64,000 nucleotides of DNA. Origin: Takakia lepidozioides. Taxonomy: Eukaryota > Plantae > Bryophyta. Below are positions 1 through 64,000 of this stretch, piece by piece. Within the stretch, counting starts at the first letter, position 1; every line of letters starts with the position of its first letter. Made by a program: the position numbers and the translations under genes. The stretch spans positions 12,958,001 through 13,022,000 of the forward strand of contig CM060734.1 in the NCBI GenBank assembly GCA_030704615.1, given 5' to 3'. The notes beneath the pieces were generated by a model. The model searched no databases, had not been told where the DNA came from, and saw only the letters and a list, made by a program, of their open reading frames with translations.

Positions 1-145
1 GCTCCACCATGCTAATTATACTTCATAATGAATGACATATCTTACTACATGATTACGTCACTCATCAATCTTCCATCGGAATTGTGCCAAAGAAAAGAAG
101 ATTAATGTAAAATCCAAAGAAATAATAAGCATGAAATGGGAACAC

Positions 146-1296
146 TCACCCGGTACAATGGCAGCCAACATGATATGGCCTTTTTTTTATTGAAAGATAC
201 GGAGGGATGTTGTAATTCACCATGGTCACCGGCCAAATGGAATGACTACATGACTGGACAGAGCATGGGTTGACCCCATCCGAGGAGAAGCTGAGGCGGA
301 CATGTCGTGGGTCCTCCAAGAGAAAAGGCCACATCTCTTCAGTATGCCTCCATGCTTGTGAATCTTGTGGCCCGCACACCTTTCCCGGGGGGGCTTCGAT
401 GCGAGGCGTGCCATCTCATCAGTTGTGCCAATGAGGGGCTTCGGTAGTGTGCCTGCAGTCGCGGGATGATTGGAAAGTAATGCATTTTCTGGCACCATCC
501 CCATGTCGGCCTTATATCATAATCAGTGTCATTCATATCTGTAAGTAAAACCTTACGTCTTGTAGCGGTTGTAAAAATATAGAATGCAATATACAAGTGT
601 ATTGTGGCACGGGTATGCCTTGCTCGGGGTTTTCTTCCCTTGAACATCATCCCGATATCGGTCTTTGTTGCACTTTGGACACTTGATGAGTTTTGCATTC
701 TCTCCGTAGTACAGGGTTTTATCACATGGACATGCATGAAAAATCTTATAGCCCATCCCCACAGCATCCAAGGCTGTTCTTGCCTCTTTTCTTGATCGTG
801 GCATTCTCGGCTTCAAATGTGGGGCAAGGATGTAGTCCGCAATAGTCCGCATTATGGCAGACATACCCACATTGTCTATGCTAAACCGGATTTGCAAATT
901 CAGCAACAACAAGATGGTTGAAAGTCTACTCACTTTGGTCCCTTCGTATAAGGGAGTTTTGGCTTCTTTTTCCATGTCATTCAAAGAGTCTGCGTCCTCA
1001 TCTACCATCTGATGCATTAAGAGGTCCTCCATTGCTGCCACATCCTCATGCATAATTTCATTGTCATTGTTGTCCTTATCATCGGAGACCGCCATTTCAG
1101 ACGGGGTCGGGTCCCTTTGATACGCACCCCCCTCCGAAGGAACAAAATCCCGGTTTATGACAAGATCATGAACTTCATGAATTAACGTCGTGGGGTTGTG
1201 GAGGTTAGCTATTTCATGAGCATGAGCGGCATGAGCGGAGTAGCAATACAATCGGTTTTCATGAGCAGAAGTACAAATTTCGAAAATAAAAAACAT
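146..1296 (-). mobile_element. CACTA/En-Spm (Tnp2-like, Transposase_21-type) transposase remnant, split by introns and frameshifts, running off the window start
   Basis: ORF pieces carry characteristic Tnp2 motifs: HACPCDKTLYYG...CPKCNKDRY, HYFPIIPRLQAHY...LMRWH, and DSQAW...DPRHVRLSFSSDGVNP...SIWPV...YNIPP. Confidence 0.85.
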
Positions 1297-1434
1297 TATA
1301 AAACATTAATTTAATGGAATGTGTCAGAAAAAACAAATATATTATTCGGCACCTTGAAGGGGAAATTGTAGTTTTGAGAGTTGTGCTCATGATATTTCGT
1401 CTTCCGCTCATGCCAATTCCCAGCGACATGTGCA

Positions 1435-1832
1435 AAAATGGCGCCGAATTTCGCGGTAATAGGGTCCGTAACCGGAAAGAATCGCGACGTATTTCGCGGT
1501 AATAGGTCTCTCTGGCGAAAAATGGTGCCGAATTCCGCGGCTATAGGTCCCCTCATGACAGGTGTGTAAGCCCAAAATTTGGAAATGTGGCGCCGAATTT
1601 CGGTACATGGTGCCGGGGATTGCACAGATGTTGGGCAGTTCTAGGCCATGTAACTGGAAATTCGGCGCCATTTTTCCAGACATCGTTCCCGAGCATGTTC
1701 GGACTTAGCCAGTTTTCGGCCCAAAATAGGTAAATTCGGCGCCATTTTTCCAGACACAGGGGTACCAGTGCATGTTGGGACTTAGCCAGTTTTCGGCCCA
1801 AAATAGAGAAATTCGGCCGCCATTTTTCCAGA
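1435..1832. repeat. Cluster of TGGCGCCGAATTT / AAATTCGGCGCCA motifs in both orientations (probable subterminal repeats of a DNA transposon)
   Basis: About 8 copies in both orientations, plus a ~79-bp tandem unit (gcatgtt.ggacttagccagttttcggcccaaaatag) at ~1692 and ~1770. Lies just upstream of the CACTA ORF. Confidence 0.6.
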
Positions 1833-3779
1833 AATGGCCCCACAACTGCTTCTGTTGGATCTCAGTTTGAATGGAATATTGCCTCATTCCAAGAGTTTTG
1901 GGGTGCATTTCATTACACTGCAAAAAAAAATCTGATACATGAAAATGCAATTGAAAATATCCATATGGAGGATTCCCTTTGCCTCATCAATGATTTCTGG
2001 AATCCCTAAGGAGGAGTTTGTGCAGCTCGTTGACGCTCAACGCCGGTGCATGAATAAAGTCATCAATAGTCACGTTCATCATCAACCCCTTCAGGTAAAT
2101 GTAATACAGATGCTTGCACGGATAATCTTTGAACCCTTCTTTGCTTCCATCAACGAGAAGTCCGTACAATTGCAAGTCGGCTCCACTCCAATCGTAATTG
2201 TGTATACATCGTCGCGTACAGCCGAGCCGGCCGTTGCCATCCGATAAACACGCCCAAGGCCGGGTGGAGGTACGTCCACGGAGCTCTGAATAGTGCAAGC
2301 CATCCCAAGAGCATTGGCAATCCGAGTCTCATTCAACTTGTTGGGAGGGTGTCGTCTCTTCACTCTTCCGAATCGCATTGTGGGATGTGCAGAATTGTCC
2401 AATCCGTCTCTACTGGACCGACCAGTCTGCAATGGCTGGGTCTGAGGAACTGGAAATGCGTGGGCCGGGACGTCTGTGCGTTGCACCATTCGAAATCCTG
2501 CTGCAGATAGAGCATCTGCCTCATTCTGAGAGAGGCTGCAACCTGGTGCAACAGGCCAGACGCCCGGAGGCTCCGGCATTCCCTAAATCCCGTATTTGGG
2601 CTTGCCAAATACACAGGTCATTATGTCGTGCCTACAGAACCAAAACGTCTGCGTTGTGGCGTGAGCAAATGTGGGAGTCAAAAATCTGCCACTGAAACAA
2701 GGTGCAGGTACAGCACCGTGTGGGTTCCTCCGAATCATCTCACCACAGCGTGCTCTCGTATCCACCCGACTGGCGCAGCACTTCCCTCGAAATGCCGGCA
2801 ATGTCCTTGCAATTCTCCACTGTGACTCTGACACTCTTGTCTCCACAATGGGTATGTTGTACTGCATTACCACAGATGGCTCATTATGTTCCTCGGGCAC
2901 GTGCCCTGTGCTCAAAGGAGATGGCGATCTTGAACGTGCAGGACTTGCGGTGCTCGACGAGACCTCCTTGGGCAACATCATGGGACCACGAGGGAGAGTG
3001 CGAATATTCTTGTCAGCTCGCCATGAATCCTCTTCCCCGCCAGGTGCCTCGTCAAGTCTTCGTCTCACTGGACGGGTATGAACATCTCCTTCCAAATGTT
3101 GGCCTCTTCGAAGCAATGGCGTGTCCCGAAGGCCCTCTCGCAAGGCCGCCACCCACTTCCGAGGATTCTTCGATCTGGAGGCAGTCCGCATCAGCATTTC
3201 CTGCCTGTCCGGCCCCAAGCCCCACTGTTTCCCTTTCAAGAACTCGTTGTACCTGCATTGATGCATAATTGACCTCACAATGTCCTCTGTTGTGGCAGTG
3301 AGGATGACCACCAGATGCGCCGCAGAGGAGGCATGCCAGGAAGAATGCACTGATTCGGCCATGTTTGTCGTGGGCATGTCGGTGTCGGAGTCGAGACACA
3401 TTTCCTGCACAAGCACATGTTGAGGTTACAAGCAAGTTACAAATAATGCCAAGAATAATATTCAACGGGACGCGAATTCGTGCAACTCACCTCCCGCATT
3501 TAGTCGCCGAACTGGAGGAAACGATAATGCCACCATGCTAGCCAATTGACCATTGCTCCCTCGTCTGATTTCCTTACAGCACCTGACGATGTCCACCAAG
3601 CCCGTATACATGCAAACTGTGTCTTTGCATCATCCAAGGTGGGAGCGCGCTTCCACGCAAGACACATGGAACGGTGCTCCTCTCTGAAATCTGGCGCCAC
3701 GAGTCTGGTTGTGTACTACAAAAGGCTCTGCAGAAAATGGAACCCACAAGATCTCTCCTTGCCATCCATGGGAACATTG

Positions 3780-6043
3780 CAACGACGCTACCGCGTGAGC
3801 CTGGCGTGTGAGCGTGTGAGCGTACGCTCACACAATGGTGATGTGGCATGAGCCTACGCTCACAACGCTGACATGGCACTGGTGTTGATGTGGCGTGAGC
3901 CCACCCAAGGTCGTGCCACGTCACCACAAAGATGGTGGGCCTATAACCGTGGAGCCTATAACTGTGGGATTTCACCATCTGAAGGTGAGATGGGTTAAGG
4001 GTTTAGGGCGTCCACAGATATCAACCTTGTGTTAACACGAGGTTGATTTCAGAAAACTTGAAATGAACCTTGTATTAACACGAGGTTGATATCCTAGAAC
4101 TGAAATCAACCTTGTGTTAACACGAGGTTGATTTCAAGTTCTCGAAATCAACCTTGTATTAACACGAGGTTGATTTCCGAGAATGTTCATTTGAATGTGA
4201 CTTCATGTATTTGCAAATGAACAAATGAGTTTGAGGAACGAATGCAACAAATGGTAGACGCACGCACAACAAGATCGATGACGTGACATACACCGACAGA
4301 CATACGACTTCATTTTATTTTTTATTTTTTATTCTCCTTGGGGGGTGATGCAAATCAACCTTGCATTGACGCAAGTTTGATTTGAAAAATGAAAGCATCA
4401 TTTTTTGAAGATTTTATTTATTTATTTTTATTTTTATTTATTTATTTATTTATTTTTCCCTTCCCTGCGGGGGGTGATGCAAATAACCTTGCGTTGACGC
4501 AACCTTGATTTGAGAATGAAAGCATCATTTTTTGAAGATTTGTTTCTTTTCCCTCCTTGGGGAGTGATGCAAATCAACCTTGCATTGACGCAACCTTGAT
4601 TTGAGAAATGAAAGCATCTTTTTTTGAAGATTTTTTTTTTTTTCCTCCCTGGAGGGTGATGCAAATCAACTTTGCTTTGACGCAACCTTGATTTGAGAAA
4701 TGAAAGTTTTTTTTTTTTTTTTTTTTTTTTAAATAAATTTCCTTGGGAGGGTGATGCAAATCAACCTTGCGTTGACGCAACCTTGATTTGAGAAATGAAA
4801 GCATCCTTTTTTTAGGACTGTTTTTTGCATTTTGTATGGTTGCTAGCCTTGTTGTTCTTCGTTTCGTGTCTTGCATTGCAAGTCTTGCCAACCTGTTCTG
4901 CACGATGTTTTTTCATAAACCGCAAAGACGCTTTAGGGCTTTCCTGGTGTTTGTCTGGAAAACGTCTATCAATGAAAAGTGGATGTGAATTGGGGGGAAG
5001 GAACTTCGTTAGAACAAATTCAATGTCCTTCGTGTTCATTACGCAACAGGACATTGTACTCTCTGAAATATCCTGTGCCCGTGGACAAAAACCATCCACA
5101 AACCACCCGTGATTTCTCATCCGACCAAGATTTGGATGAGGGATGAGACTTCTCGGGAATTAAAGTTGGCAAATCTGGGGCGTGGTAGTCGCCTACAGTT
5201 CCGCGGAAATAGGTGGCATCCGCGGAATTAGGTCCTGCATGTCGCGGCCCTTTGCCTTGAGGGCAGGGGGTCGGGACACATGAGGGGCTGCCCCTGTGGT
5301 GGGGGCAGCGGCAGCGATAGGTATGGGGGGCTGAAGCACCCTTGAGTGCCCAAGGCACTCAAGGAGGCGGAGGCGCTCACTAGGTGGAGCCCCGCACACC
5401 GGGTTGCGGTGGAGGTGGCTCCACAAGGGGTGGTGGTAGCTTAGTGGGACTTAGTGGGGGTGGCATAGGACTCACCATGGGGGTGGAGACCTCGAGGTGG
5501 GAGTCGTGGGGAGTCTTGGGACTCATCACGGTCCATTGGGGCCGCGGTGAGTGGGCCAAGACTCACCGCGACTCACCACCGGGAGTCGAGGGTTTTCGTG
5601 GTGGTTCGCCATAAAATGGCATGGCTGGTTATGAAACCCCCGCGGACAGCTACAGAAGTATATATAGGGAGTAGTAACCCCGAGAACGGTGCAAGCCCGT
5701 TGGTGACCAAAAAACTAGTGAGTAAGCGAGCGAGCCGGAAAGCGACCAAAGAGTGGGGAGCTGTTCCGGACTGCCATCTACCAAAGGGAATTCTCCTAGT
5801 CCCAAATAGGTGGAGGGTTTAGAGGGAAGCGGAAGGGGACCGTTATGTCCCGGTGAGCAGCCGAAACTCCAAGTTGGCCCGGCGGCCAGGTTGGGAGTCA
5901 GGCGCGCGCATCCAAGCGAGTAACTATGACTTGAAGGGGAGTTTACCGAACTGAGGTGTGCGACACTGCACATGGGAAACCTTGCTGATGTGGCGTAAGC
6001 CTAGCTGGGCTCACTCGGCCAGGCTCATGCACAAGCATTCCCC
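3780..6043. mobile_element. Non-autonomous DNA element with 9-bp target-site duplication (Mutator-type TSD length)
   Basis: GGAACATTG flanks the element at 3771-3779 and 6044-6052. Degenerate inverted ends (gcgtgagcctggc...gccaggctcatgc). No credible transposase inside. Confidence 0.8.
4018..4810. repeat. Four ~32-bp hairpin repeats (AAATCAACCTTGTGTTAACACGAGGTTGATTT), then five ~90-130-bp tandem units built on a related core
   Basis: Hairpin copies at ~4018, 4061, 4103 and 4145. Units GGGTGATGCAAATCAACCTTGCGTTGACGCAACCTTGATTTGAGAAATGAAAG at ~4341, 4470, 4559, 4651 and 4746. Confidence 0.85.
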
Positions 6044-7244
6044 GGAACATTGGGGTCTTGCCCATACACCCTTCGGATGGCAGCCCAATTTGCTTGTGCG
6101 TTGTCCGCCATGAAACCACGGAAATTGGGAGGGGACAATCCCGCCTTGGCCATCTGTTCATTTATTCCCTGCCAAAGAAGCATCTCCGATTGTGTGTCCT
6201 CTCCTTTCATCTCACAAATAGCAATTGTCATTAGCATCCTGCAGTGGGTGTCGTAGACATGTGCACCCATTGTCACCCACTGGTGATTTGTAATTCGCTT
6301 GATATGGTCGAACATGACCCAACTGTTTGACAAGTCCCCACTCGTCATCCTGTCGACCAGTTCGACGCCGTTGCCAGGTCCACACGTGGACATTTTGAAT
6401 ACGAAACAACGATCTGCCTCAGTCCCTTGTCCTGGAAACCTACTTCCATGAATGTAGTCATATCCACATCGTCGCTTCACCTCCAGAATGGAGTGCATAT
6501 CCGAGCCACGCCCAATTTTTTGTTTGCATGAGACAATGTGGTTTTGGACATTCGGTGAACATACGTGGGACACCGACTCTAGCAACGCCTCCATTTCCTT
6601 CTCATCGAGAGGAACTCTATCGGAGCCGTCTTCCGATATAATTCTGGCCAAGGCCATCTTATGGGCGAATTGGAGCTGTATCTGTTTGGGTTTGGCACCC
6701 GGTCTCAACTTAACCTCCTCCTGAACGAGTTGCTCTGCCTCGTGGGCAGCCTCCCGCAAGTTCCCCCTCGCCAATTTGTGACAATGAGAACCAACTTTAA
6801 TTTAATCAATCAAATTATAAAATTATAGAATTTAGATTATTAATTGATTTAAATTCTTTATTACTTTTTTGGCAAAATGGAAGCCATTGTTGTCATACAT
6901 ACTAGCAACCACAAGGAGAAACAAAGTTGACATGTACAGGGGAGTACAAGCCCTGTAAATCATCTTACAAAATTCCAAATTGGACAAGCATCCCAACGGA
7001 TGCCTCAAAGTCTATGTGGAGAAAAAATTAAGCAAACCCACACAAAGGCAGAAGTTCTTTAGTACTACTACAGTTCTGGTACTACTAAAATGAAGGACTC
7101 TATTTACAACTAACGAGTGCAATACTCCTTACAACTGCATTTGGCCAACAACTTTGAAACGAACTTGGTCACCACACACCCGAAGATTCTTCATGAGATT
7201 GCCAACATCCGACAACATTCCATTCAGTGGTCTAGAAAAGGAGA

Positions 7245-10034
7245 ATTTAATCAGAGCAGATCTTGAGCAGGAGCAATTACATGCGGCACACAAACATCAA
7301 CTCTACCAAATGCAAGTTCAGCATGAGAGGAATTTGCAAGCAGAGAAACTGCTTAATTCTGGATTGGTAGCAGCCAATCAGAAACTTGTCATGCAGTTTG
7401 CCACCCTGACAGCTAAACTGGAACTGGCTGATGAGGAAGTCAACAAGCAAACCGAGAGGTGTGCATGGGCGAAGGCAGAGGCAAGGGACCAGGGAAAACT
7501 CATTGCAGACATGAAGGATACTCTCTGTCGTAATGAGGATACCACTCAACAGTTGAAACGCCTCAATGACAAGAAAGACCAGTAACTTTTAGAGTTGCGT
7601 CAAAAAGTCATAGTAAGGGATAACGAACTTTCTGTGAGTGAAAGGGCGTAGAAGGAAGCCAATAATCTGTCAGCTGCCTATGCAGCTCTGGTCGATCCTC
7701 ATGCGAAGAGAATGGAGAGTTTACAACAGCAGTTGGAAGAATACAAGCTCAAGGAGGAGCAGGGTATCCGAAGTGCTACGCAGGACTTGGTGGACAACCA
7801 CCTCTTACAGGAGTGGTTGACACAAGGGCCAGTGGAAGGAAAAGCACCTAGGAAATTGACTCAAGATGAGATGAATTATGATCTCAGGCAAGGGGTGCAG
7901 AATATTGCCACAACAACTATAGACAATGTCTATAGTCGGATAGCCGAGTTGCAGGAGGATGTAGAAGAACTTCAGACTCAAGTGGATGAGTTGAGTTCCA
8001 ACATTGAGAAGAGGGCATTTGTTCCGGAGGAACAGCTACTGGCCACTTACTTGCGGGCAAAGACTTTGGTCTTTCAATTTCCAGCACTAGAAGTACAGGC
8101 TTTGCCAGCACAAGGAGGGGTTGTGTCAACATCACAACAGCCACTTCAGGTCGCCAGTGTGGATACCATGACACAGCTGCAAACAATACCTGCTGTTTGG
8201 GGTGACTCTTCTTTTAAACCACCTAGGATTGCTGCTGATTTTGAATATAGCAATGTCATGGTTCTTCCCTTCAACCATATTCCCTTGGTTATGGATTTGG
8301 TTTGGAAGGAAATGGGTCCTCCCGAGTCCTTGGCACATTATTACCAACTTATGCGCATTTGGTTGCCATTGGCAACTCAGAACAAGGTACTTCCATCAGA
8401 TAGACCCATTGAGGATCACCATTTTGCACGTTGTTAGGCTGAGGCAGGAACAATGCTCAGGGAATTACTTGCCTTCCAGGTCATTCACGGGTTCATGTAC
8501 ACCAAGACCAGGGAAGTTCCTAGTCTTGTCATGGGCTGTGGAACATACTATGTTGTTTGTTTTGTTTTACGCTACCACACAGAATAGCAAAAAATGCAGA
8601 TGAGGTACCAGACTTATTCCAATGGGGAGCATTAGACATTACCTCCAGTTCCAGACCACAAGTACCTGTATGATGTGAGGCTCATGCTTCACGTCCGGGA
8701 TAAACAACTTTATGACTGGTTCTCTTTTGCTCTGAAGGATTTAGCCGAACTGGACTGGGAAGATCACATTTTCCCCAAAGGGCATGAGGCCAGGAAGTGG
8801 CTGGTTACATTTTTCAAAAGGTGATAGGCACGCCACTCAGTTACACAGATGAGGAGCTACGGGCGTATACTAATCTTGCCTGACAGAAGGTGGCACAAGT
8901 ATTCATGCAGGGTATTCCAGACATGGTAGGCATACATGGTATGCCAGTCAAACTTCCTGCAGTGCAGCCGAAGGCCAGGAAACAGAAAGAACAGCGGGGG
9001 GACAGTGACTCTAATACCACTGGTTCTTTAGATGGCATTTTTTGACATGGCTGAGGACTATGAGAAAGCAATGCAGGAGAAGAGACGACGAGGATCTCAT
9101 ATGCCTGAGAAATTGCCACCATATCAACCCAAGACAGGACAATCTGCTCCACCAAGTCAACAGCCATCCCCGCTAGCCAAAGACAAGGCTCGGGCTCATA
9201 CACAGAGCCCTCATAAAGACTCTCATTAGCATACAGGTGCCAAATTTCAAAGGTTTGCTGGCCCCAAGCAATAAACCGTGAGGGCACAGCTTTTTGAAAG
9301 GGGGGTATAATGTTATAGGGCTGTCTGGGACTTAGACGATTTAGGGGTTCTGTGGGGTACCCTTAATTTTGCGCAGACATGGCTCTGCTGCCATGAACAG
9401 ACACAGGTGAGCACAGGCCTTAAGGTGCGGCAGACACAGGCCCACATAGGCAGTAGTCACAGACTTACACAGCCTATCACAGGGTATCACAGGCAAGACG
9501 GGTACGACAGCTGTGACCTCATAACTGTGCGGTCATAGCCCGATACAACCGCACATTGTTTGTGCACCCCACTTTGTTTTTTTTTTAATGTCAAAATGGG
9601 CCAAACTATGGAGAGAGCATCACTTCTGGGGCGGAGAGAGCTTGATACCTGCAAGTGGTAGAGATGTTACTATAGGGTAGAATAGAGACACCATTGCTTC
9701 GGCCTGACATATAACAGTTATTAATACGATTCCTACTTCATACTCATACTGTGTAGAGAGACCTAAGTGAAGCTGTGGAATGTATGCTTAAGTTGTAAAG
9801 ATGGAACTTGGTAAATAACAGAAACAATTTGATACTTAATCTTAGATAGTAAGGTAACATACTAAACATGAATGCAAGAAGGAATAGATATAGGAAAGCA
9901 CCCCCATGATACACTAGGTGTAGGTCATGATTGATTGTTCTGAGCGGGCTGAGTACTTAGAGATTTCTAACTCTTCTAACCTAGAGTTTCCACCCCGGAT
10001 AGCTAAGGGATAGGAGAGTAAAAGCCGCTCAATA
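7245..10034 (+). mobile_element. Older, 5'-truncated relative of gypsy family B: C-terminal part of the 3' extra ORF, PPT and 3' LTR (LTR ~9311-10034)
   Basis: Translation matches 44800-46872 (QGPVEGK.PRKLTQ.EMN, NIATTTIDNVYSRIAELQEDV). PPT gaaagggggg precedes TGTTATAG. LTR end aaagccgctcaata aligns to family B aaagccgcgcgaca. Confidence 0.85.
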
Positions 10035-10532
10035 AGAGGCTGCATCCTGTTTTTGTGTCAGCATGGAGTCTGGCGGGAATCAACAAAGCTGGGGCAGGAG
10101 CAGTGAGCAGCAGGCAAGGGCGGTAAGGAATTATGAGCGTAACAAGGCTCCTAGGATATATGCGAAGTGGTAGCACCGGATAGTAGCTTTTGCAACACCA
10201 TCAGACTTTCCTTGGAAGGTAGAGACGGAGTTGAGAGATGGAGAGTTGTGATGAAGAGGACGATTGTGGAGGAGGATTGATTCTGATGTAGATTGAAGGA
10301 GATTTCCCTTCTTTTTTGTTCAAGGAGGAGGGCTTCATGAGCATCACCAGCTCTCCAAACATAGTGGAAGTGGAGTCTGATACAAGTGAGGAGACTACCA
10401 CCAGTGAACAGTCAGAATCTGATAATGATGAATGGCACAGTACCTTAGGAGATGACTTGATTGATGATTGGGATGTGCCACAAAGAGAAGAGGAGTTGAG
10501 AAAGGCCATAGATGTGACTGAAGGCAGAGGAG

Positions 10533-11825
10533 GTGTTGGAGGATCAAGGTTTAGCAAGTCTCCTTGAAGAAGAAACTGCAAAGGGAATGGCCTCATCCAT
10601 TGTTCATGAGGCACATGCTAAGGCCTGGGAAAGAGAGCTTGTCAATTCTGCATTTGACATTGAAGATGATTTCTATGATTGGAACATGATCACCTCTAGG
10701 GAAGAGAGGATGCGAATGGAGGCTCACATCTTCACTATCAACAGTTTGGAATCTGAAGAAGAGCATGAGGCTGAGGTGAGATGGCAGAGTCTGAAGACCA
10801 GACTTACATTCAGCCAGCAACTGTCATCTGAGCAAAGGGCAGGGCTGGAGAAGCTACTCAGAAGAAAACAACATTGTTTTGCCCTATCTAAGGCTGACAT
10901 GGGGTTCTGCTCTATTGTAGAACATGTCATCGATACGCAAGGCTTTCCTCCTTGCAAAAGTTATCCCAGCAGGCTTTCAGAGTGGGAAGAGAATGAGGTG
11001 CAGAAGCAGATAGAATCACTGATTGCCTTGCGTGAGAGTAAATCTGAATTTTCATGTCCTATCACCATGCCTCCAAAGAAGGATGGCTCAAGGCGATTTT
11101 GTGGGGACTATAGGTCGGTCAACAGTCTAACCAGGCGAGACTCTTACCCCATGCCTTTAATTCAAGATGTGAATTAGGCAAGGCTGAGTGGTTCTCAGCT
11201 TTGGATCTACAGAGTGGTTTCTGGCAGATAAAGATGGATCCTAGAGATGTCAAGAAAACCGCCGTAATCACCAAGAGAGGTTTGTATGAATGGTTGGTGA
11301 TGCCTTTTGGTTTGAAGAATGCCACTGCCATTTTTCAGAGAGCTATGAACACCATTCTGGCTACTGAGATTAAGGAGTGTGCAAAAGTGTTTGTTGATTA
11401 TGTCAATGTTCATAGTGAGTCTTGGGAGTTGCACGTTCAGCACTTGAAAAAGGTGTTGGAAAGGCTTGAGGGTGCTAACTCAAAATTGAATCCAGATAAA
11501 TGCAACTTTAGGAGCAAAGAACTGGTATTTCTTGGACACATAGTGTCTGCAGAAGGGATCAAGCCGGACCCAAACAAAATTGCTGCTATCCAGCACTATC
11601 TTGTGTCTAAGAATGCTACTGATGTAAGGGTATTCGTGGGGATCTGTGGGTACCACAGAATGTATGTTGAGGGTTTTTCCATCATTTGTGTACCTCTCTT
11701 CCACCTCACCAAGAAAGATGTTGTCTTTAAGTGGAATACTGATGCTCAGAATGCTTTTGAGTCATTGAGATTGCGCTTGTTGACTGCCCCAGTGCTTGCT
11801 CGTCTTGATTTTTCAAAACCTTTTA
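10533..11825 (+). pseudogene. Ty3/gypsy reverse transcriptase fragment (degenerate)
   Basis: PKKDGSRRFCGDYR, DSYPMP, LDLQSGFWQ, MPFGLKNA, FVDY (mutated xxDD), FLGHIVS. Breaks off at the start of RNase H (LDFSKPF). Confidence 0.9.
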
Positions 11826-14721
11826 TTCGCCTTTTGGTACCATTCTCGAGTAGAATAATGACTCCAGCACAGCGTATGGCTGATGTTGTCTTTGGTGTTA
11901 TGTTGTGTTCTAATTTTGTTTTGATGTTAAGAAGCTACAAGTATGGATGTTAGTTTGTTCAACTGTAATTCGAAGTATATCTGTTTTGGTTTTGATTAAA
12001 TGTTTGCTTTACAATTGAGAAAAAAAATCTCAATGTGTGGTCTATTATGATCAATCAGACCATTGATTATTGATTTGTATGATCCCGTCATTTGAATATA
12101 CTCATCCTAGTGACAATAGCATAGATACCCTTGTTCCTTGTTGTTCTCCCCGTGTTCGATCCCGATCCACTAGGACATTCTGTATTAAATCAATCAGTAG
12201 ATAAACAAGCTATTCAACATTTGGCACCGCTGCCGGGGAGAACTATGAAGAAGGTGCTATAGGATGAGTGTTTTCAAATTATAATATGCGAAGTTTTGTG
12301 TTCTCCAACTTTTATTTTTCTTTTGTTTCATTTTTTCAATTTTCTAGTGAAGCATTCACATACCAATTCGAGATGTGGCATTTGTTCCTACAACCCCTAG
12401 GAAAGCGTATCTTTATAATTATTATGTGAACTTTCTGAGTGTGATTCAGCAATTTCAAAAAGAGAATTGTGGTATTCATAGTGAAGTAAATAGGTTGAGA
12501 GAGGAAAACTTAAATATTTCGTGGTCAGTGGAATCAAACTCCTATATGTCATTGTTTGAGACAGGTCTTGTACATGAAAATTGTGGTTTTAAGTTTGATA
12601 TTTTGAATTTGGAGGCCAAACTGAGCTCCATCGTTGCCAATTTATAAAATGTCTCATATGAAAGATATTTGAAAGTTTTTTAATTGGATTATCTCCTGGA
12701 GGAATGAGCGATATAGTATCGAGTGAATGTTCAGCACCAAGCTCCTTCTTAAATGTTGAGATGAACTCCGAGGCAATTTCATGATCTTGTAGGCTGGGAA
12801 TCCAATTGTTTCTAAAGAAGACCGCATCACCATTCGTTGATTGTATCATCATAACTAATCCAAAACTGTGAACATTTTGTTGATCATTATTTGAAATTTG
12901 AAAGGTACCACATACATGAAACCAGCTAAGCTCTTTCTTCAATTGTCCAATCAAGGGATCGGGTTGCTTCACCAATTCAATAGACTCGGATAGTCCACCA
13001 AAATCTTGATTTCCCATTGGATAATTGTCCAAATTATATTGGTTCTCAATTTCCCAAATTGAAATACCATTTGTAAAAAGAAACTAGAAAGGCTAAAGAT
13101 CTCGAAGCCGAAGCTATGTTGCAAAGAAATGAGGAGCACTTTCAAAGTGAGATTTTGACTTTGAAGGCAAAGTTAGATACAATCACAATGGAGAAGGAGA
13201 AATCATTACTGGATAATAAAATTTTGCAACAAGAAAATCAACTCTTATACATGAAGGTAAAATTTCTTGATGATCAAGTTGCCACACTTTTTATCTGAGA
13301 AAGTAAGTTTTGAGCAAGATAATGCAATGACTATTCAACAATGTAAAGAAATTACTTTGGAGGTCGTACAAATAAGGGACCAATTCACTCAATTGAGGAA
13401 TTTGGAAGATAACACAATTTTTTGAGGCAAAGCTAAATTCTTGCAATTATCAAAAATCACAATTTTTTTGGAGGAGATCAATTTGGATGTGTGTTCAAAT
13501 TTTGATACATTGAAGGCCATTGAGGAAAACTCAAGTTGGAATGGTGATTGTGACAAATTGCTTTACAAACAACAATGCAAATGTATTACCATGGAGGTCA
13601 TGATGTTTTCATTTCTTTTGAATTGATACAATTGTGAAAGTCACGGCCACAAAGAAGACTAAGAAAATGGATAATAATTATCCCATGCTTAAAGAACTAT
13701 TGGATCTTTTGGGTGGATATGAGGCCAATATTGCCAAAGTGATGATTGCAAATAATTTACAGCCAATTGATCTATCTAAGAGCATCATTGATTGTGATGG
13801 ACTATGTGGTATAAATCAGCCCAAAAAGTTGGAAGCTAGTTTTTTCCAACAGACTTTCATTATGAGACTTTTTTTTTCCAAGAGTTTCTAGTCTCTTTTT
13901 ACAAATGGTATTAATTTGAGAAATTGAGAACCAATATAGTTTGGACAATTATCCAATGGGAAATCAAGATTTTGGTGGACTATCCGAGTCTATTAGATGC
14001 ACAATTGGTGAAGCAAACTAATCCATCGATTGGACAATTGAAGAAAGAGCTTAGCTGGTTTCATGTATGTGGTACCTTTCAAATTTCAAATAATGATCAA
14101 CAAAATGTTCACAGTTTTGGATTAGTTATGATGATACAATCAATGAATGGTGATGCGGTCTTCTCTAGAAACAATTGGATTCATAGCCTACAAGATCACG
14201 AAATTGCCTCGGAGTTCATCTCAACATTTAAGAAGGAGCTTGAACATTCACTCGATACTATATTGCTCATCTAGGAGATAATCCGATTAAAAAACTTTCA
14301 AATATCTTTCTTGTGAGACATTTTATAAATTGGCAATGATGGAGCTCAAGAATCTGGGATCCTGGAAGAAGAGTGTTCTTGAGTGTAAAGACTTCAAGTT
14401 TTGCTTAATATATAGGCATAGGATAACATATTCCACAGTACATCCGCAGAAGGTGATTTGTTTGCGAGGACGCAAACAGCTAAGTGTGGGAGTATGTCAA
14501 ATATCCGAAAATCTTAGGGACTTTATATTTTGACATTGTGACCATTTTGGAGTCCAAAAGATATCCCATAGACATATGCTAGTGTGAATAGGGCTGTAGA
14601 AGCTACAATTTGTTGAAACCGTCAATATCGATTATTTTTCCCTTTCATCGGATCTCTATGACTCTCTTTTGATCGTGACTTTTGGTAGCATTCTCGAGTA
14701 GAAGAATGACTCCAACACAGC
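11826..14721 (+). mobile_element. Degenerate non-autonomous Athila-like LTR element, with partial LTRs at both ends
   Basis: LTR end CA at 12219 followed by PBS TGGCACCGCTGCCGGGGA (12222-12239, tRNA-Asp-like). PPT-like aagtgtgggag before TG at ~14495. A ~40-bp LTR segment is shared at ~11832 and ~14680. Interior holds only coiled-coil-like ORF remnants. Confidence 0.6.
12622..14348. repeat. Long inverted repeat: arms ~12622-13090 and ~13885-14348, spacer ~0.8 kb
   Basis: ORFs 12589..13032(-) and 13924..14274(+) translate to near-identical peptides (QLKKELSWFHVCGTFQISNNDQQNVHSFGLVMMIQS). The arm ends are reverse complements. Confidence 0.9.
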
Positions 14722-14910
14722 CCCGGCTATCGGCATCACGTCCATCAGTCAGCGTCAGGTCACATTAGACCTACCGCTGACAGACTTCCGTCACGTCAGG
14801 CTCCGGGAATATTCTAGTGAAAAAAACCCAAGTAAAATTTTTCTACTTAAGCAGCTACGTCGCCGACACGGCGGTGACAAATAAATTATGGAAAATATGA
14901 AAATAAAAAT

Positions 14911-15092
14911 GACCGCCTATTCTGGCGGTCGTTTTATATTTGAAAATTAAAAAAATTCAGAGGGACCGCCATATTGGCAGTCGCTTTATTCAATAAATAA
15001 ATAAAACACATGACCACCATATTGACGGTCACCTTACGTTAAACATAAAACATAAACAGTTAAAAAAAACAGGCGACCGCAATATTTCGGTC
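14911..15092. repeat. Four palindromic GACCGCCATATTGGCGGTC-like motifs in AT-rich spacers (probable transposase-binding subterminal array)
   Basis: gaccgcctattctggcggtc, gaccgccatattggcagtc, gaccaccatattgacggtc and gaccgcaatatttcggtc. Confidence 0.65.
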
Positions 15093-15214
15093 ACTTCAAT
15101 TTTAAAATAAAAAAAGAAGAAGAGAACGTCGTATTGGTGGTCCTTTGTGTGATCCGATATCTTCCATCCAGAATCTGTGTCTTGCTTTCTGCAAAATCGG
15201 AAGGGATTTTGACC

Positions 15215-15980
15215 ACAAAAAGAAAATCGTGCATTCCATCGTCATTAATATAGAAATGATTCTCTTTTAAAATTGCTGTATTTGGGTCATTAGGGTTGGC
15301 TTCTGGATTGTGTCTATACGTGATATGGACAAGAATAACAATCTGAAAAGAATGCCAATGCATTTCTTGGACCTCATTTTGGTCCTGAAATGCATAATTC
15401 TCCACAAAGTCTATCACATAAATGATAGATCCATCTGGAATGAATTGAAGACAATGCTTGAATTGCCCATCTTGCCCTCGGGCAACAAAATTATGCTCGA
15501 CAAAGAGAGTCAACTTGGGCTTGAAATAATTCAGAATTGCAACTTCAGACGTTTGCTAGTCTTCCGGCCCTCCCTACCAACGCCGATTACTTCTCTTTGA
15601 TAATACCTCCAAACTATGATTAGACCATCATCGTTATCGTCTTCTTCAATTGGGCATAAGGATAGAACGTCAATACCACAATTGGACCACACTCACCCAT
15701 CAAGTATTCCCTCTTGTGCCAATCCTCAAACTCTCCCTTGGGACACACTATTGTTTGCCACAATGGTGTCACTTCCTTAAAACACTTATTTGTAGCTTGA
15801 CAATGACACTCTCCATCTCGGTCATCATGTTGACAGATCTCAACAAAGTAAAAAAAGCAAACATGATGAACACCTTTTGAGCGAAACCGCATATTGTTGA
15901 AACCCACTCTTAGTTCCTCCATCTCCACATGTGCTTGCAGCAGCATGTATTGCGATCCTTCAGCCAACGAACAAAGAAAT
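15215..15980 (-). pseudogene. Sola2-like DDE transposase fragment
   Basis: VIDFVENYAFQDQNEVQEMHW resembles the DF(S/A)ENY...Q..HW motif I recall for Sola2-type transposases. An upstream Cys-rich segment (CPKGEFEDWHKREYLMGEC) is frameshifted. Confidence 0.55.
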
Positions 15981-18665
15981 GTTTCATCTTTTTAAATACA
16001 TGCTGACCAATCCTCACATCTGAAAACTTTGTCTTGAATCGCAAGAATTAGAACGTTGTCTGCATGCACAGGCAATGATCAGCTTAGTTTTCATCATTAC
16101 TGGATGTATAGGAAAAAATACCTACAGTACTTACTTAATATAACTACCTCTACCTTGAACAATATTTCAGCCACACTATTCCGTAACCTTGAATCACAAC
16201 ATGAAGGCAATGTATATGCAGAGGCAACAATGGTACATACATAAACATTACAACTCCTACGAATGAAAAACTTGCAACTGGACTGTATGCACTAGTTAGT
16301 ACATAGGTATGTGTTCAGACAATATTTGCTATATTTGTACTATGACAAGGTACAGAAAGTACTGTAGAATGGTCTATTAAGTTCTTTACATGTACAAGAG
16401 TATGTGAGCACAGTACTTACAGCACATAAGTATCTAAGTACTAAGTACCCAAGCATATGTATGTAAGTACATGAGGTTGTTCCTTGTAGCACCTGTGCCC
16501 GGCCCCCACAATTCCACGAAGCCTACTTCCTACAAAGGGCTGATCATCAGCAGCAGACACAGTACCATGCACACTCAAAGCCCCTCGTGACGTTAGTGTC
16601 AGAATTGCTGAATCTTTCCTCAATAGAAACTAAGTCAGCCTCCTCAAACACTCTACTTCTATGCATGGCAACCGGAGATAACACAGGAACAGACTTTGGT
16701 ACCGAACTTCTATCTCTACCAGATCGCAACCAGTGGTCAGTAGGTGAGCTTGACATGAAAAGAATCAAATTTTACCTTTACAAATCCTCCACTTCAATTA
16801 TGCTGGGACACTGCCCGGCTTGAGATGAAACGAGTCTCAGTAGCTTGTGAGTGTCGTGACTATGCTCAGAAACTGCAAGCCAACGCCTAGAAATTTTGAA
16901 CTAGAACCCAACACATTGTCACACAATGTGCAATTTGGTCCCCCAAAGCGATTTTATTTCTAGGCTCGAGTTAGCACTGTGCTGTTAGGCCAATAATCGA
17001 TGGAATCAAACACCCAAAACTTCTGGATTACATGTAAAGTAAACTGCTCGTGAGGCAAAATCACCAAGTCACCCTGGAATGCTCGTTCACTTTGACCAAA
17101 TGGAACGTCAATTAAATCGCGAGCTGAAGGGGTGAACACAGCGAAGCTGCTGAACTGTAGTAACCTCAAAAGCACAGAGCCAACACCACTAGTGAACAAC
17201 GCCAACTGCCAGGGTTCCACGAAGTCAGAGGAAACCAACGGTGCGAGCAAGGAACAAACAGAGATTGTCTCGCACAGCCCTAATTGCCTTAGCTCGATAC
17301 CCCCCAGGCACAAGAACCTACGCTTGAGCAAGTGATAGGCAACTGAAATTGCCTTCTCAAGGCAAGCTCATGCTCTATGATACGATGAACTTCACAAACA
17401 AGGGTTGCAGGGTCACTAATCCAACATGAAACTCGCTCTCCCTCAGAAACAGAGAATTTCGAAATATCAGTAAAGAACCAGGATTCAAACTTGTCGTACC
17501 ACGCCAGGTCCTCACTGTCGAGTTCAAGCTGCTCTCTATCAAAGGCAATAGATTCTTCAATCTGAGTATTCACATCTACAATTTCCTCAGGCTAGTAATA
17601 GTCAGGTTCTGCATAACCACCATGGTCATACTTATCTGGATCTCTGCCGGGGATGGTGCCCGAACTGGGCGGATCGTCGCTTCGTGCAGAGATGGAGGCC
17701 TTATCAGTTGGAACTCGACAAAGCAGGTCTATCCCCCACAGTAGTAGACACACCTTCCACAGTCAAAACACCTTGCGCAATTCGCTCATTAGTCAAAGGA
17801 ATGTCCGAAACTACCAGCGCGTTCAATTCAGGAGTAAGCTCTGGCAACACGATTTTAAGCTCTAGTCTAACCCCACAAGGGATATTCCCGCTCTCTTAGA
17901 GTTCAAGACATTAAGCGTAACAACCGTCATCTTTCAGATCACAAGCAAATCGAAACATAGGAAAGAATGAGCTGCTGGTTGGCGCGCCGCCATCGCGGCT
18001 CCTTATCAACCCAAAACCACCTCGTAGACACAGCTTGAACCCACGGTAATCAGCGCAAATGCGCTTAGTTTAGGGGTGCGCAGCTCAATGAAAAGCATGC
18101 GTTTGCTGTAGCAGTAGCAAAGGCACACGTAGAGGAGAACCACACAGCGATTACGAACGTCAAGCATGCAAGATCACGAACATCTAGAGCTCTATCACGC
18201 ATAAGTACACCAGGCTGTACATACAACAAAAGAACGAGTTTACTCAAGGTCAGAAAGACCATATACCCAAACCCTTGGTTGGGATGAGCCCACACCTAGA
18301 AGCATGCCATGGGCTAGGAAGATTGCCCCACATCCTGTAAGTCAAACAATAAAGGGCTGAGATGGAGCCAGCCCCGCCCCATGTAGGGTTAGTTGTACAA
18401 TGTATGGGTCAGGCATCGTGTAAGGGCTTCCTGCCGTCGTCTAGCTAAAGCAAGGGATGAGGCCTGACAGAATTTAATGTAACTAGGGCTAGGAAAATAT
18501 GGGGCATCATATTCCATGCTAGACATGTGATCATCCAATTTATTCAAATATCCAAAGTTTTTCATGCCCAGCCATTGTTCAATCAATGTGAGTTACCATA
18601 AGTGCTCACCAGTTCCGTTATTGTATGGAATATATTTCTAAAATAGTGAGTATGATATCCCAAAT

Positions 18666-19162
18666 CTAAAATACTCTCTTGCATGTGGTAGAAAACATGG
18701 GTTTTTGGGACCAGAGTAAAAGCGGGTGTGGATTTGAGCCCATGACCTCCTCCAAAGTGGCTCACGTGGAGACGGTTACCTGACCCTAGGGGGTGGTTAG
18801 ACTGCCTCTCTCTCGCAGAATGTGCAAACGTGCAAACCCTAAAGTGCAGAAAGGAAGCGCAGGAGAGCGGGCATGTTCGGGATTCCCAAGTTTTGTGGCA
18901 GGGCATCCTGCTAAAATACTCGTCCTGCATGTGGTAGAAAACATGGGTTTTCTGGACCAGACTAAAAGCGAGAATCGAGCGGATGTGGATTTGAGCCCAT
19001 GACCTCCTCCAAAGTGGTTTAGGTTTCCTGACCCTAGGGGGGTGGTTAGACTGCCTCTATCTCGCAGAATGTGCAGACGTGCAAGCCCTAAAGTGCAGAA
19101 AGGAAGCGCCAGGAGAGCGGGCATGTTCGGGATTTCCAAGTTTTGTGGCAGGGCATCCTGCT
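18666..19162 (+). promoter_or_regulatory. Tandemly duplicated (~245 bp x2) proximal promoter/5' UTR region of CSN4, with telo-box and site II-like motifs
   Basis: Units 18666-18910 and 18911-19162 are near-identical. AAACCCTAA occurs at ~18834 (aagccctaa in copy 2) and AGCCCA occurs in both. The array ends ~55 bp before the ATG. Confidence 0.7.
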
Positions 19163-19216
19163 CGTTCACTGCTGCAGAGCAAGCGCTGGGTGTTTGGGAG
19201 ATTGAGGAGCTGGGAA

Positions 19217-22200
19217 ATGGCGGGAGACATAGAGGGTGCCCTACAAGGTGCAGCGGGCATCAGTGATCAAAAGCAGAAAATCGACCACTACAAGCTTCTC
19301 CTCTCCTCCATCATCTCCACAAATAATGTTCATCACGCCAAGGCATTCATAGATCACAGTAAGCTCTGGCCTCACGTCCAAGTTGTGGATATTTCCTCGC
19401 CCTTTTACTCTGCTAGGTCGAAAGCACCAAGTTATCAATCGATTGCGGATGGAGTGTGTGTGAGTGTTATATCCTTAAACAACATGATGTCTTATGCAGT
19501 GGTGACGGACGAGGTTCCACTAGTGGCATCGCGACAATTGCTGCAGATATTTGCCATGGACCTCAATAAACTTGAGCCCGAAGCGCATAAGGAAATTGCA
19601 CAGTATGCTTTAGCTCAAATTCAGCCTCGTGTGGTCTCATTCGAGGAACAGGTCGGTCTCCTCTCATTAGGATTCATGTGTAGTGTATCAATGTACACAA
19701 TTGGGCGGGGGTGGGGGCGCGATTTTACGATTCTATGGCCTGCAGATTACGTTTCTTTCCCAGTAGTTCTCTATGGCTTCAGGGAGCTGTCTATTGATGA
19801 CAGGACATCTAGGATGGATATGGTCCCGATTACAGGCAGTGATAGTCTGTGTGCATGCAGGTGTCTATCATACGCGAGGGATTGGCTGAATTATATGAAA
19901 TCGAAGAGCAGTGGTCAAAAGCTGCACAAATGCTTAGCGGAATTGACCTAGACTCTGGGATTCGGTCTGCCCCTTTCTTTAGCCCCTCATTGTGTTTGTA
20001 CACAATTGAAGGATTGCAATCTTGAGTGGGAGCTTTAACAGCAGTAATGATGGATTGTGGATTTGCGTTACAAATTTGATGGATCATGGAACTATTTCAA
20101 AGGACTGATGATGTGGAACGAAGTTATCTTCTAAAAGGAGCTTTTTCACTGCATTTGCTTCAGAGAAAGCTAATCCCTCCCTCCCTGTCCGTTTTTCCTT
20201 GTTGGTGAGAGAAAGGCTGTCTACAATAAAGATCATGAAACCAAAATCTCTAATACAACCTTGGCAAGCCAAGAAATGCATACCCAGGCAGAGGCAGCAA
20301 CAATTAGATGCCTTCTGACCAGTGAAACTAGGGAAGAGTGATGAAGGTAGCTACTCCGGAAGATTACGCCAGCCTCTAACCTAGATGGTAGGACCTAGTC
20401 TGAAAAGCCCAGACAGGCAGAGGAGACTACAACACAGAAAGGCCTCGCAGTGGAAGTGCGACAGCTTAGACAATACATGAGTTACAAATATGTATCATGT
20501 TGTTGAAGAGGTGGCCTTTTTTTGACGGGTGGGGGAGCAGGATGCTGGATGATACGTACAAGTTGGCGAAATGTGTGAAGATTGCACTATTGTATCTAGA
20601 GGTAGGCCTTTTCACCTACTTCTCTGTATTTTGCAGTGCTTCCATTTGAAGACTGTATGCAGATGTCCCATGACTATAGGCCCATCCACACACCTTTTGA
20701 GTCTTGGAGCATAGACCTGCGGATGCAAATCCATCCCATTGTTGTTCTGCCTGAGTCAATTATGTTTCATGGGTTGTACAGGATGATGATGCCATGAATG
20801 CGGAGATTTTTATCAAGAAAGCATCCTTTCTGGTGAACAACTGCAAGGATGAGGCCCTGAATTTACAGTACAAGGTATCATTTCCTTACTGTACTATCCT
20901 TAAGGTCAGGCCTGCAAGTGCTGCTTCTAACTTCTGGGATGTGCCAATGGTGACAGGTGTGCTATGCACGGATTTTGGACTCAAAACGCAAGTTTCTGGA
21001 GGCTGCACTTCGGTACTATGAGTTGTCTCAACTTGAGAAACGAGAGATTGGTGGCAGGTATGTGTGGACAAGTCTTTTCTAACATTGGAGAGCTACAGTT
21101 GTCTTGACAGTTGTCTTTTTATGGATGTGAAGTGCATGACCACACATCTGTTATTTCCTTGTCATAGTTCCTTTCAATGTGTCTGATGTTCATTATTTGG
21201 TCAACCTTGCCAAAATGAGTTGGCTTGCAGAGGTACATAATCCCTCAAGGATTGTAATCTCTTTTACTGCGAGGGCTAATGTAGTGTGATTGGATGTTGC
21301 AGACGAGTAGACGAAGATGAACTGCAGCAGGCACTTAGTGCTGCTGTTACCTGCACCATTTTGGCGGCTGCTGGACCTCAACGCTCCAGGGTGCTAGCCA
21401 CACTGTACAAGGTGCTAGATTCTAGTAGCTGACCTCTTTCATAACATTTGCAACCGATGCCATGTGTTTGTTTTGTTTGTTGTGTCTACATCTTACCAGG
21501 TTGAGAGCTTTTTCATAAATGTTGTTCGGCTTGGTTGTTGTTCAGGATGAGAGATGTTCCAAGCTAAAAATATATCCCATCCTTCAAAAGGTTTGTACCT
21601 GGACTGTTTCTTGCTTGGACTCATGCAGTTAAGATGATAGACATCTCTTGTCCGTTGAGGTTACAAGTACTTATCGAAGAGTTAAAAATGGAAGGTGAAG
21701 TGAACTTAATTTCTTCAAGGATTTGAATCGTAAGATTGAGCACTGGAGCCAGTTGTTGCTGTTTGGGCTGGGAATTCCAGGGCATCCAGTGACAGGCATC
21801 AACAGGTGGTATTCTTTGTCGATTCCAATGCAGGTGTATCTGGAAAGAATATTGCGGAAACCACAGGTGGATGCCTTCTCAGAAGAGCTGAAACCACATC
21901 AGGTACTCAGATATAAGTCAATGTATGTTCTTGCCAGTGCTTTTTGAAGCAGAAGACAAATTCATCTGCGGCAGTATTGCAGGGTTCTGACTGTGGTCTT
22001 CTGGTTGTTGGCAGAAAGCTCTGTTACCAGATAACTCGACAGTGTTGGATCGTGCTATGATTGAGCACAATCTACTAAGTGCAAGCAAACTTTACACTAA
22101 TATCAGGTACTTAGGTCCTAATTGGAGGTCGATCAATTCATTAGTACTAGAGCAAGATCTGCACATTGGCGTCTTCTTTATCTAGAAGACAAATTGGATA

Positions 22201-23594
22201 TGATTTTATTGAAAAGGGTGGACTTTCATTGTTGTGTGTTTTTGCAGCTTTGAGGAGTTGGGTGCATTGCTGGGCATTGGTCCCCAGAAGGTAGGTTTGC
22301 CTGTAACTGACGAAGGAAATGATTGGTTGCATGATATTGGGAGAACTGCTAACACGAAAAAATCAGTAGTACCACTCACTGTTGTTAGAATGTGTCACCT
22401 TGCATGTATGGACGGTGGAAATTATGAACTGTTAAGATTTTGCCCACATATTTCCTGACAACCTCATTGGCAGTAATCCATTTTAGGTGTGTTTTCCTTT
22501 GTAATCTAGTCAGGATTCCTGGACTTGGAGATTATGACAGGTTTGTGAAAACAGTTCCAATAGATAGCTCATTGGCTAGGACACACAGTCATGTTGGAGC
22601 GTGGTTCTGGGTGCGAATCTGCATAACACTTCGTGGGAACACACTGGTAGATGTAAGCACTGTGTATTTAGCTGCTGGTTCTAGTGTAGGAGTGTCTACA
22701 ACAACTTGTAGGTCTATACATTTGAGAGGAGTTGAATGGTGTGAATGATGGCAGGCTGAGAAGATTGCCGGGCGCATGATATCTGAGGATCGGATGCGAG
22801 GGTCTATTGATCAGGTAGGATACACTGTCAAACATCTAGGGTTGATTGATACTTGGCTATCTGTCCATTTTCACAGAGACATGAGATTAGCATAATGTTT
22901 TTTCACATAAAGCAACCTTTCAGTGCAGATTGAAATGTGATGTGTTGGTAAAAACATTTTTTGTGTTGGTAAAAATGGTCAGTGTGGTTGTTGGGTAGAT
23001 GGTGATGAGAGAGTGTTCAATTATTGTGTGATTTTGACATGGAGGGTCTTGAAGATGAGTTTGTAGGAGTTCAAGCTGGGGACAAACAGTTGGTTTCTAC
23101 TGTTGTTGGTTATTGTTGGCTACATCAAACTGGTTAATGTATGACACAGGTAGAAGGTGTCATTCATTTTGAAAATGATATTGAGGAACTCCAGCAATGG
23201 GACCACCAGGTATCTTCTCATGTATGCTTGGCCTTTTTTCTTGCCATCTACTTAAGGGGTTGCTCAAGTGTGAGTGGCATCCTCAGGTTGGGCCTTGTTT
23301 GACGCCCAATAGAAGTACGCCTAATCATCCATCTGCTGCACAAAAAGTCTTTGTAGGTGTGGTATGTCAGGGGTGGTCTAACTGGTTGGTTTCCATACAT
23401 GGGGGCCACTGTGGGTCCACAGCCATATTGTTGCCCAAGTTGCAAGATGGTTGTGCATACGCCTCTTAGAGTTGGTTGGGAGATTAACTCCAGGTGCCGG
23501 GTGCTGATTGTCTGTGCAGATTGTCAGTATCTGCCAAGCACTAAATGATGTGCTGGATAGCATGGTCAAGAAGGGAATGCCTGTGGCAGTCTAG
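19217..23594 (+). CDS. CSN4: COP9 signalosome complex subunit 4 (PCI domain), 14 exons, 401 aa
   Basis: GT-AG exons: 19217-19358, 19500-19651, 19861-19964, 20541-20601, 20782-20874, 20957-21057, 21303-21411, 21546-21590, 21834-21902, 22015-22106, 22248-22290, 22755-22814, 23150-23209, 23520-23594. They sum to 1206 nt in frame. Peptides [45 protein letters not shown] and [21 protein letters not shown] are typical of plant CSN4. Confidence 0.97.
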
Positions 23595-24639
23595 CCTGCA
23601 TGTGATTGCTTCTCACCACTGCTGGAAGATAAAACTGGCAAAGTTAGGGACCTGACAGTAATTCTCTCTGGAGATGCTTTGACATCAAGCCGGTTTCTTC
23701 ATCTCTGTTCACGAAATGCTTTGCAAACGATGTAATTTTACATGAGACTTATAGTTACGCAATTGGCATGGGATTTGTTAAGATTGATAGAGGTGCAAAC
23801 AACAGCCCAACAGGCCAGGCAAGGATCAATACAGACAGCAGTTGTCAAGTACGTGTTATGAATCCAAACCCTCTGGCTTGAGGCTGTGTAGTGATTGGTG
23901 AGCCACAATTGAAGTACATTACTGCAACATTACAAGCATGAAGAACACACGAGCAGATATCTCAAGTGGTCTAGTGAACTTTTCCTCCCCATGATTTTAC
24001 CTCCTCTAAGCCCAGACTCGAACACATGAGCGAATCACACTCTACCCCCGGAGGGTTACAATCTTCTCTCCATGGACACTTAGAGCGAATGTTCAGAGGC
24101 TCTGTTCTATAGAATATCTGATTGTGATGATTGCAGTATGTTTGTTTCTAGTTCCAAGTCTACAGAGCGTGCAAGCTCTTACTAGAATCGGCTTGGGTAG
24201 ATTTGTGATCCCCAAGTTTCCTATTTGTGATATATGTCCTTAGCATGCAAGTGCTCATAATTTAATTGAAGTTGTAGTACCACAGGCTCTACACTGAGAT
24301 CACATAGTCCTGAGCCTGTTGGCAGCCACTTTCTCCTGACGTCCTTTGTTTGCTGATGGACCCGTTTTTCCCGAGAGTTTGTAGTCTCTAATCTGCAAGC
24401 AAACACAAAGGAAGTCATGCTACAAGAAGAGATTTCTTCAGAAGGATTTCCCATTGTTCCAGTGCTTTGTGTGCCCTTAGTTTGGGGATATCCCGGACTG
24501 TCAGGGCCACATGAGTACATAGTCAGGACTCCAAATAATATGAGCAGTTTTGGGGCGCTGGATGGAATATCAAAGAATTTATACAACTCTACTTGGACAA
24601 TCATTGAACAACATCATTCTCTAATCATGTATGAGATGA

Positions 24640-24915
24640 GCCTGAGCCTTCTGTGCATGAGTTCTGACTTGAGTTGAGCTGCGTGTCCCAACTAACTTGG
24701 CTATGGCAGAAAAATCTGTACCAAATATGCTCCAAATATACACAGGAAGACAGATGGAATAGCTTTCCAAGGTCATCAGAACTGGAACTATTGAGTCACG
24801 ATGAGGAAATCGACTCACCAATTTGGCATAGTACTTCTGTGCATGAGTTCTGACTTGAGTTGAGTTGCGTGTCCCAATGAACTTGGTTGTGGCAGAAAAA
24901 TCTGTGCCAAATCTG
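24640..24915 (-). pseudogene. Two tandem copies of a Myb-related (SHAQKY/THAQKY-class) second-half exon
   Basis: FGTDFSATTKFIGTRNSTQVRTHAQKYYAKL followed by a GT donor, and a second copy FGTDFSAIAKLVGTRSSTQVRTHAQK. The first Myb helix was not found nearby. Confidence 0.7.
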
Positions 24916-26329
24916 CTTAAAATATACACAAGAACACAGGTGTTACGTAGGATTCAGCATAACATGATCAGTTGTATGAAGTTAATAAAAATCTAGGTGC
25001 AGCATTTGAACGGAATCAAATTATGGACGTACAGAGTTCAGTTTTCGTCATACCAATAGTATATATCAACAAGGCAAGTTCGTGAGGGTTTGTAGCAGAG
25101 AAAAAAGACAGGGTTTCGGCGTTTTAAAGGACATGGCTCTATGATGGAAGAGAAACAGCGGGTTCAAAAATCCAAGTACGTGTCATCCACTAGCAATAGG
25201 TAGAGGAGCTGCATCACATACATTTGTAATTATGAAACAAATCCATAAATCTACAGTAATGAATCCGGAGGATTGGGAGTCAGTCACTTTTGGCAATAGC
25301 TGCGCGTACACCGTCCCTGCACCATCCTTCTTAGACCCACGTTTGAAGAACCGGCAGCAGCCAACGGCACTGCTTGGTGCCACTGGTTGTGGAGGTGTCA
25401 CAAAATATGCTGGTATGGCCTGCTGCACAGAAGCTCCACGACCTTGCCTAACTCCATCCGATCCTCTCAAACAATCCACCTCTAGAGACACTCCCGACTC
25501 CACCCCGGTAGCGTCCGCCATCACCCCTCCCTCCCTGCGTGTCCACCTCCCTGCCTGTATCAGATTGTTTCCCTCTATGATTGCATATGCATGATTAGGT
25601 GCGTACACGTGCCGGAACTACATACGTACGTACACACACGACGTGGACACATTCATCTAGGCAGAGGACTATGCATCCATATCCACAAACATCCGTCCAT
25701 AAAAAGTGCATTCGTTTGTGTCAAATCAAACCGCATACATTGAATTTCATCCCGGCCATCCCGGAGAATGTTTCATTCAAACACAACGACATTCATCCAT
25801 TTCCAAACATGCAAGGGCTTGGTATGTACACCACGTCTAAATCAGTCTATTCCATGTGGGCGATTTTCACATGTCCAAGCCTCAATTCCAGTCTGGCTAA
25901 CTTTTGGGTCTGGGGATCTGCACTGTAAGCTGCTACTACGCTTGGATTGGTAAGAAAGCTTCATGTAACCAGCACACTCATTCTCTCTCACTTTGGCAAT
26001 CGCACACTAATCACATTGATGTTATAACACAAGGGTCGGGGGTGGGATGGATGTAAAAGATGTCGTCTGCAATGACTGAAAAGGGTAAATCAATCCGCGG
26101 AAATAGGTGCCTCCCGCGGAAATACGCCCTGTAAGTTCATAATTCCAAGATGGCTCACGGGCTCCTGGGCTCACAAGCACACGCATCCATGCTCACGGAA
26201 TAGCAACCCCCAGATCAGACCGGTGTTACCTTTTTGCGGTCTTATCAAAGATGGGGTTCGGACCCTTATTCCTCTCTTGGATAAGAGTTCTTCTCTCTTC
26301 TGCCTCGAGTAAGGTGGTGGTTAACAGTC

Positions 26330-27484
26330 TGCTCTCCAAATCCTTTCTTCTAGTCTAGCGTTCTGTGAGGCAGGGTTGTCATCTTTCGCCCTTCTTGTTT
26401 GTTCTAGCAGCGGATGGTATGGGCCATCTCTTGGATGGAGACCCAACTCGGGTTTTTGGGGTTCATCTAGTGACCGGCGGACAACTTGCATCTCAAGTCC
26501 TCTATGTATGCTGATGACACCATCCTCTATTTGAAGAACTCGCAGCCAGAGAATATCCAAGATGCCTTCAATGCTCTCTGAGGTGTTCTACCTTGCCTCT
26601 GGCTTCTCCATTAATTGGCAGGAATCGATTGGCTTGCAGCTCTCCAGGAACAGGGTGGCCGCCATCCCACACATCCCAGCTTTGGGTTTAGACAAGGGCA
26701 TCACTTGGCTCCAAGACGGTGAGTCTCACCTTTTGCTTGGCCACATGATCGGTCACAGACTCCCACATCATCATCGTTTCGAGCCTATCCTTGCAAAAAT
26801 CAAAGCTAAACTCATGTACTGGAGTTCAACTCGTCTGTCCATTGCCGGTAGGGTTCTTATCACTAACCAGGTCCTTCTAGCTTCAATTTGGTTTATTGCC
26901 TCAGTTTGGGACCTTTGGGCTTGTTGCTTGCCAAGAAGATCATGACGGCTCTTGTTTGTAATTTCATTTGGGGAAGGTCCTCCTCCCCGGGGATCTCCCA
27001 TCGGTCCTTACTCTCTTAGAAGCAACTTTGTATGAAGAAAAATCACGGCAATCTAGGGGTCCTTGACTTTGAGTCCCAAGCTACAGCTCTCTGGCAAAGT
27101 GGATTCCTAGGTCCTTGACTTCCTCTGCCCCCCGGTCCCGCCTTCTCAGATCCTCAATTTCTCTGTCTTGCCCCTCCTCTTCTCCATATTGGCTCCCATC
27201 CCTTCATTGGCTTATGCAGGGTGGTAAACATAATTCTTCCTCCCTTCACGCCTCCCAGGATTGGACAACCATTTGGAAGGCTTGGCATTCCATCCGCCCT
27301 CACCTCACTCAATTATCTCCTAGCTCTTGTGAGGAGATTCTCAGGTAGAATATTTTTGGCAACTATAACATGGATAGTGAAGCCCTTGTTGACTGCTCAA
27401 AGCGTTGGGCTTTATGGGAAAAGGCAGGTTTGGCTAATATCTCTGACTTCTAATTCCCTGGGAATCGGATTCTTTCTTTAAGGG
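26330..27484 (+). mobile_element. Degenerate L1-like LINE ORF2 (RT) fragment; target of element A
   Basis: MYADDTILYL at ~26505, SGFSINWQES, LSIAGRVLITNQVLLASIWF. Sequence after the TSD at 53952 is plausibly the continuation. Confidence 0.85.
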
Positions 27485-27840
27485 TGTCAATTTAAATAAG
27501 CACAGTGTGAAAACAACTAGAATAAAGCTAGTTATTTGTATTTAACACTTGGATTTAGGTCAAGTGTTAAATCAGGTGTCAAGTTTAGTTTGACACCTGA
27601 ACCGTCTTATCTTCACGAGAGCGGCAGTCGCGCAGCTCATCTCTCTCGAGTTGAGCCTGCGCGACCGAGCTCCTTCATGCGTTTAGATCTGAGTGTGCTT
27701 ATGATGGGAGTGTAGGTTGTTGTGGGGTGGAGTCCCATAGCGTGGGGTGCCCCTGGCTCGACTTCTATTTTAAAGAGTGATAGCGATGGATTTCATATTT
27801 CTTGTGTTGAGAGTGTGTGTCCTTTTTAGCTTGTTTATCA
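27485..27840 (+). repeat. Terminal repeat Y1 of element A (356 bp, TG...CA), containing four hairpins
   Basis: Matches 53505-53861 with ~4 substitutions and 1 indel by eye. Confidence 0.95.
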
Positions 27841-27856
27841 CTCGAGAGAGCTGAGC
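27841..27856 (+). promoter_or_regulatory. Candidate self-priming site in the PBS position of element A
   Basis: CTCGAGAGAGcTGAGC immediately follows Y1 and is the reverse complement (15/16) of GCTCAtCTCTCTCGAG at 27635-27650. No TGG-starting tRNA PBS is present. Confidence 0.6.
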
Positions 27857-28157
27857 GTTATCTAGTGTGCTGGTGCTAAGCTAGATACAATGTTTGTTTT
27901 AGCATTATTATAATATATATCTTGGGGCGGGAGTCCATCTGGCCCTGCTGTTTCCATGGGCTGTGCGCGCAGATTTAGTTGTCGTCTCTGCTCGTGAGTT
28001 TGAAAACCAAGAGGTGTGGAGGTTGAAGACTTTGATAGTTGGCTTCCCTACTCTCTTTCACTAGGACGGAGGGAGACGAGACTCGTGTAAACTTTTGGAT
28101 TCGGACCCAAAACAGTCGGGAGTGGCTGGATCACGAAGTGCAAACAGTTTTGTGGTG

Positions 28158-28256
28158 GCTTCCTCTGGTGGAGGTGTTGCTGCTGCACCTGCCGGAGAAA
28201 AGGAGGAAGCGAAGGAGGAGTCTGATGATGACATGGGTTTCAGTCTTTTCGACTAA
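28158..28256 (+). pseudogene. Captured fragment of a 60S acidic ribosomal P-protein (P1/P2-type) C-terminus
   Basis: Translates to ASSGGGVAAAPAGEKEEAKEESDDDMGFSLFD*, the conserved P-stalk tail. No in-frame ATG follows the upstream stop at 28062. Confidence 0.9.
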
Positions 28257-30422
28257 GCTCGGGATGTAGTGTTGCAGCGCATCCGATGGTCTTTCGCAGT
28301 CGACAGTAGGTCGAGCCACAGCCGAATGGAAATGAGGTTGCTGGTAACCCAATTGGAGAAGGTGCAGTTGATGTTATCTCAACTGCAGGTGGCTGCTGAG
28401 CATTACTTAACAGCCGTTTTTATACCTGCGCTGGTGCTGGTAGAGGCTAGGAAGAAGGAGTGAGCTGGAAGATTCCCGCCCTTCTTCAAGCATGCTAGGC
28501 TCAGGGTGGAAGGTTCAACCTACGCGGCTGCTGCTGGAGAGCTAGGAGGTCTGCCACCTATCAGCCTCTGCTCTAGCCTCTCCTCTGCTCTGCTCTGCCT
28601 ATTCTTTGTGAGTTGGATTGTTCCACCGAAGGTAAAGCGCTGGCTGGGATTTGGTGACCAGCGATATTCCGCCAGCATGAGTGGGACTGGCTTCCTTTCC
28701 ATGAAATATTAGGTCTCTCCCGGCTTGGGTTAGTTCCGATTTGCAGGGCAGCAAGTCTGCATTGTTTGTTGTCTCTCGCAATGGCCATTTGCTGCAGGGT
28801 TGGAAGTTCAAGGTCAGGCCCTCAGGTTCCCTTTTCGGGCCAATCTTTGCTGACATTCCGGAAAATCCATACTATGCTATCAGGGTTTTCTGCTTAGCAA
28901 CAGGCCATGTGAACCCTTCTCTCGTGAACGGCCTACACACCAACCCCTTCCTGCATTGGTTCCTTCAGGCACTAGTTACCTTCGCCAATTTGATTCTGGG
29001 GAGTGGGTGTGGAAAGACAGAAACACAGCCCGTTTTTCAAGTACACTGTCAAATTGGACTATAGCCAGCCACTATGAAGGAGTAGTTGTGGGCTGGTTGA
29101 TGTGAGGTTGTCTAGCTGCACATTGCGAGGAAGCAAGCTTTCTTATCTTAGCAAATGGATGGACAGGGTCAGGCTAGATTTTCTAGCAAGTGCGTAAGCT
29201 GCTGTCCAGCAAGGAAAAGCTGATCAGCAATAGAAGCATGAGATGCGGCGTGTGTGACTTGAGATAGATGTACACAGGGAAGGACCAGCCGCGTAGCCTG
29301 CTTTGCGATCAGGTCTTGCATCAGGTCTAGGCGACAGTGGCGGCATTAATGTTTGTGAGACGGGGTGATCTCATATATTAACATTGCAGCCTAGTGAAGG
29401 AAGACCAGGTGAGGCTCTACATACATGACCAGCGGTGCTTTGATCCGGAGTTGCAGTTAGAAATTGTGAGACAAAAAGGAAAAAAAAAACATTGTAGTAC
29501 ATTTGGCATTTCGGCCACCAGCAGGTGCAGGTCCAATTATATCACTTGGTCCTTGAAGTGGTACACCAGGCCGAGCTTCTCCCTTTTGATTTTGCGTTCA
29601 GTTGGAAGCCCGCTATCAGTTCTCAAGATGGGGCAGCTTCATCCCATCGCCTTGGTTCTGTGCATGTCCCTGGTCATGGGGATGTAATAACCACCCTAAG
29701 CCAGTTTAGAGTGGTGTTTGAGGTCCTGGAGAGCTTGAGCGTTTACAGCACCAACGTATACTGTAACCCTCTCTACTATGGCGATCTTCAGGCTGCTCTT
29801 GGGGTATATGCCAATGGTCGATGAAGGTATTAGCACCACCTTGGAAATCACAAATTGAACGTGATGGTCTTATTGCTGTGGTTGATATGTATTTGCCCAG
29901 TACATGAATGGTTGCGGAAAGCCATCCTGGTTGTGGTCACTCTGACAGGGCAGTAGACATGGGCTCTCATACAACAACGATAAGATGGCATTGATAGCAG
30001 CAGCTTCAACAAGGTGTTCTCGTTCTGAAAATCTGGCATACCAATGAGGACATTACCTTTATCATGGTAATTCCACTGTGGAGAGATTGAGTTAAGAATC
30101 TAAGGAATTCTTAGGGAACCAGGGAACAGGGAACCAAGACAAGTATTGAAAAAAAAAAAAAAAAAAAAAAAAAAAACATGTGTTATGTTTAAAGAGCCTG
30201 GTTGGTCATATCTTTGTCAAATGAGCTCCGTTTGACCCAGTTTTGAGGGGATAGCTACAGAAAGGGGATATCTACCTATCTAGACCTGGTTTTTGTTTTT
30301 GAGACTCTGCTAAAAATCTATGGAATTTTTAGAGAGTGAGTGTGCCATGAAAGATCCACAATCCTGTTTCTAGAACCTGTTCTGGTCTACATGAGAGATA
30401 AATCTGGGGATGTACTCCTTGT

Positions 30423-31172
30423 ATGGCTGGGGGGGATGAGGACGTAATTGAAGGGCAGGTCTCTTCTCTTAGCCTATGCACACAAGGGGACAAGATTTAT
30501 GTTTCCCAAGGAACTCAGACTGATTTGAATGGAGAACAGTTGGACGAGTTGATTGCATACTGGGAGTCAGGCATTAGCAGTAGACAACAGACTGCTGTAG
30601 TTGGCGTTGAGGGCCTCAATATCGCTTTGGACAGTCAGAACTCTGTTGGAGCCAGCAGTTCTGTAGCTGTAAGTGAAATACCAAAGTGGATGAAAACTAG
30701 GCTTGGAACACAGCCAAAGACAGCCTCGGGGACCAAGGTGTTCAGCCACAAGGCTATGGTATACTGGAGCAGAGGAGCAGGAGCTACACAAGTTTGTGCA
30801 ATCAGACAGCGTTGCAGCCGGACACGCTCTGCACAAGGCAACCACGAGCGGGGGTTCATTAGCGAGGACAAGTTTGTTCTGTTTGAAGGAGATGCAGTCA
30901 TTCGCAATGAGGACACCCGCAACCATCTCAAAACTTTCGAGTTGAGAGACTATCAGACCCTACCTTTGTTTTCTTTAGTGTTCGGTGAGCGGGAGATAGC
31001 AGAGTGTTGCTTTGTCTCTATCTGGCAGAAAGAGGAGGAGGGTTGGTTAGAGCGAGCTACTGTAGCTTGGGACAAGGTTAGTGGCAGGTTTCTGGACATA
31101 GATATACCTCCTACACCTTACCATCATGCAGAGCGAGGCACTTTGAGAGAAGTCTGGAAGTTGATAGCATAG
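30423..31172 (+). CDS. Extra 249-aa ORF of unknown function upstream of gag in element A
   Basis: Uninterrupted ATG-to-TAG ORF inside the element and in the gag orientation. No recognisable motif. Confidence 0.45.
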   Translation: MAGGDEDVIEGQVSSLSLCTQGDKIYVSQGTQTDLNGEQLDELIAYWESGISSRQQTAVVGVEGLNIALDSQNSVGASSSVAVSEIPKWMKTRLGTQPKTASGTKVFSHKAMVYWSRGAGATQVCAIRQRCSRTRSAQGNHERGFISEDKFVLFEGDAVIRNEDTRNHLKTFELRDYQTLPLFSLVFGEREIAECCFVSIWQKEEEGWLERATVAWDKVSGRFLDIDIPPTPYHHAERGTLREVWKLIA

Positions 31173-31691
31173 ATCAGGATTAGATCTTGCTTGGGCGGGC
31201 TTCTATTCTTCCCCTCCATCTCTGTACTATTTTCATTACCTTGTACTCGTAGTTGCCAAAGCCTCTCTTGGTGGAGGCCAGTCAGTCCGGGGTTTTGGGC
31301 TGGGATATTCTGCAGGATCAGCATTGCAGCTGGATTTTGGTGTGGGGGTGTTGATGTTTTGATTTCTTGTGTTTGGATCCCCCCCAACACCTGCATGCTT
31401 GACTGTGCGCCATGTTGGTTTTGTGTGGGCGCTTGCTTTCATAGGGATTAGGCCGGATTTGATCACCGGTCAATCCTAGAGTATGCTGTCGGTGGTGAGG
31501 CTGGAGTGATGACTAGCAAGACCACCAGTGTTTCTTCTATGGTGAGGCTGGGTTGATGACCAGCCAACCATAGGAGTTCTTGCGGTGGATGCAGGTGCAG
31601 GTGCCCTGAGCCATTGGGATATGACCCTTAGACTGCAACAGGTGCCCACCCGTGTCACTATTAGATTAGTACTAGAGCCTTATAGTGTCAC

Positions 31692-34160
31692 GTGGAGGAG
31701 GTGCACATTGTGAGTGTCATTACGGAGTTACCCAAGGGTTTTGAGGGGAGTACGGCTACAGGCAGTAACAGTGAGAGTGGGTTCACAAGACGAGGTATTC
31801 GGTTCAGACCACCTTCACCGCCACCCTCAACTACTGTAGAGTCAGACACAGACTCGGAGGCTTCATCAACAGGTGTGCAGTTTCATTCGCCATTGTTGTG
31901 GGACGACATGGAGGAGATGTATGGAGCTACCAAGGGGCCTCGTAGGTACTCTGGAGCTGTGGGCACAATCGAGTTGGATGACTTTATCCAGGAGTTCGAC
32001 AGCTGGTGTGATTTGCAGCAGATGCGCAATCCACAGCTATTCACCCCATTCATGGCGTGGAAGGGACTGTTCCAGCATTTGGAAGGCCCGCCTATGGACG
32101 ATTACCACGAGTTCAGGCGAGGACATGAAGCAGAGATTGAGGAGTGGAGGTTGAATTGGTCACCTGACTATGTCTCCATTACTCGAGGCACGACGCGACC
32201 AGTAGCTGCATCAGTACCAATATCTCCCACTGCCAGCACTAGTAGTGGAGCAAGTAGTGCCGGTACTTCTGCAGGTGGTACCAGTTCAAAAGGTGCTACT
32301 ACTCCTCCTGCCACGACTACAACACATGTGCCTAGATTCAACCTGGTGGTGGAGTTCTTCCAGGAGTTGCGGAGGAACTACCAAGGTGTACGGACAGAGA
32401 AGCTGCGAAGTTTGCAAGACTTCCAGCGCAAACCCAGTGAGAGCTTGCGAGAGGCCTACACTTGTATGAGGCGCTTGATAAGTGTGACGCAAGGGGTTAC
32501 TGAAGCTCAGGCAATCTAGTTCTGGTATGGAATTTTGGACAAGGAGCTCAGGAGAAGGGTGCGGGATGCAACCCTGTTACAAGCAGCCCAACCCACATTA
32601 GCAGATGTGTTTCTGCTGGCTGAGCGGATTGAGCTCAACATGGTGGAGGAGCGAGTTGTTACCATTGGGTTTGGCAAGGACATGCCTGCACGAGGCGCAG
32701 CTGCCAGCCCACAGGCACAAGGGACTGCCCAACAGCGTGGTCAGGGGGGCAAGGTTTCCCAACCCAAGTTCCATGGAGCTTACAGGGGACCTCAGGTGCA
32801 GAGGCCCGTGGCATCTTTTGCAGGCCAACAGCAACCAGGGGTGATATGTTGGACATGTGGAGGACCCCATGTCAAGAGAGATTGCCCAGAGAGTGGCAAA
32901 AGGCCGGCACAAACACAGCCTGCACAGTTGCAGTGTGGGCATTGTGGCAAGTATGGGCATGGAGATGCCCAGTGTTATGACTTGCATCCTGAGTTGCGCC
33001 CAGGCCAGTTCCAAGGGAACAATGGTGGCCGGGGGCGAGGTGGACCAGCCCAGAGAGGACAAGGTGGTCAGGCACGAGGTGCAGGCCAAGGGCAAGCTCA
33101 ACATGGCCAAGGACGCGGAGGTCAGGGTGTTGACCAAGGCATGGCCAACCGGCTTCAGCAGCTAGAGCAGAGGCTCGCTGCCATGGCTACAGCTCACGCG
33201 GTACCGACTCCCAGGCGGGATGGTCCACCTCCTATTCCTGAGGGAGGAGATATGGGAGGCATGGGATTCATGTGCGGAGCAGCACTACCACTAGAGCAAG
33301 TGGAGTCTGCTGCAGCCGTGACTCGAGAAGCAGCACGAGTTCCTGAGCCACGAGGTGCAGAGGTGGAATTGGATGCACAGCATGGGGAGGCAAGCCGTCA
33401 GGCGAGGCTTCCTCAGTCATTCACATTGGCGGAGACTGTGTCGACGTCATCCATGGCACCTAGTTCTCGCCCGACTGTTACCGAGGCGGAGGTTACTATG
33501 CCATTGGGGAGAGCTACACGTGCAGCACTGACACCTGCTACCAAGGCTAGTGCAGCCGGTGTGTTATTGGGGGCAGCCACCTCTGTGTGTCAAGCCCCAC
33601 TGTTCTCGGCAACCATGATTGCGACGCCGGGGGTAAGGCCAGCTGCAGTGTTCAGACTAGCAGCAACACTCTGTGAGAGTGGGGAGGTCACTTCATCTTC
33701 TTCGGAGTTAGTGGAAGGTGTAGTGGCAGAGGGATCCTCGGATTTGAGGGTCAAGACTGCCACGGCTGCGCCCTGGCAAGCTGCAGCTGCCAAGTTGACG
33801 GAGCTGCCAGCTAGGCCAGCCTTTGAGCGCGCCATGGTGACATCTGGAGTTGTCTTGTTAGACAACCAGGATGGCATTTTCTCTTTGAGTGGACCGGCAG
33901 GCAAGAAGTACCGGCCACTGCGGGTCTTGTTGGACTCGGGAGCTAAGCCACTGATGTTGGGTAGGGCTGCTATTGCAGGTTTGGGCCTCATGGAGGCGGA
34001 TATGGAGCCTTGTCCTTTCCAGATACAGACATCTCTGGGAGGATCAGAGCAGGCTCGGGGCATGACTCAGTTGGCCATTAGACTGCAGCCGGATCACCCT
34101 ACAGATGGCTCAGTGATGCGAGCCAAGGCCATTGTGACAGACGCGGTCTCTTACGATGTC
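31692..34160 (+). CDS. Element A Gag (two CCHC knuckles) and aspartic protease; one premature TAG at 32517; truncated by the B insertion
   Basis: FQRKPSESLREAY gag motif, CWTCGGPHVKRDC, CGHCGKYGHGDAQC, protease VLLDSGA. Confidence 0.9.
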
Positions 34161-34179
34161 TCCCAGTATGGTCGCCAAA

Positions 34180-34998
34180 TGTCGCGCGGCTTTTACTCAC
34201 CCATCCCTTCGCTATCCGAGGCGGAAACTCCAAGATAGAAGAGTTGGAAATCTCTAAGTACTCAGCCCGCGCAGAACAATCAGTCATGACCTACAGCTAG
34301 TGTATCATGGGGGTGTTTCCTATGCATTTCCCTTTTTGCATTCATCTTAGCTACCTTTGGCATTGATAATTAAGTATCAGTTTGCTTCATCAATCTATCG
34401 GTTTCCTTCACTCATCCATTCAATCCACAGCTTCTCTCAGATCTCTCTACACAGTGTGATTGTATCGTATAAGTATCAGATTATGATTTATCAGGTATCA
34501 GGCCGAAGTCATTATGTCTCTATTCTGCTCTCCAATATCACTACAGCTTTGCATATAACAAGCATCTACTAATCCTCTTTCCTCCTTCATCGTGCTCTCC
34601 ATCTCTTGCCTCCGATCTCCGCTCCTGCCTGACTCCGAAGTCCCCCCCCTTCATTCCCCGTTTCTCCCTTTTATCCTCCTATCCGCGGTTCTAACCGTTT
34701 CCCTCTCTAACCGTCGTCTGTGAACTAACATGTTCCCTTCACAGGTGTTGTTCCCCACAGTCGTTCCCTATTATCGTGACAGCTGTGTCAAGCGGTGACT
34801 GGCTGTGTTTGGCTGTGTCGGGCTGTGACTGGCTGTGTGGGCTGTGTCTGCTGTGACGACCGTGACGGGCTGTGTGGGCTGTGACGACTGTGACGGGCTG
34901 TGTTGGCTGTGTGCCCTGTGACTGCTGTGACGACTGTGACGGGCTGTGTGGGCTGTGACGACTGTGACGGGCTGTGTTGGCTGTGTGGCCTGTGACTG
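34180..34998 (-). repeat. Partial family B LTR (3' portion), followed by TT and an 18-nt PBS/tRNA-like copy at 34160-34177
   Basis: Near-identical to 41584-~42440. Merges into the post-pol CACAGCC array at ~34999. Confidence 0.9.
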
Positions 34999-35342
34999 GC
35001 TGTGATGCACTGTGGTAAGCTGTGATAGGCTGTGACACGCTGTGGTATGTTGTTATAGGCTGTGTTGCGTCGTGATGGGCTGTGATAGGCTGTGTCACGT
35101 TTGTTTTGCCCACCCTGGTCGTATATGCTGGGCCTAGCAACTAGTGTTCCATACTCCGTTCGTAACACTGGTGCAGCCCGTGACTGCTCTTGCGGTTCAA
35201 CATGCAAATCATGCTGCAGGGGTTTGTCATGGATACCACTGTACCCCTTCAACTTATTTGCATTCACTCTTCCCAGCATTTCTTTGTTAATGGTTTGTAA
35301 CATGGCAGTGTTGTTATCATACATCTTTTGTATGACATAAGG

Positions 35343-38300
35343 TCATTTCCACGGTGATTTGAGCTTAGAAGCTTGAATCTTTCCTTTCTTCTGCAACCAT
35401 AGAACCAAATCCCCCGTCTTAAAAGTCTTTAACTTGCCTTCATCAAACTGTTCCTTTCGCTTCATCTGAATTCTGGTCATATTATCAGCTGCATCAGCAC
35501 GTACTTCTTCCACATGGTATAATTCATGTTTCCTGACCTTGATGGAGTCTTGCAATTCCATTCTTTTTCCCCACTCCGTTCTCATGGTAGGTAACAGGAA
35601 TTCCACTGGAAGTAAGGCTTCCATACCATAAACTAATTGGAATGGTGTATACTTAGTTGTGACTTTATATGAAGTCCTGTATGACCACAAAGCTGTCAGC
35701 AGCTTTGTATCCCAATCCGTTCTGTTTGCATTGACTATCTTAGCCAAGATAGTACATAGTATTTTGTTGGTAGCCTCTGCCTGCCCATTACCCTGTGGGT
35801 AATATGTTGTACTCTTTCTATGCACAATCATAAACTCTTTAGTCAACAACTCAATGGTCTCATTCATGAAGTGACTTCCTTGATCACTGATAAATTCTAA
35901 GGGACATCCAAATCGTGTAAGTATGTTCTCGTACAGGAACCTTGCTGTGGACTTGGCTGTGTTGTCCCTCAAAGCTTTAGCTTCCACCCACTTTGTAGTA
36001 TAATCAGTGGCTGTAATTATGTACCTGTTTCGTGTATTCTTGGATGGTGGATTAATTGGTCCAACAAAGTCTAGTCCCCATTTCTGAAATGGTTCCGTAG
36101 GCATTGTAGGATGCAAGGCCATTCTTCCAGATCTCTGCAAAGGTCCTAGCCTCTGACATTCATCACACTTCTGACAATACTCATGTACATCTTTGAACAA
36201 AGTAGGCCACCAGTATCCTGCGAGTAGTATCTTTCTACTGGTAGTCGCTTCTCCAAAATGACCTCCAGCCACTCCTTTATGAACTTCCTCCAAGACTTTA
36301 TTTACTTCATGGTGGTACAAGCATCGTTTTAGTACTCCATCAGGTCCTAACTTATACATTCTGCTTCCTACCATAGTATAAGGTAAAGCTCTGATAGCAA
36401 TTCTCTTCCTCTGCTCCTTGCCATAACTAGGTGGGCACTGACCATGAGCAAGGTAGTATCTGATTGGCCACTGCCAATCTAACCATTCATCTGCACTTCC
36501 TTGCACCTCCATTACAAATAAACTCGCATCAGGTAACTGATCGTCCACTCCTGTGGCGGCCTCTCCTGTTGTTAGTCGTGACAAATGATCTGCCACAAGA
36601 TGCAAACGGCCAGGCTTGTAAATAACCTCGAACTCAAACTCATGCAAGATTATTAACCACCTCGCTATCCTTCCACTTATCAAAGGTTTGTTCACCAGAT
36701 ATATCAGAGCCTGGTGATCCACATAAAACATAAACTTTCTTCCCAATAGGTAATGCCTGAATTTCTTGACTGCATAAATCATTGCCAATGCTTCTCTTTC
36801 CGTTGTACTATAGTTCCTCTCAGCACTGTTCATCAATCGGCTAGCATAGTACACAGGTGAATCTATATTTCCTGTAACATTCTGGGCTAACACCGCACCC
36901 AACGCTTCTCCTGATGCATCGCAGTGAACATGAAATACTACATGCCAGTGAGGGTTAATCAGCACAGGTGTAGTTGTTACTGACAGTGTAAGTTCCTCAA
37001 ACGCCTGTTGACATTCAGCTGTCCAGGCAAACACTGCATCTTTCTTCAGAAGCTTGCTCAATGGTGCTGCTATTTGTGCATACCTTTTGACAAATCTTCT
37101 GTAATAACTGGTTTGCCCAAGGAATCTCCTTAAACTCTTAACATTCACTGGTGGTGGAGAGACTTTAATGGACTCTGTCTTCCTGGGATCCACAAGAAGT
37201 CCCTTCTTACACACAATGTGTCCCAGAAGCACCCCTGAGTTCACACAGAAAGTACACTTCTCTGGATTCAAGCCCAGACCTCTCATCCTGCATCTGGCCA
37301 GGCATAACTCCAATTTATGCAAGTGCTCATTCTTAGAGCTGTACACACTGAAATCATCCAAGAATACCTGCATGAAATCATCCAGATACTCATGAAAAGA
37401 TTCACTTATCACTCTCTGAAAGGTCGCTGGTGCATTACAAAGTCCAAAGGGCATGACTTTGTATGCATAAGCCCCTCAGTGTGTGATGAAAGCTGTTTTC
37501 CCTTGGTCTTCTTCTGCCACTTGCACTTGATTATAACCACTGAAGCCATCCATGAATGAGTACATCTCATGGCCTGCCACAGTGTCTAATACTGCTTCTG
37601 TGAATGGCAAAGGGAAAGGATCTTTCTTCGTACAAGCATTCAGCTTCTTATAGTTCACACATACTCTCAGTTTGCCATTCTTCTTGGGAACTATAACAAT
37701 GGGTGACAACCAAGTTGTATACTCTATTGGGTATATAAACTTAGCCTCAGCCAACTTCTTTATCTCTTCTCCAACCTTCTGTGCGTAGTTGGGATTCATT
37801 CTATACCTCGCCTGCTTGATTGGTACTGACCCTGGTTCCAGTTCAATCTTATGCTGACAGACTTCAGGTGGTATCCCTTTTAGATCCTCATAGCTCCAAG
37901 CAAATACATCTCTGTATTTGATGAACAAGCTTTTAGCTTCTTCGAAGAATTCCGGCTCCAAATCAGCTCCTACTTTTACCATCCTCGGTTCCTCCTGAGT
38001 TCCCACATTTACTTCTCTCACCTGCTCATCAGCTGTGATTGTCCAACCAGTCACCACTTCATCCTTTAAGCTCACAGTGGCTGGTTCTTCTAGGATTTCT
38101 ATCTCTCCCTCCTTTTCTTCATAGAAATGTGGTGGGTAACTGCTGGTTTCCTCTTCAATTGGTGTTGCCGACACTACACCACAGCAGATACCTCTTAAAC
38201 AACTTAGGCTTTCCAGCCGCATCTCCGCAACCTGCTCCCATTCTGGGTGTGCAGCAAATAGGGTAGCTTCCTGCTCCTCATCCAGTCCTCCTCTCCAGTC

Positions 38301-40974
38301 ATACTCTCTGACTCCTCGAGGTCTTCTTGTAGCAGGTAATCTACTAGATTTCTTTGTGGTAATTTGTATCTCGTGCATCCCATTATGCACAGTTAGTAAC
38401 TGAGAATTCCAGTCATGGAATACCCTGGCCTGTTTCAGCCATGGACGTCCCAATAATAAGGAGTAAGCCTCCATGACTTCATCCATTTTTAATACAGTTA
38501 CTGTGATCATAAAGATCATTTTCTGTATCTGTATCTTAACTCCTCTTATTAATCCCAATGGCTATACACTTCTTTGATCTGCCATTGTTACTGTAAATGG
38601 GGCTGGTTTCATGTTACTTAGACCAAGCTTCTTCCTTAATTGGTCTGTCATGATATTTACTCCAGAACCACCATCTATCAGTACATCAGTTAGTTCTGTG
38701 CTTCCAATTCTCAATTGGATTACTGGCATAGAATCATCAAAGTCCATGACTGGTTCTCGCCCTTCCGGCTTCACATTATAACTGGTCACCTTGCTGTTCA
38801 GGTCTGTGTTTCCTGTCTCTTGGGCAATTCGATTGATTGCCTGATACAGCCTGTGCCTACAATAAGGTGCCACAGCTAATAGCTGTCCAATGGTAATTTC
38901 TGCTTTGGTCTGACATATTACTGCAGCCAAAGTCTCTTCATTACTTTGCATGTCTGCATCTTCTTTTTTCCTTTCTTCCTCACTCCCTTCTTTTTCTCCA
39001 TCCGAATCAGAGGAATCTGCCACAGGAATATCAGTACTCTTTTGCATTTCCCTTATAGTATCTGCCACTTCCTTGTGCAGTTCCTTCTCATCTTTCCAAG
39101 TCTCTTCATCTTCAGGCATATCATTGCCACTTCCAGTCTCATCTTCTTCCTCTTCTACTGGAGGTATTAGTTTGGCTTTACTTCTTGTTACTATCATTGT
39201 ACTTACTTCTGGTACAACACATGGCCTAACCATGTGAGCTGCCACCACTGGGCCCTCATTCACAGGAGCTCTCATCTCATTCTGGTGTCTTATCCAGAAT
39301 GAACAGGCTGCCTTGCGATGTCCTGGCTGATTACAATAGTAACATAGCTCTTCACCATTGGGTCCTCGCCCTTGGTCTGTTCTTGGATTATTTCTATAAT
39401 CCTGATTCCCGGGCTGGTAATTCCCCCTTGGGTTACCCTGATAGTTGCCTCTGGAATTCCCTTGGTAATTCCCTCTTGAATTACCTCTTCCTTCCATGCC
39501 ATTGTTATAACCACCAGACCTACCATAGTGGTCCTGATCATTATTTCTTCTTGGCTGGGGCTGCACCTGATGCACCCTTACTTGCCTAGGTTCTCTTGCA
39601 GCTGTCCTTCTGTTGTAGTAACAATTCTCAGTAGAATGGTTATCCATTTTACAGATAGTACAGTGTTTCTCCTTCATGTGGCATTCTGTGGTGGTATGGC
39701 CTTCATTCTGGCATTTTGCACACCATACACCCTTCCTCCAATGTGTTGCAGCCTCTGTGGCATACTTCTTCAAGATTTCTTCCAATTTTTTTTCATAGTT
39801 ATCCCTCTTCAACTTCTCCTTTCTCTTCAACAGTTTCATGCTTCTTCTGCTTCAGCTGTTGTAAACTTCCATACACTTCATCCTCAGTTTTACTTGTCCT
39901 GAACCTATTTCGAAATGCTGTATTCAAGCCATTCCAGGTTAGGAAATGATTATCAGGGAATCTTGCATACCATTCACTTGCTTTCTTGATAAGTGAACAA
40001 GGAAACAGTCTCATCTTGGCATCATCGCCATTCTCATTGTTCACTATACACATGTGCTCAAATTGGCTAATGTGTACATCGGGATCCCCTTTTCCTGAAT
40101 ATATTGGAAAGGGTGGTTTTGCCCGTGTTGGTTGTAACGCCATCTGTGGCCCTTCCTTCTGCCCACTGGCAGGTGCTGGCACCCTTGCTGGTGCTGGTCC
40201 TTCTGGACCTGTTGTTTTTGTGGTGGATCTTCCACCAAGTGGTGGCCCTTGAGCACTCCTTGCTTCTGGTCCCACGATATTCACAGTATTCCCAGCTTCA
40301 GTTGCACTACTTCCCACACTCCCTGTCCCCCCAGAGCCAGATCCAGGCAGCCCGCCTGATCCCCCTGAGCCGACACCTTCGTTGGCCTGTGATCCAAGTG
40401 CTCCACTTGATCCAGGTCCAACGGGTTGGGATGTCCTGGTTGTAGTCTCAACCTCAGCTGTTGGGTCTACTTCTTCATATTCTTCCTCTTCTAATTTCTT
40501 CTCTCTGTTTTCATCCTCCAAGTTCTGCCCTTGGGTTTCTTCTTCACTCATGTAACTCAACTGTAATGGTGTTGGAGAGTCTGAACTCTCCGTTGGCTCT
40601 GCCACATCCTCTTCTCCTTCTTCATCTTCTGCTTCAGAAACTGGAGTTCCTGCTTTTGGTGTTCCATGCCAACTCTTATCAAAGATTTCTGTCAAGTCTT
40701 TTATCCAAGGATGTACCTCAGATCTTTCTCCTCGTGATTGATCTTCTTCCTGTACCAATTCCCTTAATCTTTCTTGCAAAGAAACAGAAGGAGTGGCATC
40801 CAACTCTAGTTCTTCCGGTATAGGTGATGCACTTTTTGATCTTGATGGTGTGAGAGGTCCAGATGATTCCCCTATGTCTATTCCTCTCTCCCAAAGATAT
40901 GGATAATTAGCTTTCAGATAGCTTTCTCTTTTTGATGAATATCTTTGTCGTCTAGCTTCTCTTTCATCACTCAT
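35343..40974 (-). pseudogene. Family B gag-pol (Gag CCHC, PR, RT, RNase H, integrase) with stops and a 266-bp gag deletion
   Basis: CYYCNQPGHRKAAC, LIDGGSG, FLDDFSVY, HCDAS...YSTTERE, GGHF...CDEC, WGLDFVGP, FISDQG, NGQAE. The deletion corresponds to 63367-63632 of the third copy. Confidence 0.95.
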
Positions 40975-40995
40975 GTCCCATGTCTTTCATTTCTT

Positions 40996-41691
40996 TTAAT
41001 GTGGCAATAACCAAAACTCTCTTCTGTAATATCTCTCGTATATGCCTGGGTTTCTTTCAAGCTTCAATGCACCCTTGGCTATACTTGAAATCTCCGTTAC
41101 CATATAACCATATGGCAAACAAGTCTGAAAAGCTGTTCTTGGTGTGAGTTTGATCCACAAAATATCCTTTGGAATCCAATTCTTTACCAGTACAAGCTCT
41201 TCATGCATATGAGTATAAACATTCACCTTTCTTTCTTCCCAGCCTTCAAACTCTACTCGTTTAATGGATAGCAACGCTATCACATAAACTAATGTTGGTA
41301 ACCAACGTGCTCTTCCTCTACAGGCTACCTGATAAATCTTTATCACTCCTTTCTCCAGACCCCATTCTGGATCAGCATCATGCACTCGTTTAAGAATATT
41401 TTCTTTACATCCGTCTGGCAATTCCAAGAACCTTTGAAAGAATTGTTTGGACAATCTTTCTTCCTTCGTTCCACAGGGAATTTGATTCACTTCAAATTCT
41501 TTAATGGTCCAACCACCATGATCCCACCAGATGCCTGTCACATCTGGTTGTTCATGTCCCAGGTCCCCAGTATGGTCGCCAAATGTCGCGCGGCTTTTAC
41601 TCACCCATCCCTTCGCTATCCGAGGCGGAAACTCCAAGATAGAAGAGTTGGAAATCTCTAAGTACTCAGCCCGCGCAGAACAATCAGTCAT
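40996..41691 (-). CDS. Family B ORF0 (231 aa) starting inside the LTR and reading through the PBS
   Basis: Open from the ATG 108 nt inside the LTR end, through the PBS, to a stop 22 nt before the gag ATG. The LTR-encoded part is codon-conserved in the old copy at 9927-10034. Confidence 0.6.
   Translation of the reverse strand: MTDCSARAEYLEISNSSILEFPPRIAKGWVSKSRATFGDHTGDLGHEQPDVTGIWWDHGGWTIKEFEVNQIPCGTKEERLSKQFFQRFLELPDGCKENILKRVHDADPEWGLEKGVIKIYQVACRGRARWLPTLVYVIALLSIKRVEFEGWEERKVNVYTHMHEELVLVKNWIPKDILWIKLTPRTAFQTCLPYGYMVTEISSIAKGALKLERNPGIYERYYRREFWLLPH
41566..41581 (-). promoter_or_regulatory. Primer-binding site of family B (tRNA-Arg(UCG)-like)
   Basis: TGGCGACCATACTGGG lies 2 nt after the LTR CA and is complementary to a tRNA 3' end ...CCCAGUAUGGUCGCCA, similar to plant tRNA-Arg(UCG). 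Confidence 0.8.
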
Positions 41692-42596
41692 GACCTACAG
41701 CTAGTGTATCATGGGGGTGTTTCATATGCATTTCCCTTTTTGCATTCATCTTAGCTACCTTTGGCATTGATAATTAAGTATCAGTTTGCTTCATCAATCT
41801 ATCGGTTTCCTTCACTCATCCATTCAATCCACGGCTTCTCTCAGATCTCTCTACACAGTGTGATTGTATCGTATAAGTATCAGATTATGATTTATCAGGT
41901 ATCAGGCCGAAGTCATTATGTCTCTATTCTGCTCTCCAATATCACTACAGCTTTGCATATAACAAGCATCTACTAATCCTCTTTCCTCCTTCATTGTGCT
42001 CTCCATCTCTTGCTCCGATCTCCGCTCCTGCCTGACTCCGAAGTCCCCCCCCTTCATTCCCCGTTTCTCCCTTTTATCCTCCTATCCGCGGTTCTAACCG
42101 TTTCCCTCTCTAACCGTCGTCTGTGAACTAACATGTTCCCTTCACAGGTGTTGTTCCCCACAGTCGTTCCCTATTATCGTGACAGCTGTGTCAAGCGGTG
42201 ACTGGCTGTGTTTGGCTGTGTCGGGCTGTGACTGGCTGTGTGGCTGTGCCGGGCTGTGACTGGCTGTGTGGGCTGTGTCTGCTGTGACGACTGTGACGGG
42301 CTGTGTGGGCTGTGACGACTGTGACGGGCTGTGTTGGCTGTGTGTTGGCTGTGTGGCCTGTGACTGCTGTGACGACTGTGACGGGCTGTGTGGGCTGTGA
42401 CGACTGTGACGGGCTGTGTTGGCTGTGTGGCCTGTGACTGCTGTGACGACTGTGACGGGCTGTGTGGGCTATGTAACCCCCCTCTATAGTGTGCTGCTGT
42501 CACCCCTAAGGCTCCTGTTGGTCTCAGTCTGTGCAAAAATTAAGGGTACCCTACAGATCCCGTATAAGTGTCTAAGTCCCCTACAGTCCTCTAACA
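41584..42596 (-). repeat. Family B 5' LTR (1013 bp, TG...CA) with internal CACAGC(C) minisatellite
   Basis: TGTTAGAGG...CCGCGCGACA on the minus strand, followed by the PBS. Confidence 0.95.
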
Positions 42597-42656
42597 TATG
42601 ACACAGCCTGTCACAGCTCAACACAGCCTACTAAAATTACACGAACCATAGAATCA

Positions 42657-45600
42657 GTGACAAGTGGACACATAAAAACTTCAGGAAAATGGATGACGGA
42701 AGAGGAAACGGAAATTACTTTAAAAATAGACACGTGGAGGTCAGGGTGCGACACACAGCAGAGAATGAAGTGCAAGGACAGGTGTCAAAAAGAAAGAGGA
42801 AAAGAACGGCCGTCAAATGGGATGAAAGGCGGGCCCATTAATGAATACGGAAAAAGGGAAACAGATCGAACGGCAAGTACAGAAAAGCTGAATTCATGTC
42901 GCATGTGTGATCCTAGTGGACTATCCAACAGGGAAAGTCCACTAAAGAAGATAAAAGTTAAAATCCAGTCACAGCAAATACAGCCAATAGAAAACCAGAG
43001 AAATGATCAAGAAAATGAAAGAAAATTGGGCGCAAGAGGCGGCGTCGTTCTGAGTAACGGGCGTCTCGACAGGACAGGCCATAAATGCTATAACTTGGAA
43101 ACTATGGAGGAACTAACCAACTATACGCTCGCAATATTACTTACGCAATGGCATAGACACGAAACGACAGAGCAGAGCTTTTCTCTTGAACAATGCTTGC
43201 AAGCCCCGCAGGCTTACAAGAGATTACCCATAGCTTTCTGCGGCAACCATACGTTTCTGCTTTGTGCACTACAGGCATTCCTGCAGTTGTTACAGCCAAA
43301 GCAGTTCTGTGAGTCTAAGATGAAGAGAGTGAGAGGAATGGAGGAAATCAGGGTGAAGAGCACCACAATTCTGCAGAAACAAACAATGGCTACCCCACAG
43401 GCGATAAAGATACTGGAGGAGCTGAGATTGGAAGGATTGCAAAGTCTAGATTGGACACTACACCATAGACAGTACATGTTACAATTTTTGCAGAACTTTG
43501 AGCCAAGGACAGGAACAACAACGGTGAAGGGAGTTGAATTAATGCTTACTCCCCTATACCTCCAGCAATTGTTTCGATTGCCAACAGGTCAGGTGCATGT
43601 GGGGGAACACAGGGCAAGACTACAAATAGGGGACTTATTCCAAGAAGGGAGTTTCTTTAAAACTCAGGGTTATGCTTGTACCAAAGCTGTGTACCCAGGG
43701 TTAAGAGAGATAGGCCAGGTATTGAACGTTCTGTTTGCCCTGAAACAGAACCAACAATATTTGAGCAGATCCTTCACAGAGGAAATACTCAAAGGCCTGA
43801 AGGGACAAGAGGTACAATGGGCGGACATTATGTACAACGCACTAGTAGAGGAGATGAAAAGATTACAAGGTACTACCGCAAAGTCTCCTATCATAGTGTC
43901 TGGCCCAATCATTGCTCAAATAATCCTTAATTCTGGCATACTTAATGCACAAGAAAGGAAGGAAATGGGAGTGTTTGAGCCAGAAACAACTGCAATGGAA
44001 GAGCAAGGCTCTTCACACAGTGAGGGTGGACTAGCAGCACAACCCGAGACTAAGATGCAGAGAAGGGGAAAGACTGTAGTGGCGGATCCACTGGCTTCAC
44101 GGATTCCGCATGATAATGTTTCCCAAGCTCATGACCAGGAAGGGGCACAGCAGCACAAAAGAATGTTATTACTGGAAGCAGGACCTTCAGAGAGGGAGGA
44201 GGAAGTTACTTCTGCATCACAGCCAACACAGCCACTTGAACGACTTGTCACAAGGTCACAAGTTATCCATGCAGCTCAACCCGAAATAATTGATTTGGAA
44301 AGTGAAGGGATAGAGATTCCAACTACAGAGCAGATAGTGGCAGAAATAGAGAAAGGGGACCTTCTCTATGAATATTCTGGTCTGGTCAAGGAGACAGAAA
44401 TCCCAGAGGTGCAACAGTTGCCCAAGGGAAATCCTGAGGTGCATATAATGCACACACCTGTGTTGGAGGTACCACAGGCGGAAGGTCATGACACTGTAAC
44501 ACCAGTCATAGATGAAGTAGTTCAGGAAGAAAATCCGGTGGGACAATGGCCTGAATGGTTAGTGAGACATCATACTGTTGAAGATCGGGAGGAACAGCAG
44601 CAACCTCACCATGATGACCCTCAACAGGCAATGCTGATGAGTTCCATAGGCAGGACACTTAATTTGTTGGGGACTTATGTCAAATCCCATGTTCCAATTA
44701 CCCAATTGACAGCCTTGAAAAGAGGAACTCAGGAAGGAGTTTGAGGCTCGACTTGCCACTGAGTGTGCAAACAAGGTCGATGAAGAGGTCACTCTCAAGA
44801 TGAAGCAGGACTTGGGCAATACAGAAATGGCTTTGCAGTTGGCCAAGCAACAACTGATTGAGGCAAACCTCACGCAAGACCAGTTGCACGAAGCACATAA
44901 GCAACAGCTATACCAAATGCAGGTGCAGCATGAAAGCAAGTTGCAAGAACTGAATGCACTACATACGGAGTTGCAGACAGTGCATAACAGGATGGAGATA
45001 CAATGTGCTACAATTACAACTATGCTTGACCAATCAACAAAAGAAATAAACAGTCAAGCGGAAAAATGTACGAAGGCAGAAGAAGAGAATGTTGAGCAAA
45101 TGAAGCTCATTGTCGATATGAAGAATACAATCTGTCGCCATGAAGATACTTTCAAGCAATACAGGCAGAGGGAAGCTGATCAAGAGAAACACATCGTGGA
45201 GTTGCAACAAACCATCGTGGCCAATAGAAATGAAATCGCGGTCAGTAACAAGGCTTCGAAGGAAGCCAATAATCTACTTGCTGCCTATGCGCAATTGGTT
45301 GAGCCACAGGCGAAGCGCATGGAGGCTTTACAACAGCAGTTGGAATTGTACAAGCTAAGAGAAGAGCAAACTCTCAGGGGAACCACAAGCAGCTTGGTGG
45401 ATAACAGCCTTATGCAGGTCTGGTTAGCACAAGGGCCAGTAGAGGGCAAAAGCCCACGGAAACTCACCCAAAGCGAGATGAATGAGCTCAGACTGCAGGT
45501 GCAGAACATTGCCACAACTACTATAGACAATGTCTATAGTAGGATAGCAGAGTTACAAGAGGATGTAGACGGACTCCAGACTCAAGTGGAAGACCTCACT

Positions 45601-46872
45601 TCAAACATCGACCAAAGAGTCTATATCCCTCAAGAACAGCTAATGGCTTCTTATTTGCAAGCCAGAACTCTGGCTTTTCAGTCTTCACAGGAGGTGCAGG
45701 AAATGCCAATGATACAGGAGCCAGTACCACCACCACCACAACAGGTCACTGTACCAATAGCTGAACCTGGGGTTACTACAACCACACCACAGCCACCACA
45801 GCCGGAGGTATGGGGCAATGCCGCTTTTAACCCACCTAAAACTCCAGCTGCAAGGGAGTACAGCAGGGCTATGCTTATGCCCTTCAACCAAATTCCCATC
45901 ATGTTGGATTTGGCTTGGAAAGAATTTAGTCCTCCGTAGTCATTCGCACATTACTACCAAATCATGCGTATTTGGCTGCCAGTGGCAACTAGGACTAAAG
46001 TTCTTCCAAACAATCGACATATTGAAGATCATCACTTTGCACAATACTGGCACGAGGCAGGTACCATGTTGAGGGAATTGGTTGCTTTCCAGGTTGTACA
46101 TGGACTCATTTATACCAAGACCAAGGAGATAGCAAGTATTGTCATGGGGTGCGGGCTATACTACGCTGCTTGTTTTCTGGTACGTTACCACATTGAGCAA
46201 CAAAAGATGCAAACACGCTTTCAAAGTTACTCCAGTGGAGATCATTGGGTATTACCTTCGGTGCCACCTCATATATACCTATATGACCCAAAAGTTATGA
46301 TGCAGAAGGATTCTCAAATTCGTTCATGATTTCAAGCAGCCTGCAACCAATTGTCAACACAGAAATTCGGACTTGATGACATTTTCTATAAGGGACATGT
46401 GGCATGGAAGTACTTGCACGCTGCACCAGTAATTGGTACCCCACTCATCTGGACAGACAAGGAGCTCAGTGCCTACACCAATTTTGCTGTTCAGCGGTTA
46501 CACCAAGTTGTAAAATACAAACTTCCAGACATGGTAGGACAGCATTGTATGCCCCAGATGATTCCACAAAAAGTTCGAAAATTAAAACACCTGAGAGGCG
46601 ATGAGGATTCTGATACAATTGTTTCTTCACACAATTCTTTTGACATGGGAGAAGACTATGCAATTCAGATGGAAGAGAAGAAACAAAGGGGATCTCCTAT
46701 GCCGGAAAGATTACCTCGATATCAACCTCCAGAAGGCCTCACTTATCCAGGTAGTGATCAACCATCTCCATCAACCAGAGACAGACCTCGGGCTCGTACA
46801 CACAGCCCACCACGAAACTCTCAACGTCAACAAGGTGCTCACTCACAAAGGTTTGCTACTCGGAAACAGTAA
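42657..46872 (+). pseudogene. Family B 3' extra ORF (~1400 codons; Athila/SIRE extra-ORF-like segment plus long coiled coil), one frameshift and two stops
   Basis: Colinear ORFs 42657-44744, 44800-45939, 45964-46329 and 46351-46872 end just before the PPT. Homologous segments occur at 7245-9290 and 57551-58470. Confidence 0.8.
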
Positions 46873-46893
46873 ACCGTGAGGACACGGCTTTTT

Positions 46894-47828
46894 GGGGGGA
46901 AGGGGTAATGTTAGAGGACTGTAGGGGACTTAGACACTTATACGGGATCTGTAGGGTACCCTTAATTTTTGCACAGACTGAGACCAACAGGAGCCTTAGG
47001 GGTGACAGCAGCGCACTATAGAGGGGGGTTACATAGCCCACACAGCCCGTCACAGTCGTCACAGCAGTCACAGGCCACACAGCCAACACAGCCCGTCACA
47101 GTCGTCACAGCCCACACAGCCCGTCACAGTCGTCACAGCCCACACAGCCAGTCACAGCCCGGCACAGCCACACAGCCAGTCACAGCCCGACACAGCCAAA
47201 CACAGCCAGTCACCGCTTGACACAACTGTCACGATAATAGGGAACGACTGTGGGGAACAACACCTGTGAAGGGAACATGTTAGTTCACAGACGACGGTTA
47301 GAGAGGGAAACGGTTAGAACCGCGGATAGGAGGATAAAAGGGAGAAACGGGGAATGAAGGGGGGGGACTTCGGAGTCAGGCAGGAGCGGAGATCGGAGGC
47401 AAGAGATGGAGAGCACGATGAAGGAGGAAAGAGGATTAGTAGATGCTTGTTATATGCAAAGCTGTAGTGATATTGGAGAGCAGAATAGAGACATAATGAC
47501 TTCGGCCTGATACCTGATAAATCATAATCTGATACTTATACGATACAATCACACTGTGTAGAGAGATCTGAGAGAAGCTGTGGATTGAATGGATGAGTGA
47601 AGGAAACCGATAGATTGATGAAGCAAACTGATACTTAATTATCAATGCCAAAGGTAGCTAAGATGAATGCAAAAAGGGAAATGCATAGGAAACACCCCCA
47701 TGATACACTAGCTGTAGGTCATGACTGATTGTTCTGCGCGGGCTGAGTACTTAGAGATTTCCAACTCTTCTATCTTGGAGTTTCCGCCTCGGATAGCGAA
47801 GGGATGGGTGAGTAAAAGCCGCGCGACA
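46894..47828 (+). repeat. Family B PPT (46894-46905) and 3' LTR (46909-47828, 920 bp)
   Basis: GGGGGGAAGGGG-taa-TGTTAGAGG...GCGCGACA. Shorter minisatellite than the 5' LTR. Confidence 0.95.
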
Positions 47829-48269
47829 GTAGTGGCAGAGGGATCCTCGGATTTGAGGGTCAAGACTGCCACGGCTGCGCCCTGGCAAGCTGCAGCTGCC
47901 AAGTTGACGGAGCTGCCAGCTAGGCCAGCCTTTGAGCGCGCCATGGTGACATCTGGAGTTGTCTTGTTAGACAACCAGGATGGCATTTTCTCTTTGAGTG
48001 GACCGGCAGGCAAGAAGTACCGGCCACTGCGGGTCTTGTTGGACTCGGGAGCTAAGCCACTGATGTTGGGTAGGGCTGCTATTGCAGGTTTGGGCCTCAT
48101 GGAGGCGGATATGGAGCCTTGTCCTTTCCAGATACAGACATCTCTGGGAGGATCAGAGCAGGCTCGGGGCATGACTCAGTTGGCCATTAGACTGCAGCCG
48201 GATCACCCTACAGATGGCTCAGTGATGCGAGCCAAGGCCATTGTGACAGACGCGGTCTCTTATGATGTC
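47829..48269 (+). repeat. 441-bp direct duplication of element A protease region (copy of 33720-34160)
   Basis: Constant offset of 14109 bp. The only difference I noticed is C/T at 34154/48263. Confidence 0.95.
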
Positions 48270-48739
48270 CTCGTGGGTGGGGCAGTGTTATACCCCATGG
48301 GCTTCACCCTGGACTTTTGGGAGGAGTCAGCATTCTAACAGGCCCCTGATGGCAGTACAGCAGTCAGGGGATGGTCAATCGTGCACAGCTCCCTGTGACT
48401 TCATTGGGGGTTTGCGGCTACCCAACGGGGCAAGAATGCCAACCCTAGCCACCTTTACAGCTGCGTTAGTTGGCCTGAGAGTTGCTGGGAAGGCAATGCC
48501 CATGCAGAGGAATATTGTCACCCACCTCCAGCAGAGCAGGATGATATGCATGGTATGGTGGAGTGGCCTGCCTGGTTGCTCCACACTCCATTGTGGGGTA
48601 ACGCAGGATTTGCAGCAGTTGCTGATGCGACGGGTGCACAAGCCTGTGTAGAGGCTTTGTACCGTCAGGGAGAGGAGAGGTGGGTATTGCACCAGGAGCA
48701 CCTCAGTTGTCACCATTGGATACCACACACTATTATTGT

Positions 48740-49740
48740 GTGGCAGTATCCGGATAAAGGCATTTGCCTCTGGACTTGTTTGGCGGGATCAGCACCGTAT
48801 TGGCTGCTGGTTTACAGGCATGTGTGCGGGTAATGCGTTACCTGATGTGTTTGAGAGGATGAGACTGCACGACGGCGTCTTACTGCGTGTTGCTCAGTTG
48901 GTACAAAACAGCATTACCTGCTTTGTTGCTAGTGTCTGCAGTTCGTGGATACCAACAAGCCTGCCAGCAGACATTTCGTTGCTGGGGGCGCCGGATTTGT
49001 AGCAGGTTGGCTCCATTGATCTTGTAGTGGCAGGTTGGCCCCTGCCAAGGCATTCATTAGCCGGGCATGACAATGGATTGCGAGACTCGAGAACGGAACT
49101 GTCTTTTTGGGAGATGGTGCGGATTTTGCGCCACTTGCAGCTTCATCAAGCTGTATCGCCAGCATACATCTTGTAGAATGTGCAACTGATGGGCGATTCT
49201 CGGGCCAGGGTGATGGCCAGTGTGCATCAAGTCCGGTCGTGGTTGGGTTGACAGTGCTGCTGGATGCATCTGCAGTGGGATCACGGCTCATCGTCCACGG
49301 CTATGGTAGACTAACTTGATTCCACCCCACCCGCACTGCCAAGCGTGCATTTGATGGGTGTGCAGAGCGGCCAACACCCTCATAGTGGACACATTTTGGA
49401 CATAGGGAGGCAGTTCTCAACGTGTGAGACTGAGACCGTTCGCCTTTGGCAGTGGTCAAGAGGGTGGGTCAACCACGAGCCGCATTACCTACACTGCTCA
49501 GCTTCCCAGGATCCCATGCTTTTCGGGATGGTGGACCTGGCCTCCTATGGGATGCTCAGTTGCAACAGTTAGTGGAGCCTAATGCCGACGAGCGGCGCGG
49601 CTATGGTTTTCACTGGGACCACGCGGCGGTGCTTCTCTCTTTCTGAGGCATCACGTCGTCAGGTGTTGGGGCAAGCAATGGATCTCAATTGCTTGACCTG
49701 GATTATCAGCTTGGCTATGGCTGAGCAACGTAGAGTGCGG
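48740..49740 (+). pseudogene. DNA (cytosine-5)-methyltransferase domain, DNMT3-like, within the element A polyprotein (frameshifted in this assembly)
   Basis: Motif I DLFGGI (48773-48790). Motif IV DLVVAGWP/CQG (49018-49051), followed by GLRDSRT..FWEMVRIL. Motif VI YIL*NV (49165-49182). Motif VIII LDASAVGS/AHRPRLW*TNL (to 49318). Motifs IX-X EPNADER..AM.F and SEASRRQVLGQAMD (49654-49683). All in canonical order. Confidence 0.9.
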
Positions 49741-50149
49741 AGTGCACTTCCCTTGACGGTCTCTCTGCCTACCGAGACGGTACAACACAGGCGCGAGTGG
49801 GGGGCGAGCGGTGAGGACCACGGGGTGTAGACATCCATGGCACACGTTGGAGGTGCTCGAGGTTCAGAGGGAGTTGGCAGCCAAGCCAGCTGTGATGGAT
49901 GAGGTTGGGAATTCTTTTCGGATGAGGAGGTTCTCAATGATGAGAATGATGGGGCAGGATGAGGCCTTTCATTGACTGAGCCGGAAGGGAGTACTGCTCA
50001 AGAGGTTCAAGCATAGCAACCACGGGACGCGTCCTCTACCTCTAAGCCCACTGGACTTAAGGTTGCAGTTACGGAGGATAATTGGGAGCCTGACATTGGA
50101 CCCATTGTCCCGGAGGAGAGAGACGACGTATACGGCGGTTCCTGAGGGC

Positions 50150-53015
50150 TTACAAGAAATTGCTTTGCCTTCAGTTTGAAGGACTTGGGAGCACTGAAGG
50201 GTCAAGAGATCCGTATTAAGTTGTCACTGACACGCCAATCTTTCGGAGACCCTATAGATACAGTGACATGGAGAGGTCTTTGATTCAGATGAGGACTCAA
50301 GATCTCTGGAGGCAGGTTTGGTGGAGCTCTCTGTGGAGAGTATGCTTCAGCCACAGTGATGCCAGCCAGAAGGATGTCTATGGCAATTGGACGGAGAGAC
50401 GTAGTTGCGGTGATTACCGGCCCTGTAAATCGTCAGACCAAGTCCGATAGGTATGCCATGTGGTGCCGACACCAGAGGAGATCTTTTATGCCATTGGGCA
50501 TTCCAAGGTCTTTAGCACGTTGGATTTACGATCCGGATATCACCAGTCGCCGATCGAGGAGTCGGATAGCAAAAGACGGCATTCTGGGGGATCAATGAGC
50601 ACGGGAAAGATTGCCTATACCAGTGGCGGTTCTTACCATTTGGGCTTAAAAACGCTCCCGCTGATTTTCAAAGAGTCATGGACAGGATTCTAGCAGGGGT
50701 GTGGAGTTTGCTCGGTGCTACATAGATGACAATCATCATCTTTAGTGCTACGGTGGAGGAGCATGAGAGACACCTTCAGGGGGTATTTGAGCGCTTGAGG
50801 GCGCACGGATTGAATTACATCGGGAAAGTGCAAGTTTTCCACAACCAGATTGAGTATCTGGGTCACATGATATATCCTAGAGGATTGGGGTACAGCAGAC
50901 TGATAGAGTCCATTGCACAGGTTTCCACGCCCCACGGATGTGAGCCGAGTTTCGAGCTTTCATGGGGTTTAGCAAACTATTACAGACGGTTTGGTTAGGG
51001 ATTTAGTGCCATTGCAAAGGTCTAACTCCTAACAAGCTGACCAAGGGGACCAGGAGTGGCAGGGGATAATGAGCAAGAACAAGCTTTTCAAGAGCTCAAG
51101 GCGAGGTTGACCTCGACGCCCATCTTGAGACGACCTATCAGGGGGCGTCCTTTTCAGCTGCATACAGATTGGAGCATGTTGGTGGGGCTTGGAGCGATGC
51201 TCACACATGGGATGATAGGGAAAGAGTTTCGTAGTGGCTATGCTAGCCGCTCAAACAATGTTGCAGAGTCTAAGTATAGCTCATATGAGGGAGAAATGCT
51301 TAGCTGCATTGTGGGCCGTGGCACACTTCAGGTGCTATCTATACGGCAATCTCTTCAACCCTTGTCACGGATCACCAACCACTCAGTGGTTGATAGAGTC
51401 ACAATCTTACGGGGAAGCTTGCACGGTGGGCACTCATCCTTCAAGAGTATGACTTTCAGGTGGTTGCATCGACCGGGTTTGGTCAATCGCAATGCAGATG
51501 GGTTGAGTCGCAATCCATGCACGAGCCAGCAGGATGACACTGGAGCTCTGTGGCATGGTGAGACGGACTAGGAGATGGTGCCCGGATGGCATGCATCTGC
51601 ATTTCTTTTCTGTGTATCTTGGCAGCGGAAGGCCAGGTTGGACCTGCAACAGGGATGACTGTAGATCAGTGTCTGAGGACCCTGAGCCAGCATGAGCAAG
51701 GTGGCGCCAAAGAATATACATAAGGATTCAGTTGTGTTTGGACTACCTCCGCACTAGAGACACTGCAGCCACTGTGACTGCCAAGGAGAGGGATCGGATC
51801 CTACACACAAGCCAAGAGGTTCAAGTGGGAGGGACACACCTGCTCCGAGTGTGGTAGGATGGTCGAGTGAGGATTGTGCCTCACCCACACAGCTGGCACG
51901 GTTAGTGTGCATGCCCATGAGGAGTTGGGGCATTTGGGGTGCGACGCACTCATAGTCTACTGCAGGGGGCAGTATTGGTGGCGTGGTATGCACACAGAGG
52001 TGCCCAATTTTGTGGCTAGGTGCATGGTGTGTGACAGGGTGCGTGCTTCATCAACGCCCTACTCCACAATTGCACCCTCTTCTTTTCGATCATGGGATTT
52101 GGGCTACAGGTGGAGTCTTGACTTCGCAGGGCCGTTGCCACTGACCATGCGCCACAAACAGTACGTGTTGGTGATGGTGGAGCACTTCTCCAAGTGGATT
52201 GATTGGTTCCATTGCCTGATAAGGCTAGTGAGGGAGCTGCGTATGCATTCTTGGATTGTGTGCTTAGCGCGATTCGGTGCTCCAGCTGAGGTACTCACGG
52301 ACCAAGGGAGAGAGTTCTTGGGGAGTTTCAGGCTTTGTGTGACAGGCCTTGATATACCACCGCACCACTTCTCGGATCATCCTGAGGCCGATGGCTTGGC
52401 AGAGAGAGTTGGTTTTCAGACAGTAAGAGGGGTTTGCGCAAGTATGGCTTGCAGAGGGACACCTAGAGATTTGGACCTTCAGTTACCCTGGTTAGCCATG
52501 GGCTACAGGTTCAGCAAGCAAGCATCACTTGCCTCCTTTCTCACCAAATTTCTTCTCTTTGGCCGAGAGCCGCATTTGCCTACATCCATTCGTAGAGAAG
52601 CTACTACAGTTCTTAACCTTGACGATCCGGACGTGTGGGGCACGTGCATGTGAGCAGCGTGCAGAGTTGTTCAAGAGAGTCATGCCCATGGCTTTCGGGA
52701 ACCTTGCCATTGCACAACACCGTGATACGTTGAGGTATGCTACCATACGTGGTGGGGGCTATCGTCCTGGGGTTCGGAGATTCAACCCTGGTGACTATGT
52801 CTATCTGCAGCAAACTGCTCCTACGACCTTGGATGTGATTTGCAGGACGTGTTATTTTGAGGGTTCGAGAGGTCTTGCCCTCAGGCGTCTTGGTCTTGGA
52901 GGGTCGGGATGGCATAACTTGGGAGGACCATGTGCGTAATTGTGCGCCATGTCACCTTCCAAATGTCGATGGCAGGATAGACCCAAACTTGGCAGTGGTA
53001 TCTGTAGGTTTGAGG
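50150..53015 (+). pseudogene. Element A RT - RNase H - integrase (many indels)
   Basis: DRYAM/PTPEEIF, LDLRSGYHQ, PFGLKNAPADFQR, YIDD (50719-50730), LHTDWS, YSSYEGE, NADGLSR, HEELGH...CMVC, WSLDFAGP, LTDQGREF, DGLAER. Confidence 0.93.
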
Positions 53016-53158
53016 TGCATGTTGTGTGGGTCTGCTAGAGGGGCAGCCCCCATACTGGTGTGTGATCGATGCTCTAGAGGTTGCATATGGGATGCTTGAC
53101 TCCACCTCTTGAGATGGTTCCGGATGGGGATTGGTTATGTCCACATTGCATTGGATAG
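53016..53158 (+). CDS. PHD finger at the integrase C-terminus of element A
   Basis: CMLCGSARGAAPILVCDRCSRG[W]HMGCLTPPLEMVPDGDWLCPHC, a C4HC3 finger once one missing G at ~53083 is restored. Confidence 0.9.
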
Positions 53159-53406
53159 TGGGAGTGGATACAACCATGGAAGGCTAACAAAAACGCAAGG
53201 CCCAGCTACTAGGAGACCTTGAACACACGAGGTCCTGGCTCAAGTTCACAGATTGCAAGACGGCGACTAACGATGGGGCTACTCTTGTACCCGGCCTCTT
53301 GGTCTATAGGGTTTGAGTGCAATAGGGACAGTGATAGAGGACTTAGTACGGCTGTGGCTATTACATCTTGTAGCTATCTGGAGGTAGAGGGACCTATCCA
53401 CCAGCT

Positions 53407-53947
53407 AGGGGGGCGATTGTGGCAGACTACTTTATTGTGCATATATGTGTGGTGTGGTTTGGACAGCGATGTAGTTGTGTAGCGATATGTATGCGCACGA
53501 CAGCTGTCAAGTTAAATAAGCACAGTGTGAAAACAACTAGAATAAAGCTAGTTATTTATATTTAACACTTGGATTTAGGTCAAGTGTTAAATCAGGTGTC
53601 AAGTTTAGTTTGACACCTGAACCGTCTTATCTTCACGAGAGCGGCAGTCGCGCAGCTCATCTCTCTCGAGTTGAGCCTGCGCGACCGAGCTCCTTCATGC
53701 GTTTAGATCTGAGTGTGCTTATGATGGGAGTGTAGGTTGTTGTGGGGTGGAGTCCCCATAGCGTGGGGTGCCCTTGGCTCGACTTCTATTTTAAAGAGTG
53801 ATAGCGATGGATTTCATATTTCTTGTGTTGAGAGTGTGTGTCTTTTTTAGCTTGTTTATCATTGTGGCAGACTACTTTATTGTGCATATATGTGTGGTGT
53901 GGTTTGGACAGCGATGTAGTTGTGTAGCGATATGTATGCGCACGACA
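53407..53947 (+). repeat. Element A 3' end: PPT (AGGGGGG, 53407-53413), X1 (53418-53502), GC, Y2 (53505-53861), T, X2 (53863-53947)
   Basis: X1 and X2 are identical 85-bp TG...CA units. Y2 matches the 5' terminal repeat. Confidence 0.92.
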
Positions 53948-56180
53948 AGGGATTGATCTTCCACACCTGGTGGGGGTACAAAGAGCTAGAAGAAGCACCC
54001 CCATTATCCTAGCCTGGAGGCCCTCCCACCTCGCTGGACTACTCAGCTTGCTGCTGGGCCTGGGTTCAGCTCTATGCAAATGTTCTCAAGAGAAACGACT
54101 CCAGCTTCTTTACATTCTCAACTCCTTGTGGGCTTCAAGGGACATCATCTGCCGGAGGACAGAGGATTCATGCGTCTTCAAGCCTCTCTTCTCCCATTGT
54201 TGCTGACTTTCCTTCCTCCTGGCCCTCCCTTCTCGACAGGGACGAAGACATTAATTGGAAGCACTGCAAGAATAGGAATTCTTAAATGAAGGCTCGCCTT
54301 AATTTTGAGCCCCTACGTAGGAAGAAATAGTGCTTGGCTGGGTTTTTCAGTGCTTGGTCTATTAGGTGTAGATGCTCTTGGTAGCCTCTGTATGTTTAGG
54401 CCTTGGACATTTTGGACTCCGGTTCTTTGCTAGGCTGTTTAATCAGAGAACCAGCTGTGTTTCTGGCTGCCCATTGTGGCTGCTCTGGGAGGCTCCCCAC
54501 GATTGTATTTATGGCCCTGTCGAGGTATTTTTTCCTCGCTTCTTTAACTTGAGTAATAGGGCCTCCATTCACCTTTTGTTTTAGAAATAAAAATAAAAAT
54601 AGACACAATACCCGCCGCGGAACACTTGGTTATCATGACTATTGTTAACCCCTAAACGACGATGCGATCCCAAATCGAGTCGCGTAAGTCTTCTGTCACG
54701 ATCCAACGTTTATGGATGACAGTGGATGGAAGTGATTCCTAAAGATAAAGAACGGGTTAGGGAGAAGCACATGTGGGAATTTACAACGCCCTAAAATAAT
54801 AAAAGCTCTGCTCCCTAGAATTTTTCAAAGTGCCAAGGGTATGGAAATCCAGAGCTGACCTGCCCACGTGAGCAATCTTTGAAAATAACCTCTAGGGCTC
54901 AAACTTTATCAAAATGCCAATTTTTTTGAACAAGGTGCTATGTATGTTAGTGTGCACTTACTTACTAGAGGAATTAGAAAACTAATATAACCTCAATGGT
55001 GTATTTCGGAAAGAAGCCAAACCATGAAAATTTTACATACAAAGCAGCCTATCTCAGATTTTGGAATCTCGGTATGCTTTTTAGGGGAGAGAGTCGCTTA
55101 GGTGCGATTATGGAGGGCATATGCCTCAGGAAATTCAACTCGATTTTATTTTTTTACTTTTATTTTTTTTCGACACTTGAATTTAGTGGTCAAACCATTT
55201 TTCCATGCAATCTTAGAATATATTTACAAATTGGGGCAGATTATTTGTTATAATCTCCCAAATGCAATGGTCAAATTGCCTACACTTTTAATAGGACATT
55301 GATGTAGTAGATATGCACATAAGTATAAGGTTCATCCCCATGGATTATTGGGGGTAAGAAGTTACACTCTTATCCACGAGGTATGTTTTAGTGGGCCCAC
55401 CACAATCAGTCTCGTCCTTTAAGGGTTAACACTTAACACGTGGGTAGGTGCGGTGGAAATCATATATCATTTTTTTTGTTTTTAATTATAAATTTGAAGC
55501 ACTGATTTCTGGCGCTATGGGTTTATTCCACTTCCTCTACCAGACTTAGTTCTATCAGGGGGATGTAGTCGATAGATGGGCCTGGCAGAGAAGACGGAAT
55601 CTCACGAAAAGGACGCAACAGACTAAGACATCCACAAAACCTTTATAAGCACACTCAAGCACACCGTTACACCAAGAGCGCACACACGTAAGATGAAATG
55701 CACCACCTTTACTGCCACGGCAGTGTAGCTTAAATAGTATTAGGTCATAATCTAATCCTTGTGCCGCTATGGCACTTACATACGGGCCAGCCAAATGTCC
55801 TTCTAGCATAGCCATAGAAAGAAGCCAGATCACCCAGTCCCATCCTAAATCTAATCCTAAACTAGCTGTTAGAATAAGACATCATATAATAAAGCCGAGT
55901 TGTTGCCAGCTCATCCTTATGCACAAAACGTAAGTTCATCCAGACTACATCCTGGTTCCGTCCATCCCTAAATCATCTGGAGTGCATCCTCCCTCCATCC
56001 ATCCAAGTCGAGAAAACAGGTGAGGATGAATCCCAGCTCCACATATGTGAAGCATGCTGGGGCCTCTAGAAATTGTGAGCTCCTCCGAGCGAAGGGCTCA
56101 GGAAGAACAAAATTGAATCTAGCCTAAACAAACTACACACCCAGTACACGAGGGATGAAAAAACCTAGGGGAAGAAAACC

Positions 56181-57040
56181 TTGCCCTGCAACAAGGTGAA
56201 GTGCGAGGCGATGAATCAAAGTCTGCAGAATGACTACAAAGACATGTTTCCTTTTGGGTTCAACCACATAATCTCAATTGACATCTCAAGGATGGAACTT
56301 GCTCCAAGAAGCATGGTGTATCATCCGCTGAATATTAATCACAAAGATGAAGTAAAAGCCCGTCTGTACCAGTTGCGGGTTCTAGATATGAAACATCCCG
56401 TCTATCTGGCGCCGAGGAACGAACAGGTGCCAACCCAGGTGTCTGCGATGAAACCAAGGCATCAGAAGGATATTAACAATTCAAAATTCTTCGTCATTAG
56501 AGGCTAGCACACAATTATGGCTGCAAAGGTATAGTACATCAACGTTTACCTCGCGCGATCGCGCGTGCTTCTATATTCTTCTTTGCTTCTATGAAAATCA
56601 TCTTTCGGATATTTCTTTGCGTTTCCTCATTATCATTCTCGCGATCGCGCGTGCTTCTACTAGATGATTATATCAGATGCATTGACGACTTGTTTCTAAG
56701 AGATGCATAGCATGATAAGCAAGCACGCGCGATCGCGCGTGCTCCTTTCTAGTTCAATTCCATGCCGATGTAACATTTTCCAAATCAGAAACTTGTGGAG
56801 GAGATTACTGACCGGAAGCAGAGGGACTACTACGCCGAATGGCCATCAATTATCCTCTGGTCAGATAGCAATAATCGATTGCTGAAGATTTCTAAGCTCC
56901 TGAATGACCCAAATAAAGCCCAAAAATTCGACACAACATTCCCGGAGAAAGTTGCTCATGCCAGGATGTACTATGAGTTGAGGGAGAAGCCCATGAAATT
57001 CAACGATAACGTTTCCAAATCTGAAACCGTTCAGTGGAAG
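56181..57040 (+). pseudogene. Degenerate spliced ORF with a possible ParB-like G[Q]H motif, probably TE-associated
   Basis: KFFVIRG*HTIMAAK followed by a GT donor. The intron-like region has three CGCGATCGCGCGTGCT palindromic repeats. The assignment is weak. Confidence 0.3.
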
Positions 57041-57070
57041 GTAATTATTCATACTTCCTTTATTGTTTAA

Positions 57071-57553
57071 TGCCCTTGCAGTAAACTATGAGTGTGTCGC
57101 ACCCCAAAATGCCCCAACTCCTCATGGGCATGCCGCACTAACCATGCACACTGTGTTGGGTGAGGCACAATCCTCACACGACCATCCTCCCATACTCGGG
57201 GCAGCTGTGTCCCCTCCCACTTGAACCTCTTGGCTCATTGCAAGATCCGATCCCTCTCCTTGGCAGTCACAGTGGTTGTCGTGTCTCCACTGCGGAGATA
57301 GTCCAACAGAGCTGAATCCTTATGTATATCTCTGGCGCCATCTGGCTCGTCACTGGCCTTAGGATCCTCAGACACTCCGTCTACAGTCATCCCTGTTGTA
57401 GGTCCAATCTGGCCTGTCGCTGCCAAGATACACAAAAATGCATATGCGTATCATCCCGGCACCATCTCCTCGTCCGTCTCACCACGCCACCAAACTCCAG
57501 TGTCATCATGCTGGCTCGTGCTGGCTGCAACTCAATCCATCCGCATCCCGATT
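57071..57553 (-). mobile_element. Second family A fragment (RNase H / integrase linker)
   Basis: Reverse-complement homolog of ~51485-51970 (DIHKDS..LDYLR.GDT..TVTAKERDRIL). Confidence 0.9.
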
Positions 57554-60500
57554 CAACTCCCTTCACCGTTGTTGTTCCTGTCTTTGGCTCAAAGTTCTGC
57601 AAAAATTGTAACATGTACTGTCTATGGTGTAATGTCCAATCTATGCTTTGCAATCCTTGCAATCTCAGCTCCTCCAGTGGGGTAGCAATCGTTTGTTTCT
57701 GCAGAATTGTGGTGCTCTTCACCTTGATTTCCTCCATTCCTCTCACTCTCTTCATTTTAGACTCACAGAACTGTTTTGGCTGTAACAACTGCATAAATGC
57801 CTGTAGTGCACAAAGCATAAACGTATGGTTGCCACAGAAAGCTATGGGTAATTTCTTGTAAGCTTGCGGGGCTTGCAAGCATCGCTCAAGAGAAAAGCTC
57901 CGCTCTGTTCTTTCGTGTCTATGCTGCGTAAGTAATATTGCGAGCATATAATCTGTTAGTTCCTCCATAGTTTCCAAGCTATAGCATTGATGGTCTGTCC
58001 CGTCGAGACGCCCGTTACTCAGAACGACGCCGCCTCTTGCGCTCAATTTCCCTCCATTTTCTTGATCCTTTCTCTGGTTTTCTATTGGCTGTATCCGCTG
58101 TGACTGGATTTTAGATTTTATTTTCTTTAGTGGACTTTCCCTGCTGGATAGTCCACTAGGATCACACATGTGACAAGAATTTTGCTTTTCTGTACTTGCC
58201 GTTCGTTCCGTTTCCCTTTTTCCGTATTCATTAATGAGCCCGCCTTTCATCCCTTTTGACGGCCGTTCTTGTCCTCTTTCTTTATGACACCTGTTCTTGC
58301 ACTTCCTTCTCAGCTGTGTGTCGCGCCCTGACTTCCACGTGTCTATTTTTAAACTAGTTTCCGTTTTTTCTTCCATCAGCCATTTTCCTGAAGTTATTAT
58401 GCGTCCACCTGTCACTGATTCTATGGATCGTGTAACCCTAGTAGGCTGTGTTGAGCTGTGACAGGCTGTGTCATACTGGGGTACACTGTGATAGGCTGTG
58501 ATGCACTGTGGTAAGCTGTGATAGGCTGTGACACGCCGTGCTGGGCTGTGATAGGCTGTGTCACGTCGTGATGGGCTGTGATAGGCTGTGCTTTGCCTTG
58601 ATGGGCTGTGATAGGCCGTGGTCCGCCTTGACGGGCTGTGATAGGCTGTGTCACGCTTGTTTTGCCCGCCCTGATCATATATGCTCGGCCTAGCGACAAG
58701 TGCTCCATACTCCGTTCGTAACACTGGTGCAGCCCTTGACTGCTCTTGCGTTTCAACATGCAAATCATGCTGTAATGGTTTGTCATGGATACCACTGTAC
58801 CCCTTCAACTTATTGGCATTGACTCTTCCCAGCATTTCTTTGTTAATGGTTTGTAACATGGCGGTGTTGTTATCATACATCTTTTGTATGACATAAGGTC
58901 CTTTCCATGGTGATTTAAGCTTAGAAGCTTTAATCTTTCCCTTTTTCTGCAACCATAGAACCAAATCTCCCGTCTTAAAAGTTTTTAACTTGCCCTCATC
59001 AAACTGTTCCTTCCTCTTCATCTGAATTCTGGTCATATTATCAGCTGCATCAGCACGTACTTCTTCCACATGGTATAATTCATGTTTCCTGACCTTAATG
59101 GAATCTTGCAATTCCATTCTCTTTCCCCACTCCGTTCTCATGGTAGGTAACAGGAATTCCACTGGAAGTAAAGCTTCCATACCATAAACTAATTGGAATG
59201 GTGTATACTTAGTGGTGATTTTATAGGAAGTCCTGTATGACCACAAAGCTGTCAGCAGCTTTGTATCCCAATCCGTTCTGTTTGCATTGACTATCTTAGC
59301 CAAGATAGTGCATAGTATTTTGTTGGTAGCCTCTGCCTGCCCATTACCCTGTGGGTAATATGTTGTACTCTTTCTATGTACAATCATGAACTCTTTAGTC
59401 AACAACTCAATGGTCTCATTCATGAAGTGACTTCCCTGATCACTGATAAATTCTAAGGGACAACCAAATCGTGTAAGTATGTTCTCGTACAGGAACCTTG
59501 CTGTGGACTTGGCTGTATTGTCCCTCAAAGCTTTAGCTTCCACCCACTTCGTAGTATAATCAGTGGCTGTAATTATGTACCTGCTCCGTGTATTCTTGGC
59601 TGGTGGGTTAATTGGTCCAACAAAGTCTAGTCCCCATTTCTGAAATGGTTCCGTAGGCATTGTAGGATGCAAGGCCATCCTCCCAGATCTCTGCAAAGGT
59701 CCTAGCCTCTGACATTCATCACAACTCTGACAATACTCGTGTACATCTTTGAACAAAGTAGGCCACCAGTAACCTGCGAGTAGTATCTTCCTACTTGTAG
59801 TCTCTTCTCCAAATGACCTCCAGCCACTCCTTTATGAACTTCCTCCAAAACTTTATTTACTTCATGGTGGTACAAGCATCGTTTTAGTACTCCATCAGGT
59901 CCTAGCTTATACATTCTGCTTCCTACCATAGTATAAGGTAAAGCTTTGATAGCGATTCTCTTTCTCTGCTCCTTACCATAACTAGGTGGGCACTGACCAT
60001 GAGCAAGGTAGTATCTGATTGGCCACTGCCAATCTAACCAGTCATCTGCACTTCCCTGCACCTCCACTGCAAAGAGACTCGCATCTGGTAATTGATCATC
60101 TATTCCTGTGGCTGGTTCTCCTGTTGATAACCGTGACAAATGATCCGCCACTAGATGCAGTCTCCCAGGCTTGTAAACAACCTCGAACTCAAACTCGTGC
60201 AAGATTATCAACCATCTTGCTATTCTTCCGCTTATCAGAGGTTTGTTTACCAGGTATATCAGAGCCTGGTGATCCACATAGAACATAAACTTTTTGCCCA
60301 ACAGGTAATGCCTGAATTTCTTCACTGCATAGATCATTGCCATGCTTCTTTTTCCGTTGTGCTATAGTTCCTTTCAGCACTGTTCATCAACCGGCTAGCA
60401 TAGTACACAGATGAATCTATATTTCCTGTAACATTCTGGGCTAACACCGCTCCCAATGCTTCTCCTGATGCATCGCAGTGAACATGAAATACTACATGCC

Positions 60501-63500
60501 AGTGAGGGGTGTAGTTGATACTGACAGTGTAAGTTCCTCAAACGCCTGTTGACATTCAGCTGTCCAGGCAAACACTGCATCTTTCTTCAGTAGTTTGCTC
60601 AATGGTGCTGCTATTTGTGCATACCTCTTGACAAATCTTCTGTAATAACTGGTTTGCCCAAGGAATCTCCTTAGATTCTTAACATTCACTGGTGGTGAAG
60701 AGGCTTTAATGGCCTCTGTCTTCCTGGGATCCACAAGAAGTCCCTTCTTACACACAATGTGTCCCAGAAGCACCCCTGAGTTCACACAGAAAGTACACTT
60801 CTCTGGATTCAGGCCCAGACCTCTCATCCTGCATCTGGCCAAACATAACTCCAATTTATGCAAGTGCTCATTCTTAGAGCTGTACACACTGAAATCATCC
60901 AAGAATACCTGCATGAAATCATCCAGATACTCATGAAAAGATTCACTTATCACTCTCTGAAAGGTCGCTGGTGCATTACAAAGTCCAAAGGGCATGACTT
61001 TGTATGCATAAGCCCCCCAGTCTGTGATGAAAGCTGTTTTCCCTTGGTCTTCTTCTGCCACTTGCACTTGATTATAACCACTGAAGCCATCCATGAATGA
61101 GTACATCTCATGGCCTGCCACAGTGTCTAATACTGCTTCTGTGAATGGCAAAGGAAAAGGATCTTTCTTTGTACAAGCATTCAGCTTTTATAGTTCACAC
61201 ATACTCTTAGTTTGCCATTCTTCTTGGGAACTATAACAATGGGTGACAACCAAGTCGTATACTCTATTGGGTATATAAACTTAGCCTCGGCCAACTTCTT
61301 TATCTCTTCTCCAACCTTCTGTGCGTAGTTGGGATTCATTCTATACCTCGCCTGCTTGATTGGTACTGACCCTGGTTCCAATTCAATCTTATGCTGACAG
61401 ACTTCAGGTGGTATCCCTTTTAGATCCTCATAGCTCCAAGCAAATACATCTCTGTATTTGATGAACAAGCTTTTAGCTTCTTCGAAGAATTCCGGCTCCA
61501 AATCAGCTCCTACTTTCACCATCCTCGGTTCCTCTTTAGTTCCCACATTTACTTCCCTCACCTGCTCATCAGCTGTGATTGTCCAACCAGTCACCACTTC
61601 ATCCTGTAAGCTCACAGTGGCTGGTTCTTCTAGGATTTCTATTTCTCCTTCTCTTTCTTCATAGAAATGTGATGGGTAAATGCTGGTTTCTTCTTCAGTT
61701 GGTGTTGCTATCACTACACCACAGCAGATACCTCTCAAACAACTTAGGCTTTCCAGCCGCATCTCTGCAACCTGCTCCCACTCTGGGTGTGCAGCAAATA
61801 GGGTAGCTTCCTGCTCCTCATCCAGTCCTCCTTTCCAGTCATACTCTCTGACTCCTTGAGGTCTTCTTGTAGCAGGTAATCTACTAGATTTCTTTGTGGT
61901 AATTTGTATCTCGTGTATCCCATTATGCACGGTTAGTAACTGAGAATTCCAGTCATGGAATACCCTGGCCTGTTTCAGCCACGGACGTCCCAATAATAAG
62001 GAGTAAGCCTCCATGACTTCATCCATCTTCAACACAGTTACTGTGATCATAAAGATCATCTTCTGTATCTGTATCTTAACTCCTCTTATTAATCCCAATG
62101 GCTGTACACTTCTTTGATCTGCCATTGTTACTGTAAATGGGGCTGGTTTCATGTTACTTAGACCAAGCTTCTTCCTTAATTGGTCTGTCATGATATTTAC
62201 TCCAGAACCTCCATCTATCAGTACATCAGTTAGTTCTGTGCTTCCAATTCTCAATTGGATTACTGGCATAGAATCATCAAAGTCCATGACTGTTTCTCGC
62301 CCTTCCGGCTTCACATTATAACTGGTCACCTTGCTGTTCAGGTCTGTGTTTCCTGTCTCCTGGGCAATTCGATTGATTGCTTGATACAGCCTGTGCCTAC
62401 AATAAGGTGCCACTTCTAATAGCTGTCCAATGGTAATTTCTGCTTTGGTCTGGCATATTACTTCAGCCAAAGTCTCTTCATTACTTTGTATGTCTGCATC
62501 TTCTTTCTTCCTTTCTTCCTCACTCCCTTCTCCTTCTCCATCAGAATCAGAGGAATCTGTCACAGGAATATCAGTACTCTTCTGCATTTCCCTTATAGTA
62601 TTTGCCACTTCCTTGTGCAGTTCCTTCTCATCTTTCCAAGTCTCTTCATCTTCAGGCATATCATTGCCACCTTCATTATCATCTTCTTCCTCTACTACTG
62701 GAGGTATTAGTTTGGCTTTACTTCTTGTTACTATCATTGTACTTACTTCTGGTACAACACATGGTCTAACCATGTGAGCTGCCACCACTGGGCCCTCATT
62801 CACAGGAGCTCTTATCTCATTCTGGTGTCTTATCCAGAATGAACAGGCTGCCCTGCGATGTCCTGGCTGATTACAATAGTAACATAGTTCTTCACCATTG
62901 GGTCCTCGCCCTTGGTCTGTTCTTGGATTATTTCTATAATCCTGATTCCCGGGCTGGTAATTCCCCCTTGGATTACCCTGATAGTTGCCTCTGGAATTTC
63001 TTGGTAATTCCCTCTTGAATTACCTCTCCCTTCCATGCCATTGTTATAACCACCAGACCTACCATAGTGGTCCTGATCATTGTTTCTTCTTGGCTGGGGC
63101 TGCACCTGATGCACCCTTACTTGCCTAGGTTCTCTTGCAGCTGTCCTTCTGTTGTAGTAACAATTCTCAGTAGAATGGTTATCCATTTTACAGATAGTAC
63201 AGTGTTTCTCCCTCATGTGGCATTCTGTGGTGGTATGGCCTTCATTCTGGCACTTTGCACACCATACACCCTTCCTCCAATGTGTTGCAGCCTCTGTGGC
63301 ATATTTCTTCAAGATTTCTTCCAATATTTTTTCATAGTTATCCCTCTTCAACTTCTCCTTTCTCTTACTCTTCCTTTTTAGTTCTTGCTCTTCTTCTTCA
63401 TCTGACTCATCCTCAGAGTCCTCATCATCTCTTTTCTCTCTCCTGAGCATTCCCAATTGCTCAATTCTGTTTGCAGTTTCAAATGCCTCCTCCACTGTAT

Positions 63501-64000
63501 TATGGGGTAACATATCCACTTTCTTTTGCAACTCTGGTCTTAGTCCACTCACAAACCAAGTCTTCTGTAAACCGGGTGCTGGTACTGCAGCCAGCTTTTT
63601 CATCATCAATTCCATCTTTTCCATATACTCCTCAACAGTTTCATGCTTCTTTTGCTTTAACTGTCGTAAACTTCCATACACTTCATCTTCAGTTTTACTT
63701 GTCCTGAACCTATTTCGAAATGCTGTACTCAAGCCATTCCAGGTTAGGAAATGATTATCAGGGAATCTTGCATACCATTCACTTGCTTTCTTGATGAGTG
63801 AACAAGGAAACAATCTCATCTTGGCATCATCGCCATTCTCATTGTTCACTATACACATGTGCTCAAATTGGCTAATGTGTACATCGGGATCCCCTTTTCC
63901 TGAATATATTGGAAAGGGTGGTTTTGCCCGTGTTGGTTGTAACGCCATCTGTGGCCCTACCTTCTGCCCACTGACAGGTGCTGGCACCCTTACTGGTGCT
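57551..64000 (-). mobile_element. Third family B copy in native order (gag-pol-repeat-extra ORF), truncated at 57551 and by the window end
   Basis: ORFs 62830-63987, 61181-62803, 60492-61151, 59702-60343 and 57387-59756 are near-identical in protein to 35343-40974 and 42657-43540. Confidence 0.95.

Follow-up and report, generated by a model that had tools for sequence, protein, structure and literature searches.

What primes reverse transcription in element A, a retrotransposon copy in the moss Takakia lepidozioides? The site that follows its left repeat does not start with TGG, unlike that of its neighbor, element B. The initial annotation of the 64,000-nucleotide stretch of DNA that we analyzed (the window) had proposed that the element's own RNA serves as the primer, in the manner of Tf1 and the sushi group. 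Our best explanation as a whole, to which we would assign a probability of about 0.78, is that element A primes itself, has a permuted repeat layout, and integrates by way of an internal palindrome.

Element A and its repeat layout

Element A spans positions 27485 to 53947, inside an L1-like (LINE) remnant, and it contains a nested block (34161-47828). It is a dead copy of a Gypsy retrotransposon, from a lineage with a C5 methyltransferase and a PHD finger. It encodes gag, protease, the C5 methyltransferase, reverse transcriptase (RT), RNase H, a DDE integrase, and a PHD-like end, and it is broken by one stop codon and many frameshifts. Between two copies of AGGG, the order is repeat Y1, the candidate priming site, the internal region, the polypurine tract, repeat Z1, GC, Y2, and Z2 (Table 1). 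Y1 and Y2 are 98.6% identical, with four substitutions and one indel.

Named relatives of element A are found in Marchantia, Calypogeia, Sphagnum, Coleochaete, and Closterium. Its gag and protease are 57-65% identical to the top Marchantia proteins and, over long matches, 48-60% identical to Calypogeia or Sphagnum proteins. In tblastn, its RT shows 54% identity over 155 amino acids to the RT of the related family F1; for other elements in the window, the figure is 32-41%. The methyltransferase domain (PF00145) was found in the relative L004 with an E value of 7.1e-9, and the PHD finger (PF00628) was found in the relative L050 with an E value of 2.7e-8; the window's own broken PHD-like piece had no match in Pfam.

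Table 1. Features of element A along the window
Feature	Positions	Strand	Evidence and remarks
Left target-site duplication AGGG, 4 bp	27481..27484		Same 4 bases at 53948-53951; inside L1-like LINE remnant
Repeat Y1 (distal U3, R, U5)	27485..27839	+	Its initial TGTC is the integrated left end; U5 probably ends at C27839
Weak TATA-like word (inferred)	27607..27613	+	Relatives have TATAAA, TATAAT, or TATAGC at that place; not a canonical TATA box
Hairpin enclosing the predicted self-primer and spanning the predicted start	27627..27665	+	Folding
Predicted self-primer, 13 nt	27639..27651	+	Complementarity, covariation; pairing could reach 27635 (17 nt)
Candidate primer-binding site	27840..27852	+	Complementarity, covariation; pairing reaches 27856; C27851 private to window copy
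Captured 3' end of ribosomal-protein gene, in 3.8-kb leader	28165..28256	+	Read from sequence; ends EESDDDMGFSLFD-stop
gag and protease	31686..34160	+	In-frame stop at 32517-32519
Nested Gypsy elements (B and neighbors)	34161..47828		441-bp duplication of element A's protease region on both sides
C5 DNA methyltransferase domain, broken	48800..49176	+	PF00145, E 9.4e-5 on 49003-49173
RT, RNase H, DDE integrase, frameshifted PHD-like cysteine pattern	50200..53150	+	Domain and homology searches; many frameshifts
Polypurine tract AGGGGGGCG	53407..53415	+	Kept in F1, F2, and F3
Repeat Z1 (proximal U3), 87 nt	53416..53502	+	Ends GACA; 100% identical to Z2
Internal palindrome GACA-GC-TGTC at Z1/Y2 joint	53499..53508		Halves are the two integrated ends
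Repeat Y2	53505..53860	+	Repeat comparison with Y1
Repeat Z2	53861..53947	+	Ends GACA, the integrated right end; Y2/Z2 joint is the inferred cDNA-end joint
Right target-site duplication AGGG, 4 bp	53948..53951		Matches left copy

Several other features of the window were seen along the way. The captured piece in the leader presumably comes from a 60S acidic ribosomal P-protein gene (the family name is taken from the motif), and a Pfam scan gave no match; contigs with other flanks from X8, which may be an RNA run, cover 28150-28254. The leader may hold further captured gene pieces. The 441-bp duplication around the nested block (33720-34160 and 47829-48269, 99.8% identical) far exceeds any integrase target duplication. 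On the minus strand, the 5' LTR of element B is followed by a tRNA primer site of the TGG type, and its 3' LTR is also followed by a copy of this site (34143-34161 and 41548-41565), as though a primer copy had been kept at insertion. The three B-family LTRs (34162-34957, 41566-42597, and 46908-47828) are nearly identical, with one of them inverted, and have tandem repeats of 9-10 nt. Near 34779, the B LTR carries GACAGCTGTGTCAAG, which is close to the palindrome context of element A. Finally, 480 nt of A-family RNase H/integrase DNA (57073-57553, minus strand, 85% identical to 51485-51968) is located at the integrase-frame end of another Gypsy element.

The site after the left repeat is complementary to that repeat

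The 16 nt at 27841-27856 are CTCGAGAGAGCTGAGC; all but one of them are complementary to 27635-27650 (15 of 16), just as the initial annotation had reported. The sole mismatch is C27851 opposite T27640, and the pairing extends one base beyond the 16 nt, as A27840 pairs with T27651. Among 20,000 dinucleotide shuffles of Y1, none reached 15 of 16, and eight contained the exact 10-mer. Elsewhere in the 64 kb, only the second copy of Y (at 53655) matches the site at 13 or more of 16 positions. Position 27851 is A in every contig that covers it (21 from X1, 14 from X2, 20 from X4, and 1 from X8, representing at most three studies), so C27851 is private to the window copy and the other copies pair at 16 of 16. 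Contiguous pairing in the window runs for 10 nt from 27841 or 11 nt from 27840, as compared to 16-17 nt in other copies. By the REXdb criterion, self-priming is called when a stretch of 10 nt or more that begins 0-5 nt after the 5' LTR is complementary to that LTR (PMC6317226), and element A has such a match.

When contig depth is summed, the 5' half of Y (27485-27670) exceeds the region behind the primer site (27855-28400) about 100-fold. This contrast is not a measure of copy number; it hints at many solo or nonautonomous derivatives with other U5 ends.

Primer and site covary across four families

We searched metagenome contigs with a gag profile, which identified 271 related stretches, and we kept the best 80 as loci. 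Of these, 48 match the repeats of family F1 or F2; the other 32 had no match (many are too short) and were not used. After dropping six duplicate loci and leaving out L057, whose Y is partial, we scored 34 5' copies, including the window's; L070 and L076 share a flank, and both were counted. The count was anchored on the LTR; without an anchor, scanning for inverted matches of 11 nt upstream of gag yielded many chance matches in AT-rich DNA. With ARAGORN, there were no tRNA genes in the window, and none in 41 of the 80 loci scanned. A search of viral contigs identified no relative.

The register of primer and site is intact in 29 of the 34 copies, and the primer site is lost in the other 5. 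The decayed F1 copies (n = 24) pair at an average of 10.8 of 13 positions, with at least 10 in 21 copies and 6-7 in the remaining 3, and the four F2 copies average 12.5 of 13. If the register is slid by 1-3 nt, mean pairing is just 3.0-4.4, with a maximum of 7; if primer and site are taken from different families, about 6 of 13 are paired across copies.

We then compared one copy from each of four families: element A (the window), F1 (L073), F2 (L020), and F3 (L081). The F1 and F2 rows are chosen, well-paired copies, and F3 is a single contig. Each family has a different sequence after its LTR, and each of these is matched by the family's own LTR at the same place. Across 13 columns, 51 of 52 cells are paired, the one exception being the private C27851, and 10 of the 13 columns change on both sides, which is the compensatory covariation that the initial annotation had suggested looking for. 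Within a family, pairing is 12-13 of 13; between families, it is 6-7, except for A with F3 (9-10). F3 was found after the rule had been set, and it obeys the same register: within 700 nt after the start of Y, it has no perfect pair of 9 nt or more other than its 13-mer. The length of the primer is less sure, since pairing reaches up to 17 nt in A and F1 and ends at 13 nt in F2 and F3.

The predicted RNA start and the fold around it

The distance to the TATA box is nearly constant. The first A of the primer is 29 nt after the T of the TATA box in F2, F3, and L003. The interval from the same T to the last base of the primer measures 42 nt in both F2 and F3; in 20 of 24 F1 copies, it is 41 or 43 nt. 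In element A, it is 44 nt, counted inclusively, from T27608 of the TATA-like word to the primer's end. Given the spacing in these relatives and the folding of the duplex, we predict that the RNA of element A starts at 27635-27639, which falls within the interval proposed by the initial annotation (27635-27641).

The initial annotation had also placed the core of the primer in the loop of a hairpin, and folding agrees: the hairpin at 27627-27665 has 13 bp and one bulged C, with the core in or near its loop, where the model adds three weak pairs. The energy for 27620-27672 is -29.6 kcal/mol (z = -3.28), and 2 of 200 shuffles were as good. F1 and F2 likewise fold a hairpin over the primer, and one can be read in F3. 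If the predicted start is right, the complete hairpin should be possible only in the 3' (Y2) copy in the RNA.

We also considered whether the hairpin is a general switch, and we reject this, as it works in just two of the four families. In two families, F2 and F3, the primer is masked by an upstream hairpin if the RNA does not begin at the primer: the probability of the duplex is 0.87-1.00 with a start at the primer and 0.00-0.03 with starts 30-40 nt before the primer's end. In A and F1 (L073), the duplex forms regardless of which start is tested (0.57-0.64 and 0.88-0.96, respectively). We folded five leaders from the predicted start, and in each of them the duplex forms and encloses a multi-branch R/U5 fold. 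This arrangement, a duplex closing a large fold with R/U5 stems, may be likened to the fold of Tf1.

Because nearly every cell of the four-family comparison pairs, most of its columns covary, and the primer ends 41-43 nt after the TATA box in three families, we consider it very likely, on sequence comparison, that element A and the three related families prime reverse transcription themselves. The earlier proposal of self-priming in place of a tRNA is thus strongly supported by compensatory change across four families and by a distance to TATA that is fixed in three of them.

The ends of the cDNA probably differ from the integrated ends

The initial annotation had further proposed that the CA of Y defines the end of the cDNA, and here the related loci disagree. 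The last base of the primer is U and the first base of the site is A in each of the four families; the A of Y's CA pairs with the primer's last U. In F2, this A follows TTTG, hence there is no CA end. The Z repeat begins with that A, right after the polypurine tract, and the Y/Z joint of L014 retains U5 without the A. From element A alone, the end of U5 is ambiguous by one base. With the relatives considered, U5 and the cDNA probably end at C27839 rather than at A27840; the priming site would then begin with A27840, and the CA would be incidental.

Integrated copies have other ends, namely TGTC at the start of Y and GACA at the end of Z. Both ends could be mapped at 14 loci, representing 13 insertions, and every one of these loci has a target duplication of exactly 4 bp at the start of Y and the end of Z. 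In addition, 33 contigs in each of X4 and X5 exit Z at its last base into unlike flanks. The palindrome GACA-GC-TGTC is exact in L004, L073, and L081 and decayed in L014, L020, L033, L050, and L072.

The A-internal-B-A-B layout is present in the window, L014, L020/L022, L033, L050/L072, and L073. Y/Z joints were available for seven insertions and are also present in contigs from run X2. Four of the seven are exact, one has a substitution, and two are imprecise. At the joint of L014 there are 19 nt of filler; the joint of L037, which is a rearranged copy, has the first 10 nt of its own primer site plus 5 nt of filler. The L037 joint fits a plus strand that had copied the primer and supports priming at this site. 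Overall, the Y/Z junction looks end-joined.

Six loci have a Y-internal-Z form with a 4-bp duplication, and X4 and X5 include contigs with the polypurine tract, Z, and then flank. Such forms could arise from a one-LTR circle, a double internal cut, later recombination between Z repeats, or collapse during assembly. Among 38 5' starts of Y (31 insertions), none has Z upstream.

Two side observations concern the contigs themselves. L081 (9,285 nt) carries gag-pol as a pair of frames that are open over long stretches; the contig ends overlap by 127 nt, and there is a single Z-GC-Y repeat. It is filed in a cyanobacterial genome bin, likely as eukaryotic contamination, and is either a one-LTR circle or collapsed copies. 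F2 elements have tandem repeats in their coding or 3' regions (L020, 16897-17351; L080, 14055-14365; L060, 12763-13213).

A model for priming and integration

In the model, the RNA would begin at 27635-27639, and its first 13-17 bases would pair with 27840-27856. A cut by RNase H after U27651, as in Tf1, would free the primer. Ordinary LTR reverse transcription would follow, with the minus strand made from the site, transfer at R, and the plus strand made from the polypurine tract. The priming site and the polypurine tract would fix the ends of the cDNA, and these would not be the ends that are found in the genome. The linear product would have Z-GC-Y at both ends, running from 53416 (the A after the polypurine tract) to C27839, and its ends, without TG...CA, would be distinct from the integrated ones. 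These two ends would then join to each other, which would create the Y/Z joint. The DDE integrase would cut GACA-GC-TGTC inside the LTR, the GC would be dropped, and the two GACA-3' ends would be inserted. The copy in the genome would thus be a circular permutation of the joined cDNA, and a cut at the palindrome of the left LTR would give Y-internal-Z-GC-Y-Z. We lean slightly towards the last part, in which the cDNA integrates once its ends are joined and its internal palindrome is cut. Integrase is reported to cut palindromic LTR-LTR (att-att) junctions in foamy virus and HIV-1 (PMC1180852, PMC4372172).

One result counts against the simple form of the model: a two-LTR circle that is cut at random should also yield Y-Z-Y-internal-Z, and with 0 of 38 such starts, a bias in cutting is needed. 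The left palindrome is 87-115 nt from the joint and the right one is 283-356 nt from it. Our guess is that integrase, if bound to the ends of the cDNA, might use the closer (left) palindrome.

Alternative explanations

It is possible, though we think it somewhat improbable, that self-priming is correct and that there is no joined circle. The Y/Z joint might be copied from RNA, be made by a template jump of RT in every round, or be repaired after strand transfer by an internally cut linear cDNA. This would explain the absence of Y-Z-Y-internal-Z, and it fits the precision of five of the seven joints (one of them with a substitution). A jump could be guided by the first base of the primer site, which is also the first base of Z in A and F1, or by the six bases that the primer site and the start of Z share in F3. 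However, after the usual first transfer into Y2, Z2 is left uncopied, so a templated joint needs an extra step. Also, the filler and the retained primer site at two of the seven joints fit end joining, and the palindrome with its 2-nt spacer, which is kept in four families, would still be required.

Alternatively, the duplex might be conserved as an RNA structure that serves packaging, dimer formation, or translation, with priming achieved otherwise. Covariation proves pairing, not priming, and the duplex does close a large multi-branch fold. On the other hand, it begins exactly at the U5 end that appears in the Y/Z joint, its other arm sits where the TATA box predicts the 5' end of the RNA in three families, and one joint retains a copy of the primer site. 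These make a purely structural role unlikely.

A host tRNA, half-tRNA, or other small RNA as the primer, with the match to the LTR a structural side feature, is very unlikely. In its favor, the 3' end of the primer resembles a tRNA T-loop word. Most plant LTR elements use a tRNA, and about 2% use a half-tRNA (PMC6317226). But the site does not have the TGG start, and the site differs in every one of the four families, where in a single register it is matched by the family's own LTR, so one tRNA cannot serve all of them. An Rfam scan of 27400-28400 placed no family at the priming site; its one match in that interval (E = 0.64) lies elsewhere.

Finally, we give almost no weight to Y being an ordinary LTR with Z repeats from a nested or tandem event: Y alone does read TG...CA in the window and in F1, but the related loci refute this, as there is no duplication around Y1...Y2 whereas the 4-bp duplication surrounds Y1...Z2 (14 of 14 loci), the polypurine tract adjoins Z rather than Y, and the Y of F2 lacks a CA end.

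Relationship to known elements

Of the initial annotation's comparison to Tf1/sushi elements, the likeness of mechanism holds and the lineage does not. [quoted passage not shown] Like Tf1, Tf2, Tj1, and Tcn1, element A lacks a tRNA site and has a U5-adjacent site that is complementary to the (predicted) 5' end of its RNA (PMC7175516, PMC4600332, PMC6317226). In contrast to Tf1's 11 nt, the predicted primer in the lineage of element A is 13-17 nt. Element A also differs in having a PHD finger and a C5 methyltransferase, permuted repeats, and cDNA ends that are probably not the integrated ends. It does not have paired full LTRs with TG...CA cDNA ends; instead, its layout is Y-internal-Z-GC-Y-Z. 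A chromodomain (PF00385), which most members of the Tf1/sushi group carry at the C-terminus of the integrase, was not found, and a PHD finger is present instead in L050, P0021, P0022, P0032, P0114, and P0117.

We also built a tree from the RT of L072 and 39 proteins that cover at least 170 amino acids of it. In this midpoint-rooted, 40-row tree, which has no outgroup and excludes the named RTs of Tf1, sushi, and Tcn1 as well as element A's own broken RT, a 14-row clade (99/99) includes the F1 RT and excludes all 9 chromodomain rows. This clade holds proteins from Coleochaete and Closterium. Because of the PHD finger, the lack of paired LTRs, and an RT clade without chromodomain rows, we do not file element A under Tf1/sushi, Tcn1 included. 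A search of the PDB found only Ty3 and more distant RTs.

The position of the methyltransferase varies in the lineage: it comes after RNase H in P0114 and P0117 and before RT in P0032. A large set of metagenomic polyproteins (P0114, P0117, P0123, and others) has RT, methyltransferase, integrase, and PHD domains.

The split direct repeats of the DIRS order, with an A-internal-B-A-B layout, are also found in Ngaro and PAT elements. Like element A, DIRS-order elements such as SymbioDIRS-Dnmt3 have a layout that implies a joined B/A intermediate (PMC5890265), but they use a tyrosine recombinase, whereas element A encodes a DDE integrase (rve), and its integrated ends read TG...CA and are flanked by a 4-bp duplication. 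We reject membership in the DIRS/Ngaro group, given the rve and H2C2 domains and the 4-bp duplications; the frames that we scanned had no match to a recombinase domain.

A close description in print is that of KnitGypsy-Dnmt3 of Klebsormidium nitens, whose DIRS-like repeat layout was noted by De Mendoza et al. 2018 (PMC5890265). It has the Gypsy order (PR-RT-RH-IN) with the methyltransferase inside Pol and A-coding-B-A-B repeats, and element A has both features. The article's text on this element gives no mode of priming, target duplication, internal palindrome, or mechanism, and three of its supplement files held no matches. As no sequence named Klebsormidium was among the matches in our searches, the likeness rests on the described features.

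Two other systems share parts of the proposed mechanism. First, the TAR elements of plants (Houba, Osr-1), which are Ty1/copia, are also predicted to be self-priming outside of Tf1/sushi (PMC6317226); they have the Copia domain order and ordinary paired LTRs (as selected by that survey), as opposed to the permuted Gypsy arrangement of element A. Second, in two-LTR circles of foamy virus and HIV-1, a DDE integrase cuts a palindrome of two att ends (PMC1180852, PMC4372172), but that palindrome is the LTR-LTR joint and yields a normal provirus, while in element A the palindrome is inside the LTR and the copy is permuted.

Implications

Self-priming itself is already known, including in plants (Tcn1, TAR), and it was predicted for 12% of 13,566 plant LTR elements (PMC6317226). 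Here, it is supported by four-family covariation in a lineage in which no chromodomain was found. In the open-licence literature of PMC and bioRxiv, the permuted layout was noted once, and we found no mechanism of priming or integration for the lineage of element A. Surveys that demand paired LTRs with TG...CA would likely miss this lineage.

The unexplained DIRS-like layout of KnitGypsy-Dnmt3 now has a testable model, in which a DDE integrase uses an internal palindrome. We see about an even chance that, in this algal and bryophyte Gypsy lineage with a methyltransferase and a PHD finger, self-priming arose independently of Tf1/sushi, the cDNA ends lack att sequences and are joined, and an internal att-att palindrome is obligatorily cut. 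More broadly, this bears on the old question of whether circular retroelement DNA is a true precursor of integration. If the model is correct, then joined or circular cDNA, which is a textbook dead end, would be the obligate substrate of an LTR retrotransposon. Relatives of element A exist in Marchantia, a genetic model.

Follow-up and report, generated by a model that had tools for sequence, protein, structure and literature searches.

How can a retrotransposon come to lie in a chromosome folded back on itself? This question is raised by a window of CM060734.1 of Takakia lepidozioides (the window being the whole stretch of 64,000 nt that was analysed), in which a Ty3/gypsy element, B, is nested in another element, A (Table 1). 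The 5' half of B stands in inverted orientation relative to the 3' half, and 18 bp are gone at the fold. The initial annotation had described this fold-back structure, and both the structure and its coordinates hold in the assembly (U3 end CTAACA at 42596, U5 end CA at 47828, the 18 bp and the 441-bp duplicates); the fold, left-end and host joints are known from the assembly alone. The summed halves amount to one element minus 18 bp, 12,849 bp. They had been said to make exactly one element, which is incorrect, as an extra 837-bp piece (34161-34997) lies beyond that total, consisting of a 5'-truncated third LTR, TT and a primer-binding site (PBS).

Table 1. Positions of the folded element B, its host element A and the second B copy within the window.
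Feature	Positions	Strand	Remarks
Host element A, Ty3/gypsy type	27485..53947	+	RNase H and integrase matches at 51041-52650; terminal repeats, AGGG flanks
Left 441-bp host duplicate, in the protease region of element A	33720..34160	+	1 difference from 47829-48269
Unprocessed TT and PBS, left end, stopping at the tRNA boundary	34161..34179	-	One C short of the 18-nt element PBS
LTR1 (third LTR), from LTR nt 158 within the U3 repeat array, without PPT	34180..34997	-	
Left arm of B: leader, gag, RT, RNase H, integrase, post-pol 10-bp repeat array	34998..41563	-	Pfam matches, ORF breaks, arrays
PBS of element B, complement of the last 18 nt of tRNA-Arg(ACG)	41564..41581	-	
LTR2, complete 5' LTR, 1013 bp	41584..42596	-	Processed U3 end is the fold joint
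Right arm of B, with the last part of the post-pol array, extra ORF(s) and PPT	42597..46908	+	PPT from sequence and family contigs
LTR3, complete 3' LTR, 920 bp	46909..47828	+	Processed U5 end meets host; microhomology absent
Right copy of the 441-bp host duplication	47829..48269	+	Element A resumes at 48270; family contigs continue likewise
Fold-point reference in the second B copy	58472..58493	-	18 bp missing from the folded element (58476-58493)

The folded element and its joints

Element B is assigned to Ty3/gypsy by the order of RT, RNase H and integrase (Pfam), its TG...CA LTRs, its PBS and its PPT. Of 7,972 candidates, 3,776 scored as homologues; the best reached about 51% identity, and those with names came from plants. 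Neither a chromodomain nor an extra RNase H was found in B with Pfam (E 0.001), and the element carries extra 3' ORF(s) and tandem arrays in non-coding DNA. Features of this sort have been described for Athila-like elements of the non-chromovirus OTA clade (excerpts of PMC6317226), of which B may be a candidate member. The extra ORF(s) of the right arm matched no Pfam family and gave leads only in the Atlas (best score 0.78), and the coding region of the left arm is interrupted by stops and frameshifts.

At the fold, the CTAACA of LTR2 is followed by TATGACACAGCC, which is the second B copy read in reverse complement, descending from 58475. The left arm, whose array extends to 18 bp short of the fold point, matches that copy from 58494 upwards, leaving 18 bp (58476-58493) unaccounted for. 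The second copy had been called intact at 58461-58500, and so it is across the fold point; beyond it, the copy ends at 57551 against A-like pol sequence, and no LTR of it was found within the window. The fold joint (42596/42597) shows a microhomology of 0+1 and, as in inversion autointegration, consists of a processed LTR end joined to opposite-strand internal DNA; compared with the second copy, there are 0 shared bases upstream and the CA is untrimmed. The switch sits at the nearest upstream CACAGCC among the 11 in the array, and in the second copy the cut is straddled by 10 nt complementary to the PBS tail (58472-58481). For two independent breakpoints on an element of 12,849 bp, the chance of lying no more than 18 bp apart is about 0.3% (37/12,849). 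A central polypurine tract at the fold was considered and rejected: none adjoins it, and the nearest of 10 left-arm tracts of at least 13 purines lies about 390 bp upstream. An inversion circle is not what is found, given that the U5 end is in host DNA and the fold point has an 18-bp loss and no short duplication; judged by its bases, folded B resembles half an autointegration and is no inversion circle.

On the host side, the U5 joint (47828/47829) has a microhomology of 0+0, that is, the processed CA end meets A without homology, and the clean junction reported by the initial annotation is confirmed with 0 shared bases. The two host copies differ at 1 position in 441; the reading frame of A is the same on both sides of the left copy, and family contigs continue across 33719/33720. 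An abnormal TT-PBS end (34161-34179) at the opposite side, together with a duplication of 441 bp instead of 4-6 bp, agrees with one-ended integration. One bad end is known to yield duplications of hundreds of bases (excerpts of PMC5041404), and the earlier comparison of the large duplication with such events was apt, since it is of the same kind.

Common parentage and the nature of the left end

The three LTRs of folded B differ pairwise by <1%, LTR1 being identical to LTR3 across the last 600 bp, and their private substitutions number 0, 3 and 1 over 656 columns. All of them carry T at 34337 and 34509, alleles that make up ≤1.0% and ≤0.04% of the family contig depth in run X2, and ≤1.0% and ≤0.2% in X1. 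Such closeness, combined with alleles absent from at least 99% of the family depth, supports one parent and one event for all three LTRs. The single difference between the 441-bp duplicates (3.2 expected at the same age; P(≤1) 0.18) fits the age of the LTRs as well. Divergence, expected to be equally low in LTRs and duplicates, is <1% and 1/441, and halves of different sublineages or ages were not found, the LTRs of both carrying the same rare alleles. These data show a single parent, and say nothing on whether one molecule was involved or which enzyme joined the ends. The LTR arrays differ by several indels, more than expected of fresh cDNA, so on the single-event reading they must have changed later; the LTR differences are private to each copy, and the template LTR cannot be read from them. 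Arm-by-arm identity to the second copy (88.8-96.0%) was tried as a lineage test and discarded, as it follows region and not lineage. In a separate alignment, the left arm is 94.9% identical to that copy over 34933-39827 and the right arm 90.9% over 42597-43539.

The left one of the three LTRs lacks the first 157 bp and the PPT, and the left end of folded B accordingly reads from LTR nt 158 to U5, then TT, then a PBS of 17 bases that begins at the host joint and has one C too few in a run of four. This end stops at the 18-nt boundary of tRNA-Arg(ACG), at the base following the T-loop motif. Reverse transcription halts at the modified A58 of the tRNA. The B PBS agrees with tRNA-Arg(ACG) at 15/15 encoded bases in all 12 called genes among 17 loci, the remainder being the added CCA; a second tRNA version that would explain the two outermost left-end bases was rejected, occurring in 0/12 called genes and in 1 of 5 uncalled loci. 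An LTR with its terminal dinucleotide and a PBS reaching to the 18th tRNA base, one C short, is how plus-strand strong-stop DNA is made up, and the left end bears the signature of such a terminus rather than of plain host resection. The PBS-host joint has a 3-nt microhomology plus one extra base, and the array joint a 7-nt common motif plus one extra base; the left terminus reads equally well as a join through 3 nt of microhomology to which one filler base was added. An LTR-TT-PBS piece stopping at a tRNA boundary points to a reverse-transcription intermediate, and the proposal that host repair resolved the free end is not upheld as worded, that end carrying this additional piece. Related molecules have been reported: Ty3 particles accumulate dead-end strong-stop DNAs (PMC5371799), and a single-stranded PBS tail is retained on about half of Tf1 cDNAs (excerpts of PMC11042837).

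The joints were also compared with contigs from some of ten public runs (33000-34775 with X1, X2, X3 and X5; 42547-42646 with X2, X4, X1 and X5). No contig bridged 34160 among the 32 pieces listed over the former interval (55,813 further pieces), or 42596 among the 32 listed over the latter (2,889 further pieces). At 42596 a bridging contig is expected among the longest pieces, and its absence counts mildly against the joint. For 47828, no strand-changing joint, the sole form detectable there, occurred among the contigs listed over 33000-34775. The best runs contain 0.85 of the words and a private change of 0.5% would leave 0.856, so the contig sample may lack the folded copy. An assembly artefact, by which repeats of the A and B families were wrongly joined, would suit the very high copy number of both and the want of a bridge among the pieces listed. 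It is nevertheless highly improbable, because the three joints land on biologically defined bases (CA, CA and the tRNA boundary), the repeats are non-identical (private changes in each LTR, 1 difference in the duplication) and rare alleles are common to all three LTRs.

A proposed self-attacking single cDNA and its alternatives

The best explanation, which we put forward tentatively, is a single aberrant retrotransposition in which integrase would have joined the U3 end to the element's own post-pol array and, later, the U5 end to A. The U3 self-attack would leave the plus strand with a free end at the fold; this end, trimmed by 18 nt to the nearest CACAGCC unit, would join displaced plus-strand strong-stop DNA via the look-alike U3 array or, alternatively, be copied from a tRNA-bearing minus strand. 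Either strong-stop capture or a tRNA-bearing template, it is proposed, would make the left end halt at that tRNA's boundary. A cut in the minus strand near the fold would then yield a linear DNA whose U5 end is good and whose other end carries the PBS tail; integrase would insert the former at 47829, and host repair would join the latter 441 bp away, duplicating the interval. The processed ends, the 18-bp fit, the tRNA-boundary stop and the common rare alleles favour this single-cDNA reading. It suffers from requiring two separate one-ended integrase reactions, from a capture that works only with the fold point inside the repeat array, about 215 of the 12,849 bp, and from a left terminus one base off the 18-nt PBS, which a microhomology join fits equally; its capture step is without description in the literature found. 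Doubtful is a further reading, autointegration by integrase under the guidance of the primer tail: the PBS tail of an unprocessed cDNA end would have paired with a PBS-like 10-mer in its own post-pol array, steering the integrase's other end to cut mid-pairing, and the autointegrant would still have reached the chromosome. Of the earlier claim that one end went into the element itself and the other into A, the integrase-type ends at 42596 and 47828 stand; self-attack within a single molecule is likely only, because two sibling cDNAs account for the left-end piece about equally well.

A possible origin in two sibling cDNAs of one particle stands close to the best explanation. One of them, an asymmetric-LTR deletion product, would arise when the minus strand jumps out of the U3 array into the post-pol one, losing the extra ORF and the PPT; the sibling's strong-stop DNA would supply its 5' LTR, and synthesis running into the attached tRNA would leave the U3 end good and the U5 end with a PBS tail. 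At the fold point, integrase would join that U3 end to the plus strand of the sibling, whose own U5 end would enter A, and host repair would join the tailed end. A single polymerase jump then explains at once why LTR1 is truncated, why the PPT is missing and where the TT-PBS tail comes from, the same route has been proposed for HIV-1 asymmetric-LTR proviruses (excerpts of PMC9278108), and both integrase steps become of the tested good-end/bad-end kind (excerpts of PMC5041404). The 18-bp fit of the arms, on the other hand, has to be put down to chance, with odds of about 0.3%, or of about 1 in 11 had the tail picked the site. The tail could have tethered the attack, as the fold point in the second copy is its best pairing site among 9,078 windows (-14.6 kcal/mol), but the lead is thin (next sites -14.0 and -13.4), commoner family versions pair at 8 or 9 of 10 bases among the contigs listed, and the folded element's own bases upstream of the fold point are lost.

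More doubtful is a single integrase event, U5 at 47828, after which a host polymerase would have extended the idle U3 end by copying the element from the fold point, template hops making LTR1, the PBS and the host duplication. Aberrant HIV ends do join viral DNA in either orientation and can gather several templates (excerpts of PMC5041404). The short homologies with one extra base at the PBS-host and array joints would suit such copying, as would one family version, among the contigs listed, that has 5 nt upstream of the fold point in common with the LTR end, offset by 3 nt. Yet the fold joint, compared with the second copy, has no upstream shared bases and an untrimmed CA, against the homology usual at such joints (excerpts of PMC5041404), and it would be a coincidence for the polymerase, after a tract of 837 nt, to leave its template within two bases of the tRNA boundary. 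Two unrelated nested insertions appear unlikely, and a succession of B into A, a deleted B into the 3' region of the first, and loss of the first B's 5' half is scarcely credible: nested insertions do favour the 3' non-coding region, sometimes of the same family (PMC6911290), but a deletion creates no 441-bp duplication, the left host copy, free of any trace of B, continues from 33719 in A's frame, the three LTRs agree in age and in their rare alleles, and the 18-bp fit would again be chance.

Significance and comparison with known systems

Autointegration is usually regarded as leading nowhere, and most of what is known of one-ended integration comes from retroviruses that were mutant or treated with drugs. 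From the folded B locus it would seem that products of this kind can be rescued by entry into a plant chromosome, and that a genome sequence can reveal a strong-stop intermediate. A single locus of broken elements with no evident function, it provides a searchable signature (LTR-TT-PBS directly on host DNA, a large duplication and an inverted arm) that standard LTR finders would overlook or label as nested insertions; with thousands of family copies in the genome, its frequency is measurable by survey. No comparable chromosomal fold-back in a plant appeared among the literature matches listed, which came mostly from outside subscription journals, covered main texts and, for two of the match sets, comprised the top 20 of 320 and of 310. 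The mechanisms are known; the fossil is unusual, and it is one locus.

Plant particles undergo inversion autointegration, and in Ty1 and Arabidopsis SISYPHUS, as in folded B, an LTR end is joined to the opposite strand of the element's interior with one part inverted; their products, however, are dead-end circles formed from both ends, whereas in folded B the U3 end only was used and the product reached the chromosome (excerpts of PMC7197481). For HIV-1 asymmetric-LTR proviruses, the excerpts of PMC9278108 contain no fold-back, PBS tail or large duplication. Tf1 integrase-independent insertion likewise involves single-stranded PBS on cDNA ends, the tail pairing with similar sequence; there it anneals at the insertion site (Rad52), whereas folded B has at most 3 nt of homology at the host joint and its PBS-like site at the fold point (excerpts of PMC11042837). 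Complex plant elements also have three LTRs in one insertion formed before integration, but they are two elements with a common LTR, mostly with flanking target duplications, while folded B has one LTR inverted, one truncated and PBS-tailed, and a 441-bp duplication (excerpts of PMC1950507 and of bioRxiv 10.1101/452573). Finally, in the aberrant one-ended integration of ASLV and HIV-1, integrase joins one end and host enzymes the other, with duplications of hundreds of bases and bad ends that carry extra viral DNA in either orientation, as in folded B; those cases were induced by drugs or mutants in cell culture, whereas folded B is a fixed plant insertion in which the element itself contains a second integrase-like joint and a tRNA defines the bad end (excerpts of PMC5041404).

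Layout of element B and its host element A

A 13.7-kb segment of the folded-back element B interrupts element A, the Ty3/gypsy element that took the insertion, as established by self-comparison of the window and direct reading, which also bore out the coordinates of the initial annotation. Element B belongs to the Ty3/gypsy type; its RT, RNase H and integrase lie on the minus strand, and stops and frameshifts disrupt its gag-pol. Its plant relatives stand at about 40-51% identity, and the lineage features used for comparison come from PMC6317226. The reading frame of A is the same on either side of B, and the two copies of the 441-bp host duplication have 1 difference.

Segments of element B and of the flanking host duplication
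Feature	Coordinates	Strand	Position
Host copy 1 of duplication	33720-34160		leftmost part
PBS + TT	34161-34179		left end of B
LTR1	34180-34997	minus	
Post-pol array, pol, gag, PBS	34998-41583	minus	left arm
LTR2, complete	41584-42596	minus	
Remaining array, extra ORF, PPT	42597-46908	plus	right arm
LTR3	46909-47828		after PPT, on the plus strand
Host copy 2 of duplication	47829-48269		rightmost part

Against the other B copy of the window, the left arm ends at 58494 and the right arm begins at 58475, and therefore 18 bp are missing at the fold point (42596/42597), the same shortfall first noticed by the initial annotation. This second copy had been called intact, which holds across the fold point, where it is contiguous, and only there, the copy being truncated at 57551. 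The claim that the two halves make exactly one element is not supported as worded: the lengths of LTR2, the two arms, the 18-bp gap and LTR3 add up to 12,849 bp, and a further 837 bp are left over. An A-like pol fragment (57073-57553, 85% to 51485-51968) adjoins the truncated copy at 57551, a distant B relative lies at 7634-10028 (68% to the extra-ORF region, 75% to the LTR), and an inverted repeat pair of 476 bp, 92% alike, is found at 12622-14348.

The repeat pair of element A is 98.6% alike in the self-comparison, and A is thus somewhat older. AGGG stands on both its flanks. Its terminal repeat (27485-27840, 53418-53947) is permuted: the left one is part 2, and the right terminus reads purine tract, part 1, GC, part 2, T, part 1, with the cut in a perfect 10-bp palindrome (53499-53508). 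This arrangement, possibly as odd as the folded B itself, resembles a two-LTR circle whose opening lay in its interior, at a CA-NN-TG site, or else a direct repeat that was split. Just past the left repeat, 27842-27858 is by eye a near-complement of the repeat interior (27631-27651) and is possibly a site of self-priming; a test for exact complementarity over 10 nt, made at one offset, gave no match. In the leader of A, 28165-28256 resembles the acidic C-terminus of a ribosomal P protein and is perhaps a captured gene piece, the end of its pol (52990-53150) holds a Cys/His-rich frame that resembles a PHD finger, and a run of 28 A (30149-30176) may be a tail left by a non-LTR insertion.

Termini and joints

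The U3 end (42596) and the U5 end (47828) both stop at CA, without the outer dinucleotide, and the bases shared at these joints are 0+1 and 0+0, respectively; judged by known 3' processing, both ends look integrase-made. At its left end, B still has both TT and the PBS. Of 17 loci found by a pattern scan, 12 were called as tRNA-Arg(ACG); each of these 12 encodes, right after the T-loop motif, 15 bases identical to the PBS of B, and CCA brings the total to 18. Copying of the primer halts after 18 bases, at the modified A58. The left end, adjoined by host DNA, holds 17 of the 18 PBS bases, with one C fewer in a four-C run; microhomology of 3 nt with a single filler base is a reading just as short, and under either reading the joint lies at PBS base 16-18. 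LTR1, in turn, starts inside the U3 array, at LTR nt 158; the motif of 7 nt at this point also occurs in the post-pol array, and the joint has one extra base. A tRNA-like stretch (3285-3906 of its contig), uncalled by ARAGORN, has the alternative two bases of the left end of B and is probably unrelated to it.

In the second B copy, the fold point falls within 10 nt complementary to the PBS tail. No other exact 10-mer turned up over about 35 kb (both strands scanned), and of 9,078 windows this one pairs best, by 0.6 kcal/mol. At this site most family contigs agree at 8 or 9 of the 10 bases, and the bases of the folded element itself are among the lost 18. Since it was spotted after the fact, this match may be due to chance; were it causal, the attack would have been guided by the tail. 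In integrase-independent Tf1 insertion, PBS tails directed by homology are known (PMC11042837), and no report of PBS tails guiding integrase was found in the literature searched.

Among the matches listed, no contig bridges 34160 or 42596, and the best runs contain 0.85 of the words, as expected were this copy absent from that sample. Misassembly of the locus is improbable, given that three joints fit defined bases exactly, and the fold-back is real in the assembly, a single locus seen in the assembly alone.

Origin of the fold-back

From left to right, the three LTRs of B carry 0, 3 and 1 private substitutions in 656 ungapped columns, LTR1 and LTR3 being identical over the last 600 bp and LTR2 departing at 4 places from the other two; each copy has array indels of its own. 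At the positions that correspond to 34337 and 34509, all three have T, a base possible in at most 1.0% and 0.04%, respectively, of family contig depth in the sequencing run X2 (best 40 of 126 rows), these depth sums not being copy numbers. The age of the 441-bp duplication is consistent with that of the LTRs. The initial annotation, which read 34160-47828 as a one-ended autointegration, had named different sublineages or ages as the sign against it; where this comparison was run, in part, no such difference appeared, because the LTRs are near-identical, the rare T is common to them and the duplication matches in age. The core common to the readings, namely that one parent gave rise to the structure in one aberrant event, is very probable.

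Two coincidences need a cause: the 18-bp fit of the arms, expected in about 0.3% of cases by chance, and the stop of the left end at the tRNA boundary. The preferred explanation, held tentatively and a little short of probable, is that one B cDNA attacked itself, acquired a strong-stop cap and was left with one good and one bad end. Self-attack would make the arms abut, which would account for the fit; the freed end would be cut back to the nearest CACAGCC (the switch point is the closest upstream, out of 11); a strong-stop strand would then cap this end, which would account for the stop at the tRNA boundary, and the resulting molecule, with one good and one bad end, would produce a large duplication. 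Ty3 particles build up strong-stop strands (PMC5371799), Tf1 cDNA commonly bears PBS tails (PMC11042837), and one good and one bad end yield large duplications (PMC5041404). Two sibling cDNAs are a rather less likely origin: one polymerase jump accounts for the truncated LTR, the tail and the absence of the PPT, in a manner like the route proposed for HIV-1 asymmetric LTRs (PMC9278108), but the 18-bp fit remains chance. Copying by a host polymerase, with no second integrase step, is unlikely, and successive nested insertions, considered with the nesting preferences in PMC6911290, are very unlikely indeed. All these weights are judgements and were not computed.

Comparison with known systems

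The folded B shows the features tested for in a one-ended integration and in a strong-stop terminus. It is like inversion autointegration (PMC7197481), but it fails the circle test because its second end sits in host DNA. From three-LTR complex elements, as described in PMC1950507 and bioRxiv 10.1101/452573, it differs in orientation and duplication size. No chromosomal fossil of this kind was found for a plant in the literature searched, of limited coverage. The steps that would make up the folded B are already known.

Follow-up and report, generated by a model that had tools for sequence, protein, structure and literature searches.

Within the window, i.e. the whole stretch of 64,000 nucleotides analysed, positions 27485-53947 are occupied by a Ty3/Gypsy retrotransposon, a broken copy of an abundant family, which carries a DNMT3-type C5 cytosine methyltransferase (DNMT) domain between protease (PR) and reverse transcriptase (RT). 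The domain is conserved in the family, the element possesses split terminal repeats and a target-site duplication, and a conserved stop codon separates the methyltransferase from RT. DNMT3-bearing Gypsy elements as such are already known from Klebsormidium; for land-plant members and for the conserved stop, the literature searched yielded no report. The range of DNMT3-bearing retrotransposons is hereby widened from one charophyte to liverworts and mosses, including Marchantia.

The methyltransferase domain and its element

Three-frame translation reveals motifs I, IV, VI, VIII and X of a C5 methyltransferase on the forward strand between positions 48770 and 49686 (Table 1). As the initial annotation had put forward, all five are present on the sense strand in canonical, unrearranged order, 3' of the protease motif LLDSGA and 5' of the RT motif YIDD. 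Motif numbering and catalytic roles of the residues follow the usual scheme for C5 methyltransferases. One unbroken piece of 98 codons (with X at stops) matches PF00145 above the cut-off (E 2.9e-5, 24.1 bits, cut-off 22), whereas the other four DNMT pieces and the linker gave no Pfam match when searched singly. The frameshift-aware alignment that the initial annotation had suggested, performed with the intact Calypogeia protein P0002, reaches a score of 815, compared to 34 for the reverse complement and 32 to 44 for five shuffled sequences, and covers 1012 bp at 66% identity, interrupted by 12 frameshifts and 4 stops. A search for longer proteins (134 candidates) yielded P0001, an intact PR-DNMT protein which is 66% identical to the 98-codon piece. 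The identity of the window's DNMT to intact homologs amounts to 62-66%.

Table 1. Features of the element and of related sequences in the window (positions refer to the window).
Feature	Position	Strand	Remarks
Left target-site duplication AGGG	27481-27484	+	same 4 bases at 53948-53951 past right end
5' terminal repeat A (TG...CA)	27485-27840	+	4 substitutions, 1 gap vs 53505-53861
Putative self-primer within repeat A	27641-27651	+	exact 11-nt complement of 27840-27850
Primer-binding-site (PBS) position, non-tRNA type	27840-27850	+	no TGG start
Gag and protease, 5' part of ORF1	31908-34160	+	one stop 32517-32519, no frameshift in 2253 bp
Nested block, unrelated DNMT-less Gypsy family	34161-47828		13.7 kb, interrupts Gag-PR at 34160 (self-BLAST)
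Protease, second LLDSGA copy and C-terminal part	47829-48340	+	LLDSGA 48036-48053
DNMT3-type C5 cytosine methyltransferase domain	48770-49740	+	at least 12 frameshifts, 4 stops in window copy
Motif I LDLFGGI	48770-48790	+	
Motif IV VVAGWP	49024-49041	+	CQG in next frame, 49043-49051
Motif VI YIL*NV	49165-49182	+	amber codon at Glu position
Motif VIII AHRPRLW*TNL	49286-49318	+	
Motif X RRQVLGQAMDL	49654-49686	+	
ORF1 stop TAG-CAACCA, conserved; predicted site of readthrough	50014-50022	+	in frame with WEPDIG at 50083
Reverse transcriptase, frameshifted	50083-51000	+	YIDD 50719-50730; PF00078 E 4e-11
RNase H	51068-51500	+	PF17919 E 6e-16
DDE integrase, zinc-binding and core	51910-52840	+	PF17921 E 1e-10, PF00665 E 3e-6
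PHD finger, integrase C-terminus	53016-53149	+	PF00628 E 2.8e-5
Polypurine tract (PPT)	53404-53417	+	from sequence
Repeat B, first copy	53418-53502	+	identical to 53863-53947
Repeat A, 3' copy	53505-53861	+	B-A junction = palindrome GACA-GC-TGTC
Repeat B, second copy = right element end (CA)	53863-53947	+	
Second fragment of DNMT-bearing family, RNase H-integrase linker	57073-57553	-	480 bp, 85% identical

The type of the enzyme becomes apparent from the intact close homolog P0003. Compared with PDB sequences it finds DNMT3A/B/C first (E 2e-7 to 2e-4), followed by the weaker matches M.HhaI (0.012), DNMT2 (0.04) and DRM2 (0.55). Its predicted structure (pLDDT 87) gives a best Foldseek match of E 7e-18, and the matches listed are all DNMT3. 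Sequence and predicted fold of this homolog hence confirm the DNMT3-like identity which had been proposed from the motifs. Assignments to DRM, DNMT2 or the bacterial methylases were discarded, as P0003 ranks DNMT3 far ahead of them and its Foldseek matches are DNMT3. Unlike host plant DNMT3, the homologs show no Pfam match for DUF3444. Within 149 near-full domains, a subset of 217 blastp matches, the ENV glutamate is invariant (149/149), the catalytic cysteine is present in 147, and both of these residues together with the two motif VIII arginines (RxR) are kept in 142. In the window copy, the catalytic residues do not lie in one open frame since a frameshift occurs inside motif IV and an amber codon in motif VI; this split is likely due in part to assembly error.

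As assembled, the window copy is non-functional. While no frameshift is found in the 2253 bp of Gag-PR, about 11 per kb are present after position 48270. The rate is alike in DNMT, with 12 frameshifts in 1012 bp, in RT-RNase H, with 19 in 1766 bp, and in integrase-PHD, with 7 in 792 bp, so that DNMT is not singled out. Many of these breaks probably arise from faulty assembly, e.g. where raw long-read sequence was used to close a gap. Similarity between the terminal repeats is 98.6% and 100%, and the second fragment of the family (Table 1), which sits inside another Gypsy element, keeps its frame where the main copy has 17 gaps in 493 bp. Furthermore, in run X4 (best 40 of 360 rows) read depth leaves no room for the window's letter at 12 of 33 covered sites after 48270, although this sample contains the right flank and the last bases of the element almost letter for letter. 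All of this, together with the frameshift-free 5' part, argues against real decay, according to which an old defective template was copied in trans. We consider such decay doubtful, even though A>G and T>C read changes exceed the reverse ones (X1: 94 versus 57), as if the window copy had lost methylated C, and the read sample may stem from another individual.

The element displays the domain order Gag-PR-RT-RH-IN with a DDE integrase, TG...CA ends, a PPT and a 4-bp target duplication. Gag, with its two knuckles of CCHC-like type (32847 and 32934), is followed by the first LLDSGA copy (33927-33944); the Gag-PR portion is about 51% identical to Marchantia ORF1. Two full co-linear LTRs are absent. 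Instead, the window and the metagenome loci L038, L043, L075 and L076 exhibit a split A...B-A-B layout, with the order PPT, B, GC, A, T, B at the 3' end of the window element, and the 4-bp target duplication recurs in L038, L043 and L075/L076. A DIRS/Ngaro element with a tyrosine recombinase is ruled out by the rve and H2C2 integrase domains, and by the presence of a target duplication. The PHD finger of L038, which is homologous to that of the window, matches those of KMT2C/D, CHD4, PHF21A, KDM5 and ATXR5. The tryptophan two residues ahead of the histidine is replaced by glycine in 45 of 49 matched fingers. The PHD fingers of PHF21A, KDM5-PHD1, CHD4 and AIRE read unmethylated H3K4.

Reverse transcription of the element is possibly self-primed, as an 11-nt stretch of repeat A is complementary to the PBS position (Table 1). 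None of 2000 mononucleotide shuffles reached a complementarity of this length. Pairing at the same place occurs in L043 (17 nt), L008 (10 nt) and L044 (11 nt) with compensatory letter changes on both sides; in four other loci it was not found, amounting to four of the eight elements examined. In the lowest-energy structure that MFE folding gave for the leader, primer and PBS are not paired with each other, so that it is complementarity and covariation that speak for self-priming.

The methyltransferase as a family trait

The DNMT region of P0001 retrieves 68 proteins at E<=1e-20, including ones from Marchantia, Calypogeia, Sphagnum and Closterium, and the whole PR-DNMT query retrieves 280 50%-clusters at E<=1e-30. 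Among 211 fetched proteins with a DNMT match, the domain precedes RT in 16 and follows RT or RNase H in 59. The DNMT tree places the window among 13 sequences forming a clade with support 1.0, in which all named members (Marchantia, Calypogeia and Sphagnum) are bryophytes; in the RT tree it pairs with Marchantia (support 1.0), i.e. both trees group it with Marchantia. The trees (FastTree, midpoint- or outgroup-rooted) were calculated without partial domains and without named Klebsormidium or host DNMT3 sequences. All 30 of 30 bins, DNMT included, are covered in four of four public runs from two samples, the other copies from these runs being short contigs only. Two distant loci from a viral contig collection were left out.

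The same position of the domain in relatives, the congruent trees and the coverage in the runs confirm that DNMT is a trait of the family and not a one-off insertion. It is true that the element carries other captured or nested DNA (the P-protein fragment and the Gypsy block described below), and a fragment of a host DNMT3 gene or another insertion might have landed just once between PR and RT. Yet, liverwort, moss and alga relatives harbour DNMT at this very position, DNMT and RT trees are congruent, there are no introns, and host plant DNMT3 has a C-terminal DUF3444 for which the homologs lack a Pfam match. The family-wide position and the congruent trees refute a single landing, to which we assign hardly any probability. 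The notion of a land-plant representative, also part of the initial annotation, is likely correct in view of the clade support of 1.0 and its exclusively bryophyte named members. The host is likely a bryophyte, and less probably another non-seed plant, but it is none of the named species, to whose DNMT that of the window is 62-64% identical.

The dN/dS ratio lies below 1, as had been predicted. Between families it amounts to 0.14-0.17 (L003 versus seven Sphagnum-type domains) at dS values of 1.7-2.1, which are near saturation and share one common partner; for close pairs the median is 0.64. In the case of RT, dN/dS is saturated.

Several observations concern individual relatives. A large sister group (P0051, P0057, P0122, P0221 and others) harbours DNMT3 between RNase H and integrase-PHD and forms a separate clade of the DNMT tree; those members seen that carry a name are all Scenedesmus pol proteins. 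P0022, a member of the DNMT-bearing plant retrotransposon family described here, is annotated in a MAG of a Candidatus Obscuribacterales bacterium and is likely a binning contaminant. The Marchantia ORF1 copies P0227, P0228, P0229 and P0232 bear Mp_Vg / MARPO_Y locus names, which denote the male sex chromosome. Marchantia proteins of the set labelled "hypothetical" or "DNA (cytosine-5)-methyltransferase" are in fact ORF1s of transposons, which could distort a tally of host DNMTs.

Kinship to the Klebsormidium type, which the initial annotation had alluded to, is borne out by architecture, namely the split-repeat Gypsy layout with DNMT3 seen in KnitGypsy-Dnmt3 of Klebsormidium nitens. Both share the Gypsy domain set, a DNMT3 domain free of introns and rearrangement, DIRS-like split repeats in an A-coding-B-A-B layout and purifying selection on DNMT (Ka/Ks < 0.2 compared to 0.14-0.17, with dS near saturation, in the window's family) (PMC5890265). 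In KnitGypsy-Dnmt3, however, DNMT resides in one ORF with RT and RNase H, while in the window's clade it ends ORF1 before the conserved stop. As for the putative self-priming, the 4-bp target duplication and PHD of the window element, the accessible text makes no mention of them for KnitGypsy-Dnmt3 (PMC5890265). The host of the latter is a charophyte, that of the window element likely a land plant. SymbioDIRS-Dnmt3 likewise is a retrotransposon that has a DNMT3 domain as well as A-coding-B-A-B repeats, but possesses a tyrosine recombinase in place of a DDE integrase, an unrelated RT and a dinoflagellate host. Its de novo methylation of CG has been demonstrated in yeast (PMC5890265). The self-primed chromoviruses Tcn1 / Tf1-sushi are Gypsy elements with moss and club-moss hosts and predicted self-priming as well; they carry a chromodomain, and the text at hand mentions neither methyltransferase nor PHD (PMC6317226). 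Gypsy-7a_cRei from Chlamydomonas is a further green-lineage Gypsy element with a PHD finger in its polyprotein, DNMT not being among the domains listed in the accessible part of the source (PMC9940879). The host enzymes PpDNMT3a/b share the unrearranged DNMT3-type catalytic domain, but contain DUF3444 and are located outside any retroelement (PMC6453930).

Our literature search, which extended to neither subscription journals nor figures nor bioRxiv supplements, retrieved no report of a DNMT-bearing Gypsy element from land plants. In the available portions of papers by the de Mendoza group, "streptophytes" is the only host term used (10.64898/2026.05.21.726589, PMC12344493). The question raised in 2018 of why a transposon should keep its own silencing enzyme (PMC5890265) can now be tested in the genetic model Marchantia.

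The conserved stop and the possible role of the enzyme

The stop of the window copy lies directly ahead of the RT N-terminus (Table 1). Full-length ORF1 proteins (Gag-PR-DNMT) of the window's clade comprise about 1280-1330 amino acids, and in Marchantia, Calypogeia-type and several further lineages the ORF1 C-terminus is located 65-108 amino acids past motif X. The DNA of L003, L008 and L016 consists of the DNMT frame, a single stop and RT in the same frame. The initial annotation had envisaged a single open Gag-PR-DNMT-RT frame; in the window's clade this does not exist, as the conserved in-frame stop parts DNMT from RT. In the distant relatives P0074, P0220 and Closterium P0166, DNMT to RT are contained in one ORF without stop.

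From 80 metagenome loci, 30 with motif X and enough downstream sequence were evaluated. TAG/TAA-CAACC is present at 23 of these, in 16 cases in frame with motif X, while seven are without the CAACC context; seven of the 23 use TAA. All but one of the 23 (22/23) belong to one Sphagnum-type family with CAACCC, matching five of six motif positions, and a subsequent ATG. These 22 loci are not independent, as they all come from this family, in which the end of ORF1 resembles that of the Sphagnum protein P0060. The exact motif UAG-CAR-YYA occurs in the window and in L003, where the first methionine downstream of the stop falls within RT. UAG-CARYYA is known as the type I readthrough motif of tobamoviruses (PMC3542737). 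Judged by this sequence context, the window stop is likely read through at a low rate. From the placement of ORF1 upstream of the stop it follows that the methyltransferase is likely produced at Gag levels and RT and integrase by readthrough alone. An in-frame stop ahead of the polymerase is common to the window element, tobamoviruses (PMC3542737) and the leaky gag-pol stops of the Copia elements Tca2 and VdLTRE5, which are without CARYYA (PMC3441728). The window element differs from all of them in having protease and DNMT upstream of the stop (PMC3542737, PMC3441728). A literature search on this stop found no paper.

We moderately favour a model in which a Gag-level enzyme encoded ahead of the leaky stop is packed into particles and acts on the element itself by methylating its new cDNA, either ahead of integration or during it. 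ORF1 would build the particle and thereby bring along many DNMT3 domains, which the protease would free from the ORF1 product, while low-rate readthrough would supply RT and integrase. Reverse transcription would be self-primed, the resulting cDNA would be methylated before or at integration, and the integrated form would correspond to a two-LTR-like circle opened at the B-A junction GACA-GC-TGTC, one of two junctions of this kind. The PHD finger might steer integration to unmethylated H3 tails. As a benefit, new copies would arrive resembling host heterochromatin. The related SymbioDIRS-Dnmt3 domains methylate CG de novo; for the KnitGypsy-Dnmt3 domain no methylation was observed in yeast, a result its authors call inconclusive (PMC5890265). 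Extra CpG depletion was not seen in the element, the o/e ratio being 0.46-0.64 versus 0.25-0.41 in the adjacent DNMT-less family. The inactivity of the Klebsormidium domain in yeast and the missing extra CpG loss weaken our main reading.

The predicted stoichiometry would suit an enzyme acting in cis no less than one acting in trans. From the conserved stop, a large excess of methyltransferase over RT is to be expected in each particle, and this weakens the published argument for a cis-only action, which builds on the shared ORF. An active enzyme might mainly act in trans or at the insertion site, on host chromatin or on other copies, guided by PHD in a manner reminiscent of the ADD domain of animal DNMT3. 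The ORF1 placement, which implies a large excess of enzyme over RT or integrase, and the likeness of the PHD to PHF21A, KDM5-PHD1, CHD4 and AIRE fingers, including the glycine mentioned above, are compatible with this, as is the finding that in moss heterochromatin CG and CHH sites are methylated de novo by the host DNMT3b (PMC6453930). However, the ORF1 domain is devoid of a targeting module of its own, the PHD being attached to integrase, and we deem a mainly trans-acting enzyme rather unlikely. Quite improbable, in our estimation, is a domain kept for another role such as RNA methylation, nucleic-acid binding in the particle or self-limited transposition. The authors of the negative yeast assay on KnitGypsy-Dnmt3 raise RNA methylation and self-limitation themselves (PMC5890265), and the lack of CpG depletion would agree with such a role. 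On the other hand, the nearest structures, DNMT3A/B/C, act on DNA and outrank DNMT2 by a wide margin (E 2e-7 versus 0.04), and the catalytic Glu and Cys are almost strictly conserved, as detailed above.

With respect to the stop, a plain terminator has to be considered, in which case pol would arise by reinitiation or from an mRNA that is spliced or internal, and DNMT would be made at Gag levels without any readthrough protein. Reinitiation is possible in the Sphagnum-type family, in which an ATG follows two codons past the stop, and the occurrence of TAA would likewise be in line with mere termination. In L003, by contrast, there is no ATG before RT, and none directly follows the window stop. 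Stop, frame and CAACC are, moreover, conserved between families that have diverged almost to saturation at synonymous sites. A plain terminator therefore appears unlikely to us, and readthrough is the reading we retain.

More tentatively still, and with less than even confidence, we envisage an old DNMT3-Gypsy radiation across the green lineage that reached land plants, in which a tobamovirus-type leaky stop put the methyltransferase at Gag stoichiometry. Each particle would then hold hundreds of de novo methyltransferases which pre-methylate cDNA and possibly host chromatin. Equally tentative is the corresponding distribution, with DNMT before RT in streptophytes and between RNase H and integrase in the Scenedesmus-containing sister group. 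If this radiation took place, bryophytes would possess a transposon-encoded source of de novo methylation, among them Marchantia, in which copies are annotated as hypothetical host genes.

Nested and neighbouring sequences

The nested block (Table 1) is flanked by a 441-bp duplication (33720-34160 corresponding to 47829-48269, with one substitution). It comprises a full element on the reverse strand and a 3' piece on the forward strand. On the right the block terminates in a clean LTR end and on the left in LTR plus about 19 bases of PBS, and it looks like the product of an aberrant one-ended integration. The DNMT-less Gypsy family features long extra 3' ORFs at 42576-46872 (+), 57387-59831 (-) and 7634-9378 (+), which belong to no clear Pfam family and have CACAGC tandem arrays at their borders; the copy at 34161-42597 is apparently without them. 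A third RT-RNase H remnant, at 10518-11950 (+), is only distantly related to the two families. A search of the window for tRNA genes gave none.

The 5' leader of the window element measures about 4 kb compared to about 1 kb in L038. Within it, an acidic ribosomal P protein is represented by its C-terminal tail at 28155-28253 (+; PF00428, E 2e-8), likely a captured host sequence. This tail, a piece of a Myb-like domain at 24624-24953 (-; PF00249, E 1e-7) and the element's PHD account for the three of 74 ORF pieces with a Pfam match above cut-off.

Follow-up and report, generated by a model that had tools for sequence, protein, structure and literature searches.

A broken Ty3/Gypsy element of Takakia lepidozioides that pairs an integrase-terminal PHD finger with a DNMT3-like methyltransferase

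Ty3/Gypsy retrotransposons carrying an intronless, non-rearranged DNMT3-like domain are known from the streptophyte Klebsormidium nitens, in which KnitGypsy-Dnmt3 (streptophyte 'Gypsy-DNMT3') encodes the DNA methyltransferase (DNMT) in its Pol ORF and, according to the legend of Fig. 4c, possesses DIRS-like A-coding-B-A-B repeats (PMC5890265). A role of this enzyme in methylation of the element's cDNA was proposed by de Mendoza et al., while its expression in yeast gave no methylation, a result regarded as inconclusive by its authors (PMC5890265). The EpiLTRs likewise unite a cytosine DNMT and a chromatin reader within one LTR retrotransposon, and the reader-plus-writer idea is already in print for them (bioRxiv 10.64898/2026.05.21.726589). 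Furthermore, PHD fingers have been called 'widespread' in retrotransposons (PMC6673714). Gypsy polyproteins with a PHD finger include Gypsy-7a_cRei and other Chlamydomonas elements (PMC9940879, PMC8557442; REM1 is cited there); new insertions of these PHD-bearing elements show a 2.6-fold intergenic bias, and targeting was proposed in the same papers. Chromoviruses (REXdb, PMC6317226; MAGGY) also place a histone-reader module at the C-terminal end of their integrase.

Here, we analyzed a window of 64,000 nucleotides from Takakia lepidozioides, the window being this whole stretch of DNA. An earlier note had proposed that a complete C4HC3 PHD finger of the unmodified-H3K4-reader class ends the pol frame of an element which also encodes a DNMT, and that both domains form a self-contained epigenetic module. 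The reading that we favor, and hold to be fairly probable, is that the locus holds a broken member of a green-lineage Ty3/Gypsy family, in which the PHD finger would tether the integrase complex to H3 unmethylated at K4, while the DNMT would act separately, on cDNA of the element itself. Two add-ons independent of each other are a better description than the presumed module.

Layout and decay of the element

The element spans 27,485–53,947 of the window, between two copies of the 4-bp target duplication AGGG, and its domains follow the order Gag-PR-DNMT3-(stop)-RT-RH-IN-PHD. It thus has the PR-RT-RH-IN order and the DDE integrase of Ty3/Gypsy elements, and the claim that a PHD finger and a DNMT reside in one element was borne out, with the DNMT located between protease and RT. 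The internal features are the following:

27,857–31,685, plus strand: long 5′ leader, with a P-protein tail, a poly(A) run and a 256-codon frame inside
31,686–34,160, plus strand: gag, zinc knuckle and first part of the protease, with one stop and zero frameshifts
34,161–47,828, no strand assigned: nested block (13.7 kb) of other Gypsy elements, not of this family
47,829–48,269, plus strand: second copy of the protease region 33,720–34,160 (441 bp, 99.8%), flanking the nested block
48,770–49,722, plus strand: DNMT3-like C5 methyltransferase domain between protease and RT, broken by 13 frameshifts and 4 stops
50,014–50,022, plus strand: conserved in-frame stop TAG CAA CCA between DNMT and RT, in a CAR-YYA-type context; likely read-through signal
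50,158–51,019, plus strand: reverse transcriptase, broken (frameshift-aware alignment)
51,068–51,541, plus strand: RNase H, broken (Pfam scan and frameshift-aware alignment)
51,831–52,940, plus strand: integrase, broken, with H2C2, core, GPY/F-type tail and beta-rich C-terminal domain
53,016–53,158, plus strand: C4HC3 PHD finger at the integrase end, with a one-base frameshift at ~53,082–53,084 in this copy

The same domain order was found in an unbroken related locus (L020), where a Pfam scan at E ≤ 0.05 returned no ADD, PWWP or chromodomain (PF00385). Named relatives come from Marchantia, Calypogeia and Sphagnum, with 67–81% identity over the integrase tail. The gag-protease part matches that of a Marchantia relative at 64% over 249 residues, and the corresponding leader of related loci has a length of ~1.1–1.6 kb.

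Within the leader, positions 28,140–28,256 encode the C-terminus of an acidic protein of the 60S ribosome (PF00428, 35.4 bits), and a poly(A) run is situated at ~30,150–30,180; this P tail represents either a captured host mRNA or a separate retrocopy. The 256-codon open frame upstream of gag (30,402–31,172) gave no Pfam hit and no match in related loci. The nested block (34,161–47,828) contains another Gypsy family with inverted outer LTRs, and its outer end keeps an 18-base tRNA-type primer site (34,162–34,179). Together with the 441-bp duplication, this block resembles the product of an aberrant, one-ended integration, or else a joint of the assembly. Beyond the element, a 480-bp piece of the RH-IN linker of this family (57,073–57,553, minus strand; 85% to 51,485–51,968) forms an in-frame fusion with the end of a long integrase frame from an unrelated Gypsy element (57,387–59,831), whose tail also carries 10-bp tandem repeats.

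As it stands, this copy cannot encode the PHD or pol protein. A single pol frame, as assumed before, is not present: frameshift-aware alignment over DNMT, RT, RH, IN and PHD revealed 52 frameshifts and 6 stops within ~1,200 codons, compared with 0–2 frameshifts per domain in six comparison loci. The region 48,270–53,200 contains about one frameshift per 70 bases and few stops, while gag is clean and the terminal repeats are 98.6–100% alike. All of the 12 indel places listed in a comparison with reads were located at runs of equal letters, 8 of them at runs of at least 3 (background 23%). The best sequencing run contains just 0.68 of the words, yet it shows the right junction of the insertion without a difference. 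Based on the position of the indels at equal-letter runs and on this word content, part of the pol damage is probably an error of the long-read consensus assembly.

The PHD finger and its predicted binding partner

The region 53,016–53,149 encodes the full set of eight C4HC3 zinc ligands, but splits them over two frames. Cys1–Cys4 (at 53,016, 53,025, 53,061 and 53,070; pattern C-x2-C-x11-C-x2-C) are located in the integrase-tail frame, which stops at ~53,097. The His and Cys5–Cys7 (53,084–53,149; pattern H-x2-C...W-x-C-x2-C) are read in a different frame, which is closed by the stop TAG at 53,156–53,158. In the Pfam scan, the 86-aa first part with Cys1–Cys4 gave no hit, and the second half of the finger alone matched PF00628 with 25.8 bits (E 1.1e-5), above the cut-off of 24 bits. 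Of the complete finger claimed to end the pol frame, the full set of ligands and the PF00628 assignment were therefore upheld, while its continuity in one frame was not, as far as this copy is concerned.

Judging from related copies, the frameshift is private to this copy and the finger is in frame in the family. Contigs of other copies from the same organism contain an extra letter at 53,082 in four of four runs (36, 4, 3 and 2 contigs). Integrase tail and PHD finger share one frame at 49 of 78 related loci; at the remaining ones, a contig end cuts through, the locus is broken or there is no hit. In addition, PF00628 is listed for 67 of 80 relatives retrieved with an integrase tail containing only half the finger as the query. 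Although the inability of this copy to encode protein would suit a neutral passenger or a chance motif in a dead copy, such an origin is refuted for the family by the Pfam match above cut-off, the family-wide conservation and a dN/dS well below 1, and we give it practically no credence. The presence of a PHD finger and a DNMT in this element is not a matter of chance.

The top solved matches to the finger are those of CHD4, PHF12, PHF21A, KDM5 PHD1, ATXR5, KAT6A, DPF3, BAZ2 and UHRF1, all of which read H3 tails without K4 methylation, while no finger of ING, BPTF, TAF3 or Pygo appeared among the best 60 solved matches listed. In principle, K4me0 readers lack the cage Trp two places before the His and possess an Asp after Cys3, a P-x-G-x-W pocket and an acid before Cys1. 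Among 111 fingers, the place two before the His is occupied by Gly in 99 and by Trp in 2, and the cage Trp is thus absent. The Asp after Cys3 is found in 102 of the 111, and the Pro and Gly of the pocket are retained in 92 and 81, respectively. The closest solved members and these residue features agree with the proposed class of unmodified-H3K4 readers, suggesting that the finger likely binds the free N-terminus of H3. A sharp rejection of K4 methylation is less certain, since the acidic residue just before Cys1, which grips K4 in BHC80/AIRE-type fingers, is present in 9 of 47 bryophyte-type fingers and in 39 of 64 from a wider set, and since 94 of 111 fingers retain, three positions ahead of Cys3, a Met that is typical of K4me3 cages. 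The ATXR5 finger likewise lacks the acid before Cys1 in the alignment.

The absence of the K4-gripping acid from 38 of the 47 bryophyte-type fingers would also be in line with a finger that has no histone role and serves the integrase C-terminus structurally or by binding DNA or protein. A conserved N-C-x-P-C-H motif just ahead of the finger, which may be a further metal site, points in the same direction. We consider such a role quite improbable, since most fingers retain both the pocket for the H3 N-terminus and the Asp after Cys3, and the closest solved relatives are histone readers. Moreover, an AlphaFold model of a relative's integrase tail predicts the finger as a separate small domain past a low-confidence linker; this model is weak overall (pLDDT 65.5, pTM 0.34; 79–93 for the beta domain and finger) and was used for domain boundaries only. 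In the favored tethering of the integrase complex, the H3-bound finger would bias insertion away from K4-methylated promoters.

The methyltransferase, the conserved stop and the pairing of both domains

Sequence comparison identifies the DNMT of the element as DNMT3-like, non-rearranged and intronless. In the window, a 57-aa piece of this domain matches PF00145 with 22.4 bits (cut-off 22 bits), a stop at 49,174 interrupts the ENV motif, and PCQG is encoded in a neighbouring frame. For the DNMT of a Marchantia relative, which is 67% to the window copy, the best 25 PDB matches are all DNMT3A/B/C, and motifs I, IV (PC), VI (ENV) and VIII are aligned with the DNMT3 structures. Host DNMT3 enzymes use a K4me0 reader, and the earlier note had drawn an analogy with their ADD domain. 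However, no ADD or PWWP hit precedes the catalytic domain at E ≤ 0.05, also in the unbroken copy, and the finger is situated ~1,000 residues from the DNMT, past RT, RH and IN, and this analogy is therefore not supported. As a possible trace of self-methylation, CpG depletion was compared between the element (0.47–0.54) and its neighbours (0.25–0.34), and the element is not more depleted. This test has little power to discriminate, because all transposons are methylated by the host and the active SymbioDIRS-Dnmt3 likewise shows no CpG depletion.

In the bryophyte-type families, an in-frame stop is located ~130–160 bases ahead of RT, namely TAG CAA CCA in the window (50,014), TAG/TAA CAA CCY in a large peat-bog family and TAG CAA TCA in L020. 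A TAR-CAA-YY stop was found at 32 of 38 loci with an RT start, representing three distinct sequence families; of the six loci without it, three represent the RT of an adjacent element, while an insertion is present in two and a frameshift in one. Database proteins either terminate after the DNMT, as those of Marchantia and the metagenomes do, or begin just before RT. The stop is not universal, since a single uninterrupted frame encodes DNMT, RT and IN-PHD in relatives from algae (P0095, P0132 and others). The sequence CAR YYA after UAG constitutes the read-through signal of tobacco mosaic virus, with ~10% efficiency (PMC2754532), and the stop at 50,014 is likely a leaky-type signal as well. 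Ribosomes would mostly stop at this TAG, whereby Gag-PR-DNMT would be made in excess and RT-RH-IN-PHD by read-through only. Through the excess of Gag-PR-DNMT, the particle in which the cDNA is made would receive many DNMT molecules. The protease may release IN-PHD as a protein of its own, by analogy with chromodomain integrases, whose release by the protease is established for chromoviruses. In this scheme, the DNMT would accompany the particle-forming protein, whereas the finger would belong to the integrase, an arrangement that argues against an ADD-like link and for cDNA methylation.

A search with the integrase core only yielded 86 long proteins, 81 of which were counted after five distant hits had been dropped. 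In these polyproteins, co-occurrence of both domains across related elements was confirmed: 72 contain a PHD finger, 76 a DNMT and 68 both. The hosts of the pairing range from liverworts and peat moss to chlorophytes, and those named include Haematococcus, Pleodorina, Volvox, Gonium, Tetraselmis, Pseudoscourfieldia and Closterium; none of the relatives found in the protein searches was labelled as Klebsormidium. At loci covering the respective place, some of which are the same insertion, the PHD finger was present at 60 of 62 loci, the DNMT at 34 of 39 and the two together at 25 of 28, and the loci without one of them are deleted or truncated copies. A chromodomain (PF00385), the hallmark of chromoviruses, is listed for only one of the 86 relatives.

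The position of the PHD finger is always after IN, while 17 proteins carry the DNMT ahead of RT and 56 have it between RH and IN. These two placements correspond to two clades, in the RT-RH-IN tree as well as in that of the DNMT (FastTree, with the chimeric P0109 left out of the FastTree tree, and an unfinished IQ-TREE run; both are quick searches with weak deep branches). Furthermore, P0115 and P0120 extend from protease through PHD without a DNMT, and P0181 and P0182 of Closterium possess the DNMT without the PHD finger. Between families, dN/dS amounts to 0.10–0.40 for the PHD finger (42–48 codons) and 0.25–0.32 for the DNMT, in pairs with computable dS, the others being saturated. Between decayed copies of one family, the values are 0.34–1.24. 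Both domains are under purifying selection between families, and their pairing is old and maintained. In view of the single losses of either domain and the two places of the DNMT, the sequences indicate one inheritance by descent of separate add-ons, not repeated assembly.

A functional link would also explain why 68 of 81 polyproteins, from chlorophytes as well as streptophytes, kept both domains over a very long time. In a coupled, ADD-like module, the finger would read unmethylated H3K4 and bring or switch on the DNMT3 at the insertion site, and the element would silence or disguise itself and its flanks. The DNMT, lacking ADD and PWWP, has no targeting domain of its own; in the 56 relatives with the DNMT directly before the integrase, it could stay joined to IN-PHD, and the K4me0 reader of host DNMT3 provides a general precedent. 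Nevertheless, we regard such coupling as unlikely. In the branch of the window family, the conserved stop as well as RT, RH and IN separate both domains; across the relatives, the DNMT moved while the PHD finger stayed, either domain was lost singly, and the co-occurrence goes back to one inheritance. In addition, the PHD finger is a common add-on of algal transposons without a listed DNMT (PMC9940879, PMC8557442). The label of a self-contained module was therefore not supported, and a finger and a DNMT that act apart are more probable.

Some further observations were made on the relatives. P0097, P0099, P0075, P0079 and other chlorophyte-type proteins continue for 300–500 residues past the PHD finger, with a short beta-rich stretch followed by a methyltransferase-like-looking domain (D-P-W-A-G-T-G, N-D-L-N) that has no Pfam annotation. 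In L076 (11,202–13,903) and L077 (4,599–6,512), a second, diverged DNMT-carrying element lies head-on beside the first. Marchantia gene models named "PHD-domain" or "cytosine methyltransferase" (P0003–P0005, P0081–P0090) are pieces of this retrotransposon family.

Element ends and comparison with known systems

The repeats of the window element are arranged as A-int-B-A-B, with the following features:

27,481–27,484, plus strand: left 4-bp target-site duplication AGGG, equal to the letters after B2 (53,948–53,951)
27,485–27,840, plus strand: terminal repeat A1, starting with TGTCA, 98.6% identical to A2; probable distal part of a split LTR
27,841–27,856, plus strand: primer-binding-site-like stretch, complementary to A positions ~150–166; likely self-priming
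53,407–53,416, plus strand: polypurine tract (PPT) abutting B1; the same tract precedes B1 in related loci
53,417–53,502, plus strand: repeat B1, ending with CGACA, 100% identical to B2
53,499–53,508, no strand assigned: palindromic B-A junction GACA-GC-TGTC (right end, 2 letters, left end); putative internal attachment site
53,505–53,861, plus strand: repeat A2, 98.6% identical to A1
53,862–53,947, plus strand: repeat B2, right end of the element, 100% identical to B1
53,948–53,951, plus strand: right 4-bp target-site duplication AGGG, matching 27,481–27,484

Instead of two whole LTRs at the ends, a split LTR was found, and B precedes A at none of 17 left ends. The ends are of the TG...CA type (TGTCA...CGACA), and the 4-bp duplication is exact in 9 of 11 complete elements and has one mismatch in the other two. 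Comparison of the window (27,485–27,856; 53,407–53,951) with L003, L014, L018, L023, L028, L033, L042 and L053 revealed three end forms, A-int-B-A-B, A-int-B and B-A-inverted A. Of the 39 distinct right ends, 25 terminate with B, 12 show B-A-B, and 2 consist of B-A, the primer site and the inverted first half of A. The palindrome GACA-GC-TGTC, or a one- or two-letter variant, is present in all 19 B-A junctions examined, while the A-B joint corresponds to a blunt join of two predicted cDNA ends, once with extra letters including the end of the purine tract. In L034, a possible solo A-B had no clear ends. Troyka was rejected as a source of the odd ends, being an animal element with CG ends and 3-bp duplications.

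Since the polypurine tract precedes B1 and the A-complementary stretch follows A1, B+A behaves as one LTR. The duplex between the primer site on the A1 side and the middle of A has an energy of −27.1 kcal/mol, a value reached by 2 of 200 controls. In L042, a different yet again complementary pair was found, with 0 of 200 controls as low; the duplex is weak in six decayed loci, and thus significant in just two of eight left ends. Reverse transcription would then be ordinary, with a self-primed minus strand and a PPT-primed plus strand yielding an LTR composed of B+A. The three end forms with the internal palindrome and the exact 4-bp duplications (9 of 11) point to integration from circles, and we infer that the DDE integrase acts on a cDNA that is circular or extended at its ends, cutting it at the internal palindrome. 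By cutting inside the LTR at the B-A palindrome, the integrase would produce A-int-B-A-B from a two-LTR circle or an end-joined equivalent. The A-int-B form could also result from recombination between B copies. The mirror form A-B-A-int-B, as predicted by a plain two-LTR circle, was found at none of the 17 left ends, which speaks against a circle of this kind.

The element ends also bear on what the finger might find. It is conceivable, though doubtful in our view, that the PHD finger helps the integrase to find its own internal attachment site on a nuclear circle with new, unmodified histones. The element ends coincide with the internal LTR palindrome in all three forms, the finger has the features of an unmodified-tail reader, and no target-sequence rule is evident, as the NCGN target preference (Phygy, REXdb) was seen at only 1 of 39 distinct right flanks. 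However, such a role would presuppose chromatinised circles, the end layout comes from bryophyte-type loci only, whereas the PHD finger spans the whole clade, and the analogy with chromoviruses and CopiaMBD favors target tethering (PMC6673714).

As a more tentative extension, the clade may have left the standard route: a Gag-level DNMT3 ahead of a leaky stop would methylate the particle cDNA, and after circularisation a PHD-tethered DDE integrase would cut the LTR palindrome, placing pre-methylated copies with DIRS-like split ends on K4-unmethylated chromatin. If this were true, DIRS-like split ends would be made by a retroviral-type enzyme, and new copies would be methylated on arrival.

In comparison with KnitGypsy-Dnmt3, the window element shares the A-coding-B-A-B repeats, and its DNMT is in the same frame as well, but followed by the conserved stop before RT (PMC5890265). 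This stop makes the element a variant of KnitGypsy-Dnmt3/Gypsy-DNMT3 and not a member, while algal relatives such as P0095 do have the DNMT in one ORF with RT and RNase H. The window family, in contrast to KnitGypsy-Dnmt3, occurs in land plants. The text of PMC5890265 does not contain the term 'PHD', although its Fig. 4c may show one, and target duplications, the internal palindrome and A-int-B forms were not found in that description. The EpiLTRs of Cymbomonas and Euglena combine a chromodomain, DAM and a DNMT4-sister enzyme (bioRxiv 10.64898/2026.05.21.726589), whereas the window family combines a PHD finger with a DNMT3-type enzyme, and Pfam scans of this element gave no DAM. The Gypsy-7a_cRei group, likened here by description alone, has no DNMT among its listed domains and possesses ordinary LTRs. 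Compared with chromoviruses, the element carries a PHD finger in place of the chromodomain, and a different mark is expected. With DIRS/PAT/Ngaro elements, including SymbioDIRS-Dnmt3, it shares the A-coding-B-A-B layout, a conserved B-A junction, a methyltransferase passenger and a likely circular intermediate. It differs from them by the DDE integrase, the 4-bp duplications and the PBS-like and PPT signals; Pfam scans gave no tyrosine recombinase and an rve integrase instead.

DNMT3-bearing Gypsy elements, retrotransposon PHD fingers and reader-plus-DNMT elements (EpiLTRs) have thus already been described separately. In the literature covered, with most subscription papers, Repbase, figure panels and preprint supplements outside its scope, we found no description of a PHD finger with a DNMT3 in bryophyte Gypsy elements, of the stop or of the internal attachment site. 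The pairing of PHD finger and DNMT is in itself a modest extension of known biology. New here are the conserved stop and the presumed integrase cutting inside the LTR at the palindrome, and it is this stop and this internal attachment site that a specialist would not expect.
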